From Alphaproteobacteria bacterium (GTDB lineage Bacteria; Pseudomonadota; Alphaproteobacteria; SHVV01): DNA of 64,000 bases. The notes under the pieces were generated by a model, which was not told where the DNA came from, searched no databases, and was given only the letters and a program-made list of their open reading frames with translations. Of this stretch, positions 1-64,000 are shown piece after piece; the stretch's first letter is position 1; each line of letters begins with the position of its first letter. The stretch spans positions 2,400,001 through 2,464,000 of the forward strand of contig OZ253470.1 in NCBI GenBank assembly GCA_965261735.1. Direction: 5' to 3'. The position numbers and the translations under genes are program-made.

Positions 1-423
1 CCCGACAAGGCCCTTTTGCCGGCGCACCTCGGCCAGCACACGCGCGGCCGCGCGGTAGGGCACGAGCGGCGTCGCCGAGCCGAAGTGATCGCGCGCCAGG
101 TCCCAGGAGGCGAAGCCGTGGGCGGGCGCGGCGACGGCAACGGCGAGTGGCATCTGTCGGCGCACGGCGGCGCTGATGATCTCGCGCCACAGGCGGCCGA
201 TGACGGCGGCCGAAGGGGGCTCCCGGTGCCGTGTCAGCAGGCGCCGCAGGATAGCCGCCTCGCGGGCCGGAAACATGATATTTGCCATAGTCGTGCCGCC
301 GCGCTTGGCGGCCGATACCCTGGCCACGAGGGCGCTGCGCCGCATCAGGAGGTCGTGAAGGGCCTCGTCGACGCCATCGATTTCGCGGCGAAGCGCGGCG
401 AGCGCCGTTTGATTTGCGTCCAT
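1..423 (-). CDS. Chorismate mutase (alphaproteobacterial type), 3' end runs off the window
   Basis: Not in the ORF track because it has no stop in the window. Manual translation from ATG at 423 gives MDANQTALAALRREIDGVDEALHDLLMRRSALVARV...REAAILRRL...WREII...WDLARDHFGS, typical of CM type II. Confidence 0.8.
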   Translation of the reverse strand, partial: MDANQTALAALRREIDGVDEALHDLLMRRSALVARVSAAKRGGTTMANIMFPAREAAILRRLLTRHREPPSAAVIGRLWREIISAAVRRQMPLAVAVAAPAHGFASWDLARDHFGSATPLVPYRAAARVLAEVRRQKGLVG

Positions 424-494
424 GATGCCCGTGTCGCGCGACCGCCAGGGAGCGGTAGTGATAGACTGGGGCGCCAGCAAAATCAAAGCAAACG

Positions 495-523
495 TTGACA
501 ATTGGAGCACCGTATCCAACTTA
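495..523 (+). promoter_or_regulatory. Possible sigma70 promoter for metXW
   Basis: TTGACA at 495-500 in the AT-richer divergent intergenic region; the -10 element is weak. Confidence 0.35.
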
Positions 524-560
524 TGGCGTACTTTTTCGACGGTCCGAATTCGGCGAGAAG

Positions 561-1736
561 ATGAGCGAGCTGCTGGCGCAAACGCCGGGCGCCAAAGGGC
601 GTGCTGCAAAGGAAGGCCCACGCGTCGTCCTCGGCACCGAGGCGCCACTCACGTTGGATTGCGGCGTCGACCTCGGGCCCTTCACCGCCGCCTACGAGAC
701 CTACGGCGAGCTCAACGCCGACAAGTCGAACGCGATTCTCGTCTGCCACGCGCTATCGGGCGACCAGCACGCGGCTGGCACCCATCCCCTTACGGGAAAG
801 CCGGGCTGGTGGCACCTGGCGATCGGCCCCGGGCTGCCGCTCGATCCCGACCGCCACTTCATCATTTGCGTCAACGTGCTGGGCGGCTGCATGGGGACGA
901 TCGGGCCCTCCGAGATCAACCCCGCGACCGGCCGCGCCTATGGCCTCGACTTCCCCATCATCACCGTCCGCGATATGGTGCGCGCGCAGGCCATGCTGCT
1001 CGATCAGCTGGAGATCCCCGACCTGTTCTGCGTCATCGGCGGGTCGATGGGGGCGATGCAGGTCCTGCAGTGGGCCGCGAGCTTTCCCGATCGGGTGTTC
1101 AGCGCCGTACCGATTGCCGGCGCGGCCCGCCATTCGGCACAGAACATCGCCTTTCACGAGGTCGGGCGGCAGGCCATCATCGCCGATCCCGAATGGCAGG
1201 GCGGCGACTACATCGAGCGCGGCACCAACCCGCGCAAGGGGCTCGCGGTGGCGCGCATGGCGGCCCACATCACCTACCTCTCCGAGGCCGCGCTGCGCCG
1301 CAAGTTCGGTCGCAAGCTGCAGGACCGCGCCAACATCACCTATGGCTTCGACGCCGACTTCCAGGTCGAGAGCTACCTCCGCCACCAGGGCATCAGCTTC
1401 GTCGACCGCTTCGACGCCAACTCGTACCTCTACATCACGCGGGCGATGGACTATTTCGATCTCGCCGCCGACCACGGTGGCAAGCTCGCCGCGGTGTTCC
1501 GAGGCAACCAAGCGCGCTTCTGCCTGATCTCGTTCACCAGCGACTGGCTATTCCCGACGTCCGAGACGTTAGAAATCGTCCACGCGCTGAACGCCAGCGC
1601 GGCAAACGTGAGCTTTGTCGAGATCGAAACCGACAAGGGGCACGATGCGTTTCTGCTCGACGAGCCGGAGTTTCACTCCACCCTCAAGGGCTTCCTCGAG
1701 GGAGCGGCCGATCACCGCGGCCTCGAACGTCGGTGA
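561..1736 (+). CDS. metX: Homoserine O-acetyltransferase
   Basis: HALSGD, GGCMG, GGSMG nucleophile motif, [15 protein letters not shown]; ATG at 561; adjacent to metW. Confidence 0.95.
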
Positions 1737-2368
1737 CCCTGCCCGCCCCGTTGATACGGCCCGGCGCCATCCGGGTCGATCTGCTGTTGATCGCCGACAT
1801 GATCGAGCCGGAATCGCGCGTGCTCGACATCGGTTGCGGCGACGGCACCCTGCTGCACTATCTCCAGCGCAGCAAGAGCGTCGACGGCCGCGGCATGGAT
1901 TTGAGCCAGACCGCGGTCAAGGAGTGCGTGAGCCACGGTCTTGCCGTCATCCAGGGCGACGCCGACGAGGACCTCTCGGATTACCCGGCGCAGGCCTTCG
2001 ACTGCGTCGTCCTCAGCCAGACGCTACAAGCGACGCACAATCCGCGCCGCGTAGTCGAGGAGCTCGTGCGCATCGGCCGCTACGCCATCGTCTCGCTACC
2101 CAACTTCGGCTATTGGCGGGTGCGCTGGAACCTGCTCGCGGCCGGACGCATGCCCGTGACCCGGACGCTCAATTACCACTGGTACGAGACGCCCAACATC
2201 CACATGTGCACGATCCGCGACTTCGTCATTCTGTGCCGCGACATGGGTGTCACCATCGAACAACACATCCTCGTCAACCACCGCGGTCGCGCGGGCGTGT
2301 TTCAGTCGCTCGGGGCGCTCGGCAACCTATTCGGCGAACAGAGCCTGTTTCGCCTCAGCCACCGCTAG
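1733..2368 (+). CDS. metW: Methionine biosynthesis protein MetW
   Basis: [29 protein letters not shown]; GTG start overlaps the metX stop. Confidence 0.93.
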
Positions 2369-3143
2369 CGGCGGCGGGCTCGCGGCGCCGGGGCGAACAC
2401 GAGGCGGGGGTGCCGCTGCGCCGCGCGGCCGCGGGAATCAGCACCGGCGCTCGCCGGCGCTCGGCCGGCGCGCGGTGCGCCGCCGTCAGCGCGTAAATCT
2501 GCTTGCTCGCCTCGACGACGAGAACGCCCGAGAAGACCTGGCCCCAGCGTGCGCCAATATTCTCGAACGCTGACGCGGCTCGGATCAGGGTGCGCCACCG
2601 GGTTGGCGGTAGATAGAGGGCGCGCGCGGTCAGCTCGGGCGAGAACATGGTGTCGCGCAGTAGACGGTTGAGCTGTCGCGGGCTGAACGGAAAACCGTAG
2701 CCGAACGGGGTCCGCTCGACCCGCGCCCAGATGCCGCGGCGGTTCGGCACGACAACGATGAGGCGACCGCTCGGCGAGAGCACGCGCCAGACCTCGCGCA
2801 GCATGGGCCGTACCTGCTCGCTCGTCTCGATCGCGTGAACCATGAGGATACGGTCGATCGAGCTATCCTCGAGCGGCAGCTCGGCTTCGTCACTGAGCGT
2901 CACTAGGCCGGGCTCGGCGCGCGGCCAGCGCACGACCCCTTGCGCCGCCGGCATGAGCGCAACGACGCGCTCGGCGTCGGCGAGAAACGGCAGCAGGTAG
3001 GGCGTCGCATAACCGAGACCGAGGAGCTTGAGGCCCCCCATCTGCGGCCATATCGCGCGGACACGGCGGCGGATGAGGCGGCATGCGACTTGCCCCAGGG
3101 GCGACGCATAGAATTGGCTGAAATCAACGACGTCAGGCCGCAT
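2355..3143 (-). CDS. Class I SAM-dependent methyltransferase domain protein
   Basis: MRPDVVDFSQFYASPLG, GLGYATPYL, PNRRGIWAR: conserved alphaproteobacterial Methyltransf_11-like family. Confidence 0.85.
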   Translation of the reverse strand: MRPDVVDFSQFYASPLGQVACRLIRRRVRAIWPQMGGLKLLGLGYATPYLLPFLADAERVVALMPAAQGVVRWPRAEPGLVTLSDEAELPLEDSSIDRILMVHAIETSEQVRPMLREVWRVLSPSGRLIVVVPNRRGIWARVERTPFGYGFPFSPRQLNRLLRDTMFSPELTARALYLPPTRWRTLIRAASAFENIGARWGQVFSGVLVVEASKQIYALTAAHRAPAERRRAPVLIPAAARRSGTPASCSPRRREPAAASGG

Positions 3144-3303
3144 AGCGGCAAACTCTAGCATACGCGAGCCGGCCGCGGTCACGTTGGCGGGCGGTCCCGC
3201 GCGGCGGCGGACGAGCCGGTTCGGCGCTTCGCATTGACCGCCCCGGCCGCCCGCGCCACACTAGGTGGTCACGTTTGGAACCGGCGGTCCCCGGAGGCAC
3301 TCC

Positions 3304-4473
3304 ATGTCGATCACTGCGCTGCGCACAAAGAGCAAGTTTCACCCCGATCCCGAGCAGTCCTACACGCTGCCCGGCACCTACTATTTCGACCCCGACATCT
3401 ACGAGCGCGAGCGCGAGGAGATCTTCTTCAAGACCTGGCAGTTCGCGGGCTATCTCGCCGACCTCGAGAACCCCGGCGACTTCATCACCATGGACCTCCT
3501 GGATCAGAGGATCGTGATCGTCCGAGATCGGAAGCGGCGTTTGCGCGCCTTCTACAACGTGTGCGCCCATCGCGGTCACACGCTCCTCGAGGGCAAGGGC
3601 AACAGGCGCATGATTACCTGCCCGTTCCATGCCTGGACGTACGATCTCGAGGGCAACCTCAAGGCGGCCGGCAACTCGGAGAACGTGGCCGGCTTCGATG
3701 CGGACGAATTCTGCCTCTCGGAGGTTCGCGTCGAGGAGTTCCTCCACATGGTGTTCGTCAATCTCGATACGGGCGCCGCAACGCTGGAGAGCCAGGCCGC
3801 GGGGTTGGCCAAGGAGATACGCGAAACGGTACCGAATTTCGATCAGCTCAAGTTCGCCCGCCGCGATACTTACGAGATCAAGGCCAACTGGAAGTTCATC
3901 TTCGATCAGCTCGAGTGCTATCACTGCCCGCATCTGCATCCCCAGGTCATGGGCCGCGATGATTCCTACATGGACACCAACTGGGAGTCCGTGGAGCATG
4001 GAATCTGGGCCACCCACATCGCGCGTGGCGGCCCCGACATTCTCGAAAAGATCGCGAAAAAGCTGCCCTACGACATCGGCGGCCAATCGATGGTGAAGGA
4101 TGTTTTCATCTGGTACCTGTGGCCCAACCTGTTCCTCGAGACACACCACGGCCCGAGCAACTTTAAGGTCGCGGTGGCGGGGCCGACGGGCGTCGAGGTC
4201 TCGATCCGGCATATGGACCACTTCTGCATCGACGATCCGCCCACGGCCTACAACATCGCGCAGATGGACAACCACATGCAGGTCGCCGTGCCGCAGGACC
4301 TCAAGGCCATGGAAATGCAGCAGCTCGGCGTTCACGCCCGCGGCTACACGCAGGGCCGCCTGATGGTCGACAAGGAGCGCTCGTGGCAGAGCGAGCACGG
4401 CGTCCATCATTTCGACAACCTGGTGTGGAACGCGCTCCACGGCGATAGCTACGACATCGATCCGGCGGCCTAA
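3304..4473 (+). CDS. Rieske non-heme iron oxygenase alpha subunit, CntA/YeaW-like (copy 1)
   Basis: CAHRG...CPFHAW Rieske motif; ECYHCPHLH and PQD iron ligands; SENVAGFD and GRLMVD...SEH resemble YeaW. Confidence 0.9.
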   Translation: MSITALRTKSKFHPDPEQSYTLPGTYYFDPDIYEREREEIFFKTWQFAGYLADLENPGDFITMDLLDQRIVIVRDRKRRLRAFYNVCAHRGHTLLEGKGNRRMITCPFHAWTYDLEGNLKAAGNSENVAGFDADEFCLSEVRVEEFLHMVFVNLDTGAATLESQAAGLAKEIRETVPNFDQLKFARRDTYEIKANWKFIFDQLECYHCPHLHPQVMGRDDSYMDTNWESVEHGIWATHIARGGPDILEKIAKKLPYDIGGQSMVKDVFIWYLWPNLFLETHHGPSNFKVAVAGPTGVEVSIRHMDHFCIDDPPTAYNIAQMDNHMQVAVPQDLKAMEMQQLGVHARGYTQGRLMVDKERSWQSEHGVHHFDNLVWNALHGDSYDIDPAA

Positions 4474-4537
4474 GCGCCCCGCATGCATCAGGCCTAAACG
4501 GCCCTCGCCAGGTCGAAGGGGCCAGAGGAGATAAGGC

Positions 4538-5683
4538 ATGGCCGGCGGTTCGGCGCTGAAGACCAAGAGCGGATTCCATCCCGACCCGGAGCACTCGTAC
4601 ACGCTGCCGGCGCACTACTACTACGACCGGGAGATCGAAACCCGGGAGCGCGAGGCTATCTGGTTCAAGACCTGGCAGCTGGTCGGCTACACCGCCGACC
4701 TCGGGTCCACGGGTAGCTTCATCACCGAAACCATCCTCGACCAGCCGGTGTTCGTGGTGCGCGGTAGGGACGGGGACTTGCGTGCCTACTACAACGTGTG
4801 CATGCACCGCGGGCATATCCTGCTCGAGGGCAAGGGCGACGTGCGCATGATTACCTGCCCGTTCCACGCCTGGACCTATGATCTCGAGGGCAACCTCAGG
4901 GCCGCAGGGAACTCGGAGAACGTCGCCGGGTTCGATGCGGGAGACTTCTGCCTGCCGGAGATCGGCGTCGAGGAGTTCGCGGGCATGGTGTTCGTCAACC
5001 TCGATGCGGAGGCGCCGTCGCTCGCCAGCCAGGCACCCGGGTTGGCCGAGGATTTTAGCGCTTCGGTGCCGCACTTCGATGCGCTCACCTTCGTGCGCCG
5101 CGATCCGTACACTATCGAGGCCAACTGGAAGTTCATCCCCGACCAGAACGAATGCTACCACTGCCCCAGCCTGCACCCGCAGGCGATGGGCACCAAGGAG
5201 ACCTACCTGCAGCCGAGCTGGGAGACCACCGACCACGGCATGTGGTCGAAACACGTTGTGCGCGGCAACCGCGCGGTCAAACCGGAGAATCTCCCCTACG
5301 GCTACAGTCCCGACGACGCGATCCAGGACGTCAACATCTGGTTCCTGTTTCCCAACCTGATCTTCCTCACCCACCAGGGCCCGAGCAACTTCAAGGTCAC
5401 GCGCATCATGCCGACGGGAGCCGAGACGGCGACCCAGACCATCGACAATTTCTGCCACAACGACCCGGCTACCGACATCGACATCGGCACGATGGACAAC
5501 TACCGCGACGTCGTGATTCCGCAGGACGTCCCGGCCATGGAGCAGCAACAGCTCGGCGTGCGTGCGCGCGGTTACACCCAAGGGCGCCTGATGTGCGACC
5601 GCGAGGTCTCGTGGCGCAGCGAGCACGGGACGCACTTCTTCGACAATCTGGTGTGGCGGGCGCTCAACGGCGATCGCTATTAG
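4538..5683 (+). CDS. Rieske oxygenase alpha subunit, CntA/YeaW-like (copy 2)
   Basis: CMHRG...CPFHAW; ECYHCPSLH; PQD. Confidence 0.9.
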   Translation: MAGGSALKTKSGFHPDPEHSYTLPAHYYYDREIETREREAIWFKTWQLVGYTADLGSTGSFITETILDQPVFVVRGRDGDLRAYYNVCMHRGHILLEGKGDVRMITCPFHAWTYDLEGNLRAAGNSENVAGFDAGDFCLPEIGVEEFAGMVFVNLDAEAPSLASQAPGLAEDFSASVPHFDALTFVRRDPYTIEANWKFIPDQNECYHCPSLHPQAMGTKETYLQPSWETTDHGMWSKHVVRGNRAVKPENLPYGYSPDDAIQDVNIWFLFPNLIFLTHQGPSNFKVTRIMPTGAETATQTIDNFCHNDPATDIDIGTMDNYRDVVIPQDVPAMEQQQLGVRARGYTQGRLMCDREVSWRSEHGTHFFDNLVWRALNGDRY

Positions 5684-5717
5684 TCGAGCGCGCCGGCTCG
5701 CTACTGGAGGGGAACAG

Positions 5718-6521
5718 ATGGCAGGGAAGGCAGCCAAGAGGACGGCACGCGCAAAGCGCAAGGTCGCGATCGTCACCGGCGGCGGCACCGGGCTCGGGCG
5801 CTCCTGCGCCAACGTGTTGACGCGCGAAGGTTATGCGGTCGCGATCGTCGGGCGCCGGGCAGCAAAGCTCAAGCCGAAGCGCGGCGAAACGTTGTACCCC
5901 TACGTGTGCGACGTTGCCGACCGGGCCCAGATCCGAGCCACCGTCAAGGCCGTGCTCGCCGATTTCGGGCGCCTCGACGCGCTCGTGAACGGGGCCGGCT
6001 CGGTGCGCATCAAGAAGGCGGAGAACGTTACCCAGGACGACATCGACAGCCTGATCGGCACCAACCTCGTCGGCACGATGAACTTCTGCTACGCCTGTGT
6101 GCCGGCATTGCGCAAGGCGCGCGGCACCATCGTCAACATGAGCTCCAGCATCGCCTATCGCCCGTCGGCCGAAAGCAGCATCTACGCCGCCACCAAGGGC
6201 GGCGTCGAATCTTTCACCAAGGCCCTCGCGGTCGAGCTCGCGCCGCGCGTGCGCGTCAATACGGTCAGCCCGGGGCTCGTGCGCAGCGAGGTCTATCTCG
6301 CCGCCGGCATGGACGCCAAGACTTACAAGAACCTGCTGAAGTGGGCCGGCAGCCTCTATCTTATGGGACGCGCGGGCGAGCCAGAGGACGTCGCCGAGCT
6401 CGTCGCTTTTCTCGCTTCCGACAAGGCGTCCTGGATCACCGGCCTGTGTATCCCGGTCGACGGCGGCTACAGCGTCGGCCAGACCATCGAGGTGCCGCGG
6501 ACCGAGCTCCACGGCTCGTAG
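5718..6521 (+). CDS. Short-chain dehydrogenase/reductase
   Basis: TGGGTGLG, NGAG, YAATK, VDGG; GGAGGG RBS. Confidence 0.9.
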   Translation: MAGKAAKRTARAKRKVAIVTGGGTGLGRSCANVLTREGYAVAIVGRRAAKLKPKRGETLYPYVCDVADRAQIRATVKAVLADFGRLDALVNGAGSVRIKKAENVTQDDIDSLIGTNLVGTMNFCYACVPALRKARGTIVNMSSSIAYRPSAESSIYAATKGGVESFTKALAVELAPRVRVNTVSPGLVRSEVYLAAGMDAKTYKNLLKWAGSLYLMGRAGEPEDVAELVAFLASDKASWITGLCIPVDGGYSVGQTIEVPRTELHGS

Positions 6522-6608
6522 GGCGGGCCGCAACCCGGCCCGGTTCCTCCGCGTCCGTCACCGGCGCTGTCATGGCGACGTCGGCAGGCGGCAACCAAGG
6601 AGCGTCCG

Positions 6609-7448
6609 ATCAGTAGCTACGAGGCGTACGACAAAACTGCATGCAACTATGACGCGACGCGCGGGCCAATTGGCATCGAGATCATCCTCGGCTGTCTCGC
6701 TCGCGGGATTTCGCCGCTGAACGAGCTCACCGTCCTCGACGCCGGCTGCGGCACGGGCAACTACGCCGCGCAGTTGGCGCCCAACGTCCATCGCCTCACG
6801 GGCGTCGATTTCAGCGCGGGCATGTTGGCGGTCGCCGCGGGCAAATTGGCGCCCCACATCAGCGCCGGCCGTTGCGCGCTGCATCGCGCCGACATTCTCG
6901 GGCTTCCCTTCGCGGACGGCGCCTTCCACGCCGTCACCGTCAATCAGGTGCTTCACCACCTGCCCGACGATCCCGCGGCCGGCTACCCCGTACTCAGGCG
7001 TGCGCTGCGCGAGTTCGCCCGCGTGCTCAAACCCGGCGGGAGCCTGGTCGTCAACACCTGCGACCAGCATCAGCTCAGGGAGGGGTACTGGTTCCTCGCG
7101 TTGGTGCCGGCGGCGATGGAGGCGCTCGCGGTCCGGCTCGCCCCCCTCGAGACCCTGGTTGAAATCGCCGGCGAGACCGGTTTCGGCGCCCGCGGGCGAT
7201 TCGTACCGGTCGACGCCGTTGTCCAGGGAGAGCGCTACTTCGATCCGCGCGGGCCGCTGAGCGAGGAATGGCGCGACGGCGACTCGACCTGGGCGCTGGT
7301 GCCCGAGACCGAGCTAGCGCAAGTTTGCGCGCGCCTGAGTTCATTGGATGCGGGTGGCGAGCTCGAGGCCTTTGTGCGGCGGCTCGACGCGCGGCGCCCG
7401 CAAATCGGCCAGATCACGATCCTGCATTTGGTCAAGAAGGCGACTTGA
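6609..7448 (+). CDS. Class I SAM-dependent methyltransferase (apparent ATC start)
   Basis: VLDAGCGTG lies upstream of the first canonical start (6774); AAGGAG RBS at 6597-6602 precedes an in-frame ATC at 6609; NQVLHHL, VLKPGG. Confidence 0.75.
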   Translation: MSSYEAYDKTACNYDATRGPIGIEIILGCLARGISPLNELTVLDAGCGTGNYAAQLAPNVHRLTGVDFSAGMLAVAAGKLAPHISAGRCALHRADILGLPFADGAFHAVTVNQVLHHLPDDPAAGYPVLRRALREFARVLKPGGSLVVNTCDQHQLREGYWFLALVPAAMEALAVRLAPLETLVEIAGETGFGARGRFVPVDAVVQGERYFDPRGPLSEEWRDGDSTWALVPETELAQVCARLSSLDAGGELEAFVRRLDARRPQIGQITILHLVKKAT

Positions 7449-7473
7449 GCGGGCCGGCGAGGAGGCAAGCGAC

Positions 7474-8406
7474 ATGCAGAAGCGCACGTTGGGCAAGACC
7501 GGGCTGGAGGTGTCGGCCCTCGGGTTCGGGGGTGCTCCGGTCGGTTACCTGGAGACGGATCGGCGTCAAGCCACCGAGATCCTCAATACCCTCCTCGATC
7601 GCGGCGTCAACCTGATCGACACCGCCGCGAGCTACGCGGGCTCCGAAGAGGTGATCGGCCAGGCCATCGGGCAGCGGCGCGACGAGTACGTCCTGGTCTC
7701 GAAATGTGGTCAGGCCTTCGATGACATCGAGGGCGAGGCGTGGTCGGCAGCGGCCATCGGACAGACCGTGGACCGCGCCCTTCGCCGTCTGAAGACCGAT
7801 CATCTCGACGTCATGCTGCTGCACTCGTGTGGCATCGAGACGCTGAAGACGGGTGAGGCGATCGGGGCGCTCGCGCACGCGCTCGAGGCGGGCAAGGTCC
7901 GCTACGCCGGCTATTCCGGCGATAACGAGGCCGCGGCCTACGCCGCCCAACTCGACGTCGTCTCGGTGATCGAGACCTCCGTCAGCATCTGCGACCAGGC
8001 CAACATCGATGCCGTCCTGCCGGAGACCCGGCGCAACGACATCGGCGTCTTGGCGAAGCGGCCGATTGCCAACGCGGCCTGGAAGGACCCTTCCGAGCAG
8101 CCGGGCATCTATGCCGGCTACGCACGAACCTACACCGAGCGATTGGCGAAGATGGGCATCACGCCGGAAGAGCTCGGCTTCGAGGGCGCGGGCTCCGAGG
8201 CGTGGCCCGAGCTCGCCCTGAGGTTCACGCTTTCGCACCCCGGGGTGTCGACGGCGATCGTGGGTACGACGAAGCTCGCGAGCGTCGAGGACAACATCGC
8301 CGCGGCCGCGAAGGGGCCACTATCGGTCGACGTCGTCACCGCGCTGCGGCAGGCATTTCAGCGTGCCGAGGCGGCAGCCGGCGAGAAGTGGACCGGCCAG
8401 ACCTAG
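7474..8406 (+). CDS. Aldo/keto reductase
   Basis: RTLGKTGLEVSALGFG, IDTAASY, SEEVIG, LRRLKTDHLD. Confidence 0.9.
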   Translation: MQKRTLGKTGLEVSALGFGGAPVGYLETDRRQATEILNTLLDRGVNLIDTAASYAGSEEVIGQAIGQRRDEYVLVSKCGQAFDDIEGEAWSAAAIGQTVDRALRRLKTDHLDVMLLHSCGIETLKTGEAIGALAHALEAGKVRYAGYSGDNEAAAYAAQLDVVSVIETSVSICDQANIDAVLPETRRNDIGVLAKRPIANAAWKDPSEQPGIYAGYARTYTERLAKMGITPEELGFEGAGSEAWPELALRFTLSHPGVSTAIVGTTKLASVEDNIAAAAKGPLSVDVVTALRQAFQRAEAAAGEKWTGQT

Positions 8407-8541
8407 TCCCCAATTCGGATCGGGCCGCGCGCCGTGAGTCGGCGCCCCTCGGTTGACCGGGGTTGCGGTTTGGTTCAGCATGGGGTTGTGCGGTCGTAGT
8501 GTGCCTGCCACACCTCTTTACACGATTCCGGGAGTAAGATC

Positions 8542-9684
8542 ATGGTGTCCAACCTCGCCGCCGAGCCCAAGTTCCACCCCGACCCAGAGCGCTCCTACAC
8601 GCTGCCGGGCACCTACTACTTCGACCCCGAGATCTTTGAGCGCGAGAAGGAGGAGATCTGGTTCAAGACTTGGCAGTTCATCGGCTATCGCCACGATCTT
8701 AAGGAGCCCGGCGACTACATCACGGCGACCATCATCGATCAGCCGGTGTTCGCGGTCCGGGCCAAGGACGGGCGCCTGCGGGCCTACTACAACGTGTGCA
8801 TGCACCGTGGTCACATCCTGCTCGAGGGCACGGGCAATACGCGCATGATCACCTGCCCGTTCCATGCCTGGACCTATGATTTCGAGGGCAACCTCAAGGC
8901 GGCGGGCAACTCCGAGAACGTGGCCGGCTTCGATCACGGCGACTTCTGCCTGCCCGAGATCCAGGTCGAGGAATTCGCCCACATGGTGTTCGTGAACCTC
9001 GATGCGGGGGCGCCTTCATTGGCGAGCCAGGCGGGCGATCTCGCCCAGCACTGGCAGGACAACGTGCTCAATTTCGACAAGCTCAAGCTCGCGCGCCGCG
9101 ACCCTTACGTTATCGAGGCCAACTGGAAGTTCGTCGCCGACCAGAACGAGTGCTACCACTGCCCGGTCATCCATCCCGGCGTCGCCAGCGTCGAGGGTGG
9201 GCCCGGCGCCTGGATCACCACCGAGCACGACATCTGGTCGACGCACCTGGTGCGCGCCAACGAGCAGGTCACCGCCGAGCGCGTGCAGAACCTGATCGAA
9301 CCCATCCCGCCCGACGAGCTCCAGGACGACACCCACCTCTACTTCCTGTTCCCCAACCTGATCTTCGTCACCCACTGGGGCCCGAGCAACTTCAAGGTCA
9401 TGCACTTCATGCCGAGGGGCATCGAGTCGACGCTCGAGATCGTCGACAATTTCTGCCTCAACGATCCGCCGAGCGAGGGCGACATGGCCAACATCAACCG
9501 CTTCAGCGATATCGTGCAGCCGCAGGACATCCACCCCATGGGACAACAGCAGCTCGGCGTGCACTCGCGCGGCTATACGCAAGGCCGCCTCATGGTCGAT
9601 CGCGAGCGCACCTACCGCAGCGAGCACTCCGTCCACCACTTCGACAACCTCGTGTGGACCGCGCTCAACGGCCCGAACTACTAG
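8542..9684 (+). CDS. Rieske oxygenase alpha subunit, CntA/YeaW-like (copy 3)
   Basis: CMHRG...CPFHAW; ECYHCPVIH; PQD. Confidence 0.9.
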   Translation: MVSNLAAEPKFHPDPERSYTLPGTYYFDPEIFEREKEEIWFKTWQFIGYRHDLKEPGDYITATIIDQPVFAVRAKDGRLRAYYNVCMHRGHILLEGTGNTRMITCPFHAWTYDFEGNLKAAGNSENVAGFDHGDFCLPEIQVEEFAHMVFVNLDAGAPSLASQAGDLAQHWQDNVLNFDKLKLARRDPYVIEANWKFVADQNECYHCPVIHPGVASVEGGPGAWITTEHDIWSTHLVRANEQVTAERVQNLIEPIPPDELQDDTHLYFLFPNLIFVTHWGPSNFKVMHFMPRGIESTLEIVDNFCLNDPPSEGDMANINRFSDIVQPQDIHPMGQQQLGVHSRGYTQGRLMVDRERTYRSEHSVHHFDNLVWTALNGPNY

Positions 9685-9703
9685 GCCGCCAGGGGGGAGC
9701 TCC

Positions 9704-10879
9704 ATGTCATCGAGCGCCGCGCCGCGCACCACCAACCGGTTCCACGCCGACCCCGAGCTGTCCTACACCCTGCCCGGCCGCTACTACTTCGACGCCGGGA
9801 TCTACGCGAGCGAGAAGGAGGAGATCTTCTTTAAGTCCTGGCAGTTCGCGGGCTACGTCCACGAGCTGCGCGAGCCCGGCGACTACGTCACCGCGCGCAT
9901 CGTCGACCAGCCGGTGTTCGTCGTGCGCGCCAAGGACGGAGCTTTGCGCGCCTATTACAACGCCTGCATGCACCGCGGCCACATCCTGCTCGAGGGCAGC
10001 GGCAACGTGCGCATGATCACCTGCCCGTTCCACGCCTGGACCTATGATCTCGAGGGCAACCTCAAGGCGGCGGGAAACTCGGAGAACGTCGCAGGCTTCG
10101 ACCACGGCGATTTCTGCCTGCCGGAGATCGGGGTCGAGGAGTTCGCCAACATGGTGTTCGTCAACCTCGATGCGGGCGCGCCCTCGCTCGCCAGCCAGGC
10201 CGGCGACCTGGCCGAGGACTTCCGGACCAACGTCGTCAATTTCGACCGCCTCCGCTTCGGCCGGCGCGACCCCTACAAGCTTAAGTGCAATTGGAAGTTC
10301 GTGATGGACCAGAACGAGTGCTACCACTGCCCGATCATCCATCCGCGGGTCTCCAGCGTCCAGGACGGTCCCGACAACTGGACGACCACCGAGTACGCGT
10401 TGTGGTCCAAGCATCTCATCCGCGCCAACCCGACCATCCGCGCTGAGCGCGAGCAGGCGCTGCGCGAGCCCATTCCGGCGGACGATCTCCAGCTCGACAT
10501 GTACATCTGGTTCCTGTGGCCGAATCTGGTGTTCGTCACGCAGTGGGGTCCGGCCAACTTCCGTGTCATGCACTGCATGCCCGAGGGGCCCGAGCTCACC
10601 ATCGAGAACGTCGATACCTTCGTCCTCAACGACCCGCCGAGCGGCGACGACATCGACGCCATGAACCGCTTCCGCGACGTAGTCCAGCCGCAGGACACCC
10701 TGGCCATGGAGCAGCAGCAGCTCGGCGTGCACGCACGCGGCTACTGGCAGGGCCGCCTCATGGTCGACAAGGGTCGCACCTGGCGCAGCGAGCATGCGGT
10801 CCACCACTTCGACGACATGGTGTGGAGGGCGCTGAACGGCCCCGACTACGGCCCCGATACCGCCACCGCCGCGCGCTGA
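9704..10879 (+). CDS. Rieske oxygenase alpha subunit, CntA/YeaW-like (copy 4)
   Basis: CMHRG...CPFHAW; ECYHCPIIH; PQD. Confidence 0.9.
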   Translation: MSSSAAPRTTNRFHADPELSYTLPGRYYFDAGIYASEKEEIFFKSWQFAGYVHELREPGDYVTARIVDQPVFVVRAKDGALRAYYNACMHRGHILLEGSGNVRMITCPFHAWTYDLEGNLKAAGNSENVAGFDHGDFCLPEIGVEEFANMVFVNLDAGAPSLASQAGDLAEDFRTNVVNFDRLRFGRRDPYKLKCNWKFVMDQNECYHCPIIHPRVSSVQDGPDNWTTTEYALWSKHLIRANPTIRAEREQALREPIPADDLQLDMYIWFLWPNLVFVTQWGPANFRVMHCMPEGPELTIENVDTFVLNDPPSGDDIDAMNRFRDVVQPQDTLAMEQQQLGVHARGYWQGRLMVDKGRTWRSEHAVHHFDDMVWRALNGPDYGPDTATAAR

Positions 10880-12044
10880 TGACGAGCGTCGCGCCGACGG
10901 CTCGGGAGAGCCGGTTCGGTCACGATCCCGAGCACTCCGCGACGCTGCCCGGGCATTACTACATGGACCGGACGATCTTCGAGCGCGAGAACGAGGAGAT
11001 CTGGTTCAAGACCTGGCAGTTCGTCGGCTACCTCCACGATCTCGAAGGGCCCGGCGACTACATCACGACTACTCTCCTCGACCAGCCGCTGTTCGTGGTC
11101 CGCGCCAAGGACGGCAACCTGCGCGCCTTCTACAATGTGTGCATGCACCGCGGGCATATCCTGCTCGAGGGCACGGGCCATACGCGGATGATCACCTGCC
11201 CCTTCCATGCCTGGACCTACGATCTCGAAGGCAACCTCATGGCGGCGGGAAACTCGGAGAACGTGGCCGGCTTCGATGCGGGCGAGTTTTGCCTGCCCGA
11301 GATCCAGGTCGAAGAGTTCCTGCACATAGCGTTCGTCAATCTCGATGTGGGCGCACCCTCGCTCGCGAGCCAGGCCGGCGGGCTCGAGCGCGAGATTCGC
11401 GCCACCGTGCCGCAGTTCGAGCAGCTCAAGCTCGCCCGCCACGACCCCTTCGTGCTCAAGTGCAACTGGAAGTTCATCCTCGACGGCATGGAGTGCTACC
11501 ACTGTCCCCACATCCACCCTGGCGTTTTCGACGGCAAGAAGCCCGAGCTTCGCGAGTCGATCGAGCACGACGTGTGGGCGACGCACATTTCCTACGGCGA
11601 CGGCGAGGTCACCCGACATCAGCGGGACAAGCTGCCCTACGAGTTCGACGCCGACGATGCGCTCCAGAACGTCTACATCTGGTGGCTGTGGCCCAACCTG
11701 ATCTTCGTCCCCCCCAGGGGCCGAGCAACCTCAAGGTCATGCACATTCGCGCCGACAGCGTCGAGCGCTCGTTCATGGGGATCGACAACTTCTTCGTGAA
11801 CGACCCGCCGAGCGCGGCCGAGATCGGTAGCATGAACTGGTTCCGCGATGTGATTCAGCCGCAGGATACGCGCGCCATGGAGCTCCAGCAGCTCGACATG
11901 AGCGCGCGCGGCTACAGCCAGGGCCGCCTCATGGTCGATCGCGGGCGCACCTGGCGCAGCGAGCACACCACTCACCTGTTCGACCTGCGGGTGTGGCTCG
12001 CGCTCAACGCCGAGGGCACCCAGGTCGGCGGAGGCGAGGCATGA
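10879..12044 (+). pseudogene. Rieske oxygenase alpha subunit (copy 5), -1 frameshift
   Basis: Starts at the TGATG overlap; homology switches frame in the C7 run at 11709-11715 (WPNLIFV | QGPSNLKV). Could be a sequencing error. Confidence 0.8.
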
Positions 12045-12349
12045 CGGCAAACATCGTGCGAGACAAGCGGCGTAGGTTCCACCCCGACCCGGAGCATTCG
12101 GACACGCTGCCCGGGACCTACTACTGGGACCCCGACATCTTCGCCCGCGAGAAGGAGGAGATTTTCTTCAAGACGTGGCAGTTCGTGGGCTATGTGAGCG
12201 AGCTCAGGAGCCCGGGCGATTTCGTCACCGCGACTATCATCGACCAGCCCGTCTTCGTGATCCGCGCCAAGGAAGGGGCTTTGCGCGCCTACTACAACGT
12301 GTGCATGCACCGCGGTCATATCCTGCTCGAGGGCAAGGGCAACGTGCGC
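12041..12349 (+). pseudogene. Rieske oxygenase alpha subunit (copy 6), truncated
   Basis: About 100 codons match the paralogs up to CMHRGHILLEGKGNVR; homology then stops before MITCPFH. Confidence 0.85.
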
Positions 12350-12901
12350 CGCATCGCCCATCTTGGCGGCACCGCGCAGCTGCACCGCGTGGGGCGCGCG
12401 GCTCCGAAACCCTCACCCAACGGCCGGTTCGCAAGGCCGATAGGATCGATCGCTTTCTGCCCGGTCCGCAGCGGCCCAACGATGCGCTTGCCGGCACCCG
12501 CCGCCGCGTGGGAGGCGCCAACGCCGAGCGGCCGGGTGCGCGCCCCGGTAACGTGCGCCCCACCGCGGGCGAGGCACGCGCTCGGGAATCGCTCTCCACC
12601 CAGGCGGGCCACTCGAGCGCCTTCGTCACGCAGTTCATCGCCCAGGAAGTGATCCCCGACGACGAGCGCGGGCGGCCCGGTTTTCACGATGGCGGCGTCG
12701 CCGCGTACGAGGCCACGACCTGCGCGCGCGGGTCTATTTCGGGCCTAACCAGCCGATCGAAGTCCGCGCCTGAGCCGTTCTCCTATCGCGGGCGCGCGCC
12801 TCGGCTGCTGTGCCCGAGCGGGTGTTTCATGATATGACCCCGCCGGGCGCGGGCGCGCGATGCGCAGCCGGCGCCGAGGCGCAACTTGCGGGAACACTCC
12901 C

Positions 12902-14452
12902 ATGCCCGACGCCATGACGGCGGCCGAACTTGTGGCGCGCGGCGCCGACGCCGATATCGCGATCGGCGCACCGGGGAGAGCACCGCTCACCTTCGATGGC
13001 CTGCGCCGCCTGGTCACCGCCACCGTGCGCGACCTCAACGATATGGGCCTCGGCCGCGGCGACCGCGTCGCGATCGTGCTCCCCAACGGGCCCGAGATGG
13101 CGGCCTCCTTCGTGGCCATCGCCGCCGGCGCCAGCACCGCGCCGCTCAACCCCGCCTACCGCACGGACGAGTTCGCGTTCTACCTCGAAGACCTCGCGGC
13201 GAAGGCGCTCGTGGTAAGGGCCGGCAGCCCCACGCCCGCGCGCGAGGTGGCGGTAGAGCGCGGCCTCCGCCTGATCGAGCTCGACGTCGCGGACGGCGCC
13301 CCGGCCGGGAGCTTCAGCCTCGGCGGTGCCTGCGGCGGCGGCGCGGTACCCGTCGCCCGTGGCGGCATGGCGGAGGCCGACGACGAGGCGCTAGTGCTGC
13401 ACACCTCGGGCACCACCTCGCGCCCCAAGATCGTCCCCTTGAGCCAGCGCAATATCTGCGCTTCGGCCCGCAACGTCCGCGCGACCCTGGCGCTGACGGC
13501 TGCCGACCACTGCCTCAACATCATGCCGCTGTTCCATATCCACGGCCTGATCGCGGCCACGCTGGCGAGCCTCGGCGCCGGCGCCGCGGTCACCTGCACA
13601 CCGGGTTTTAACGCGCTGCGCTTTTTCGCCTGGCTCGAAGAGGTACAGCCGACCTGGTACAGCGCTGTCCCCACCATGCACCAAGCGATCGTGGCCCGCG
13701 CCCCCCGCAACCGCGAGATCATCGCCGCGAGCGAGCTGCGCTTCATCCGCTCGTCGAGCGCCTCGCTGCCGCCGCAGGTGATGGAGGAGCTCGAGGAGAC
13801 CTTCGGCGCACCGGTGATCGAATCCTACGGCATGACCGAGGCGGCACACCAGATGACGAGCAACCCGCTGCCGCCGGTGGCGCGCAAGCCCGGCACGGTC
13901 GGCATCGCCGCCGGCCCCGAGGTGGCAGTGATGGACGCGGCCGGCGCGCTCCTCAGGCCCGGCGATGTCGGCGAAGTGGTGATCCGCGGCGACAACGTCA
14001 CCGGCGGCTACGACCATAATCCTACGGCCAACGCCGAGGCCTTCACGGAAGGCTGGTTCCGTACCGGCGACCAGGGCCGCCTCGACGGCGACGGCTATCT
14101 CACGATTACCGGCCGCCTGAAGGAGATCATCAACCGCGGCGGCGAAAAGATTTCGCCGCGCGAGGTCGACGAGGTCCTGCTCGACCATGACGCCGTCATC
14201 GAGGCCGTGACCTTCGCCGTGCCGCACGACAAGCTCGGCGAGGACGTCGTCGCCGCCGCCGTGCTGCGCGACGGCGTGCATGCGAGCGGGCGCGATCTGC
14301 GTGCCTTCGTTGCCACGCGACTTGCCGACTTCAAGGTGCCGCGCCAGGTGCTCATCCTCGATGCCCTGCCCAAGGGCGCCACCGGCAAGGTTCAGCGCAT
14401 CGGTCTCGCCGACAAGCTCGGCCTCGGCCGGGCGCGGGAACCCGCCGCTTGA
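12902..14452 (+). CDS. Acyl-CoA synthetase, oxalate--CoA ligase-like
   Basis: HTSGTTSRPK, MPLFHIHGL, YSAVPTMHQ, YGMTEAAHQMTSNPLP: AAE3/PCS60-like. Confidence 0.85.
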   Translation: MPDAMTAAELVARGADADIAIGAPGRAPLTFDGLRRLVTATVRDLNDMGLGRGDRVAIVLPNGPEMAASFVAIAAGASTAPLNPAYRTDEFAFYLEDLAAKALVVRAGSPTPAREVAVERGLRLIELDVADGAPAGSFSLGGACGGGAVPVARGGMAEADDEALVLHTSGTTSRPKIVPLSQRNICASARNVRATLALTAADHCLNIMPLFHIHGLIAATLASLGAGAAVTCTPGFNALRFFAWLEEVQPTWYSAVPTMHQAIVARAPRNREIIAASELRFIRSSSASLPPQVMEELEETFGAPVIESYGMTEAAHQMTSNPLPPVARKPGTVGIAAGPEVAVMDAAGALLRPGDVGEVVIRGDNVTGGYDHNPTANAEAFTEGWFRTGDQGRLDGDGYLTITGRLKEIINRGGEKISPREVDEVLLDHDAVIEAVTFAVPHDKLGEDVVAAAVLRDGVHASGRDLRAFVATRLADFKVPRQVLILDALPKGATGKVQRIGLADKLGLGRAREPAA

Positions 14453-15429
14453 AGATCTCCCTCGTTGGCGCCGGCGCGATCGGCGGCCTATTGGGCGCGC
14501 GGCTCGCGCGCGCCGGCGAGGACGTCACCCTGATCGCGCGCGGCGCCCACCTCGCCGCCATCCGCGAGCATGGCTTGCGTCTCAGGAGCGGCGGCGAGGA
14601 GGACAGGGTCGAGGTCAAGGCGACCCACGATGCGGCCGCCGTCGGGCCACAGGACTACGTCGTCGTGACGCTGAAGGCCCACTCGGTACCCGCCATGGTC
14701 GAGCCCATGCAAGCGCTTCTCGGGCGCGACACCGCCATCGTCTCGGCCGTTAACGGCATCCCGTGGTGGTACTTCTACAAGCTCGACGGACCGTGGCGGG
14801 ACACGCGCGTCGAGGCCGTCGACCCAGGCGGCCGGCAGTGGTCGCTGCTCGGCCCGCGGCGCGCGATAGGCTGCGTCGTCTACCCCGCCTGCGAGATCGT
14901 CGAGCCGGGTGTCATCGAGCATGTTTATGGCGACAGATTCAGCCTCGGCGAGCCCGACGGTGTGCGCTCGGAACGTTGCGCCGCCCTGAGTAGGGCGTTT
15001 ATCGCTGCCGGCTTCAAGGCACCGGTGCGGGGCAACATCCGTAACGAGATATGGGTGAAGCTGTGGGGCAATCTCTCCTTCAACCCGGTAAGCGTGCTCA
15101 CCCATGCGACGCTCGACGTTATCGCCGGCGATGCCGGAACGCACGCCATCGTGCGCTCGATGATGGTCGAGGCGCAGAGCGTTGCGGAAGCCCTCGGGGC
15201 CAAGTTTCCGCTCACCGTCGATGCGCGTATTGCCGGGGCGGCAGAGGTCGGCGCCCATAAGACCTCGATGCTTCAGGACCTCGAGCGCGGGCGCGCCATG
15301 GAGATCGACGCCATGGTCGGGGCCGTCATCGAGCTCGGCCGGCTCGTGGCCGTACCGACGCCGACGATCGATATGATGTTTGCGTTGCTGGTCCAGCGCG
15401 CGCGCGCCGCCGGCACCTACGCGGGGTGA
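14449..15429 (+). CDS. Ketopantoate reductase family protein (PanE2/oxalyl-CoA reductase-like)
   Basis: GAGAIGG, NGIPWWY, KLWGN, HKTSMLQD; TTG start overlaps the ligase stop. Confidence 0.85.
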   Translation: MKISLVGAGAIGGLLGARLARAGEDVTLIARGAHLAAIREHGLRLRSGGEEDRVEVKATHDAAAVGPQDYVVVTLKAHSVPAMVEPMQALLGRDTAIVSAVNGIPWWYFYKLDGPWRDTRVEAVDPGGRQWSLLGPRRAIGCVVYPACEIVEPGVIEHVYGDRFSLGEPDGVRSERCAALSRAFIAAGFKAPVRGNIRNEIWVKLWGNLSFNPVSVLTHATLDVIAGDAGTHAIVRSMMVEAQSVAEALGAKFPLTVDARIAGAAEVGAHKTSMLQDLERGRAMEIDAMVGAVIELGRLVAVPTPTIDMMFALLVQRARAAGTYAG

Positions 15430-15660
15430 GCGACCCGCGCTCCTCGACCACCGGTGGAGGGGTGTCGACACGGCGCCCGTTCGATACGCCCCGGATCGCG
15501 AGAATACTCAACCGAATCAATATCTTAATTCTCGATGTGGGCCTATCCGGTTTGCAATTCTTTCCGGCTGCCACCACATGGTTAACGTTATCGAAGACTC
15601 CCGACGACGGGGAGAATCGGAGCACCAGGGAGGATTACACCGCCTTATGGAGGTGATGAC

Positions 15661-15957
15661 ATGGCGCGCATCGCCGCGCTCGTCTTCCTGGTTGTGGTTG
15701 CCGCCTTGCCCGCGGCAGCGCAGGTATTTTGTGCACCCCACGATGCCATCACGGACCTGCTCGGCAAGCGTTACGCCGAGGCGCCGGAGGCCTGGGGCCT
15801 CACGGCCGACGGCAACCTGATCGAGGTGTTCACGTCGCGCGGCGGCTCATGGACCCTCGTCGAGACCACCCCGGCCGGCACGAGCTGCCCTCAGGCCGCG
15901 GGCCAGGGCTGGACCCAAGTGCCAGTTCAGGCCCGTAAGCGCACGCCCTTCATGTAG
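15661..15957 (+). CDS. Small secreted hypothetical protein
   Basis: GGAGG RBS, signal-peptide-like N-terminus, C...C pair, GSWT motif. Confidence 0.75.
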   Translation: MARIAALVFLVVVAALPAAAQVFCAPHDAITDLLGKRYAEAPEAWGLTADGNLIEVFTSRGGSWTLVETTPAGTSCPQAAGQGWTQVPVQARKRTPFM

Positions 15958-15973
15958 CGCCAAGGCGCGCCGC

Positions 15974-17566
15974 TCAGTAGCCGAGCGCGATGCCGTCTTT
16001 GCGCGGCTCGGAGCCGCCGATCAGGGCCCCGTTCTCCCAGTCGATCCAGATCGCCTGACCGCCGCCGTGCGGATATTTGTTGCGGCCGACGCGGTGGCCG
16101 AGTGCCGCGAGGCCGTGCGCGGCGGCATCGCCGATGCCGCGCTCGAGCAGCAGATCGCCGCCGACGTGGAAGGCGCGCGCGAGGTCGAGCCCCTCCTGCA
16201 CGTCCATCCCGTAGTCGATGATGTTGGTGAGCAGATGGGTGTGGCCCACTGGCTGGTAGTAGCCGCCCATGACGCCGTAGGACAGGACCGCGCGGCCGTC
16301 CTTCTGCACCATGCCGGGGATGATGGTGTGGAGCGGCCGTTTGCTGGGCCCGATGCAGTTGGCGTGGCCGGCCGCGACGACGAACCCTGCGCCCCGGTTC
16401 TGCAGGAGGAACCCCGAGCGCGGCGCCACGAGGCCGGAGCCGAAGGAGTTGAACAGCGAATTGATAAAGGAGACCGCGTTGCGGTCGCGGTCGACGACCG
16501 TGAGGTAGACGGTATCGGGGTGGACCGGGAAGTTGGAGGCGCCGAGGTCGCCCATGGCGCGGTCGGGCGAAATCTGGCCGCGTAGGCGCTCGGCGTAGTC
16601 CGCCGACAGGAGGCGCTCGACGGGGACGTCGGCTTGTGAGGGATCGCCGATCAGCGTATCGCGCGCACGGTAGGCGAGCCTGGTCGCCTCGGCCTCGAGG
16701 TGCAGCCGCTCGACGCCGAGAGGATCGAGGTCGCCGAGCGGGTAGCCGGCCAGGATGTTGAGCATGAGCAGGACGGTGATGCCCTGGCCGTTGGGCGGAA
16801 TCTGGACGACCTCGTAGCCGCGGTAGGTGGTGCGGATTGGCGTCACGTAATCGGAACGGTGATCGGCGAAATCATCGAGCGTGTGCAGGCCACCGAGGCC
16901 GCGTAGGTAGGCCACCACCTCCTCGGCGATAGCGCCGGTATAGAAGGCATCCCGGCCGTCGCGTGCGAGCGCTTTCAGGGTCTCGGCGAGCAGCGGCTGG
17001 CGGTGGACCTCGCCGGCCCGCGGCGTCCGCCCCTGGGGCAGGAAAATCTGCCGCGCCGTTTCATCGACGCCGATCTTGCCGACCTCACGCTGCCAGTCCC
17101 AGGCGACGCGGGGCGCCACGACGTAGCCGTTTTCGGCATGGTCGATGGCCGGCGCCAGCACGGCGGCGAAGTCCATCGTCCCGTGATCGGCGAGGAGCCG
17201 CGCCCACGCGTCGACGGCGCCCGGCACGGTCACGCAGTGGGGGCTCAGATTGAGCGGCACCGCGTCCATCCCGCGTTCGAGATACCACTCGGCCGTTGCC
17301 GCCGCCGGCGCCCGGCCCGAGCCGTTAAGCCCAATGACCTCGCCCGTGCCACCAGGACACAAGAGCATGAAGCAATCGCCGCCGATGCCCGTCGACTGCG
17401 GCTCGACGACGGCGAGCACCGCGCTCGCCGCAATCGCCGCATCGATGGCGTTGCCGCCCGCGCGCAGCATGTCGATGGCGGCCAGGCTCGCCAGGGGATG
17501 CGAGGTCGCAGCCATGCCGTTCAAGGCATGCGCGGTTGAGCGGCCGGGAAGCTGAAAATCACGCAT
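15974..17566 (-). CDS. ggt: Gamma-glutamyltransferase family protein
   Basis: GGNAIDAA, EPQSTGIGGD, DTVYL nucleophile, KRPLHTIIP, RKDG. Confidence 0.9.
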   Translation of the reverse strand: MRDFQLPGRSTAHALNGMAATSHPLASLAAIDMLRAGGNAIDAAIAASAVLAVVEPQSTGIGGDCFMLLCPGGTGEVIGLNGSGRAPAAATAEWYLERGMDAVPLNLSPHCVTVPGAVDAWARLLADHGTMDFAAVLAPAIDHAENGYVVAPRVAWDWQREVGKIGVDETARQIFLPQGRTPRAGEVHRQPLLAETLKALARDGRDAFYTGAIAEEVVAYLRGLGGLHTLDDFADHRSDYVTPIRTTYRGYEVVQIPPNGQGITVLLMLNILAGYPLGDLDPLGVERLHLEAEATRLAYRARDTLIGDPSQADVPVERLLSADYAERLRGQISPDRAMGDLGASNFPVHPDTVYLTVVDRDRNAVSFINSLFNSFGSGLVAPRSGFLLQNRGAGFVVAAGHANCIGPSKRPLHTIIPGMVQKDGRAVLSYGVMGGYYQPVGHTHLLTNIIDYGMDVQEGLDLARAFHVGGDLLLERGIGDAAAHGLAALGHRVGRNKYPHGGGQAIWIDWENGALIGGSEPRKDGIALGY

Positions 17567-17728
17567 GGAGTCCCTCAGGCGGGGCGCGAACACCGAGGCG
17601 GGGAACGGGACGCGCCAGTATGCAACGGCGCGCGACGCAGGCGCAAACGCGCGCGCTGCGGCACGCTGGGACCGGCGATCGACGCAGGGCACCGAAGGGA
17701 GGGCGCGTGGGCTGCGGCGGGAGGAGCC

Positions 17729-17959
17729 TTACGGTCGTCGATCGAGGTTGGGCTCGAGAAGCCGGTGGAGGTGAACGATGACGTATTTGGTGTGGGCGTC
17801 GTCGACGGTGGCCTGGGACTTCCTGCGCCAGGCGTTGAGAGCGGATTTGTAGTCCGGGAAGACGCCGACCAGATCGAGCGCGGCGGGGTCGGTGAACTCG
17901 ACGCCGCGCGGGTCCGCGACCGTGCCGCCGGACACGAAGTGTAGAAGTTGCTTGGCCAT
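17729..17959 (-). CDS. DUF4170-like small protein
   Basis: LLHFVSGG...DLVGVFPDY...AW...QATVDDAH...HLHRLL. Confidence 0.75.
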   Translation of the reverse strand: MAKQLLHFVSGGTVADPRGVEFTDPAALDLVGVFPDYKSALNAWRRKSQATVDDAHTKYVIVHLHRLLEPNLDRRP

Positions 17960-18006
17960 TGGAGTCCGATCCTGTGGAGGCCGAGCGCGGGGGCGCGCCC
18001 GTACTC

Positions 18007-20346
18007 CTATTCGGCGGCGCGCCGGGGGGTGGCGGGCGCGCCCGAGTCGGCGGCGGCCCGCGAGGCGCTCTCGGCATCGGCCGAGCGCGCGGCGAGGCGC
18101 AGCGCCTGGTCGCGCGCAGGGATATAGGGGTTGGGCCAGACCTGGTCGGCATAGCCGTAGTGGGCGGCGGCGCGCAGCGTGAAATGGGGATCGGTGAGAT
18201 GGGGCCGGCCGAGCGCGCATAAGTCGGCGCGGCCCGCGGCGATGATGGTGTTGATTTGGTCGGGGCTCGTGATGTTACCGACCGCGATGGTCGGAATGCC
18301 GGCCTCGTTGCGAATCTGGTCGGCGAAGGGTGTCTGGAACATGCGCCCGTAGAGCGGCTGCGCCTCGATCGTGGTCTGGCCCGCGGAGACGTGCACGATG
18401 TCGCAGCCGTGGGCCGCGAGCGCAGTTGCGATGCGCACTGAATCGTCGCCCCCGAGCCCGCCTTCGGCCCAGTCGGTGGCTGAGATGCGCACCGAGATCG
18501 GCTTGTGCGCGGGCCACGCCTCGCGCACCGCCTCGAGCACCTCGAGCGGATAGCGCAGCCGGTTGGCGGGGGTGCCGCCATAGCGGTCGCCACGCCCGTT
18601 GGTCAGCGGCGAGAGAAAGCTCGACAGCAGATAACCGTGCGCGCAGTGCAGCTCGAGGGCGTCGAACCCCGCGGCCTCGGCCATCTCGGCCGCGGCGACG
18701 AAGGCCTCGCGCACCTCGCGCATCTTGGCCCGGTCCATCTCGATCGGCACTTGGTGGCGCGGCGTGTAGGGCACCGGCGAGGCCGAGTAGACGGGCCAGT
18801 TGCCGTGCGCCAGCGGCTCGTCAGCGCCCTCCCAGCCCAGGCCGGTCGAGCCCTTGCGCCCGCAGTGGCCGAGCTGCAGCGCGATTCGCGCCCGGCTGTG
18901 GGCGTGCACGAAGTCGACGATACGCTTCCACGCCGCGACGTGTTCAGGTGCGTAAATGCCGGTGCACCCGAGCGTGATACGCCCCTCGGCGGAGACGCAG
19001 GTCATCTCGGTGATGACCAGGCCGGCACCGCCCCGCGCCAGCGCGCCGAGATGCACCAGGTGCCATTCGCCGGGCACGCCGTCGACCGCGCAGTATTGGT
19101 CCATGGGCGAGACCACGACACGGTTGTCCACCACCATATCGCGCAGGCGGAAAGGGGTGAACATCGGCGGGCGCGCCGGCTCGAGCGGGACATCGAATCC
19201 CTGGCTCGCGCGCACGTGGCCGGCCCACCATCTGTCGACCCCGTCGATATAGGGAGCGTCGCGCAGTTTTAGGTTCTCGTAGGTTACCTGTTTGCTGCGT
19301 GAGAGCAGGCTGAACGCGAGCTGCATCGGCTCCATGCGCCAGTAGCGCTCGACATTCTCGAACCACACGAGGCTGAAATCGGCGGCGCGCTGGGTGATCT
19401 CGACCTCGAGGCGGCGCACCGCCTCGAAGCGGTCGAGGGCGCCGTCGACGTCGTCCGGGCAGGACTGGAACGCGTCGAATAGGGCGATCGCGTCCTCCAT
19501 GGCGAGCTTGGTGCCCGAGCCGATGGAGTAGTGCGCCGTATGCAGGGCGTCGCCGATCAGCGCGATATTACCGTGGTGCCAGCGCTCGTTGCGAATGGTC
19601 GGAAAAGTGCGCCACACGGAGCGGTTCGCGAGCAGCGGATGGCCGTCGAGCTCGTCGGCGAAGACATCCTGGCAGAAGGCGAGCGTATCGGCCTCGCTCG
19701 CCTTGTCGAGCTTCGCCCGGCGCCACGTCTCTTCCGTGGCCTCGACGACGATCGTAGCCAGCCCCCGGTCGTAGCTGTAGGCGGCGAGCTGGAAGATGCC
19801 GTGCGGGGTTTCGCGAAAGCTGAACAGGAAGGACGAGAAGTACTTGGTGGTGCCGAGCCACACGAACTTGTTCTTGCGCCAGTCGAAGGTGGGCCGGAAG
19901 TGTTCCTGGTAGCGTTCGCGGACGGCGCTATTGATGCCGTCGGCGGCGAGCACCAGATCAGCATCGCGAAATTGCTCGACGTCGCTGACCTCGCTCTCGA
20001 ATCGCATCGTCACACCGAGATCGGCGCAGCGCTCCTGCAAGATTTTCAACAGCTCGACCCGGTAGATCCCGGCAAAGCCGTGGCCGCCCGAGCGAACGAC
20101 GGCACCCTTGGCATGAACCTCGATGGCATCCCAGTAGGCGAAGCCGCTGGTGATCCGCTCGTAGGTCTCGGCGTCGTAGGCGCGGAAGCGGCCGAGGGTT
20201 TCGTCTGAGAACACCACGCCGAAGCCGAAGGTATCGTCGGCCCGGTTGCGCTCGTAGATCGTGATGTCGTGCTCCGGGTCGGCCTTCTTCATAAGGATGC
20301 TGAAATAGAGGCCGGCCGGGCCCGCACCGACGACGACGATTCTCAT
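18007..20346 (-). CDS. Bifunctional anthraniloyl/salicylyl-CoA monooxygenase-reductase (FAD hydroxylase + OYE-like domain)
   Basis: GAGPAG, DTFGFGVVFSD, TAHYSIGSGTKLAMED, SPMDQY, HCAHGYLLSSF, YGRMFQTPF. Confidence 0.9.
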   Translation of the reverse strand: MRIVVVGAGPAGLYFSILMKKADPEHDITIYERNRADDTFGFGVVFSDETLGRFRAYDAETYERITSGFAYWDAIEVHAKGAVVRSGGHGFAGIYRVELLKILQERCADLGVTMRFESEVSDVEQFRDADLVLAADGINSAVRERYQEHFRPTFDWRKNKFVWLGTTKYFSSFLFSFRETPHGIFQLAAYSYDRGLATIVVEATEETWRRAKLDKASEADTLAFCQDVFADELDGHPLLANRSVWRTFPTIRNERWHHGNIALIGDALHTAHYSIGSGTKLAMEDAIALFDAFQSCPDDVDGALDRFEAVRRLEVEITQRAADFSLVWFENVERYWRMEPMQLAFSLLSRSKQVTYENLKLRDAPYIDGVDRWWAGHVRASQGFDVPLEPARPPMFTPFRLRDMVVDNRVVVSPMDQYCAVDGVPGEWHLVHLGALARGGAGLVITEMTCVSAEGRITLGCTGIYAPEHVAAWKRIVDFVHAHSRARIALQLGHCGRKGSTGLGWEGADEPLAHGNWPVYSASPVPYTPRHQVPIEMDRAKMREVREAFVAAAEMAEAAGFDALELHCAHGYLLSSFLSPLTNGRGDRYGGTPANRLRYPLEVLEAVREAWPAHKPISVRISATDWAEGGLGGDDSVRIATALAAHGCDIVHVSAGQTTIEAQPLYGRMFQTPFADQIRNEAGIPTIAVGNITSPDQINTIIAAGRADLCALGRPHLTDPHFTLRAAAHYGYADQVWPNPYIPARDQALRLAARSADAESASRAAADSGAPATPRRAAE

Positions 20347-20395
20347 GGCCTTGCTCCCCGCGAGGCGACGATGGCCGGTCGCACGACGAGGCCGC

Positions 20396-20446
20396 GCACC
20401 GGCGGCGCACGCACCGGCGGCGCAGGCACCGGCGGTGCAAGCACCG
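20396..20446. repeat. 15-bp tandem repeat, about 3.4 copies (GCACCGGCGGYGCAN)
   Basis: Units start at 20396, 20411 and 20426, with a partial unit at 20441. Confidence 0.85.
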
Positions 20447-20455
20447 CCGACGATA

Positions 20456-20473
20456 TAGTTTAAGTATAAAGTA
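20456..20473. promoter_or_regulatory. AT-rich palindromic operator candidate (TAGTTTA-N4-TAAAGTA)
   Basis: Imperfect inverted repeat in an AT island upstream of the monooxygenase. Confidence 0.5.
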
Positions 20474-20555
20474 GTTCGAGGGAAAGCCGATTCGAGAAAC
20501 ATCGAGGGGCGGCGCCTCGCTTGCGTGGCGCGGCGCCCCTTGTAGAGTGCGGGCG

Positions 20556-21749
20556 ATGTCGCGCCCCCACTACCCCCCTATCCACCTGCTGCCGCGCCAA
20601 GGCGGGCGCGTACGCCGCGGCCACCCATGGGTCTACGCCAACGAGCTCAACCTCGACGCGGAAGCCAAGGCGGTCGCGCCCGGCTCGCTCGTTACGTTGT
20701 GTGCCGAAGACGGCAGCCCCGTGGGCATCGCCAGCTTCAACTGGAAGTCGTTGATCGCGGCGCGCCTCTTCACGCCGGATGCGCGCGCGGTGATCGACGC
20801 CGCGTTCTTGGCCGAGCGCCTCGAAGCGGCGCTCCGCCGGCGCGAACGGTGGTTCGATACGCCTTTCTACCGCCTCGTCCACTCCGAGGGCGACGGCCTG
20901 CCGGGGCTGATCATCGACAGGTTGGGGGATATCCTCGTCGGCCAGATCAACACGGCTGCCATGGCGGGTCTCGAAGCACCACTGCTCGCGGCCCTGGACC
21001 AGGTGCTCGATCCGCACGCCGTGGTGTGGCGCAACGATCGTGCCGTCCGCGCCCTCGAGGGGCTGGACGCGCATGTGCGCATAGCCAAGGGCGCGGTCAG
21101 CGAGGCCCCGGAGCTCGACGAAGATGGCGTGGTCTTCCCGGTCGATGTGCTCGAGGGCCAGAAGACGGGCTGGTTCTTCGACCAGCGCCCGGCGCGCGCC
21201 ATGGTGGCCCGGCTTGCGCGCGGCCGCCGCGTGCTCGACCTCTACGCCTATAGCGGTGGATTCGCGGTTCGTGCCGCGGCCGCAGGCGCCGCCGAAGTGG
21301 TCGCGATCGAGCGTTCGCAAGCGGCGCTCGCCCTGGCACAGCGGGCCCTGTCGCGCAACGCCCTCGACGGCCGCTGCGATCTGCGGCGCGGCGAGGCCTT
21401 CGCGGAAATGGGTCGTCTTGGTGCCGCCGGCGAAGGCTTCGATATCGTGATCGCCGACCCGCCCGCCTTCGTGCGCTCGCGCAAGGAATTGGGGGCCGGC
21501 CTCAAGGGCTACCGCAAGCTCGCGCGGTTGGCCGGCGCTCTGGTCGCGCCGGGCGGGCTCCTCTTTCTGGCTTCCTGCTCGCACCTCGTCGATGGCGTGG
21601 CGCTGGCCGCCGAAATCCGCCGCGGCTTGACCGCGGCGCGGCGCTCAGGCCGCATCCTGGCCAGCGGCGGCGCCGGCCCCGATCACCCTGTCCACGCGTT
21701 CCTACCCGAGACCGCCTACCTCAAGTGGCAGCTGATCGAGCTCGATTGA
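20556..21749 (+). CDS. RlmI-family SAM-dependent rRNA methyltransferase
   Basis: GHPWVYANE, SEGDGLPGL, GQKTGWFFDQR, DPPAF. Confidence 0.88.
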   Translation: MSRPHYPPIHLLPRQGGRVRRGHPWVYANELNLDAEAKAVAPGSLVTLCAEDGSPVGIASFNWKSLIAARLFTPDARAVIDAAFLAERLEAALRRRERWFDTPFYRLVHSEGDGLPGLIIDRLGDILVGQINTAAMAGLEAPLLAALDQVLDPHAVVWRNDRAVRALEGLDAHVRIAKGAVSEAPELDEDGVVFPVDVLEGQKTGWFFDQRPARAMVARLARGRRVLDLYAYSGGFAVRAAAAGAAEVVAIERSQAALALAQRALSRNALDGRCDLRRGEAFAEMGRLGAAGEGFDIVIADPPAFVRSRKELGAGLKGYRKLARLAGALVAPGGLLFLASCSHLVDGVALAAEIRRGLTAARRSGRILASGGAGPDHPVHAFLPETAYLKWQLIELD

Positions 21750-22676
21750 TCGAGCCCATCGGCCGACGGGGGCGACGACGCATCCGGCGGGTAGCATCCC
21801 GCCGCTCACGAAGCCTTAACGACACTGTGCCACATTGCCCGGGCCGCACCCCAAGGAGGCGTGGATTCCGGTTCCTCGGGATCCGGGGAGCTCCACCACA
21901 AGGTCGCCAGGAGGCCAGCACGATGGCGATGGAGAAGAACGCCACTAGCGCCCGCCGCGCGCCGCGAGAGGTTGCGGAGGAAGGCGCGGTTTTGGCACAG
22001 GCCGTTGTCGACAACCTCGTCGATGGCGTGATCGTCATCGACTCGCGCGGCACCGTCGAGACCTTCAATCCCGCGGCCACTCGGATGTTCGGCTACGCCG
22101 CCGCCGAGGTCGTCGGTCACAACGTCAAAAAGTTGATGCCCGAGCCCACCCGCGAGGAGCACGACGGCAACATCGGCAATTACCTGAAGACCGGCAAGGC
22201 GAAGATCATCGGCATCGGGCGCGAAGTAACGGCGCTGCACAAGGACGGCATCCATTTCCCGATCGACCTGACGATCACCGAGATGACCATCGCCGACCAG
22301 CCGAAGTTCGTCGGCATCACGCGCGACCTCACGGAACACAAGCAGGCGGCCGCGTTGATCGCGGAACAAAGCCGCGCTCTCCTCGAATTGTCGACCCCGG
22401 TCATCAGCGTATGGGATGAGATCGTGCTGCTGCCGATCATCGGCGTCATCGACAGCGGGCGTGCCCAGCAGATCATCGAGAATCTCCTCGGCAGCATCGT
22501 CCGCACCGAATCCCGCGTCGCCATCATCGACGTCACCGGCGTGCCCGTTATCGATACCATGGTGGCACACCACCTGTTGAAGACGGTCGCCGCGGCAAAG
22601 ATGCTCGGAACTCAAGTTGTTCTCGCCGGAATCAGCCCGGAGATCGCACAAACTCTCGTTAAGCTAAGGATCGACC

Positions 22677-23781
22677 CTTGCATATCCGGTTAACACCCAT
22701 GACCGCTACATGTAGGGTGCCGCCACTCTCCCGAGTAAAGCTCGGCATAGGTTGGAGCAGAGGTGTCGCCCGCGATGCCGAGCAATGAGCGGAAGGCGTT
22801 GAACGGGTAGAACCGCCTGTTGAAGCGGAAGGTGAACTCGTTGAGGTAGGCTTGTAGGTGCTGGTGGCTAACGCCGTGGTGGATACCGATCAGCCACGTC
22901 TTCAGGTTGGCGAAAACCAGATGGATGATCGGCAGGTATTGCTCGGCAACCTCTGGATCACCACACTCGGCAACAGCGAAGTGCTCATAGCCGCGCTTAC
23001 CGAGGCCAGCATAGCCGCTCCAATCGTCAGTAACGATCAGCGATCGCGGTGCGACGGTGCTCTCGACGAACCCACAGAGCGACTCGGCGCTACGGTCGAG
23101 CACGACGGCGAGCCGAACGCGTCCGGCATAGCGTCCGTCTTTCCGGTTGTCGAGCTTGGTGCCCGGCTTTCGATGACGCACCTCGATGGCACAGGAGACG
23201 GGAACCTTGTGGTGAACACCACGGCCTTCCCCACGCGTTCGCCCGCCAACCCAGGTTTCGTCCACCTCAACATGGTTCTTGGGCTGTCCACCGATCCTGT
23301 CTTGGTTGGGCCGCACCATGCCCGAGCGGAGCTTGTGGAGAATTTGAAAGGCCGTCTCGTAGCGCGAAAGACCAAGTTGCCGCTGAAACTGCACGGCGGA
23401 CATGCCGGGCGTCTGACTGGCGACCAGATAAGCGGCCCAGAACCAGACGTTCAGCGGAGTGTGGCTACGCTCCATCACTGTTCCCACCGTCAGCCCGGTG
23501 TTCTGGCGGCACTTGCGGCAGCGCAGGACGCCAGGGCGGTTTTCAAAGTGGAACGGCTCTCCCGCCGTGCCGCAGTGCGGGCAGGCAAAGCCGTCTCCCC
23601 AGCGGGCTTTCTCCAGGTAGGCGGCGCAGGCCGCATCATCGGGGAAAAGTCGCTGGAACTCGGGTAGCGAATGCGGGAATGGGAGATCGGCGCGGTCGAG
23701 AACATCCATGGCGCGCTCCCCTATATCCGGGTTGCGCCCATTCTAGCCCTAGTGGGTGTGGGTGTAAACCGGATAGGCAAG
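22677..23781 (-). mobile_element. IS1595-family insertion sequence, copy 1 (1105 bp)
   Basis: About 22-bp TIRs CTTGCMTATCCGGTTWACACCC; 8-bp TSD GATCGACC at 22669-22676 and 23782-23789. Confidence 0.95.
22690..23709 (-). CDS. IS1595-family transposase
   Basis: Zn ribbon CPHC/CRKC, VEVDETWVGG, VTDDW.GY, YLNEFTFRFNRR. Confidence 0.95.
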   Translation of the reverse strand: MDVLDRADLPFPHSLPEFQRLFPDDAACAAYLEKARWGDGFACPHCGTAGEPFHFENRPGVLRCRKCRQNTGLTVGTVMERSHTPLNVWFWAAYLVASQTPGMSAVQFQRQLGLSRYETAFQILHKLRSGMVRPNQDRIGGQPKNHVEVDETWVGGRTRGEGRGVHHKVPVSCAIEVRHRKPGTKLDNRKDGRYAGRVRLAVVLDRSAESLCGFVESTVAPRSLIVTDDWSGYAGLGKRGYEHFAVAECGDPEVAEQYLPIIHLVFANLKTWLIGIHHGVSHQHLQAYLNEFTFRFNRRFYPFNAFRSLLGIAGDTSAPTYAELYSGEWRHPTCSGHGC

Positions 23782-23880
23782 GATCGACCTATCAGCCGTG
23801 CACTGTGCGGGATCGCTCCGCGCCGCCATGGCCGAGGCTTTGCGTGCCGTGGGTCACAAACTCAGCACCGAGGCCGCGCC

Positions 23881-24234
23881 GTGAAGGTTCCGATACTGAA
23901 GCTCGGTGACATCCTGCTGACCTCGATTCAGGTCGAACTTACCGACCAGGAGGCGCTCGAGTTTCAGGCCTACGTCACGCAAACCATCAGCAGGACCGGC
24001 GCCCGCGGCTTGGTGATCGATATCACGGCCCTCGACGTGGTCGACTCCTACCTCGCGCGCGTCCTCAACGATACCGCCAACATGGCCCAGCTTCTCGGGG
24101 CCAAGGCCGTACTCTGCGGCATGCAGCCGCTCGTTGCGCTGGCCCTCGTCGAAATGGGACGTGAGCTGATCGGCGTCGATACCGCGCTTCACCTCGACCA
24201 GGCCATGACCACGCTGCGGCAACAGCTCGGTTGA
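23881..24234 (+). CDS. rsbS: RsbS-like STAS antagonist
   Basis: VPILKL, IDITALDVVDS (phosphorylatable Ser), GMQP.VA; GTGA overlap with rsbR. Confidence 0.88.
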   Translation: MKVPILKLGDILLTSIQVELTDQEALEFQAYVTQTISRTGARGLVIDITALDVVDSYLARVLNDTANMAQLLGAKAVLCGMQPLVALALVEMGRELIGVDTALHLDQAMTTLRQQLG

Positions 24235-24257
24235 GCGCGCCCGTGCAGACACTCGCC

Positions 24258-24693
24258 ATGGGCAAGACGACGACTCTCCCCATAATCAAGGACGCGGACG
24301 TGATCCTCGCGCGCGCCGCCGGACGCGAGATCGCCCGCGATCTCGGCTTTAGCGCCGCAGATCAGACGCGGCTCGCGACAGCCATCTCCGAGCTCACGCG
24401 CAACGTTCTGTGCCACGCCGGCACGGGCGAGTGCAGCATCACCGATGACTCCGATTTCCACCTCGCCGTGGTCGGTGTGGTGGTCGACGATACCGGGCCA
24501 GGCATCCCCGACGTCGACCTTGCGATGCAGGACGGCTTCTCCACCGGCGGCAGCCTCGGGTGGCGGGCTACCCGGAACAAGGAGGCTCGTGCACGACTTC
24601 TCGATCGAGAGCAGTCCTGACGGTACGAGGGTCGCGATCGCCATGGTCCGGCGCAAGACCGAAGCACCACCGCCGGCAGTTGCGTACGCTTAG
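24258..24693 (+). pseudogene. rsbT: RsbT-like Ser/Thr kinase, +1 frameshift
   Basis: DQTRLATAISELTRN, DTGPGI, DGFSTGGSLG; an extra G at 24558-24560 precedes GLPGTRRLVHDFSIES. Could be a sequencing error. Confidence 0.8.
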
Positions 24694-24722
24694 CGCAGGC
24701 GGCCCACCCATGCGAGCTAGCC

Positions 24723-25343
24723 ATGTCTGACCGAGCGAGGCGGGCAGAGTACGGTGCCCTCGACGGCCAGATCGGGCGTGCCATGCGCAGTCGGCGCGGC
24801 GACCCCCATTGCGGCGACGCCTGCACCGGATGGCGGGGGCATGGCCGGGTGACGTTGTGTATGGTCGACGGCCTTGGGCACGGGCAGGAAGCGGAGGCCG
24901 CCGCGCTCGCCGCCCTTGCGTACGTCGGCGATCGCCAGGCGCACGCACTGGCCGAGGTTTTTTCGGGATGCGACGAGGCGCTGCGCGAGACCCGCGGCGC
25001 TGCCATGGGCATCGCCATCATCGAGGAGGCGACCGGCCGACTCTCCTACGCCGGCGTTGGCAACACGCGCGCCCTAGTCGCCGGGGCCCGAACGATCAGA
25101 CTCCCGGAAAGCCGCGGCATCGTTGGCGGCGGCTTCGGCGCGCTCTGTACCGAGAGCACAATGCTCCGCCCCGGCGCATTGGTCGTGATGGCGACCGATG
25201 GCATTGCCGCCAACCTCGACATCGTCGACTACGACCCCACCCTGTGGGCCCGCCCGCAGGGTCTAGCCGATCTGATCCTGCGCGATTGGCGTCACAACGA
25301 CGACGACGCCGCCGTCTTCGTGTTCCGCTTCGCGGGGATGTGA
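24723..25343 (+). CDS. RsbX-like PP2C/SpoIIE phosphatase
   Basis: CGD, VDGLGHG, TRGAA, AGVGN, TDG, DDA motifs. Confidence 0.82.
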   Translation: MSDRARRAEYGALDGQIGRAMRSRRGDPHCGDACTGWRGHGRVTLCMVDGLGHGQEAEAAALAALAYVGDRQAHALAEVFSGCDEALRETRGAAMGIAIIEEATGRLSYAGVGNTRALVAGARTIRLPESRGIVGGGFGALCTESTMLRPGALVVMATDGIAANLDIVDYDPTLWARPQGLADLILRDWRHNDDDAAVFVFRFAGM

Positions 25344-26587
25344 TGGCCGCGCTGTTCCCTGGAAGCCGCTATTATGTCGCGCTCAGCAATTATCTTACCG
25401 AGCCGCACGAGAAGCATTTGCTCAGTGCGCAGGAATTGGGTCGTGAGCTCGTCGCCAGGGACGTACCGCCGGAGGAAATCGGCGCCCTGCATGACGACGC
25501 GATGGCCCGCCTTACTTTCGAGCTCGTTCGTCATGAGCCGAGTGTTATCCTGCGCCGCACCACCGCCGTGCTGCTCGAAGTGCTCATGGCGTATGGACTT
25601 GCGTTCCGCCAACAGGTGGCCGAGCTGAAGCGCCGGGAGTTGGCGCTACAGGAGAGCGAAGCTCGTTTCCGCAGCATGACCGCCAACGTCCCGGGAGCCA
25701 TCTTCCGGCGTGAGCTAGCCTCCGATGGCGTTCCGCATATGCCCTTCGTCAGCCCCCGCTTTGCCCGATTATTCGGTCATAGTCCCGAGGCCGTCATGGG
25801 CGACCCTGGCTTCTTCAAGCACCACCTATCCGGAGAGGACCACAGGCGGCTCGAAAAGGCGATGCGGCAGTCGTGCAAGGGACTCGAAGCGCTCGACATC
25901 GAGGTCCTGCTCGCCGCACCCGATGGGCCGGCGAAATGGATGCGCACGATCGCCCAGCCGAGGCGGCTCGCGAGCGGCGACACGGCCTGGGACGGCATTT
26001 TCCTCGATGTAACCGAACACAAGCACGCGCGCGAACGAATCGAGCACCTCGCCCACCACGATCCCCTTACCGACCTTCCCAACCGTCACGTGCTCAACGA
26101 TCTGCTCGAGCGCACTTTGGCTCGCCACCAGCGCTATCGCCGCCAGTTCGCCGTGCTGTGGATAGACCTCGACGGCTTCAAGGCAATCAACGACGGCTTC
26201 GGACACGCCGCCGGCGATGCCGTCCTGTGCGAGGTGGCGGCGCGTCTTACTGCGAGCCTGCGTGGGATCGACACCGTCGCCCGGATCGGCGGCGACGAGT
26301 TCATTATCGTGGTCGAGGACATCAACCGGCGCGCCGACGTGGACGTCGTGGCGCGCAAGGTGCAAAAGGCCTTGGCCCGCCCCATGCTGGTGCACGATCA
26401 TCGCCATCACACGGGCGCGAGCATCGGTATCGCGCTATTCCCCGGCGACGGCCAAGACGCCGAGTCGCTGCTGCGGAACGCGGATCGCGCCATGTATCGG
26501 ATCAAGGAATCCAGGCACGGTGCAGGCCGCCGGTACGGCGACGCCGACTCGAGCGCCCCATCACCAGGGTTGGCTCCCGCTCGCTGA
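25343..26587 (+). CDS. Diguanylate cyclase with RsbU N-terminal-like domain and PAS
   Basis: Y..AL..YL....E..L....ELGRE.....VPPEEI..LH (RsbU_N-like); PAS; HDPLT.LPNR, DLDGFK.IND.FGH..GD, GGDEF. Confidence 0.88.
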   Translation: MAALFPGSRYYVALSNYLTEPHEKHLLSAQELGRELVARDVPPEEIGALHDDAMARLTFELVRHEPSVILRRTTAVLLEVLMAYGLAFRQQVAELKRRELALQESEARFRSMTANVPGAIFRRELASDGVPHMPFVSPRFARLFGHSPEAVMGDPGFFKHHLSGEDHRRLEKAMRQSCKGLEALDIEVLLAAPDGPAKWMRTIAQPRRLASGDTAWDGIFLDVTEHKHARERIEHLAHHDPLTDLPNRHVLNDLLERTLARHQRYRRQFAVLWIDLDGFKAINDGFGHAAGDAVLCEVAARLTASLRGIDTVARIGGDEFIIVVEDINRRADVDVVARKVQKALARPMLVHDHRHHTGASIGIALFPGDGQDAESLLRNADRAMYRIKESRHGAGRRYGDADSSAPSPGLAPAR

Positions 26588-26723
26588 TCTGAGATTGAGC
26601 GGCCGGCGGCGCTGCGCCTTGCGCCGGCGACCTGGAAACGCTGGTCTTAAACCCGTGCCGCGACGATAATCCGCCCCCGCGCCGCCGACGGCTGCGCGAT
26701 CGCAACGGCGTGGTGGTTTGGAC

Positions 26724-29042
<2,319 letters not shown>

Positions 29043-29134
29043 GGCTGGCAGGGGCGCCGCCGGCCTCCCCCCTCCCGCTCGGCGGGAATGTGGGGAGGGG
29101 GGCGGGGCACAGGCGTACGCTAGATACCCAGCCC

Positions 29135-29164
29135 CGTCATGGCCGGGCTTGACCCCGCCATCCA
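29135..29164 (+). repeat. CGTC-type REP-like palindrome (left)
   Basis: CGTCATGGCCGGGCTTGACCCCGCCATCCA. Confidence 0.85.
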
Positions 29165-29169
29165 CGTCC

Positions 29170-29458
29170 TTACGCGAGTCGGTCGTAAAGGTCTTCCCGA
29201 CCGGGGTTCGCATCGAGGATCAGCCGCACTTTCCAGGAGCGGGGCCAGTGCTTCAGGTTCTTCTCGTGCTGTATGGCGGAGCGGATGTCCTCGTGTCCGC
29301 TCGATGTAGACGAGCCGCTTGAGGCCGTAGCGCTTCGTGAACCCCTCGGCCACGCCCGCACGGTGCTCCCGGATGCGGCGGGCAGGATCGCTCGTCACGC
29401 CGACATAGAGCGTGCCGTTGGGCCTGTTCGTCATGATATAGACCCAGCCGTCCGGCAT
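29170..29458 (-). pseudogene. Small GIY-YIG nuclease (YhbQ-like), +1 frameshift near 29296
   Basis: GWVYIMTNRPNGTLYVGVTSD..RRI.EH...FTKRY..KRLVY; continues in another frame as HEDIRSAIQHEKNLKHWPRSWK..LI...NP. Confidence 0.85.
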
Positions 29459-29503
29459 CCTATGACCCTAGAGGTGCCTCGATGGTTTCGCCACCACCCC
29501 TCC

Positions 29504-29533
29504 TGGATGGCCGGGTCGAGCCCGGCCATGACG
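29504..29533 (-). repeat. CGTC-type REP-like palindrome (right, inverted)
   Basis: Reverse complement reads CGTCATGGCCGGGCTCGACCCGGCCATCCA. Confidence 0.85.
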
Positions 29534-29683
29534 GGCGGACGGAGACGTGAATCTTGGGACATCGTCGGCCTCCTCAGGACCCCATGACGGAATATCCCGG
29601 GAGCGCCGTCACCTGATGATGGAGCCGTCCGGTGCGCGTCTTGCCTTCGCTTCACCGCCTGTTCCCCGCTGGAGCCCGCCAAA

Positions 29684-31861
29684 CTAGGCCGCCTGCGCCG
29701 CTCTGCCTGGCAACAGCGAGGCGAGTGCATTGCGGATGATGAGGCGGCCGACATCCCCGTCGAGCGACAGGATCGACTCGGGATGGAACTGCACCGCGGC
29801 GATCGGTAGCTCGCGATGGTGTACGGCCATCACCAGGCCGTCCTCGTTCTCGGCCGCGACGACGAGGTCCTCGGGCAGCCGATCGCGCACTGCAAAGAGC
29901 GAGTGGTAGGCGCCCACGCGACAGGGGTTCGGCACGTCGGCGAACAGGGCGACCCCGTCGTGGTAGAGCATCCAGTACTTGCCGTGCCGGGGGATCGGCA
30001 GGGTTCCGATCTCGCCACCGAAGGCCTCTACGATGCCCTGCAGCCCAAGGCACACGCCGAACTGCGGGATCGCGCGGCCGGCGACTTCCGTCACCAGGGC
30101 GGGCACGCCGTGATCGCGCGGCCGACCGGGGCCGGGCGAATGCACGATAAGGTCGGGCCGCTCCTCGATCGCGGCCAGCACCGCCGCTCCGCGGCGAAAG
30201 GTGCTGACCTCGGCGCCAGTTTGCCGCAGATAGTCGGCCAGGGTGTGAACGAAGGAGTCCTCGTTGTCGACCATGACGATACGGACGCCGGCGTAGGGCG
30301 CCTCGGGCGCGACCGGCGGTGCCGAGGCGGTCGGCGCCGTCAGCGTGGCGAACGCGCGAAAGAAGGCGGTGGCCTTGAGCTCGGTTTCCTTCTCCTCCTC
30401 GGCCGGAACCGAGTCGTAAACAAGCGTCGCGCCCGTGCGGTAGTGGGCGCGTCCGCCCTCGAGATGAGCGGTTCGGATCGTGATGCCGGTCTTGACCGAG
30501 CCGTCGAACATGACCGCTCCGACGGCGCCGCCGTACCAGCGCCGGGGCGAGACCTCGACTTCCTCGATGATGGCGACCGCCTTGCGCTTGGGCGCGCCGG
30601 TGAGCGTCACCGCCCACATGTGCGAGAGAAATGCGTCGAGGCCGTCGAAGCCCTCGCGCAAACGCCCCTCGACGTGATCGACGGTGTGGAAGAGCCCGGC
30701 ATAGCGCTCGATCGAGCGCCGCGCGAGCAGCTTGACGCTGCCCGGCTCGCAGATGCGCGCCTTGTCGTTGCGATCGACGTCGGTGCACATGGTGAGTTCG
30801 ACCTCGTCCTTTTCCGAGTTGAACAGGGCCTTGACGCGCTCGGCGTTCTCCATCGGGTTCGCGCCGCGCCGGATCGTCCCCGATATCGGGGCCGACTCCA
30901 CCCGCCGGCCGTCGACGCGGACGAACATCTCCGGCGAGGCGCCGACGAGCTGTTCCTCGCCGAACTGCAGGAAGAACTCGTACGGCGAGGGGTTGATGCG
31001 CGACATCAGGCGGTAGAGCGCCGAGGGCGGGCCACCATAGTCGACGGTGTAGTCGCGCGACAGCACGACCTCGAAGATATCGCCCGCGTGCATGCGCTCG
31101 CGGGCCGCACCGACCTTGGCCATGTAGGCTTCTGGCGTGTGGTCCGAGGCGATCGCGGAACCGACCGAGATACGCCCGGAATCGGCACGCGGCAGGGGCG
31201 CGAAGGCCTCCTCCGAGCAGCCGACGGTGCTCATGCCGCGCTTTTCGAACTCGTACTCGTAGCTGCGCGCGACCTCGAGCCGGCGGTCGACCACGAGAAT
31301 GCGGTCGGGCAGGTAGAGGTGCAGCACCTTGTCGGCGGCGCCGCGCGGCATGCGCAGGGGCAGCGGGTCGAACTGAAAGATGAGATCGTAACCGAAGGCA
31401 CCGTAGAGCCCGAGGAAGCCGTCCTCGAAGCCCACGAGCTCGCGCAACAGGGACCGGATCGGCGTGAATACCGAGGGCCGGCGGCTCCGCTCTTCCTCCG
31501 CGAACACGCCCTCGGACTCGGCCACCGCGAGCACGAGCTCGCGCGCCTCGCTCGTCTCCAAGACCACCGCCGGATCCTCGAGCAGGATCGGTTTCGCCAT
31601 CGCCAGGATCGACGTCCCGCGCTCGTTGAGCGCACGCACCCACAGCCGGCGCCCGCGGGCCACGAGCTCGAGCGGTGGATCGACAAAGCCGAAGTCCCAA
31701 CGCGTGTAGAGGGCCTGGTCCTCGACACCCGAAGACAGATAGGCCCCGCGCTTGCGGTCGAGGGCCTCGGCCACGAACTCGATGCCGCGCTTGAAGTCGA
31801 TATCGCGATCGGTGCGGCTGATGAGAAGACCGGAGGGCGAGGCGAAGGTATAGCCGGTCAT
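29684..31861 (-). CDS. trpE: Fused anthranilate synthase TrpE(G)
   Basis: NPSPY, GASPEMFVRV, PISGT, ELTMCTDVDRND, TGAPK; GAT domain DNEDSF, GVCLG, QFHPES. Confidence 0.92.
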   Translation of the reverse strand: MTGYTFASPSGLLISRTDRDIDFKRGIEFVAEALDRKRGAYLSSGVEDQALYTRWDFGFVDPPLELVARGRRLWVRALNERGTSILAMAKPILLEDPAVVLETSEARELVLAVAESEGVFAEEERSRRPSVFTPIRSLLRELVGFEDGFLGLYGAFGYDLIFQFDPLPLRMPRGAADKVLHLYLPDRILVVDRRLEVARSYEYEFEKRGMSTVGCSEEAFAPLPRADSGRISVGSAIASDHTPEAYMAKVGAARERMHAGDIFEVVLSRDYTVDYGGPPSALYRLMSRINPSPYEFFLQFGEEQLVGASPEMFVRVDGRRVESAPISGTIRRGANPMENAERVKALFNSEKDEVELTMCTDVDRNDKARICEPGSVKLLARRSIERYAGLFHTVDHVEGRLREGFDGLDAFLSHMWAVTLTGAPKRKAVAIIEEVEVSPRRWYGGAVGAVMFDGSVKTGITIRTAHLEGGRAHYRTGATLVYDSVPAEEEKETELKATAFFRAFATLTAPTASAPPVAPEAPYAGVRIVMVDNEDSFVHTLADYLRQTGAEVSTFRRGAAVLAAIEERPDLIVHSPGPGRPRDHGVPALVTEVAGRAIPQFGVCLGLQGIVEAFGGEIGTLPIPRHGKYWMLYHDGVALFADVPNPCRVGAYHSLFAVRDRLPEDLVVAAENEDGLVMAVHHRELPIAAVQFHPESILSLDGDVGRLIIRNALASLLPGRAAQAA

Positions 31862-31968
31862 GAAAAACTCCTGTGTCGCTTGCCCGGCGCGGCCGGGCCG
31901 CGCCCGAGGCGAACTCAATGTGTGAAAGCTGGAAGGTGCGGCGGGTGCCGCTCAGGCGCGCGGGCGCC

Positions 31969-32028
31969 TCACCATCGGAAGGCGACGAATGGAGGTATGA
32001 GTCCCCGTGCCGCTTGCGCGCGCGTCAT
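31969..32028 (-). promoter_or_regulatory. Possible trp leader peptide (MTRAQAARGLIPPFVAFRW*)
   Basis: Short ORF ending in a Trp codon about 110 nt upstream of trpE(G), followed by a GC hairpin at about 31886-31904. Only one Trp codon. Confidence 0.3.
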
Positions 32029-32113
32029 AATGGCGCGGACGCTACCAGCATCGCGCCCCAGCGTCCAGCGGGGGCCCGTGAAGGCGCCAACTCGTGAGCC
32101 TCGCCATGCGAAG

Positions 32114-32145
32114 CGCCTGGCCTCACTCCCGCCTGGCCTCACTCC
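32114..32145. repeat. Perfect 16-bp tandem duplication
   Basis: CGCCTGGCCTCACTCC x2. Confidence 0.9.
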
Positions 32146-33518
32146 TAAGGGCTTGAGGTCGCCCAGCATCGTTGGGATCAGCTCGGTCACCGTGGGGTGG
32201 ATGTGCATCGCGCGCTGGATCACGGTATAGGGCGCGTCGGCGTACATGACGTCGAGCACGGAGTGGATGATCTCGTCGCCGCCTATACCGAGGATGGAGG
32301 CGCCAAGGATCCTATCGGTCTCCGCGTCGACCAGCATTTTCATGAAGCCTTGGGTTTCGCTGCGCTCGCGGGCGCGCCCCACGCGCGCCATCGCCATCTT
32401 GCCGACCAGCGCCTTGCGTCCCGAATCGCGGACCTCGCGCTCGGTCAGGCCGACCCGGCCCAGGGGCGGATCGATATAGAGCGCGTAGGCCGTGATGCGA
32501 TCGGTGACGCGGCGCGGATCGTCGTCGAACAGGTTGGCGGCGAGGATCTCGTAGTCGTTGTAGGAGGTGTGCGTGAAGGCGCCGCGGCCGTTGACGTCGC
32601 CCATGGCCCAGATGCCGGGAACGTTGGTGCGGAGCTCGTCGTCGACCACGACGTAGCCGCGCTTGTTCGTCTCGACGCCGGCCTCGTCGAGCCCGAGATC
32701 GCCGCTGTTGGGGCGGCGCCCCACCGCGAGCAACAGATGCGAGCCCTCGACCTCGTCCGGGCCGTCGTCGCAGCTGAGCTTGACGGCGACGCGCTCGCCC
32801 CGCTTTCGACGGTCAGGCACTCGGCGTTGAGGCGCACGTCCACGCCCTCGTTCTCGACGATCTCCTTGACCGCGGCGGAGACGTCCTCGTCGTCCCTCGA
32901 GATCAGCGCACTACCCTTCTCGACCACCGTGACGCGGCTGCCAAAGCGGCGGTACATCTGCGCGAACTCGAGCCCGATGTAGCTACCGCCGATGACGATC
33001 AGGTGCTCGGGCAGGAAATCCACCTCCATGACACTCGAGTTGGTCAGGTAGTCGACCCCCTCGATCCCCGGCATGTCGGGGACCAAGGCGCGGGCGCCGA
33101 CGTTGAGGACGATCTTGTCGGCCTCGAGCACGTCGCCGTTGACGCGCACGGTATTGGCGCTCTCGAATCTGCCGTGGCCCTCGTAGACCGTGAGATTCTT
33201 CATGTTCCTGAGCCAGTTGGTGACGCCCTCGTTCGACTGGCGCACGACCCCGTCCTTGCGCGCCTTGACCTGCGCCATGTCGACCCGGATGGCGCCGTCG
33301 ATCATGACTCCGAAATCGGCGCCACGCCGCGCCATGTAGGCGGCGCGGGCGCTGGCCACCAGCGTCTTGGTCGGGATGCAGCCGACGTTCACGCAGGTGC
33401 CGCCAAACAACTTGCGCTCGATGATGGCGGCCTTCATGCCCTCGCGCGTCATGCGTGCCGCCAGGGCGGGCCCGGACTGGCCGGTGCCGATGATGATCGC
33501 GTCAAACTTTTCCGCCAA
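32139..33518 (-). pseudogene. FAD pyridine nucleotide-disulfide oxidoreductase (MerA/RclA-like, no C-terminal Cys pair), frameshifted
   Basis: GGTCVNVGCIP, GGSYIG, GRRPN, HIHPT; -1 shift in the A run near 32804-32806. The 3' end is uncertain. Confidence 0.8.
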
Positions 33519-33699
33519 GAGTGCCGCCCCCGATTGGCCGAACGCGTGCGGTCCGACTCATGCGTTTTCTGCAGTCTAGCGCAATCGGGAGCGCGCCCAA
33601 ACGCAAGCTTTCGGCCCTTTGATCCAGGTTAAAGCGCGCGGCAGCCGGGAAAATCAACAATCGCACCCAGAATCGCGATCGCAGCCAGGGGCCGTCCAC

Positions 33700-34137
33700 G
33701 TGCAGCCGAGCTACGTTCATGGGACATCCGAAGAGCCGCTGATCGGCGAGACCGTGGACGGTGTGCTGGCGCGGGCGGCCGTCCGTTGGCCCCAAAACGA
33801 TGACCTGATCGTCTGCCATCAGGGCGTTCGCTGGAGCTACGCCGAGCTCGACGCGCGCGTCGACCGGCTTGCCGCCGGGCTTGCGGGCCTCGGCCTGCAG
33901 CCCGGAGAGCGGATCGGCATTCTCTCGCCCAACAACGCCGAGTGGGTGCTGACGCAGTTCGCGAGCGCAAGGGCGGGGCGGCGCGTCGCCGAGTCCGGCC
34001 TGATGTCGCTGGAGGCGCCCATTCAACGCGTCGCGGGCTATGATACGGCCATGCCTCTGCCGCGCCTCGAGCGGCACTACATGCCGACGAGCGAGCGCAT
34101 CGCCGCCGCCGCTCGGCGCGCGCTCGATTACGCATAA
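33700..34137 (+). pseudogene. Chimeric deletion remnant: acyl-CoA synthetase N-terminus fused to 2-oxoacid dehydrogenase E1-beta C-terminus
   Basis: SYVHGTSEEPLIGET...GERIGILSPNNAEWVLTQFASARAG is joined near 33978 to LEAPIQRVAGYDTAMPLPRLE..YMP...RI. Confidence 0.8.
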
Positions 34138-34157
34138 AGCGTTTCGAGGGAGGCGAC

Positions 34158-35267
34158 ATGAGCGAGGCGGCGTTTCGGTTCTGCGACGACCTCGGCCCCG
34201 TGAAGGTCGTCCACGTTCATGATCCGCGCATCGGACTCAAGGCGATCGTCGTCATTGACAACGTCGCCTGCGGGCCCTCGATCGGCGGCGTGCGCATGGC
34301 ACCCGACGCGAGCACCGAGGAGTGCTTCCGCCTGGCGTGCGCCATGACCCTCAAGAACGCCGCGGCGGCGCTCCCGCACGGCGGCGGCAAATCGGTCATC
34401 CTCGGCGACCCGGCCATGCCCGAGGCCGAGAAAGAGCAGCTGATCCGCTGTTTCGGCCACGCCATTCGCGGTCTTGAGGACTACATCCCCGGACCCGACA
34501 TGGGCACCAACGAGCGCTGCATGGCATGGATGGCCGATGAGATCGGCCGCGCCGTCGGGCTGCCGGCTGAGATTGGTGGCATCCCGCTCGACGAGATCGG
34601 CGCGACTGGGCTCGGCGTCGCCATCTGCGCCGAGGTCGCCCACGAACTCGCCGGCCTATCGCTTGCGGGATCGCGCGTCGCCATCCAGGGCTTCGGTGCC
34701 GTCGGCCGACACCCCGCCAGGTTTCTGGCCGCGCGCGGGGCGGTCGTGGTCGCGCTCTCCGATTCCGGCGGCGCGGTCCACAACCGCGACGGCATCAACC
34801 TCGACCTAGCGCTCGGGCTCAAGGGCGCGGGCCAGAGCGTCGCCGACGCGACTCTCGGCGAGGTCCTGTCCGGCGACGATCTGATCGGCGTCGACTGCGA
34901 TGTGTGGATTCCCGCGGCTCGGCCGGACGCGATCCGTGCCGAAAATGTCGATCGCCTGAAGGCCAAGCTGGTCGTGTCGGGCGCAAACATTCCGGTCACT
35001 GCCGATGCGGAGGAGACGTTACATCAGCGCGGCGTTGTCGTCGTTCCCGACTTCATCGCCAACGCCGGCGGCGTCATCTGCGCGGCCGTCGAATACCGCG
35101 GCGGCACCGAGCGGGCGGCGCTCCAGATGATCGAGGAGAAAGTCCGCAGCAATAGCCGACAGGTGTTGGAGACCGCGCGCCGGGAGGCGCTCGCCCCGCG
35201 CGCCGCAGCGGTGGCTCTGGCCGAACGGCGGGTGCGCGCGGCGATGGAGGTGCGCCGCTGGCTGTGA
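34158..35267 (+). CDS. Glu/Leu/Phe/Val dehydrogenase
   Basis: GPSIGGVR, MTLK, GGGK, GPDMGT, QGFGAVG, PDFIANAGGV. Confidence 0.9.
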   Translation: MSEAAFRFCDDLGPVKVVHVHDPRIGLKAIVVIDNVACGPSIGGVRMAPDASTEECFRLACAMTLKNAAAALPHGGGKSVILGDPAMPEAEKEQLIRCFGHAIRGLEDYIPGPDMGTNERCMAWMADEIGRAVGLPAEIGGIPLDEIGATGLGVAICAEVAHELAGLSLAGSRVAIQGFGAVGRHPARFLAARGAVVVALSDSGGAVHNRDGINLDLALGLKGAGQSVADATLGEVLSGDDLIGVDCDVWIPAARPDAIRAENVDRLKAKLVVSGANIPVTADAEETLHQRGVVVVPDFIANAGGVICAAVEYRGGTERAALQMIEEKVRSNSRQVLETARREALAPRAAAVALAERRVRAAMEVRRWL

Positions 35268-35274
35268 GACGCGC

Positions 35275-37980
35275 CTAGGGCCGGCGCCGGCTCATGCGCT
35301 TGTAGATCTCCATGATGACGACGACGCCGGCGGCCAACGGGAGCACCGCACCCCAGGTCCCGGCCGACACGGGCCCGGCATTGATGAGGACGCCGAGGGG
35401 CGTGTACATGGCGGCGAGCTGGAGCCCCAGCGCCCCGGCGACCGCCACGATCAGGAACCGGTTGTCGCGGAGCGACAACGTGAATGTCGAGCGTGATTCC
35501 GAGCGGCAGTTGAAGGTATGCCCGTTCTCGAAGAGGACGAGGAACAGCAGGACCACGTTGCTCGCCTGCTCGACGGCCCACCCGGCCTGAAGCGCCCACA
35601 GGAACAGCAGGTAAGACGCGCCGCCGCCATAGAGTCCCGAAATCAACGTTTGCTCGATCATCCAGCGATCGAAGATGCCCTGCCGCGGTGGTCGCGGCCG
35701 GCGCTCGAGAACACCGGGCTCCCCCTTCTCGAAGGCGAGGGCCACGTGTTGCACGCCCTCGGTCACCAGGTTAAGCCACAGGAGCTGGAGCGCATTCAGC
35801 GGCAGCGGCACGGCCGCCGCGATAGCGAGGATGAACAGCACGATTTCGGCCGCGTTGGTGCTGATCAGCAGATAGATGACCTTGCGCACGTTGTCGTAGG
35901 CGATGCGCCCCTGCTCGACGCCATCGACGATCGAGGCGAAGTTGTCGTCGGTGATGATGAGGTCGGCGGCGTCGCGCGCGACATCGGTTCCACCGAGCCC
36001 CATGGCGACGCCGATGTCGGCGGCGCTGAGCGCGGGCGCGTCGGCGGCGCCGTCACCCGTGACGGCGACGACATGGCCGAGCCGCTTGACCGCCTCGACG
36101 ATGACGAGCTTTTGTAGCGGCTCGACGCGGGCGAACACCCGCGCGCCGGCAACGAGCGACACCAGGGCCTCGGGATCGGCACCGGCCACCTCCAGATCGG
36201 TACCCGTTACGACCTCGTCGGCGCGCTCGGCCATGCCCAGCTGGCGCGCGATCGCCAGCGCCGTGGCCGGGTGGTCCCCGGTGACCATGGCGACCGTGAT
36301 CCCGGCGTCGCGACATCGCCGGACGGCGTCCGACGCTTCCGGCCGCAGGGGATCGATGAGGCCGAGGAAGCCGAGGTCCGCAAGCGCGCTCCTCTCGGCG
36401 ACGGAGGCGACGGAGGCGCCGGCGGTGCCGGGGATCGCCGTTTCGCCATTGGCGAGCGCAAGGATCCGGAAGCCGTCGGCGGCGAGCTCGTCGGCTTGAC
36501 GCAGGACCGCGTCCCTGTCGATGCCGGCGCACATCGGCAACAAGGTCTCTGCCGCGCCCTTGACGTGGGCTACCACCTTGTCGCCCCGCATGTTGAACGA
36601 GGCCGCGAATCGGTTACCCGATTCGTAGGGGATGACCGCGACCTGCGGGTAGCGGCGCACCAGTTCCTCGGTGCGCAGGCCGAGCTTGCGCGCCGCGACC
36701 AGGAAGGCCACGTCGACGGTGTCGCCGAAGTGGCGCGCCGAGCCGTCCGGGAGCTCCTGCAGGCTGGCCTCGTTGCATAGGGCGCCCGTGGTCATCATGT
36801 CCTCGACCGCGGCCCGCTCGCCGCTCCCGAGCGGGCGATCTTCACGCGTGGCCTAGCCGCGCGGAAGGTAGCCCTCGCCCGACAGATCGACGGCCTCGCC
36901 GCCAGCGAGGACGAGGCGACGCAGGGTGAGCTCGTTACACGTGAGGGTGCCGGTCTTGTCGCTCGCGATATAGGTGCAGGCCCCGAGCCCCTCGACGGCG
37001 GGGAGCAGGTGCACGATGACATGGCGCTGCGCCATTCGGTGGACCGCAACGGAGAGCGCAACGGTCAGCGCCACCGGTAGGCCCTCGGGAATGGCGGCGA
37101 CCGCGAGCGCGGCGGCGACGAGGAAGACCTCGGCCACACCCAGGCCACGGGCGATCTCGATCGCCGCCAGAGCGACGATGAGCGCCATCATCACGGTGGC
37201 GACGTTGCGCGTGAAGAGGCGCATCCGCACCATCAGCGGCAGCGGCACCTCCTCGGCCTTGCTCAACGTCTGGGCGATGCGTCCGAGCTCGGTGGCGGCG
37301 CCGATGAGCGTAACCACGCCGATTCCCCGCCCGGCGCCGACCGTGGTCCCGGCATGCAGCATGTTGCGGCGGTCGGCGAGGCCGGTGCCGCGGTCGAGCT
37401 CGGTCTCGGCCGACTTCGTGACCGGCGTCGATTCGCCGGTCAGCAGGGACTCGTCGATCTCGAGGTCGAAGGACTCGAGCAGGCGCACGTCGCTCGAGAT
37501 GAGGACGCCGGATTCGACGAGCACGACGTCGCCGGGAACGAGATCGGTCGCGGCGATGCGCATCCGTTCACCGTCGCGCCGCACGACCGCCCAGTTTCTG
37601 ATCAGCGCCCGCAGGCTCTCGGCCTCGGCGGCCGCCTTCCACTCCTGATAGGTGCCGATCGCGGCATTGGTCTGCAGTACGACGAAAATGAAGATGGCAT
37701 CGACGATCTCGCCGATGAGCAAGGATACCGCGGCGGCACCGAACAGCAGGTAGATGAACGGGCTCCTGAACTGCGCGAAATAGGTTCCGAGCAGACTGGG
37801 CGGCTTGGGCTGCGGCAGGACGTTGGGGCCAAGGGCCTCGTGGCGCCGTGCGGCCTCGACCTCGGCCAGGCCGTGCGGGCCCGTGTCCAAGGCGGCAAGG
37901 GCATCGGCGGGCGAGAGCGCATGCCACGCCACCTCGGCGAGAGGCGTTGGCGTCGATTGGCGAAGCCGGTCAGGGCTCAT
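35275..37980 (-). pseudogene. Type II (Ca2+-like) P-type ATPase with in-frame premature TAG
   Basis: LTGES, PEGL, DKTGT, KGA.E, MVTGD; TAG at 36853-36855 is in frame with the downstream half. Confidence 0.85.
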
Positions 37981-38056
37981 CCGAGGATGCGAAAGACCAC
38001 AATCGGCGCCGTAGGTGACGCCCTGCCGACGCTATCCTTAGACGCCGCGGCTTTGG

Positions 38057-39181
38057 TCAGGCGGGCGACTCGCCGGCTTCGACGCGGCGCTGCCTCCCCG
38101 CCACCTTGCCGATCAGGTGCAGGGCACCGCCCTCGTCGGCCACGTCGCCGAGGATGTTTCCCGTCATCCATACGACGGCATCGCGGCCGATCGTGAGATC
38201 GCCCTGAATGTTGCCCGTCATCTTGAGCGAGACGCGGTCCGTCACCCGCACGCTGCCCTCGATATTGCCGACCACGCGCATTTCGCGGTCGAACGTCACG
38301 TCACCCGAGATGTTGCCGAAGCGGAGCCCGCGCGCGTGCCGCCCGCGGCGACGGTCGCCGCCGGACACGTTGATTTCCACGTTGCCGTGCCGCCCGCGCC
38401 CGCGGCGGTGTTCGCCGCCGTACACGCTGACCCAACGAAACGCGAGGTAGCAGCCGATCCCGAGCGCCGGCCAGACAAACCACCAGGAGCCGAACGAGGT
38501 GATCACGTTGATGAGGAAGAGGAAACCGACGATGATCGACATGCGTGCAGCGCTCCTGCGGAACTTGGCGTGGGCCTTGTCGTCACCGTCGGGCGAGCGC
38601 GCGGCCCGGTCCGTCCCTCGCTGCTCCGTTGTCGCGGCGCTGCCATCGAGCGCGACTCGATAGACCGGGACGTCGTCGGATATGTTCTTGACGTTTTGTG
38701 GGCCCAGGAACTCATAGCCGAGGGTCAGCTTATTCTTGACCTGGTCGTACACCGTCCCGCTGATACAGATCCCGCCCGGCTCGGCGAGGCCCTCGAGCCG
38801 CGCGGCGATGTTCACCCCCTCGCCGTAGATATCGTCGCCCTCGACAATGACATCACCGAGATTGATGCCGATGCGGAACTCCATACGCCGATCGTTCGAT
38901 AGGTTCCCGTTGCGCACCGCCAGTTCGCGTTGAACCTCGGCGGCGCACTGCACCGCCTCGACGACGCTGCCGAACTCGGCCAGCATACTGTCCCCGGACA
39001 TGTTGACGACGCGACCCTCATGCCGGGCGACGAAGCCAGTAATGGCTTCGCGGTATTCCTTCAGTGTCGACAGTGTCGCCACCTCGTCCGCGTCCATGAG
39101 GCGGCTGTAACCCTTGACGTCGGCACACAATATGGTGGTGAGTCTACGCTTGACGGCGTCCGGCACGGTGTCCCTCTTCAC
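38057..39181 (-). CDS. Class III nucleotide cyclase + 2TM domain + beta-helix (bactofilin-like) tail
   Basis: ADVKGYS, GDS, FRIGINLGDV, GEGVNIAARLE; FLFLIN...WWFVWPALG; repeated GNI.GD units. Confidence 0.8.
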   Translation of the reverse strand: MKRDTVPDAVKRRLTTILCADVKGYSRLMDADEVATLSTLKEYREAITGFVARHEGRVVNMSGDSMLAEFGSVVEAVQCAAEVQRELAVRNGNLSNDRRMEFRIGINLGDVIVEGDDIYGEGVNIAARLEGLAEPGGICISGTVYDQVKNKLTLGYEFLGPQNVKNISDDVPVYRVALDGSAATTEQRGTDRAARSPDGDDKAHAKFRRSAARMSIIVGFLFLINVITSFGSWWFVWPALGIGCYLAFRWVSVYGGEHRRGRGRHGNVEINVSGGDRRRGRHARGLRFGNISGDVTFDREMRVVGNIEGSVRVTDRVSLKMTGNIQGDLTIGRDAVVWMTGNILGDVADEGGALHLIGKVAGRQRRVEAGESPA

Positions 39182-39244
39182 TCGCCTGAAGCCACGGAAC
39201 AGCTACCCTACCAAACATCGCACTCGTGTGCGCACGCTGACCTT

Positions 39245-39292
39245 CACATGGGAGCGCAGCGCCAGTATCACATGGGAGCGCAGCGCCAGTAT
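39245..39292. repeat. Perfect 24-bp tandem duplication
   Basis: CACATGGGAGCGCAGCGCCAGTAT x2 in a divergent promoter region. Confidence 0.92.
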
Positions 39293-39389
39293 TCCAAGGG
39301 CACCACGAACCTCGCGGCTGCAGGACGAAGGTGGCGGGCGGCCGTGGCCGTAGTCGGCGCTCGGTCATCCTGATCCAGGGAGGAATAGC

Positions 39390-40373
39390 GTGGAACTGAC
39401 CCTCGATAGGCGGCTGAGCATCGGCCTCCAGGGCATCCACGGGCGCCCCGAATCGACGGCCGGCGAATGGCGTCCGGAGGCGGAGAAGGGCCGAGAGCTG
39501 GTCGAGCGCATCGAGCGGTTGGGCTTCGATTCGATCTGGGTCGGCGATCACGTGGCATTCGCCGTGCCCATCCTCGATCCTCTGATCCAGCTCGCGCAGG
39601 CGGCGGCCTACAGCAAGCGGCTGACGATCGGTACCTGTATCTACCTGCTGCCCCTGCGGCATCCCGGACCGGTAGCGAAACAGGTCGCCTCGCTCGACCT
39701 CTTGTCGGGCGGGCGCATGGTCTTCGGCGTCGGCGCCGGCGGCGAGTTTCAGTCTGACTTCGACGCGTCCGGCATCGCCATGAAGGAGCGCGGCGGCCGC
39801 CTCGGCGAGTCGATCGAGGTCCTGCGCAAGCTGTGGTCCGGCGAGACGGTCTCGCACCACGGGCGCTACTTCGCGTTTGAGGACATTCGGCTGCTGCCGG
39901 CGCCGCTTCAGGCCGGTGGACCACCGATCTGGTGTGGCGGGCGATCGCAGGCGGCGCTCGAGCGTACGGGCCGCATGGCCGATGGTTGGGTCTCCTACGT
40001 GGTCACGGCCGAGCGCTACGCGCAATCCCTTTCGGTGATCGATGGCGCGTACGCGCAAGCCGGGCGAGGCCTGGACCGGTTCGCCACCGGGCACCTGCTG
40101 TTCGCGCGGCTCGACAAGGACTATGAGCGAGCCCTCGACACCGCGTCGGCGCTGCTGAGTGCGCGCTACGCCATGGACTTCCGCCCGGCGGCGGAAAAAT
40201 ATTGTGCGCTCGGCACCGGCGAGGACGTGGCCGCCGCTATCGCGCGCTTTTACGAGGCCGGCGTGCGGTGCCTCGTCGTCGATCTCATCGGGCCGCACGA
40301 GGAAAGGCTCGAGCACATCGACGCCTTCGCCAGCGAGGTGCTGCCCAAACTGGCGAGCTACCGTGAGTCGTGA
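39390..40373 (+). CDS. LLM-class flavin-dependent oxidoreductase
   Basis: GFDSIWVGDH, LPLRHP, SLDLLSGGR, PPIWCGG; GAGG RBS. Confidence 0.9.
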   Translation: MELTLDRRLSIGLQGIHGRPESTAGEWRPEAEKGRELVERIERLGFDSIWVGDHVAFAVPILDPLIQLAQAAAYSKRLTIGTCIYLLPLRHPGPVAKQVASLDLLSGGRMVFGVGAGGEFQSDFDASGIAMKERGGRLGESIEVLRKLWSGETVSHHGRYFAFEDIRLLPAPLQAGGPPIWCGGRSQAALERTGRMADGWVSYVVTAERYAQSLSVIDGAYAQAGRGLDRFATGHLLFARLDKDYERALDTASALLSARYAMDFRPAAEKYCALGTGEDVAAAIARFYEAGVRCLVVDLIGPHEERLEHIDAFASEVLPKLASYRES

Positions 40374-40506
40374 TTTCCGCCGCCAGACTACGGCTGCAGC
40401 GCGCCGCTCCGGTCCCACTCGCCGCGATCGGTTAACCGGATGCTAAGGGCGGGGTGACTAGGCTTCGCCCCACCAGGCCGTGATCGCCACATCGAAAGTC
40501 GAACCA

Positions 40507-42444
<1,938 letters not shown>

Positions 42445-42473
42445 GCCTGGGGCCGCACAAGCGGTCGCGGGGC

Positions 42474-43025
42474 TCAGTCGCTGGGTAACGGAAATTCGTC
42501 AAGCAAGGCGCGATAGTCGTCCTCGACCTCGACCCGCATCGCCGCGAGCAGGCGTGCCGTCCCGTTGTAGACCGTAATCGTGAAGATCAGCTCGACAAGG
42601 CGCTCGCTGTCGAGCGCCTCGCGAAGTGCGTCAAAGGTCTCGTCGGTCAGTCTCGCTTCGAGCGTGATCTCGCGCGCCGCCCGCAGCACCGCGCTCGCCA
42701 GCGGGTCTAGGCTGCTCGGCCGGCCGGCCGACTCTTCGTAGAGCGCCCCGATGTCGCCGTCGGATACGCCGAATTCGCGTCCGATCTTCAAGTGATGCGC
42801 GAACTCATAAGCCGATCGCGTCGAGAAGCCGACCTGAAGGATGGCGAGCTCGCGCAGCCTCGGGTCGAGCTTGCTGCGGTGGCGGATATGCATCGCCGTC
42901 GCCTGGGCGCAGCGCGCGGTGCCGGGGCTGTGCGCGAGCAGCCGAACGAGGTTGATGTTGCGCTCGAGCAGGTCTCTGTCCTGCGGCGCGAGGTCGGATT
43001 CGTCGAGATAGGGCAGACGCGCCAT
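42474..43025 (-). CDS. Carboxymuconolactone decarboxylase/AhpD-like protein
   Basis: MARLPYL, LAHSP, LDPRLRELAIL, YEFAHH. Confidence 0.8.
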   Translation of the reverse strand: MARLPYLDESDLAPQDRDLLERNINLVRLLAHSPGTARCAQATAMHIRHRSKLDPRLRELAILQVGFSTRSAYEFAHHLKIGREFGVSDGDIGALYEESAGRPSSLDPLASAVLRAAREITLEARLTDETFDALREALDSERLVELIFTITVYNGTARLLAAMRVEVEDDYRALLDEFPLPSD

Positions 43026-43059
43026 CGCCGGGGTCCGCCGGTTGCTCGCGCCGCGCCGC

Positions 43060-43998
43060 TCAGCCCCCGAGCTCCACGCCGATTCCGGCGAAAAGCTCGA
43101 GGTGCCGCTCATGGTCGCCGATGAAGCGGAGCACGAAGTGGCCGACGCCAGCGCGCGCGTAGGCGGCCATCACCGTCCGGGCGCCCGCAAGCGGGCCCGC
43201 GTAACAGGCTTGGCCCACGCGGCCCACTCCCGACAGTGAGCCGTAGTATTGTGCCATGTAGGCGTCCATCCGCCCTTCGGCGCGTTCGACATCGTCGTCG
43301 ATGGCGAGTGTGAGGTAGGTCGCCCCGGTGAGCTTGTCGGGATCGCGCCCCGCATCGCGGGCCGACGCCTTCATCTGCGCCCAGGTCGCAGCGAACGCGT
43401 CAGGATCCGGCCCGTTCGGCAACCAGCCATCGAAATGACGGCCGACACGCTCGATCGTCGCCGGCACCGACCCTCCGATCCACAACGGCGGGCCGCCTGG
43501 ACGATGCGGCGTCGGGCCCATCGTCGCCGCCTCCAATGGCCAGCGCCCGTCCCAGTCGACGGGTTCGCCGCCCCATAAGGCGCGGCACAGGCGCAGGCCC
43601 TCGAGTAGGCGCCCGATGCGCTTGTCGAAGGGCACGCCGGCGGCCGCGAAGTCGGCGCGAATCATCGGCGCGTCGGAGGCGATGCCGATGCCGAGGACGA
43701 CGCGCCCCTCCGAGATCTGGTCGAGCGTCGCGATCTGGTGCGCGAGCACGACGGGATTACGCAGCGCCGCGAGCAGCACCGCGGTGCCGAGCTCGACCCG
43801 GCGCGTGAGGCCGGCGACTGCGGCGAGGAGGGTGATGGGCTCGTGGCGCGGCAGGGCGAGCAGCGAATCACCGACCCAGAGCGAATCGTAGCCCAGCGTT
43901 TCCGCCCTCTCGGCCAGCGCCAACAGCGGTCTTGCCGCAGGACGGCCCTCCATGACGGCCTCTCGCGTCGGTAGCAGGTATCCAATCCGTGGCGCCAT
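43060..43998 (-). CDS. LLM-class flavin-dependent oxidoreductase
   Basis: GYDSLWVGDS, LGTAVLL..LRNP, TLDQISEGR, GGPPLWIGG. Confidence 0.9.
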   Translation of the reverse strand: MAPRIGYLLPTREAVMEGRPAARPLLALAERAETLGYDSLWVGDSLLALPRHEPITLLAAVAGLTRRVELGTAVLLAALRNPVVLAHQIATLDQISEGRVVLGIGIASDAPMIRADFAAAGVPFDKRIGRLLEGLRLCRALWGGEPVDWDGRWPLEAATMGPTPHRPGGPPLWIGGSVPATIERVGRHFDGWLPNGPDPDAFAATWAQMKASARDAGRDPDKLTGATYLTLAIDDDVERAEGRMDAYMAQYYGSLSGVGRVGQACYAGPLAGARTVMAAYARAGVGHFVLRFIGDHERHLELFAGIGVELGG

Positions 43999-44317
43999 GG
44001 CGGTCCCTCGCTTCGTCCTCTGGTGCCCGGGCCGTCACGACGGCTCACGCTCCGACTCCGGCCATTCACCAAGCGACAACGAATCTACGTCGGAGCGATA
44101 AGAAGCGGCATCGCTCGGTGCAAGCGGAACGATAATCCTCGAATCGGGGCTCGAAAAGAGTCGAAGTGCCCGAAAATACTCGACGCGAGTCAGACTCGAT
44201 TGGGGGAGGTCTCTACGCCACCGAACGTCGAAACCCAAGGTGGCGCGGGGGCCACTTCTTCCGCGCGATGGTTCGCCGCTCCCGAAGACCCGAGAAGCGC
44301 TCTAGCAGACTTCCGCG

Positions 44318-44611
44318 CTAGTCACGGGATGCCCGCTCAACAACAACGCGACCCCGGCCGCGCCTCACCAGGTAGCCGCCACGAGGGATCTTAAGGCTGC
44401 TTTTTTGCACCAACGGATACAGGGTTTCCGCAATCGTGATGGCATCCTTGTCAACCGCGCTAGCTGCCGCTTCGGGTTGCGCCGTCAGCCATTTCGAGAA
44501 CGCCTCCGTTCCCAATTCCGTCCCTATGGATTTTCGAAGCGCATTAAGCTTTCGAAGCTGTCCTTTGGTAAGGCCCTTTTCGCTCAACGCCTGAGCCGCT
44601 TTCTTTGCCAT
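44318..44611 (-). CDS. Small basic hypothetical protein (lower GC)
   Basis: K/R-rich ORF LTKGQLRKLNALRKSIG...RRGRGRVVV with AAAGGAAA RBS. Confidence 0.75.
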   Translation of the reverse strand: MAKKAAQALSEKGLTKGQLRKLNALRKSIGTELGTEAFSKWLTAQPEAAASAVDKDAITIAETLYPLVQKSSLKIPRGGYLVRRGRGRVVVERASRD

Positions 44612-44723
44612 GGCTTTTCCTTTTTTCAAACATTCCCCACACGCCAGCGGTTTAGATAATTCAATTCTTGCGAACTGTGAAGCGGTCTTTCTTCAAACAT
44701 TAACTTCTTTTTTCCACGCTCGT

Positions 44724-45359
44724 TCAGACCTCGACACCGCCCGTTGATTCGTGATGACCCTGTACCGACGCGGCAGCGTTCGCGTACTCCGCGCTCGCAT
44801 CGAGGAGCCAGGCCGCCAGATGGCGCGCAAAGGAGCAGCGCACGTAGAGGCGATAAGTGGGCGCGTCGGCGGTCTGCTGGAGGATGATTTGCGCGTGGGC
44901 CACCAGAGTCTGCGCGCATCGGCCGGCGGTAAACGCGCGCGGATGTAGGTCGAGGCTGCAGCCCTTGGCGAGCACGGCCCGTATTCGCGCCCCGCCGGTT
45001 TCGATGATCGTGCGGTTGGCCGAGACGTCGACGATGGAGGCGTGGCGCCCTTCGAGGGCGGTGCACAGGTCGGCTTCGAGCGCAGCCTGCTCGCCGTCGG
45101 CGCCGACGATGAGCCACTCATCGGGGCCCAACCATAGGACGCCGCGCGCGCCCGTCGAGACGACCGTATTGGGCCGCTGCGGCGGCGCAACTCCGACGAC
45201 GCTCGCGACCGCATCGCGGAAGCCCGCATCGCCGGCGTCGCCGCGCAGGTTGATCTGGGCCCGGAAAGAGATTTCGCGCAAGGTGACGGCGTTGCCGGAG
45301 GCGCCGGCCAAGGCGTCGTGGAGGGGCGCGAGCGGGCTACGCCTAACCGGCTCAGCCAT
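44724..45359 (-). CDS. soxG: Sarcosine oxidase gamma subunit
   Basis: QINLRG, WLGPDEWL, LAKGC.LDLHP, SFA..L..WL; last gene of soxBDAG. Confidence 0.9.
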   Translation of the reverse strand: MAEPVRRSPLAPLHDALAGASGNAVTLREISFRAQINLRGDAGDAGFRDAVASVVGVAPPQRPNTVVSTGARGVLWLGPDEWLIVGADGEQAALEADLCTALEGRHASIVDVSANRTIIETGGARIRAVLAKGCSLDLHPRAFTAGRCAQTLVAHAQIILQQTADAPTYRLYVRCSFARHLAAWLLDASAEYANAAASVQGHHESTGGVEV

Positions 45360-48300
45360 CGCGCCGCGCTCCGTCGGGATCGTAAAACACCGGCGAGCGA
45401 ATCGTAGCCGCGACGAAGCGCCCGCTGACCGAGGCATGCAGCGTCTCGCCCATGCGCTCCGCGCCCGCCTTGACGAGCGCGAGAGCGATCGAGCGCCCGA
45501 GCGTGGCGCTGTCGTAGCTCGAGCTCACGTGCCCCTCCATGGGCACCGGCCGGCCGAGCGCCCGCGCGGTCTCGAGGTTGCTCGCGGCGATCAGCTGCGC
45601 GCCCTCGGGCAGCACCTGCGCCGGATCTTCGGTCTCCAGGCCGACCAGCTGTTTGCGCCCGGCGCGCGCCGTATCCGGGCGGGCGAGCGAGCGCCGGCCG
45701 ATAAAGTCCTTCTTCTTGGAGACCGCCCACCCCATCCCGAGATCGAGTGGCGTCACGGTGCCGTCGGTGTCCTGGCCGACGATGGGGAAGCCCTTCTCGG
45801 CGCGCAGCACGTGCATCGTTTCCGTACCGTAGGGCGTGATGGCGAAGGCCTCGCCCGCCGCCATCACCGCCCGCCAGACGTGAAGACCATGGTCCCAGGG
45901 AACGTTGATCTCGTAGGACAGTTCGCCCGAGAAGCTGATGCGACAGATCCTGGCCGCGACGCCGGCAACCTCGTGATCGCGCACGGACATGAAGGGAAAT
46001 CTCTCCCTATCGAGCGCAAGGCCGGGCGCCAACGGCGCCAGCACCTCTCGCACGTGCGGCCCGGCAATGGCGATCGTCGCCCACTGTTCGGTCACCGAGG
46101 TGCAATACACCTCGAGCTCGGGCCATTCGGTCTGCAGCCATTCCTCCAACCATTCCAGCACGAGCGCCGCGTTGCCGGTGGTCGTGGTCATCAGAAAGCG
46201 GTTCTCGGCGAGGCGGGTCGTCGTCCCGTCGTCGAACACCATGCCGTCCTCGCCGCACATGAACCCGTAGCGGATGCGCCCGACGGCGAGCGTGGTCCAA
46301 GTGTTGGTGTAGATGCGGTTGAGGAACTCGGCCGCGTCGCGCCCCTGAATGTCGATCTTGCCCAGGGTCGAGGCATCGAGCACGCCGACGCCGGTGCGCG
46401 CGGCAAGGCACTCGCGGTGCAGCGCGGCGCGCATGTCCTCGCCGGGCCGCGGGTAGAACCAGGGGCGCTTCCACTGGCCCACATCCTCGAACTCCGCGCC
46501 CTTCTCGACGTGCCAGTCGTGCATCGGGGTGATGCGGGCAGGGTCGGACAGCGCACCGATGTCGCGCCCCGCTAGCGCCCCGAACGTGACCGGGGTGTAA
46601 GGCGGGCGAAAAGTCGTGGTCCCGACCTCGGCGATCGGACGTGCGCTCGCCTCGGCGACGATGCCGAGCGCATTGATGTTTGCCGTCTTACCCTGATCGG
46701 TTCCGAACCCGGTGAGCGTGTAGCGCTTGACGTGCTCGATCGAGGCGAAGCCCTCGCGCACGGCAAGTCGCAGGTCGGCGGCGGTGGTGTCGTTCTGGAA
46801 ATCGACGAACTGCTTGGCTCGCGCCGCGGGCCAAGCCGGCACCTGCCACAGGGCTCTAATCGGGCCGTGCCGCGGCTCCTCGATCTCGGGCGCAGCGGGC
46901 GCCTCGGCCGGCCCAAACCCGGCGCGCGAGGCCGCGTCGGCGCCCGCCGCGGCGCCGCTCCGCAGGCTCTCGGCGAGGCCGGTGCAACCGGCCAGCGCAC
47001 CCGCGCACTCCTGCGCCCGCCCAGGCGCCGCCGGCCCAAACCCGGCGCGCGCTTCGTCGAACGCGAGTTTGCCCTGGGATTGGCCGAAAAGGTGGACCGC
47101 CGGCGACCAGCCGCCCGACACGGCCATGAGATCGCAGGTGATGTCGCGCTTGTCGCCGTTCAGCTGGCCGTCAGCGCCGAGCCGGGCCACGGATACGGAA
47201 CGGACGCGTTTGGTTCCGCGCGCCGCGACGACGACATGGCCGGCCAACACCTCGATCCCCCGGGCGCGCGCCGCCACCGGGAGATCGGCGTCCGGGTGCT
47301 CGCGGGCATCGACGACGGCCGCCACCTCGGCGCCCGCATCGCTTAGAGCGAGAGCCGTTTCGTAGGCGCTGTCGTTGGTGGTGAACACGACGGCGCGGCG
47401 CCCGGGCAGCGCGCCATAGCGCCTGACGTAGGTCAGTACCGCGCCCGCCAGCATGATACCCGGGCGGTCGTTGTCCGTGAACACCAGCGGTCTTTCGTGC
47501 GCCCCGGTGGCGAGCACGACCTCGCGGGCGCGGATCTGCCACAACCGCTGGCGCGCTGCGTGCGGTCCGCCTTCGCCGTGGTCGGAGCGCCGTTCGAGGG
47601 CGCAGACGAAGTTGTCGTCGTAGTAGCCGAACGCCGTCGTGCGCGCGAGCACGGTGACCTCGGGCATGGCCGCGAGTTGCGCCGCCGCTGCGTCGGCCCA
47701 TTCGGCCGCTGGTAGGCCGTCCACGCTCGCCCCCGAATCGAGGAGGAAACCGCCGGGCTCCGGCTGCTCGTCGACCAGGATCACCCGCGCGCCCGTCGCG
47801 GCCGCCGCACCGGCTGCCGCCAAGCCCGCTGCGCCCGCGCCGACGACGAGGACGTCGCAGTGGGCATACATCTGATCGTAGCGGTCGGGATCGGCGAGGG
47901 TCGGCGCGCGGCCGAGCCCCGCCGCCTTGCGGATCAAGGGCTCGTAGAGGCGCTGCCATAGGTGCCCCGGCGCCATGAAGGTCTTGTAGTAGAAGCCGGC
48001 GACGAGCAGGCCCGACAATAGGCTGGTCGCCGCCAGCGCATCGAACGCGAGGCTCGGCCAGCGATTGACGCTGAGCGCGCGCAAGCCGTCATAGAGCTCG
48101 ACCTCGGTCGCGCGCGCGTTGGGTTCAACACGTCCGCCCGCGCCCACTTGCACGATGGCGTTGGGTTCCTCGACTCCGGCGGCGAGGATGCCGCGCGGGC
48201 GATGGTACTTGATGCTGCGCCCCACCAGGTGGACGCCGTTGGCGATGAGAGCCGAAGCCAGCGTATCGCCCGCGAAGCCCGTGTAGGTGCGGCCGTCGAA

Positions 48301-48381
48301 CGTGAAGTTGAGCGGCCGGCTGCGGTCGATGCGGCCGCCCTGCGCGAGACGGTAGGGCTGGCCGGGCACGACCGTGTTCAT
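45352..48381 (-). CDS. soxA: Sarcosine oxidase alpha subunit
   Basis: GDTLASAL, KYHRPRG, AGFYYKTF, KRYT..G.GTDQGK, TTFRPPY, GcvT-like C-terminus. Confidence 0.95.
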   Translation of the reverse strand: MNTVVPGQPYRLAQGGRIDRSRPLNFTFDGRTYTGFAGDTLASALIANGVHLVGRSIKYHRPRGILAAGVEEPNAIVQVGAGGRVEPNARATEVELYDGLRALSVNRWPSLAFDALAATSLLSGLLVAGFYYKTFMAPGHLWQRLYEPLIRKAAGLGRAPTLADPDRYDQMYAHCDVLVVGAGAAGLAAAGAAAATGARVILVDEQPEPGGFLLDSGASVDGLPAAEWADAAAAQLAAMPEVTVLARTTAFGYYDDNFVCALERRSDHGEGGPHAARQRLWQIRAREVVLATGAHERPLVFTDNDRPGIMLAGAVLTYVRRYGALPGRRAVVFTTNDSAYETALALSDAGAEVAAVVDAREHPDADLPVAARARGIEVLAGHVVVAARGTKRVRSVSVARLGADGQLNGDKRDITCDLMAVSGGWSPAVHLFGQSQGKLAFDEARAGFGPAAPGRAQECAGALAGCTGLAESLRSGAAAGADAASRAGFGPAEAPAAPEIEEPRHGPIRALWQVPAWPAARAKQFVDFQNDTTAADLRLAVREGFASIEHVKRYTLTGFGTDQGKTANINALGIVAEASARPIAEVGTTTFRPPYTPVTFGALAGRDIGALSDPARITPMHDWHVEKGAEFEDVGQWKRPWFYPRPGEDMRAALHRECLAARTGVGVLDASTLGKIDIQGRDAAEFLNRIYTNTWTTLAVGRIRYGFMCGEDGMVFDDGTTTRLAENRFLMTTTTGNAALVLEWLEEWLQTEWPELEVYCTSVTEQWATIAIAGPHVREVLAPLAPGLALDRERFPFMSVRDHEVAGVAARICRISFSGELSYEINVPWDHGLHVWRAVMAAGEAFAITPYGTETMHVLRAEKGFPIVGQDTDGTVTPLDLGMGWAVSKKKDFIGRRSLARPDTARAGRKQLVGLETEDPAQVLPEGAQLIAASNLETARALGRPVPMEGHVSSSYDSATLGRSIALALVKAGAERMGETLHASVSGRFVAATIRSPVFYDPDGARRDG

Positions 48382-48662
48382 GGATCGGTGAGCGGCGGCC
48401 CGGGCGCGCCGATCTCGTACACAGCCTTGATCTCGTGGGTGGCGGTATCGCGGACGACGTTGAACCAGCGCCGGCAGCCATGGACGTGAACCCAGCGCTC
48501 GGCGTGCAGGCCCCTGGGGTTCTTGCGCATGAACACGTAGTCGGCCCACTCGGCGTCGCTTTGCGCATCCACATCGCGTGGCCGCGCGATGTGCGCCTCA
48601 CCGCCATAGCGAAACTCGATCTCGTCACGAGGACCGCAATAGGGACAGGCGATCAGCAGCAT
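48378..48662 (-). CDS. soxD: Sarcosine oxidase delta subunit
   Basis: MLLIACPYCGPR.E.EF, HVHGCRRWFN. Confidence 0.95.
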   Translation of the reverse strand: MLLIACPYCGPRDEIEFRYGGEAHIARPRDVDAQSDAEWADYVFMRKNPRGLHAERWVHVHGCRRWFNVVRDTATHEIKAVYEIGAPGPPLTDP

Positions 48663-48672
48663 AACGCGCCGC

Positions 48673-49923
48673 TTAGTGGGCGACGGCGGCGGCGCCGTGC
48701 TCGTCGATGAGGGCGCCCGTGGTGAAGCGATCGAGCGTGAACGGCGCGTTGATCGGGTGCGGCGCGTCGCGGGCGATGGTGTGGGCGAAGGCCCAACCTG
48801 ACCCCGGTGTCGCCTTGAAGCCGCCGGTCCCCCAGCCGCAGTTGAGGTACAGCCCGGCCACAGGCGTCTTGCCGAGAATGGGCGAGGCATCGGGGCAGAC
48901 ATCGACGATGCCGCCCCAGGCGCGCATCATTTTCAGGCGGCTGAAGGTCGGGAACAGCTCCAGGAGCGCCCCCATCTGCCCCTTGATGGTTGGGAGGCTT
49001 CCGCGCTGGGCGTAGGAATTGTAGCTGTCGATGCCGGCGCCGATGACGAGTTCGCCCTTGTCCGACTGGCTGACGTAGACGTGCACCGCGTTCGACATGA
49101 CCACGCAATCGAGTACCGGCTTGATGGGCTCCGACACCAGCGCCTGCAAGGGGTGGCTCTCGATCGGCAGGCGCACATCGGCCATCGCCGCGAGCACCGA
49201 GCTGTGCCCGGCGGCGACGAGGCCGATCTTGCCGGCGGCGATGGGGCCGCGCGTCGTCTCGACCCCGCTCACGCGGTCGCCGCCGCGGCGAATAGCGGTG
49301 ACCTCGCAGTTCTCGATGATGTCGACGCCGCGCGCGTCGGCGGCGCGGGCATAGCCCCAGGCGAGGGCATCGTGGCGGGCGACGCCGCCGCGCCGCTGCA
49401 ACGTGGCGCCCATCACCGGATAGCGGGCATCGGCCGCGATGTTGAGTAACGGGCAGAAGTCCTTGACCCCACCCGGCGTGAGCCACTCGGCATCGACGCC
49501 GTTTAGGCGGTTGGCGTTGACGCGCCGCCGCCCCTCGCGGATGTCGCCGAGGCTGTGGGCGAGGTTGAGCACGCCGCGCTGGCTCAGCATGACGTTGTAG
49601 TTGAGGTCCCGCGACAGGCCTTCCCACAGCTTCAGCGAATGCTCGTAGATGGCAGCGCTCTCGTCCCACAGGTAGTTGGAGCGGATGATGGTCGTGTTGC
49701 GCGCGACGTTGCCGCCGCCGAGCCATCCCTTCTCGAGCACCGCGACGTTGGTGAGGCCGTGCTCCTTGGCCAGGTAGTAGGCGGTCGCGAGGCCGTGACC
49801 GCCGCCACCGACGATGACGACATCGTAGACCGCTTGCGGCTCGGGACTTCGCCACTGGCGCGGCCAGCCGCGGTGACCGGCGAGCGCTTGGCGCGCCAGG
49901 GACAGGATGGAGTGGCGCTTCAT
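48673..49923 (-). CDS. soxB: Sarcosine oxidase beta subunit
   Basis: [43 protein letters not shown]. Confidence 0.95.
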
Positions 49924-49924
49924 G

Positions 49925-52366
49925 TCAGTCGGAGACGTCGCGCAGGCGGCGGTTGTCAGGGTCCCACGGCGATTCGGGGACGACCGCCGCCGGCCGCCGA
50001 TCGCCGAGAATCTCGATCTCAACGGCGGTGCCGGGTGCGGCGTGCGGGCTCGCGATATAGCCGAGCCCCAGGCTCTTCTCGAGGCAGTGGCCGTAGGCCC
50101 CCGCGGTCAGGCGGCCGACCATGTGCCCGTCATGATAGATCGGCTCGTTGCCGAGCGCATCGGCATCGCCGGCGTCGACCTCGATGGTGACGAAGCGCCG
50201 CAGCACCCCCCGCTCTTGCTGGCGCAGCAGGGCCTCGCGGCCGATGAAGTCCGGCTTGTTGAGGTTGACGAAGCGGTCGAACGAGGCCTCGAAGGCGGTG
50301 TATTCGGTCGTCAGGTCCTGACCCCACATGCGGTAGGACTTCTCGATCCGGAGCGAGTCCATGGCCCGCATGCCGCACATGCCGATACCGAACTCCGCGC
50401 CCGCATCGACCAGGGCGTCGAACAGGGCACGCTGGTATTCGATGGGGTGGTGGAGCTCCCATCCCAGCTCGCCGACGAAATTGATCCGCAACGCCCGCAC
50501 CGGCGCCATCCCGATCTGGATGTGCCGGCCCGAGAGCCAGGGGAACGCCGCGTTCGACAGGTCGGCATCGGTGAGCTGGGCGAGAACGTCGCGCGCGCGC
50601 GGGCCGACCAGCACTAGGACGCCGTGGCTGGTGGTCAGGTTGTCGATGCGGACGCCGTCACCGTCGGGCAGGTGGCGGCGCAGGTGGTCGCCATCGTGCC
50701 GTTCGGCCGCACCCGAGCTGATCAAGTAGAAGCGGTCGGGCGCATCGCGCATGATGGTGAACTCCGAGCGCACGCCGCCCGCGGGCGTGAGCGCGTGAGA
50801 CAGGTTGACCCGCCCCACCTTTTTCGGCAGCGAGCGCGCCACCAAATGATCGAGATAGGCCTCGGCGCCGGGCCCGGAAACCTCGAACTTGGAAAAGCTG
50901 GTGATGTCGATGATCGCCGCCTTTTCGCGCGCCAGTCGGCATTCGGCGCCGACGTGAGGAAAATAGTTGGAGCGGCGAAAGCTCCACACGTCCTTGCCTT
51001 CGACGCCCTCGGGCGCGAACCAGTTGGGCCGCTCCCAGCCGTAGCGTTGGCCCCACACGGCGCCGCGCGCCGCGAGCTTGTCGTGGATGGGGCTCGTTTT
51101 GGCGGGCCGGGCGGCTGGGCGTTCCTCGTCCGGGTAGTGGATGATGAAGACGTGCTCGTAGGCCTCGACGTCCTTGGCCACCGCATAGGCCTTGCTGGCG
51201 TAAGCGCCGAAGCGGCGCGGGTCGACATCGAGCATGTCGATGCCGGCGTCGCCCTCGACGATCCACTCGGCGAGCTGCCAGCCGGCGCCGCCGGCCGCGG
51301 TAATGCCGAAGCTGTGGCCCTCGTTGAACCAAAAGTTCCTGAGGCCCCAGGCCGGCCCGACCATGGGGCTGCCGTCGGGGGTGTAACAGATCGGGCCGTT
51401 GATCACCTCCTTGACGCCGACCTCGCCGAAGATCGGCACCCGGCGGATGGCCGCGTTGATATGCGGCTCGAGGCGATCGAGGTCGCCTGGCAGCAACTCC
51501 TGGCCGAAGCCCTCGGGCACGCCGTCCACGGCCCAGGTGCGGGCGCCCTTTTCGTACGGACCCAGGATCAGGCCCTGGCGCTCCTCGCGCATGTAGTAGG
51601 ACTCGTCGCTCTCGCGCAGGACGGCGAGCTCGGGCAGCCCCTGCTCGTGCCGTTCGATCAGCGCGGCGTGGGGCTCGCTGACGATGTATTGGTGCTCGAC
51701 CGGGATCACCGGAATGTCGAGGCCTACCATCGCCGCCGTCGCGCGGGCGTAGAACCCCGAGGCGGCGACGACGTGCTCGCAGGCGATGTCTCCCTGGTCG
51801 GTATTGACCGACCACTCGCCGCTCCGTGTTCGCGTAATCCCGCTGACCTCGGTGTCGCGGTAGATCTCGGCACCGCCGTTGCGGGCGCCGGTGGCCATGG
51901 CTTGCGTAACGTCGGCCGGCGCGATGTGGCCGTCGTCGGGGTGGTAGAGCGCGCCGACCAATCCATCCGTGTCGCACAGCGGCCAAAGCTCCCTGATCTC
52001 GTCCGGCGTGATGATCTCGAAGGGCACGCCGATCGTATTCGCGGTACCGCAATACTTATGGTACTCGTCCATGCGCTCGTTGTTGGTTGCGAGGCGCAGG
52101 TTGCCGGTGACGTGGAAGCTCACATCCTGGCCGGTCTCCGCCTCCAGTTTCTTGTAGAGGTCGACGGAATATTTGTGCAGCTGGCCCACGCTGTAGCTCA
52201 TGTTGAACAGCGGCAGGAGGCCGGCGGCATGCCAGGTCGAGCCCGCCGTGAGCTCCGCACGCTCGCACAGCACGACGTCGGACCAGCCCTTCTTCGTGAG
52301 GTGATAAAGGGTACTCACGCCGACGACACCGCCGCCAACCACGACGACACGCGCGTGTTCCTTCAT
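49925..52366 (-). CDS. Dimethylglycine/sarcosine dehydrogenase (FAD + GcvT domains)
   Basis: [43 protein letters not shown]. Confidence 0.9.
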
Positions 52367-52554
52367 CCTCCCCCTCCTCGAGCCGCCGACCGGATTGTAG
52401 CCGTCACACCTGTTCGAAGCGGCACATTTATCAGTGTGATTCGAACCCCTCGGGTAGGAGAAGAAATGATACGCGCGACGCGCCGGAGGCGACAAGAGGT
52501 GCGCGAGATGCGCATACAGGTGGGACGACCGCCACCGGCCAGGGTGGGCCGAAA

Positions 52555-53289
52555 GTGACGGCGGCACCGACAAGCTCGATTCGCGGTGTTCTGTTCGACA
52601 AGGATGGCACGCTGGTGGACTTCTTCGCCAGCTGGATCCCGGCCTTCCGGGCCACCGCCGAGGGGCTTGCGAGCGCAGCGGGCCGGCCCGACAGCGCACC
52701 GCAGCTCCTGCGCAGCGGCGGTTACGATCCGGCGACGGGCGCACTCGACCCCGCCTCGCTGCTCGCATGCGGCACCTCCGCCGAGCTCGCCTCATGCTGG
52801 GCGCCGCTCCTCGGGCTCGCCTCGGCTTCGAACCTCGAGTCCCAGCTCAACGCGTTGTTCGCTAAATACGGCGTGACCGACTCCGTCCCGATTGGCGACC
52901 TGCCGGGTTTGTTCGGCCGGCTGCGGGCGCGCGGACTGGCCATGGGTGTTGCCACGTCGGATAGTACCGCCGGCGCGGGCGCCATTCTTGAGCACCTCGG
53001 CATCATTGGCCTGTTGGACCACGTGGCCGGCTACGATAGCGGCACTGGCGTGAAACCGGATCCCCAGATCGTGTTCGCGTTTTGCGCTGCCGTCGGGCTC
53101 GAGCCGCGCCAGGTCGCGGTGGTCGGCGACTCGGTGGTCGACCTCGGCATGGCCCGCGCGGCCGGCGCCGGTCTTGCGGTCGGGGTGCTCAGCGGCGTCT
53201 CCGCGAGGGAGTATCTCGCCCCCCTCGCCGACCACGTGCTCGACGACATCGCGACACTTGAAACCGTGCTTGGGCTCGCGGATAGCTGA
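52555..53289 (+). CDS. HAD-family hydrolase
   Basis: LFDKDGTLVD, ATSD, KPDP, VGDS..D. Confidence 0.88.
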   Translation: MTAAPTSSIRGVLFDKDGTLVDFFASWIPAFRATAEGLASAAGRPDSAPQLLRSGGYDPATGALDPASLLACGTSAELASCWAPLLGLASASNLESQLNALFAKYGVTDSVPIGDLPGLFGRLRARGLAMGVATSDSTAGAGAILEHLGIIGLLDHVAGYDSGTGVKPDPQIVFAFCAAVGLEPRQVAVVGDSVVDLGMARAAGAGLAVGVLSGVSAREYLAPLADHVLDDIATLETVLGLADS

Positions 53290-53358
53290 GAATCGCCGAC
53301 GCGCCGCGGCGGCCGCTCTACCCCTGCCGTCGTCGGCCTTCAGCCGAGTGGCGCGTAG

Positions 53359-54859
<1,501 letters not shown>

Positions 54860-55873
54860 GACTGTTCGACATTGCGGCGCTACCCGATGCGATGGCCGTG
54901 GGCGAGGCCGAGATTGACGGCGATACGTTGGCGCTCCGTTTCGCGCCGGAGGGTCATCGCGGCCGCGTCGACGGCGCCTGGCTGCGCGCCCACCGCTACA
55001 CGGGGGGAGCCCAACGAGAGCGTTACGGCGCGCCGCGCAGGTGGGGGCGTGAGTTAGGCGACGACTTGCCCGTGGCCGAACACGACGCCGTCATCCGGAG
55101 CCAGGCGGAGATGGGGCGCTGGCTCGGCTTAATTCGCGCCTACGGCTTCAGCATACTGCGCGGCGTCCCGAGGGTGCCGGGCGAGGTCGCCCGGGTAGCG
55201 GAGCGGTTCGGTTTCGTGCGCGAGACCAATTTCGGCCGCATCTTCGAGGTGGTCGCCAAGCCGGCCGCGAACGATCTCGCCTTCACCCGCCTTGCGCTCG
55301 GTCCCCACACCGACAACCCCTACCGCGACCCGGTGCCGGGACTGCTGTTGCTGCATTGCCTGGCCTCGGGGGCGAGTGGCGGGATATCGCTCGTCGTCGA
55401 CGGGTTTCGCGCCGCCGAGCGGCTGCGCGCCGAAGCGCCGGAGCGCTTCGCCTTGCTCGCGAGCCACGAGGTGCCGTTTTGGTTTCGCGACGCGGACTAC
55501 GATATCCAGACCAGCGCACCCATCGTGACCGTCGATCACGGCGGGGCGGTAACGGCCATCCGTTACAGCAACCGCACGGGCGCACCCTTCGACGTGCCCG
55601 CCGATACGATGGCGGCCTTCTACGACGCCTATCGCCACTTCGGCCGCCTGCTCGCGGACGCCGAGGCCCAGGTCACCTTCCGCCTCGACCCCGGCGATCT
55701 CCTCATCCTCGACAACCGGAGGGTCCTGCACGGGCGTCGCGAGTTCGCCGCCGATGGGGCGCGCCGTCTGCAGGGCTGCTACGCGGATCGCGATGCGCTC
55801 GATTCACGGTGGCGAAAGATCGCGGCCGCATGATGGCGTCGTCCGGGTGGCGAGAAGGGCGGCCGTGAGGCGG

Positions 55874-56417
55874 ATGGATTGCATTGACGATCTAGCCGCC
55901 CTCTTCGATTCGCGGGGCGGTGGCGGTGAGGGCTATTTCGGCGAGCCGGTAACGATTACCGAGCATATGCTGCAGGCGGGTGCGCTGGCCGCCGCGGCCG
56001 GGGCTGCGCCGGCCCTCGTCGTTGCCGCGCTGTTGCACGACGTGGGGCACCTGACGCAGCCGGCCGCGGCGCAAGACGATTGGCATCGCGAGCACGATCG
56101 CGTCGGCGCGGAGTGGCTGGGCCGCCACTTCCCGCCCGAGGTGTCCGAGCCGGTCCGCCTTCACGTAGGTGGCCAAGCGCTATCTCTGTGCCGTTGAACC
56201 CGACTATGTGGGGCGCCTGTCGAGTGCTTCGATTCGTACGCTCGAGCTGCAAGGGGCGGCGCTCTCAACAACGGAGGCGGCCGCGTTCGCCGGCCACCCG
56301 CACTGCGACGAAGCCGTGCGCCTGCGCGGCTGGGACGAGGCGGCCAAGGTGCCCGGGCGCGCGGTCGCAACGTTCGCGCATTACGTCCCGCTCGTCGATT
56401 CGCTTTTGGTTTCCTAG
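55874..56417 (+). pseudogene. HD-domain oxygenase, TmpB/PhnZ-like, +1 frameshift
   Basis: YFGEPVTITEHMLQ, ALLHDVGH, H...GA.WL, VRLHV; extra G near 56168, then AKRYLCA...LS.AS..TL.LQG, LR.WDEAAK. Confidence 0.82.
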
Positions 56418-56454
56418 GGGCTGGACGGCGACCCCCCGATCCGTGGCCTCTTCC

Positions 56455-57543
56455 ATGCCCATCCCGACGACGACCATCGGCGCCTATCCCAAGCCGACCT
56501 ACGTGCCGATCTCCGACTGGTTCGCGGCGCCGGCGACCGAGGAGGCCGCGGCAACTACGCAGCAATACGCGGCGGCCCTGGCCCATGCTCGCGACCGATA
56601 TGAGTCCGCTCTAACTGACGCAGGCGAGAGCGCCGAAGCGCTGTTTGTGCGCGCCACACGCGAGGCGGTGCGCGATCAGGTCGAAGCCGGAATCGATGTT
56701 CCGACCGACGGCGAGGCGCGCCGAGAGAACTACATTCACCCCCACTGCCGCCACGTCGCGGGATTCGATTTCGAGCGCATCGGCGAACGCCTCATGCGCG
56801 GCCATTACGTGGCACGCCTGCCGACCATCACCGGGCCTATCAGCGCGCGCGAGCCCTTCTTGCCCGATGAGTGGCGCATCGCGCAGTCGGTGAGCGAGCG
56901 GCCCATCAAGGTCACCATGCCGGGGCCGATGACGATCGCGGACACGGCGGTAGACGAGCATTACGGCGATCCCGTCACGCTCGGGCGCGATTTGACCACC
57001 GCCCTGAACGCCGAGGTTCTGGCGCTCGCGGCCGCCGGCTGCACCTATATCCAGATCGATGAGCCGGTCATGGCCCGTGCCGCCCAACAGGCGCTCGATC
57101 ACGGGATCGACAACCTGGCGCGCTGCTTCGACGGCGTGCCCGAGGGCGTAACACGCGTCGTGCATGTGTGCCTCGGCTACCCCGACCGCCTCGACAGCAC
57201 CGACTACCCCAAGGCACCGAGGAACGCCTACCTGCAACTCGGCGACGCGCTCGATGCCGCCGGATTCGACCAGATCAGCTTCGAGGACGCGCACCAACCC
57301 AACGATCTCGCCGCGCTGCTGCCGCGTTTCCGCTCCGCTTCGATCGTGCTCGGCGTCGTCGCTATCGCCAAGAGCGAGGTCGAGACGGTGGCGCGTATCC
57401 GCGCGCGCCTCGCGACCGCGCTCGAGCACATCGAGCCGGAGCGGCTGATCGCTGCGCCCGACTGCGGCCTCGGTTTCCTGGGCCGTGACCTGGCGCTCGC
57501 GAAGCTGTGCAACATGACGGCGGCGGCGCGCTCCATGGCGTGA
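56455..57543 (+). CDS. Cobalamin-independent methionine synthase, single-barrel (MetE C-terminal/core) family
   Basis: TTIGAYPKP, TDGE.RRE.Y, PGP.T, IQIDEP, HVC, PDCG Zn ligands. Confidence 0.85.
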   Translation: MPIPTTTIGAYPKPTYVPISDWFAAPATEEAAATTQQYAAALAHARDRYESALTDAGESAEALFVRATREAVRDQVEAGIDVPTDGEARRENYIHPHCRHVAGFDFERIGERLMRGHYVARLPTITGPISAREPFLPDEWRIAQSVSERPIKVTMPGPMTIADTAVDEHYGDPVTLGRDLTTALNAEVLALAAAGCTYIQIDEPVMARAAQQALDHGIDNLARCFDGVPEGVTRVVHVCLGYPDRLDSTDYPKAPRNAYLQLGDALDAAGFDQISFEDAHQPNDLAALLPRFRSASIVLGVVAIAKSEVETVARIRARLATALEHIEPERLIAAPDCGLGFLGRDLALAKLCNMTAAARSMA

Positions 57544-57590
57544 CGATTGGCGCTTGATTGCGGGCGCGCCGTGCCGCAACGTGCGGAGTG

Positions 57591-59054
57591 ATGAGGAACC
57601 TTCCCGAGCAGAAGCTCTATATCGGCGGCGGCTACGTCGATGCCACCTCGGGCGAGGCCTTCGTCACGCGTAACCCGGCCGAGGGCGAGGTCATCTGCGA
57701 GGTCCAGGTGGCGGGCGCCGCCGATGTCGATGCGGCGGTCCACTCGGCCGCGGCGGGCTTCCGTGCCTGGTCGGCGATGCGCGGCGCCGAGCGCGGCCGT
57801 GTGCTCATGAAGGCGGTGGCGCTGCTGCGCGAGCGCAACCGCGAGCTCGCCGAGCTCGAGGTCGCCGATACCGGCAAGCCGATCGCCGAGGCGAGCACGG
57901 TCGACATTCACTCGGGCGCGGACTGCATCGAGTATTTCGCGGGGCTGGCGGCGAGCCTCCATGGCGAGCATTTCGAGCTCGGCACCGCCTTCGCTTACAC
58001 GCGGCGCGAGCCGCTCGGCGTGTGCGCCGGCATCGGCGCGTGGAACTACCCGCTACAGATCGCCTGCTGGAAGTCGGGGCCGGCGCTGGCGTGCGGCAAT
58101 GCCATGGTGTTCAAACCGGCCGAGCAGACCCCGCTGAGCGCGCCTAAGCTCGCCGAGATCTACAGCGAGGCCGGCGTGCCCGACGGTGTATTCAACGTCG
58201 TTCAGGGCGCCGCGGCCACCGGACAGCTGCTGTCGCGCCACGTGGGTATCGCCAAGGTCTCGTTGACCGGCGAGGCGGCGACTGGAAAACAGGTGATGGC
58301 CGATGCCGCGGGTACGCTGAAGCACGTCACCATGGAGCTCGGCGGTAAATCGCCCCTCGTGATCTTTGCCGATGCCGACCTCGACAACGCGGTCTCGGCC
58401 GCACTCATGGCGAACTTCTATACCCAGGGCGAGATCTGTTCGAACGGCACCCGGGTCTTCGTCGAGGAGCCGATCCACGATGCGTTCGTGGCCAAGCTCA
58501 CGGCCCGTGTCGCCAACATGAAGGTCGGCGATCCGATGGACCCGGAGACGACCATCGGCGCCCTCATCAGCGAGGATCACCGCGCCAAGGTGCTGAGCTA
58601 CGTGGCCGGGGCCGAGCGCGAAGGCGCGAGGCTCATCGCCGGCGGCGCCGCGCCGAGCGACCCGGCGCTGGCCAAGGGCTACTTCGTCATGCCGACCGTG
58701 TTCGACCGTTGCACCGACGACATGACGATCGTGCGCGAGGAGATCTTCGGCCCCGTGATGGCCGTCCTCACCTTCCGCGACGAGGACGAGGTCGTGGCCC
58801 GCGCCAACGCCTCGGACTATGGCCTCGCCGCCGGCGTCTTCACCCGCGACATCACGCGCGCCCATCGCGTCGTCGCCCGCTTCGAGGCCGGCACCTGCTG
58901 GATCAACAATTACAACATTACGCCCATCGAGATGCCCTTCGGCGGCACCAAGCACTCGGGCTTGGGGCGCGAGAACAGCCTGGTCACGATCGGCCACTAC
59001 ACGCAGCTCAAGAGCGTCTACGTCGAGATGGGCGACGTCGAGGCGCCGTTCTGA
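57591..59054 (+). CDS. betB: Betaine aldehyde dehydrogenase
   Basis: [57 protein letters not shown]. Confidence 0.9.
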
Positions 59055-59085
59055 GCGGGCCGCACGCCGGCGGGGAGGGAAGGCG

Positions 59086-59922
59086 ATGAGCGATAGGTTC
59101 CTCGCTGGGCGTGTAGCCTTGGTGACGGGCGGCGCCTCTGGCATGGGCCGGGCGATGGCGCTTGCGTTTGCCGGCGCCGGCGCCCAGGTGGCCATCGGCT
59201 CGCTACTGGCCGATCGGGCCGATCGCGCGGCGGAGGGCGAGCTCGCGCACCTGCCGGGGCGCGAGGCCCCCGACGCCGCCGCGCGAGACATCGAAGCACT
59301 CGGCGGCCAGGCGCTGGCGATGGAGCTCGACGTCACCTCGTCCGAATCGGTGGCCGCGTTCCACGGAGCTGCGCTCGCGCGCTTCGGCAAGGTCGACATC
59401 CTCGCCAACGCGGCCGGCATCACGGCCGAACAGACCATCGTCGGCCACGAAGACGCCCTGTGGCACAAGGTAGTCGACGTCAACCTCAACGGCACCTACC
59501 GGACCATCAAGCAATGTCTTCCCGGCATGATCGAGCGTGGCTGGGGCCGCATTGTCAACATCGCGTCCACGGCCGCGTCGGTGGGGGCGCCGACGTCTGC
59601 TGCCTACGCCGCCGCCAAGGCCGGCGTCGTCGGGCTCACCCGCTGCGTGGCCCTCGAGGGCGCCCCGCACGGCGTCTCCTGCAACGCCATCAGCCCGACC
59701 TGGGTGGAGACCGATTTCGGTCGCCGGTGGATGTCCGATATCGCCGAGAAGCAGGAGGGCCGAGCCGGCGCGGAGTATATCGCCGAGGTCAAGGCGAGCA
59801 ATCCGCAGCGGCGGCTGATCCAGCCCGGCGAGGTCGGCGCGCTGGCGCTGTTCCTGTGTCGCGACGAGGCCCTGGGCCTGACGATGCAGGATCTCGTGGT
59901 CTCCGGCGGCTCGTTATGGTGA
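59086..59922 (+). CDS. SDR oxidoreductase (3-hydroxybutyrate dehydrogenase-like)
   Basis: TGGASGMG, NAAG, NIAS, YAAAK. Confidence 0.85.
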   Translation: MSDRFLAGRVALVTGGASGMGRAMALAFAGAGAQVAIGSLLADRADRAAEGELAHLPGREAPDAAARDIEALGGQALAMELDVTSSESVAAFHGAALARFGKVDILANAAGITAEQTIVGHEDALWHKVVDVNLNGTYRTIKQCLPGMIERGWGRIVNIASTAASVGAPTSAAYAAAKAGVVGLTRCVALEGAPHGVSCNAISPTWVETDFGRRWMSDIAEKQEGRAGAEYIAEVKASNPQRRLIQPGEVGALALFLCRDEALGLTMQDLVVSGGSLW

Positions 59923-60030
59923 CGCCCGGCGCGCGCGCCGTTCACGACAATTTGGGCGAATTCGGTCACACTTAACGCCCTTGAGCCAGGGGATCGACGC
60001 CCGGCACTACCGGGTAAGGAGGAGCGTTCC

Positions 60031-61248
60031 ATGAACCAATTGAAAGCGCGTAGCGTTCCCGTAAACCTGCGCCAGAGCGGCAACAGCGATGCCCGTATGC
60101 TGATCTCGACCCGCGTGCGCAAGTCGCCCTATTGGCACCTGTCCAAGGCCGCCGGCTGCCGCGCCTACACCGTGTACAACCACATGTACCATCCGCGCTC
60201 CTACGTCAGGCCCGAGGACGGCGGCCTGCTCAAGGAATACGAGCACCTCACCACGCACGTCAGCATGTGGGACGTCGCCGTCGAGCGGCAGGTGCAGATC
60301 AAGGGGCCCGACGCGCTCGCCTTCACCAACCTGCTGGTGACTCGCGACCTCACCAAGAAGTGCCCGGTCAACCAGGCCCGCTACGTCATCCTGTGCGACG
60401 AGCGCGGCGGCATCATCAGCGATCCCGTCCTGCTCCGCGTCGCCGAGGACGAGTTCTGGCTGAGCATCTCCGACAGCGACACGCTGCTGTGGGCACGGGG
60501 CGTGAACTACAAGGTGGGCTACGACATCGAGGTCAACGAGATCGATGTCGCCCCGATACAGATCCAGGGCCCGAAATCGAAAGACCTGATGCGCAAGCTG
60601 TGCGGCGACGACATTCTCGAGGTGCGCTACTACGGCCTGTGGCAGACTAAGCTCGCCGGCATGGACGTCGTTATTTCGCGCACCGGATGGTCGGCGGAGG
60701 TGGGCTACGAGATCTACCTAAAAAATGCCATGACCAACGCCGACAAGCTATGGAACCTGGTGCTCGAGGCGGGCGAGGAATTCAACCTGAAAGTCATTGC
60801 GCCGAGCCACATCCGCAGGCTCGAGGCGGGTATCCTCTCCTACGGCCAGGACATGGACCTCGAAACCAATCCGTTCGAGGTCGGCCTCGACTGGCAGGTC
60901 GACCTATCCAAACCCGACTTCATCGGCAAGCCGGCGCTGGCCGAGATCAAGGAGCGCGGCGTGAGCCAACGCCTCGTCGGGCTCAAGATGGGGGGCGAGC
61001 CGATCGATTGGTATATCCCGGACTTCTGGATCGTGCGCGACGGCGGCGGCGCCGAGGTGGGCTACGTCACCAGCGCGTTCTACTCGCCCAAACTGGAGTC
61101 GAACATTGCGCTGGCCATGCTGCCGAACGCCTGCAACGCGCTCGGCACGCCGCTGAGCGTGGCCATACCCGATCGTGGCGAGGCGGTGGCGGCGACCGTG
61201 GTGGAAACCCCGTTCTACGATCCCAAGAAGGCAATCCCGGCAGCCTAG
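60031..61248 (+). CDS. GcvT-family THF-dependent demethylase, DmdA-like
   Basis: R.RKSPY, YTVYNHM, WDVAVERQV...GPDA, SR.GWS...GYEIYL, RRLEAGILSYG.D. Confidence 0.8.
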   Translation: MNQLKARSVPVNLRQSGNSDARMLISTRVRKSPYWHLSKAAGCRAYTVYNHMYHPRSYVRPEDGGLLKEYEHLTTHVSMWDVAVERQVQIKGPDALAFTNLLVTRDLTKKCPVNQARYVILCDERGGIISDPVLLRVAEDEFWLSISDSDTLLWARGVNYKVGYDIEVNEIDVAPIQIQGPKSKDLMRKLCGDDILEVRYYGLWQTKLAGMDVVISRTGWSAEVGYEIYLKNAMTNADKLWNLVLEAGEEFNLKVIAPSHIRRLEAGILSYGQDMDLETNPFEVGLDWQVDLSKPDFIGKPALAEIKERGVSQRLVGLKMGGEPIDWYIPDFWIVRDGGGAEVGYVTSAFYSPKLESNIALAMLPNACNALGTPLSVAIPDRGEAVAATVVETPFYDPKKAIPAA

Positions 61249-61283
61249 GCGCAAGGCGCCCACCGACGGGCCGAGGACGCGAC

Positions 61284-62216
61284 ATGGCGACATCGCGCAA
61301 AGTGATCATCACCTGCGCCGTCACCGGGGCGGCGCACACGCCGACCATGTCGCCGCACCTCCCGTGCACGCCCGATGAGATCGCCCGCGATTCGGTCGCC
61401 GCCGCCGAAGCCGGTGCGGCCGTCATCCACGTCCATGCGCGCGAGCCCGACGGCAAGCCGACCAGCGACGTGGACGTGTTCATGGAGTTCCTACCCCGCA
61501 TCAAGCAGGGGTGCGACGCGATCGTCAGTATCTCCAGCGGCGGCGGCACGGGCATGAGCGTGGAAGAGCGCCTCGCGGCGGTATTCCGCGCCGAGCCCGA
61601 ACTCACCACCCTCAACCTGGGCACGATGAACTTCGGCTACTACCCGATGATCGAGCGGCATCGCGGCCAGTGGCGCCATGACTGGGAGGAGCCCTATCTC
61701 GAGAGCTCGCGCTCCGAGCCCTTTATCAGCACGTTTGCCGGCATGGAGTCCATGATCGAGAAGGTCGGCGAACTCGGCACCCGGTTCGAGTTCGAAGCCT
61801 ACGACGTTGGCCACCTCTACACGCTCGCCCATTTCGCCGATCGCGCGCTGGTCAAGCCGCCGCTGTTCGTCCAGACCATTTTCGGCAACCTCGGCGGTAT
61901 CGGCACCGACATCGACAACCTCGTGTTCATGAAGCGCACCGCCGACCGCCTGTTCGGCGATGACTTCGTCTGGTCGGTGCTGGGCTCGGGCCGGCACCAA
62001 TTCGGGCTGGTGACGACCGGCGCCATCATGGGCGCCAATATCCGCGTCGGCCTCGAGGACAACCTCTACATCGCCAGGGGCGAACTCGCCGCGTCCAACG
62101 CCGAGCAGGTCGCCAAGATCCGCCGCATTCTCGAAGAGCTATCGCTCGAAGTCGCGACGCCCGCCGAGGCGCGCGAGACCCTACAGGTCAAGGGCGCCGA
62201 TCGCGTCGCCTTCTAG
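61284..62216 (+). CDS. Beta-keto acid cleavage enzyme (DUF849/BKACE)
   Basis: KVIITCAVTG..HTPTMSP.LP, H.HAR, FEFE.YD.GH, RVGLEDN. Confidence 0.92.
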   Translation: MATSRKVIITCAVTGAAHTPTMSPHLPCTPDEIARDSVAAAEAGAAVIHVHAREPDGKPTSDVDVFMEFLPRIKQGCDAIVSISSGGGTGMSVEERLAAVFRAEPELTTLNLGTMNFGYYPMIERHRGQWRHDWEEPYLESSRSEPFISTFAGMESMIEKVGELGTRFEFEAYDVGHLYTLAHFADRALVKPPLFVQTIFGNLGGIGTDIDNLVFMKRTADRLFGDDFVWSVLGSGRHQFGLVTTGAIMGANIRVGLEDNLYIARGELAASNAEQVAKIRRILEELSLEVATPAEARETLQVKGADRVAF

Positions 62217-62231
62217 GGTCATGCATTCATG

Positions 62232-63336
62232 CTTGCCTTTCCGGTTAACGCCCATGACCGCTACATGTAGGGTGCCGCCACTCTCCCGAGTAAAGCTCGG
62301 CATAGGTTGGAGCAGAGGTGTCGCCCGCGATGCCGAGCAATGAGCGGAAGGCGTTGAACGGGTAGAACCGCCTGTTGAAGCGGAAGGTGAACTCGTTGAG
62401 GTAGGCTTGTAGGTGCTGGTGGCTAACGCCGTGGTGGATATCGATCAGCCACGTCTTCAGGTTGGCGAAAACCAGATGGATGATCGGCAGGTATTGCTCG
62501 GCAACCTCTGGATCACCACACTCGGCAACAGCGAAGTGCTCATAGCCGCGCTTACCGAGGCCAGCATAGCCGCTCCAATCGTCAGTAACGATCAGCGATC
62601 GCGGCGCGACGGTGCTCTCGACGAACCCACAGAGCGACTCGGCGCTACGGTCGAGCACGACGGCGAGCCGAACGCGTCCGGCATAGCGTCCGTCTTTCCG
62701 GTTGTCGAGCTTGGTGCCCGGCTTTCGATGACGCACCTCGATGGCACAGGAGACGGGAACCTTGTGGTGAACACCACGGCCTTCCCCACGCGTTCGCCCG
62801 CCAACCCAGGTTTCGTCCACCTCAACATGGTTCTTGGGCTGTCCACCGATCCTGTCTTGGTTGGGCCGCACCATGCCCGAGCGGAGCTTGTGGAGAATTT
62901 GAAAGGCCGTCTCGTAGCGCGAAAGACCAAGTTGCCGCTGAAACTGCACGGCGGACATGCCGGGCGTCTGACTGGCGACCAGATAAGCGGCCCAGAACCA
63001 GACGTTCAGCGGAGTGTGGCTACGCTCCATCACTGTTCCCACCGTCAGCCCGGTGTTCTGGCGGCACTTGCGGCAGCGCAGGACGCCAGGGCGGTTTTCA
63101 AAGTGGAACGGCTCTCCCGCCGTGCCGCAGTGCGGGCAGGCAAAGCCGTCTCCCCAGCGGGCTTTCTCCAGGTAGGCGGCGCAGGCCGCATCATCGGGGA
63201 AAAGTCGCTGGAACTCGGGTAGCGAATGCGGGAATGGGAGATCGGCGCGGTCGAGAACATCCATGGCGCGCTCCCCTATATCCGGGTTGCGCCCATTCTA
63301 GCCCTAGTGGGTGTGGGTGTAACCCGGATAGGCAAG
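62232..63336 (-). mobile_element. IS1595-family insertion sequence, copy 3 (1105 bp, no TSD)
   Basis: TIRs present; the flanks CATTCATG and AGTTCTTC do not match. Confidence 0.93.
62245..63264 (-). CDS. IS1595-family transposase
   Basis: Two amino-acid differences from copies 1 and 2 (G to D, terminal C to R). Confidence 0.95.
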   Translation of the reverse strand: MDVLDRADLPFPHSLPEFQRLFPDDAACAAYLEKARWGDGFACPHCGTAGEPFHFENRPGVLRCRKCRQNTGLTVGTVMERSHTPLNVWFWAAYLVASQTPGMSAVQFQRQLGLSRYETAFQILHKLRSGMVRPNQDRIGGQPKNHVEVDETWVGGRTRGEGRGVHHKVPVSCAIEVRHRKPGTKLDNRKDGRYAGRVRLAVVLDRSAESLCGFVESTVAPRSLIVTDDWSGYAGLGKRGYEHFAVAECGDPEVAEQYLPIIHLVFANLKTWLIDIHHGVSHQHLQAYLNEFTFRFNRRFYPFNAFRSLLGIAGDTSAPTYAELYSGEWRHPTCSGHGR

Positions 63337-63437
63337 AGTTCTTCTTGGCTAGCTTCACCATCCGGCTGATGGTGCAAGTATCTCAGGACGGCCACGGACA
63401 TTTCGAATTCGGTGGTTCTTCCGATCTTGCTGGGCAC
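63337..63437 (-). pseudogene. 5' fragment of a hypothetical gene truncated by IS copy 3
   Basis: AAGGAAGG RBS + GTG; MPSKIGRTTEFEMSVAVLRYLHHQPDGEASQEE runs into the IS end. Confidence 0.45.
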
Positions 63438-63860
63438 GATTCGCCTTCCTTTGCGTCAATAGAAAGGCGCACTTGACGGGCGGTCAGGAATCCGCGATGA
63501 TTCTTCCTGACGCTGTTTCGCCGTTCCGCGCGCCTTCGTGGGTTTACGCGGGACCATCTGTTACCGAAAGCCTGGGGGCAACCAGGCTTTTTGGCGTTCA
63601 GTGGCATATGTCGTGGGTACTATAAGGAAATTCGCAACATCTCGTCAACCGAAATCAATACAAGCTTATAAGCCCCCAAAAAAAAGCAGTCCGCAACACG
63701 CTGAGGCGCCGCGCCGCGGCACGATGATGGTGCGAAAACAGAGGCCTAGGGGCGCCGGTTGACAGCCACGGGAGCCGCCAACTATGGTCCGCCGTCCTGC
63801 GCTCCATCGTTGATCCCCGGCGGCATGACCGTGGCGGGCAACGATTTGGAAATCCCTGAC

Positions 63861-63989
63861 ATGCAAGTATCGGTGCACGGCAAGCAGCTCGATGTAGGTG
63901 ATCCGCTGCGCGCCCAGCTGAGCGTGTTCTACCGGCGCGCCGACGGCAGCAGCGGTTGGATCGAACCGGGCCAATCCGGCGACGGCTGA
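63861..63989 (+). pseudogene. hpf: Internally deleted ribosome hibernation factor (long HPF/RaiA) remnant
   Basis: N-terminal MQVSVHGKQLDVGDPLR is joined in frame to the C-terminal motif VFYRRADG..GWIEP. Confidence 0.75.
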
Positions 63990-64000
63990 CTTCAGGTACG

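Follow-up and report, generated by a model that had tools for sequence, protein, structure and literature searches.

Organization of the oxygenase cluster

The window, which is the whole 64,000-nucleotide stretch of DNA that was analyzed, has six plus-strand frames with Rieske and Ring_hydroxyl_A similarity between positions 3304 and 12349. Four of these are intact (R1-R4), one is frameshifted (R5) and one is a stub (R6). The preliminary description reported a tandem array of six paralogs within 9 kb. The six frames are present, but only four encode complete proteins. A short-chain dehydrogenase/reductase (SDR), a SAM methyltransferase and an aldo-keto reductase lie on the same strand between R2 and R3; therefore, the array is not contiguous.

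R1 (3304..4473, plus strand) encodes an intact CntA-like Rieske oxygenase alpha subunit of 389 aa with Pfam Rieske and Ring_hydroxyl_A domains, although an alternative upstream start (GTG at 3265) is possible. Its motif is FDQL-ECYHC and has no aromatic residue at the -2 position. R2 (4538..5683, plus strand) is an intact CntA-like oxygenase of 381 aa, likewise recognized by Pfam. It is 69% identical to another copy in the same genome, C1:4061219, and an SDR follows both. The SDR in the window (5718..6521, plus strand) matches Pfam adh_short_C2 at 2.6e-55. Directly 3' of C1:4061219, and likewise of the R2 orthologue at locus L009, lie paralogues of this SDR (57-58% identity), so the R2-type oxygenase and this type of SDR form a recurring pair. 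The SAM-dependent methyltransferase (about 6609-7448, plus strand; Pfam Methyltransf_11, 5.6e-23) was delimited by reading the frame and the sequence. No ATG, GTG or TTG was found upstream of its SAM-binding motif, and the likely start is ATC at 6609, six bases 3' of AAGGAG. The aldo/keto reductase follows at 7474..8406 on the plus strand (Pfam Aldo_ket_red, 7.6e-37).

R3 (8542..9684, plus strand, 380 aa) was identified as an intact CntA-like oxygenase by a phmmer search against the PDB and by an AF2 model. R4 (9704..10879, plus strand, 391 aa) is also intact and is 72% identical to R3. The translational couplings described previously are present: the R4 stop overlaps the R5 start in TGATG (10877-10881), and R5 and R6 overlap in ATGA (12041-12044). 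R1-R4 exceed the cut-offs of both PF00355 and PF00848, and the Rieske C-x-H ... C-x-x-H ligands are invariant. Mutual identity among the window copies is 56-72% with a dS of 0.55-0.75. The window genes are alpha-only Rieske oxygenases, and the Pfam annotation of the window has no Ring_hydroxyl_B (beta subunit) gene.

The last two frames are broken. R5 (10879..12044, plus strand) is read in frame 1 to about 11715 and in frame 0 from about 11712, and the change occurs at a run of seven C (11709-11715). Apart from this break both halves are open, the catalytic motifs are kept and both Pfam families are matched. R6 (12041..about 12349, plus strand) is a 5' stub of 103 codons with 77% identity to R3 across 92 residues. 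It retains only the first Rieske Cys/His pair; the second pair and the whole catalytic domain are absent. The stub gives way to a unique non-coding stretch (12350..12859), in which two minus-strand ORFs were tested and had no Pfam match. No further copy of this stretch was found in the genome or the fetched loci.

Misassembly was checked against Logan contigs of four runs from four studies, with every 340-base bin covered. The region 11252-12311 is spanned in each of the four runs by one 1060-base contig with 0 gaps and 0-3 other letters. The run of seven C is identical in the contigs of all four runs, and no indel is listed there. Since gap-free contigs span them in all four runs, the C run and the R5/R6 junction are real. 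The R6 break is bridged by contigs of two runs (12320-13200). The region 4869-8667, with R2, the three inserted genes and the spacer before R3, is a single 3799-base contig in three runs and two overlapping contigs in the fourth. The contigs break at the blocks that are conserved between paralogues, and no independent bridging supports the order of the six copies as a whole.

Relationship to CntA, YeaW and group V

The closest solved relative by both sequence and fold is CntA. A phmmer search of R3 against the PDB matched CntA (6y8j) over residues 10-371 with an E value of 3.3e-65. The AF2 model of R3 (pLDDT 87.3) has CntA as its top Foldseek match, with TM scores of 0.83/0.88. CntA of Acinetobacter baumannii (PDB 6Y8J/6Y9D) and YeaW of E. 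coli belong to Rieske group Va and are also alpha-only proteins of about 380 aa. The Rieske Cys/His ligands, His208, His213, Asp323, the bridging Glu205 and Cys206/Cys209 are kept as in CntA. The E, C, H, C, H and D of the iron site and the E-C-Y-H-C motif are present in 19 of 19 copies in the genome. A bridging Glu and the E-C-Y-H-C Cys pair are described as marks of the group V quaternary-ammonium oxygenases (PMC7948474, PMC10952381). Judged by sequence, the copies have both of these marks and the 2-His-1-carboxylate of group V.

The likeness does not extend to orthology. All 19 copies are similarly distant from YeaW (33-38% identity), YeaW falls in another clade of the tree and no reductase gene is adjacent; orthology to CntA/YeaW was therefore rejected, and the earlier assignment to a CntA/YeaW type holds for the motifs and the nearest structure. 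In E. coli, yeaX is directly 3' of yeaW, whereas no reductase gene was found in the annotation of the window. Unlike the carnitine monooxygenase used for comparison, which converts carnitine to TMA and malic semialdehyde, the array has no transporter or malic-semialdehyde pathway genes beside it in that annotation.

Identity with GbcA was also rejected. The five copies with a catalytic domain score 131-149 bits against a cut-off of 670 (NCBIfam NF058607), and the R6 stub scores 66 bits. The alignment to the GbcA model covers the N-terminal half only, where the Rieske domain matches at 1e-38 to 1e-43. No match in the genome exceeds the GbcA cut-off, the best being 160 bits. Group Vb (GbcA/BmoA and Stc2, PDB 3VCA) is part of the same superfamily, with a fold TM of 0.74 to Stc2. 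Like group Vb, the copies are without an aromatic residue at position 203, often with an Asn nearby, but they are further from group Vb than from CntA in sequence and fold alike. The GbcA scores place them outside group Vb. The Asn of R2-R4 is at -1 in the alignment, whereas group Vb has it at 203 (-2), although the two may be spatially equivalent. More distant oxygenases of the same genome, which match R4 over the Rieske domain only, have a bridging Asp and the normal NWK-x7 spacing.

Genome-wide and family-wide expansion

The genome has 61 Rieske-alpha matches, of which 19 are full-length with at least 48% identity to R4, and about 8 further degraded pieces. Every one of the other 7 family genomes has matches (25, 23, 18, 17, 8, 7 and 1). 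The family is an uncultured lake lineage of Alphaproteobacteria, and the sister genera within it have 7-25 matches each. Among 33 genomes from the remaining families of the class, only 3 have matches (1-2 each). In the tree the expanded clade comprises 51 rows with a starred support of 99, and YeaW is placed outside it with sequences of Bacillota and Rhodobacterales. Three different starred sub-clades contain R1, R2 and R3/R4, each together with orthologues of other MAGs: L017, L008 and L002 for R1 (starred clade support 99), and L009 and L012 for R2. Since R1, R2 and R3/R4 have orthologues in other genera, the paralogues are old. The array is one of several clusters in a genome-wide and family-wide expansion and not a local tandem amplification.

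In SAR202 bacteria, which belong to a different phylum, one family of oxidative enzymes has likewise multiplied across the lineage, and its paralogues are interpreted as a set of tools for using diverse dissolved organic molecules (PMC6946804). The SAR202 enzyme families reportedly differ from the CntA-like Rieske set.

Domain conservation and electron supply

The most conserved parts of the 19 full-length copies are the block RMITCPFHAWTYD(L/F)EGNLxAAGNSENVAGFD and the C-terminal QQL..RGYxQGRLM.D..SEH, which the preliminary description had singled out as nearly invariant. Mean column conservation is 0.85-0.90 at R3 residues about 72-131 and 0.79 at about 342-371, and 0.45-0.60 at about 222-341. 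The variable segment is thus diversified in sequence as first described but hardly in length, which differs by only 2-3 residues among the window copies. Per-domain dN/dS agrees with a constant Rieske module and a diversified pocket region, with values of 0.04-0.40 in the Rieske domain and 0.57-1.63 at residues 211-330. The latter values do not demonstrate positive selection, since a GC3 near 0.88 makes dS unreliable. The Rieske block of R1-R4 has an ordinary synonymous difference (pS 0.28-0.47) and a low dN/dS (0.04-0.19), a combination that points to purifying selection and excludes gene conversion.

The genome has a single YeaX-like reductase (FNR plus [2Fe-2S]) at C1:4727710, 2.3 Mb from the array and 39% identical to YeaX; its gene occupies C1:4727671-4728630. 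A YeaX-type orthologue is present as a single copy in 7 of 8 family genomes, and the genome missing it is 63% complete. Only two Fer2 plus NAD_binding_1 proteins are encoded in the genome and neither adjoins an oxygenase gene. CntA/YeaW have an adjacent reductase, whereas here one unlinked reductase stands against 19 oxygenases. This fits the earlier proposal of a reductase shared among the oxygenases. Supply by a single reductase is deduced from gene counts, and a BenC-type second reductase or separate ferredoxins could take its place.

In sphingomonads, several oxygenases share one electron-transfer chain; these are alpha/beta three-component ring-hydroxylating dioxygenases for aromatic pollutants. 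As in sphingomonads, many terminal oxygenase genes are scattered or clustered while very few reductase genes are present, which implies a shared supply. The differences are that the enzymes here are alpha-only and CntA-like, the reductase is of the two-component PDR type and the host is an uncultured lake lineage. Arg83, Lys104 and Lys117 are given as the docking residues of YeaW (PMC9508527). When mapped by alignment, positive charge is kept at the equivalents of Arg83 and Lys104, and the Lys117 equivalent is Asp.

The substrate pocket and the loss of Tyr203

Tyr or Phe at position 203 is described as the cation-pi contact to the ammonium head group that defines quaternary-amine oxygenases, and Tyr225, Asn270, Tyr295, Phe258, Tyr315 and Phe319 as the carnitine-contacting residues of CntA (PMC7948474). 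Tyr203 is absent in 51 of 51 rows of the expanded clade, by a one-residue deletion in 50 and by replacement with Asn (DQNN) in one. Those 50 rows read NWK-x6-E without an aromatic residue. R1-R5 share this spacing with a D-[QG]-x-E-C-Y-H-C motif, and the Tyr column is gapped in the sequence alignment; the aromatic residue typical of group Va (CntA, choline monooxygenase and OxyBAC) thus appears to be missing. The other rows matched by the motif pattern, including two basal copies of the same genome, have Tyr or Phe at -2 in 23 of 23 cases. The short form is found in 114 of the best 120 homologues among 5.8 billion proteins. About 40 of 150 representatives at 50% identity have the ECYHC core and no -2 aromatic without the deletion; therefore, across sequence space, position 203 discriminates less well than the paper of 2020 suggests.

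The other pocket positions were mapped by sequence alignment, in which HMMER and MAFFT differ by one residue near Tyr225, Phe258 and Asn270. Across the copies Tyr295 is replaced by V/I/M/L, Asn270 by V/L/I/E/A/Q/S/T/M and Phe319 by V/A/L/T/G/I. Phe258 is variable, Tyr315 is retained as F/Y/W/H and the Tyr225 column is W, F or A depending on the aligner. The loss of the cation-pi Tyr and of the polar carnitine anchors makes trimethylammonium compounds of the carnitine type improbable as substrates. In many copies the residue that immediately precedes the bridging Glu is Asn (DQN-E), and it could imitate the Asn found in the demethylating clade Vb. The characterized close relatives named in the source (CntA, choline monooxygenase, OxyBAC, GbcA and Stc2) all use quaternary ammonium compounds (PMC7948474), and the copies may accordingly retain a quaternary or N-methyl substrate that is bound differently.

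Proposed function and alternatives

The locus is best read, with a probability of roughly 0.6, as part of a multi-substrate oxygenase battery that runs on one shared reductase and arose by a lineage-specific radiation of alpha-only Rieske mono-oxygenases beside CntA/YeaW. Each intact copy would be an alpha3 oxygenase that receives electrons from NAD(P)H through the single reductase at the invariant Rieske-side surface. Each would hydroxylate or oxidatively dealkylate its own small-molecule substrate, so the set would be a substrate-diversified catabolic battery. The SDR would oxidize the hydroxylated product of the R2-type enzyme. The favored substrates are products of the breakdown of dissolved organic matter that are neutral, hydrophobic or carry an amine. 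The neighbor families that in part underlie the aromatic/neutral lean (extradiol-dioxygenase-like, alpha/beta hydrolase, amidohydrolase_2 and RidA) have about 20 genomic copies each and are not enriched near the CntA-like copies (1/20 against 3.7% expected). A more specific version is offered tentatively: a daughter clade of group V may have lost the cation-pi tyrosine, moved to neutral, aromatic or amine substrates and radiated to about 20 paralogues per genome in an uncultured deep-lake alphaproteobacterial family, all on one YeaX-type reductase that would dock at the invariant Rieske block.

The preliminary description instead favored a battery for betaines, and this is unlikely though not negligible. 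Here the enzymes would cleave C-N bonds or N-demethylate carnitine-like compounds, stachydrine or trigonelline and would feed the sarcosine/dimethylglycine genes at 44.7-62.2 kb. CntA is the closest solved structure, the Cys pair reported as a group V feature (PMC10952381) is kept and many copies have an Asn beside the bridging Glu. Tyr/Phe203 is retained in the two basal copies of the same genome and in all sister clades, which makes a quaternary-amine enzyme the probable ancestor. Proteins encoded in the window include SoxA, SoxB, SoxG, a DAO plus GCV_T dehydrogenase, a GCV_T protein, TauD, an aldehyde dehydrogenase and BKACE. However, more than 30 kb and about 20 unrelated genes separate the array from the sox cluster, which is on the opposite strand, so a link to it is metabolic speculation. 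All five window copies that extend to the site have the Tyr203 deletion, varied and mostly aliphatic residues take the place of the carnitine anchors, and every copy scores below the GbcA cut-off. Beside the annotated copies there is no betaine transporter of the BCCT or OpuA type. No FMO-like gene (PF00743, which we take to be the family of the TMA monooxygenase Tmm) was found in the 98%-complete single-contig genome.

In the favored reading, R5 and R6 are probably casualties of ongoing turnover in an insertion-sequence-rich genome. It is improbable that the whole array is a decaying, functionless remnant whose intact frames have not yet been hit. Two of six copies are dead, the genome has the further fragments noted above, and the window contains three copies of IS1595, a P-type ATPase gene interrupted by an in-frame stop and further genes that are split, but every metal ligand is kept in R1-R4 and the Rieske-domain dN/dS is low. 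The same sequence with few substitutions is also present in contigs of four studies, and orthologues are retained in other genera. Recent tandem amplification of redundant copies selected for more enzyme on one substrate would suit adjacent, same-strand, coupled genes with identical catalytic residues, but is very improbable given their 56-72% identity and dS of 0.55-0.75, their varied pocket positions and the closer relation of R1, R2 and R3/R4 to orthologues in other genera than to each other.

Significance

Public databases label these proteins as 'choline monooxygenase', 'carnitine monooxygenase subunit' or generic ring-hydroxylating dioxygenase. TMA-production surveys based on counts of CntA homologues could therefore miscount this clade, in which the substrate-recognition tyrosine is absent. 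The arrangement of one reductase and many oxygenases predicts that the invariant Rieske-side block is the docking surface. If the more specific version is true, the clade would form a functional subgroup that has not been described before ('Vc') and would be the freshwater equivalent of the paralogue toolkits proposed for marine degraders of dissolved organic matter. If the substrates are distinct, the family would provide about 20 natural versions of the pocket on a constant scaffold for electron entry, all with a single reductase, and would be well suited to research on the evolution of specificity in Rieske oxygenases. It would also be a clue to the diet of an abundant, uncultured lake lineage.

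Layout and assembly of the cluster

This partly decayed gene cluster belongs to a radiation, spread across the bacterial family, of CntA-like Rieske oxygenases that lack the CntA residue Tyr203. The preliminary description had presented it as a tandem array of six oxygenases. Six same-strand Rieske-like alpha-subunit frames (R1 to R6) do lie within 3304-12349, but only four are intact and three unrelated genes intervene; the actual layout is two copies, three unrelated genes, two intact copies, and then a frameshifted copy and a stub. R1 (3304-4473), R2 (4538-5683), R3 (8542-9684) and R4 (9704-10879), all on the plus strand like R5 and R6, are complete. The genes between R2 and R3 encode a short-chain dehydrogenase (SDR), a SAM methyltransferase and an aldo-keto reductase. 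R5 (10879-12044), whose start overlaps the stop of R4 as TGATG, is shifted out of its original frame in a stretch of seven C (the C7 run, 11709-11715), and its conserved C-terminal third resumes in a different frame, up to 12044. R6 (12041 to about 12349) starts at 12041 in an ATGA overlap with R5, resembles the family over 103 codons only and breaks off between the two Cys/His pairs of the Rieske cluster. The DNA 3' of the R6 break matched no family in a Pfam search and no second copy in the source genome.

A scan of 2300-13200 returned no promoter-like sites (1.3 expected) and two terminator-like sites (5.1 expected). Two metatranscriptome runs contained 7-8% of the sampled words of the stretch. 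In the start region of the methyltransferase gene (6522-6773) no ATG, GTG or TTG is available in frame 5' of the segment for the SAM-binding motif. An ATC at 6609 has a perfect AAGGAG six bases ahead of it, and the ATG at 6572 is out of frame; the gene has either a rare start codon or a damaged start.

The stretch is present in sequencing runs from 10 studies. Misassembly of the array was assessed by aligning Logan contigs from four runs of four studies to the stretch, and every bin was covered. In each of the four runs a single 1060-base contig crosses 11252-12311 with zero gaps; therefore, both the C7 run and the R5/R6 junction are genuine and occur in different populations. Contigs across 12320-13200 bridge the R6 break in two runs. 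A 3799-base contig in three runs extends from R2 through the SDR, methyltransferase and aldo-keto reductase genes and ends in the spacer 5' of R3, and in the fourth run the same stretch is covered by two overlapping contigs. The Logan contigs terminate at the conserved paralogue blocks, and the evidence for the order of all copies is therefore the single-contig genome. In the non-coding DNA 3' of the R6 stub, two of the four runs yield contigs with an additional C behind 12721, a population polymorphism.

Relationship to CntA and loss of Tyr203

R1 to R4 are 56-72% identical to one another. The best solved sequence relative of R3 is the carnitine monooxygenase CntA (6y8j), matched over the full length with an E value of 3.3e-65, and the solved structures that follow align over the Rieske domain only. 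In an AlphaFold model of R3 (pLDDT 87.3, pTM 0.89), the predicted fold is closest to the CntA chains (TM 0.83/0.88), with stachydrine demethylase and 3n0q behind (TM 0.74). The Rieske ligands, His208, His213, Asp323, the bridging Glu205 and the Cys206/Cys209 pair are all kept. The NCBIfam model for GbcA matches over the N-terminal half only, with 131-149 bits against a cut-off of 670. The 19 full-length copies of the source genome are all about equally distant from YeaW (33-38% identity). In the tree, E. coli YeaW groups with Bacillota and Rhodobacterales sequences, outside the 51-row expanded clade.

The constant Rieske module and diversified pocket that had been proposed from the sequence are borne out by column conservation and per-domain dN/dS. 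Across the 19 copies, conservation peaks in the Rieske domain (0.85-0.90) and in the helical C-terminal region (0.79), and is at its minimum between the iron ligands (0.45-0.60). Among R1 to R4 the invariant block shows ordinary synonymous divergence with a dN/dS of 0.04-0.19, and the variable region gives 0.57-1.63. Positive selection in the variable region, suggested by a dN/dS above 1 in two of six pairs, was rejected since dS is compressed by codon bias. For YeaW, a mutagenesis study (PMC9508527) proposes Arg83, Lys104 and Lys117 as a reductase docking surface. The invariant block keeps the positive charge of Arg83 and Lys104, and Lys117 is replaced by Asp. Arg271 of the reductase YeaX is replaced by Glu in the reductase of the source genome; as the equivalents of Arg271 and Lys117 both turn acidic, this co-variation of docking residues is not compensatory.

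According to the CntA structure paper (PMC7948474), Tyr203 makes a cation-pi contact to the trimethylammonium group, an aromatic residue at this position (two before the bridging Glu) marks clade Va and Asn marks clade Vb, and the carnitine pocket is shaped by Tyr225, Asn270, Tyr295, Phe258, Tyr315 and Phe319. R1 to R5 have one residue fewer before the bridging Glu (NWK-x6-E against NWK-x7-E), which leaves a gap in the Tyr column. This short form is found in 50 of the 51 rows of the expanded clade, the remaining row having Asn-Asn, and Tyr or Phe is present in all 23 other tree rows that fit the motif pattern, among them two copies of the source genome that are basal to the expansion. Twenty rows fell outside the pattern, and the 14 that were re-examined are an Asp-bridged outgroup or divergent clades. 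Among the best 120 homologues in a collection of 5.8 billion proteins, 114 have the short form, two DNY and one DQNN, and three do not fit the pattern. In place of Tyr295, Asn270 and Phe319 the copies have other residues, for the most part aliphatic and varying from one paralogue to the next, as mapped by alignment, with two aligners one residue apart at some positions. Since about 40 of 150 distant representatives have the ECYHC core with neither an aromatic at -2 nor a deletion, the 2020 rule on an aromatic at 203 is not universal.

Expansion in the genome and the family

The source genome (5.03 Mb, single contig C1) has 61 Rieske-alpha matches, including 19 full-length CntA-like copies, all with 48% or more identity to R4. 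Some eight further CntA-like fragments are present, several of them adjoining transposase genes. With the same query, the seven other genomes of the family gave 25, 23, 18, 17, 8, 7 and 1 matches, with as many as seven or eight copies in tandem. Among 33 genomes from the remaining families of the class, only three had matches, with one or two apiece. The related loci come from metagenome-assembled genomes (MAGs) of uncultured Alphaproteobacteria, several with lake names in their titles.

A quick IQ-TREE search (94 rows, SH-aLRT support only) placed all Tyr-less copies in the one expanded clade, with a starred support of 99. R1, R2 and R3/R4 lie in three separate starred sub-clades, all of which also contain orthologues of other MAGs; therefore, the paralogues are old. 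R5 is weakly attached to a fourth group (support 81). Judged from this tree, the array is not the product of recent local amplification, with the R3/R4 pair as a possible exception. No synteny was found between the flanking genes of the window and the retrieved loci of other genera. A search of the literature outside subscription journals found no paper on this expansion or on a Tyr203-less CntA-like clade, and public annotations of these proteins are generic or automatic.

The source genome also has two further clusters, C1:4630001-4668000 (loci L072 and L073) and C1:1135001-1155000 (L062), in which intact copies are mixed with fragments. Rieske oxygenases of other kinds and repeated transposase genes of the IS630 (DDE_3) and Mutator types are also present, and the two clusters resemble hot spots where members of the CntA-like family are gained and decay.

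Other features of the window

A 351-codon frame with IS1595-type transposase domains occurs three times, at 22690-23742 (-), 53794-54846 (+) and 62245-63297 (-), with GC3 below that of the surrounding genes. The Pfam scan covered the first copy, and the other two are assigned by equal length and near-identical codon-position GC. The first copy is flanked by the PAS/STAS gene and the STAS gene of a partner-switching module (21254-26584), which consists of PAS-STAS, STAS, SpoIIE phosphatase and RsbU_N-PAS-GGDEF genes and ends with a diguanylate cyclase. A P-type cation ATPase at 35275-38031 (-) is divided into two adjacent same-frame reading frames by an in-frame stop near 36853 and is probably a pseudogene. 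A pyridine-nucleotide disulphide oxidoreductase (31972-33557, -) is apparently split between two overlapping frames and adjoins a short N-terminal fragment of an AMP-binding enzyme (33580-34134, +).

Reductase and possible substrates

No reductase gene is encoded in the window. The source genome has a single YeaX homologue (39% identity, matched at C1:4727710-4728633; gene C1:4727671-4728630, L074:7632-8633) and one BenC-type reductase (C1:2511801-2512838, L075:7801-8838), and it encodes no other reductase of the Fer2 plus NAD-binding type. Each is distant from all oxygenase genes and neither adjoins one. One follows an ABC-transporter/amidohydrolase cluster, beside RidA and ClpX/Lon, and the other follows FtsK. 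The YeaX-like gene is single-copy in seven of the eight family genomes (the exception is 63% complete); therefore, one reductase for many oxygenases is a family trait. We infer that the YeaX-like protein actually serves the oxygenases, and the Tyr203-less enzymes most likely share one reductase.

The preliminary description was partly right both in its observation and in its interpretation. The window does contain genes for sarcosine oxidase and dimethylglycine-dehydrogenase-like proteins at 44.7-62.2 kb, but they are unlinked to the array. The substrates are probably not carnitine-type compounds. The source genome has no GbcA-grade protein and no FMO-like gene of PF00743, the Pfam family that includes TMA monooxygenase. 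The annotated neighbourhoods of CntA-like copies showed no betaine transporter.

An SDR lies directly 3' of R2, of its closest paralogue (C1:4061219) and of its orthologue in locus L009; the R2-type oxygenase and the SDR are a conserved two-gene module. R1 orthologues in two other genomes, at loci L017 and L002, follow an amidohydrolase_2, a two-domain glyoxalase-fold protein and RidA in a same-strand cluster, which in L017 only also includes two preceding alpha/beta hydrolases. A meta-cleavage pathway reading of this cluster is weakened by a control in the source genome, where each of these neighbour families has about 20 copies, and is a lead only. There, glyoxalase-fold (1 of 20) and amidohydrolase_2 genes (1 of 21) show no enrichment within 5 kb of CntA-like copies, against 3.7% expected; only the SDRs (4 of 25) and alpha/beta hydrolases (3 of 19-21) exceed expectation, with the query itself counted. 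The neighbour proteins score far under the NCBIfam cut-offs for catechol 2,3-dioxygenase/HpaD and HsaD/BphD.

At a tblastn E value of 1e-15 or better, the source genome holds about 20 two-domain glyoxalase-fold genes, 20 HsaD/PcaD-like alpha/beta hydrolases, 21 amidohydrolase_2 genes and 25 SDRs of one type. The catabolic repertoire of this organism is multiplied as a whole, beyond the Rieske family.
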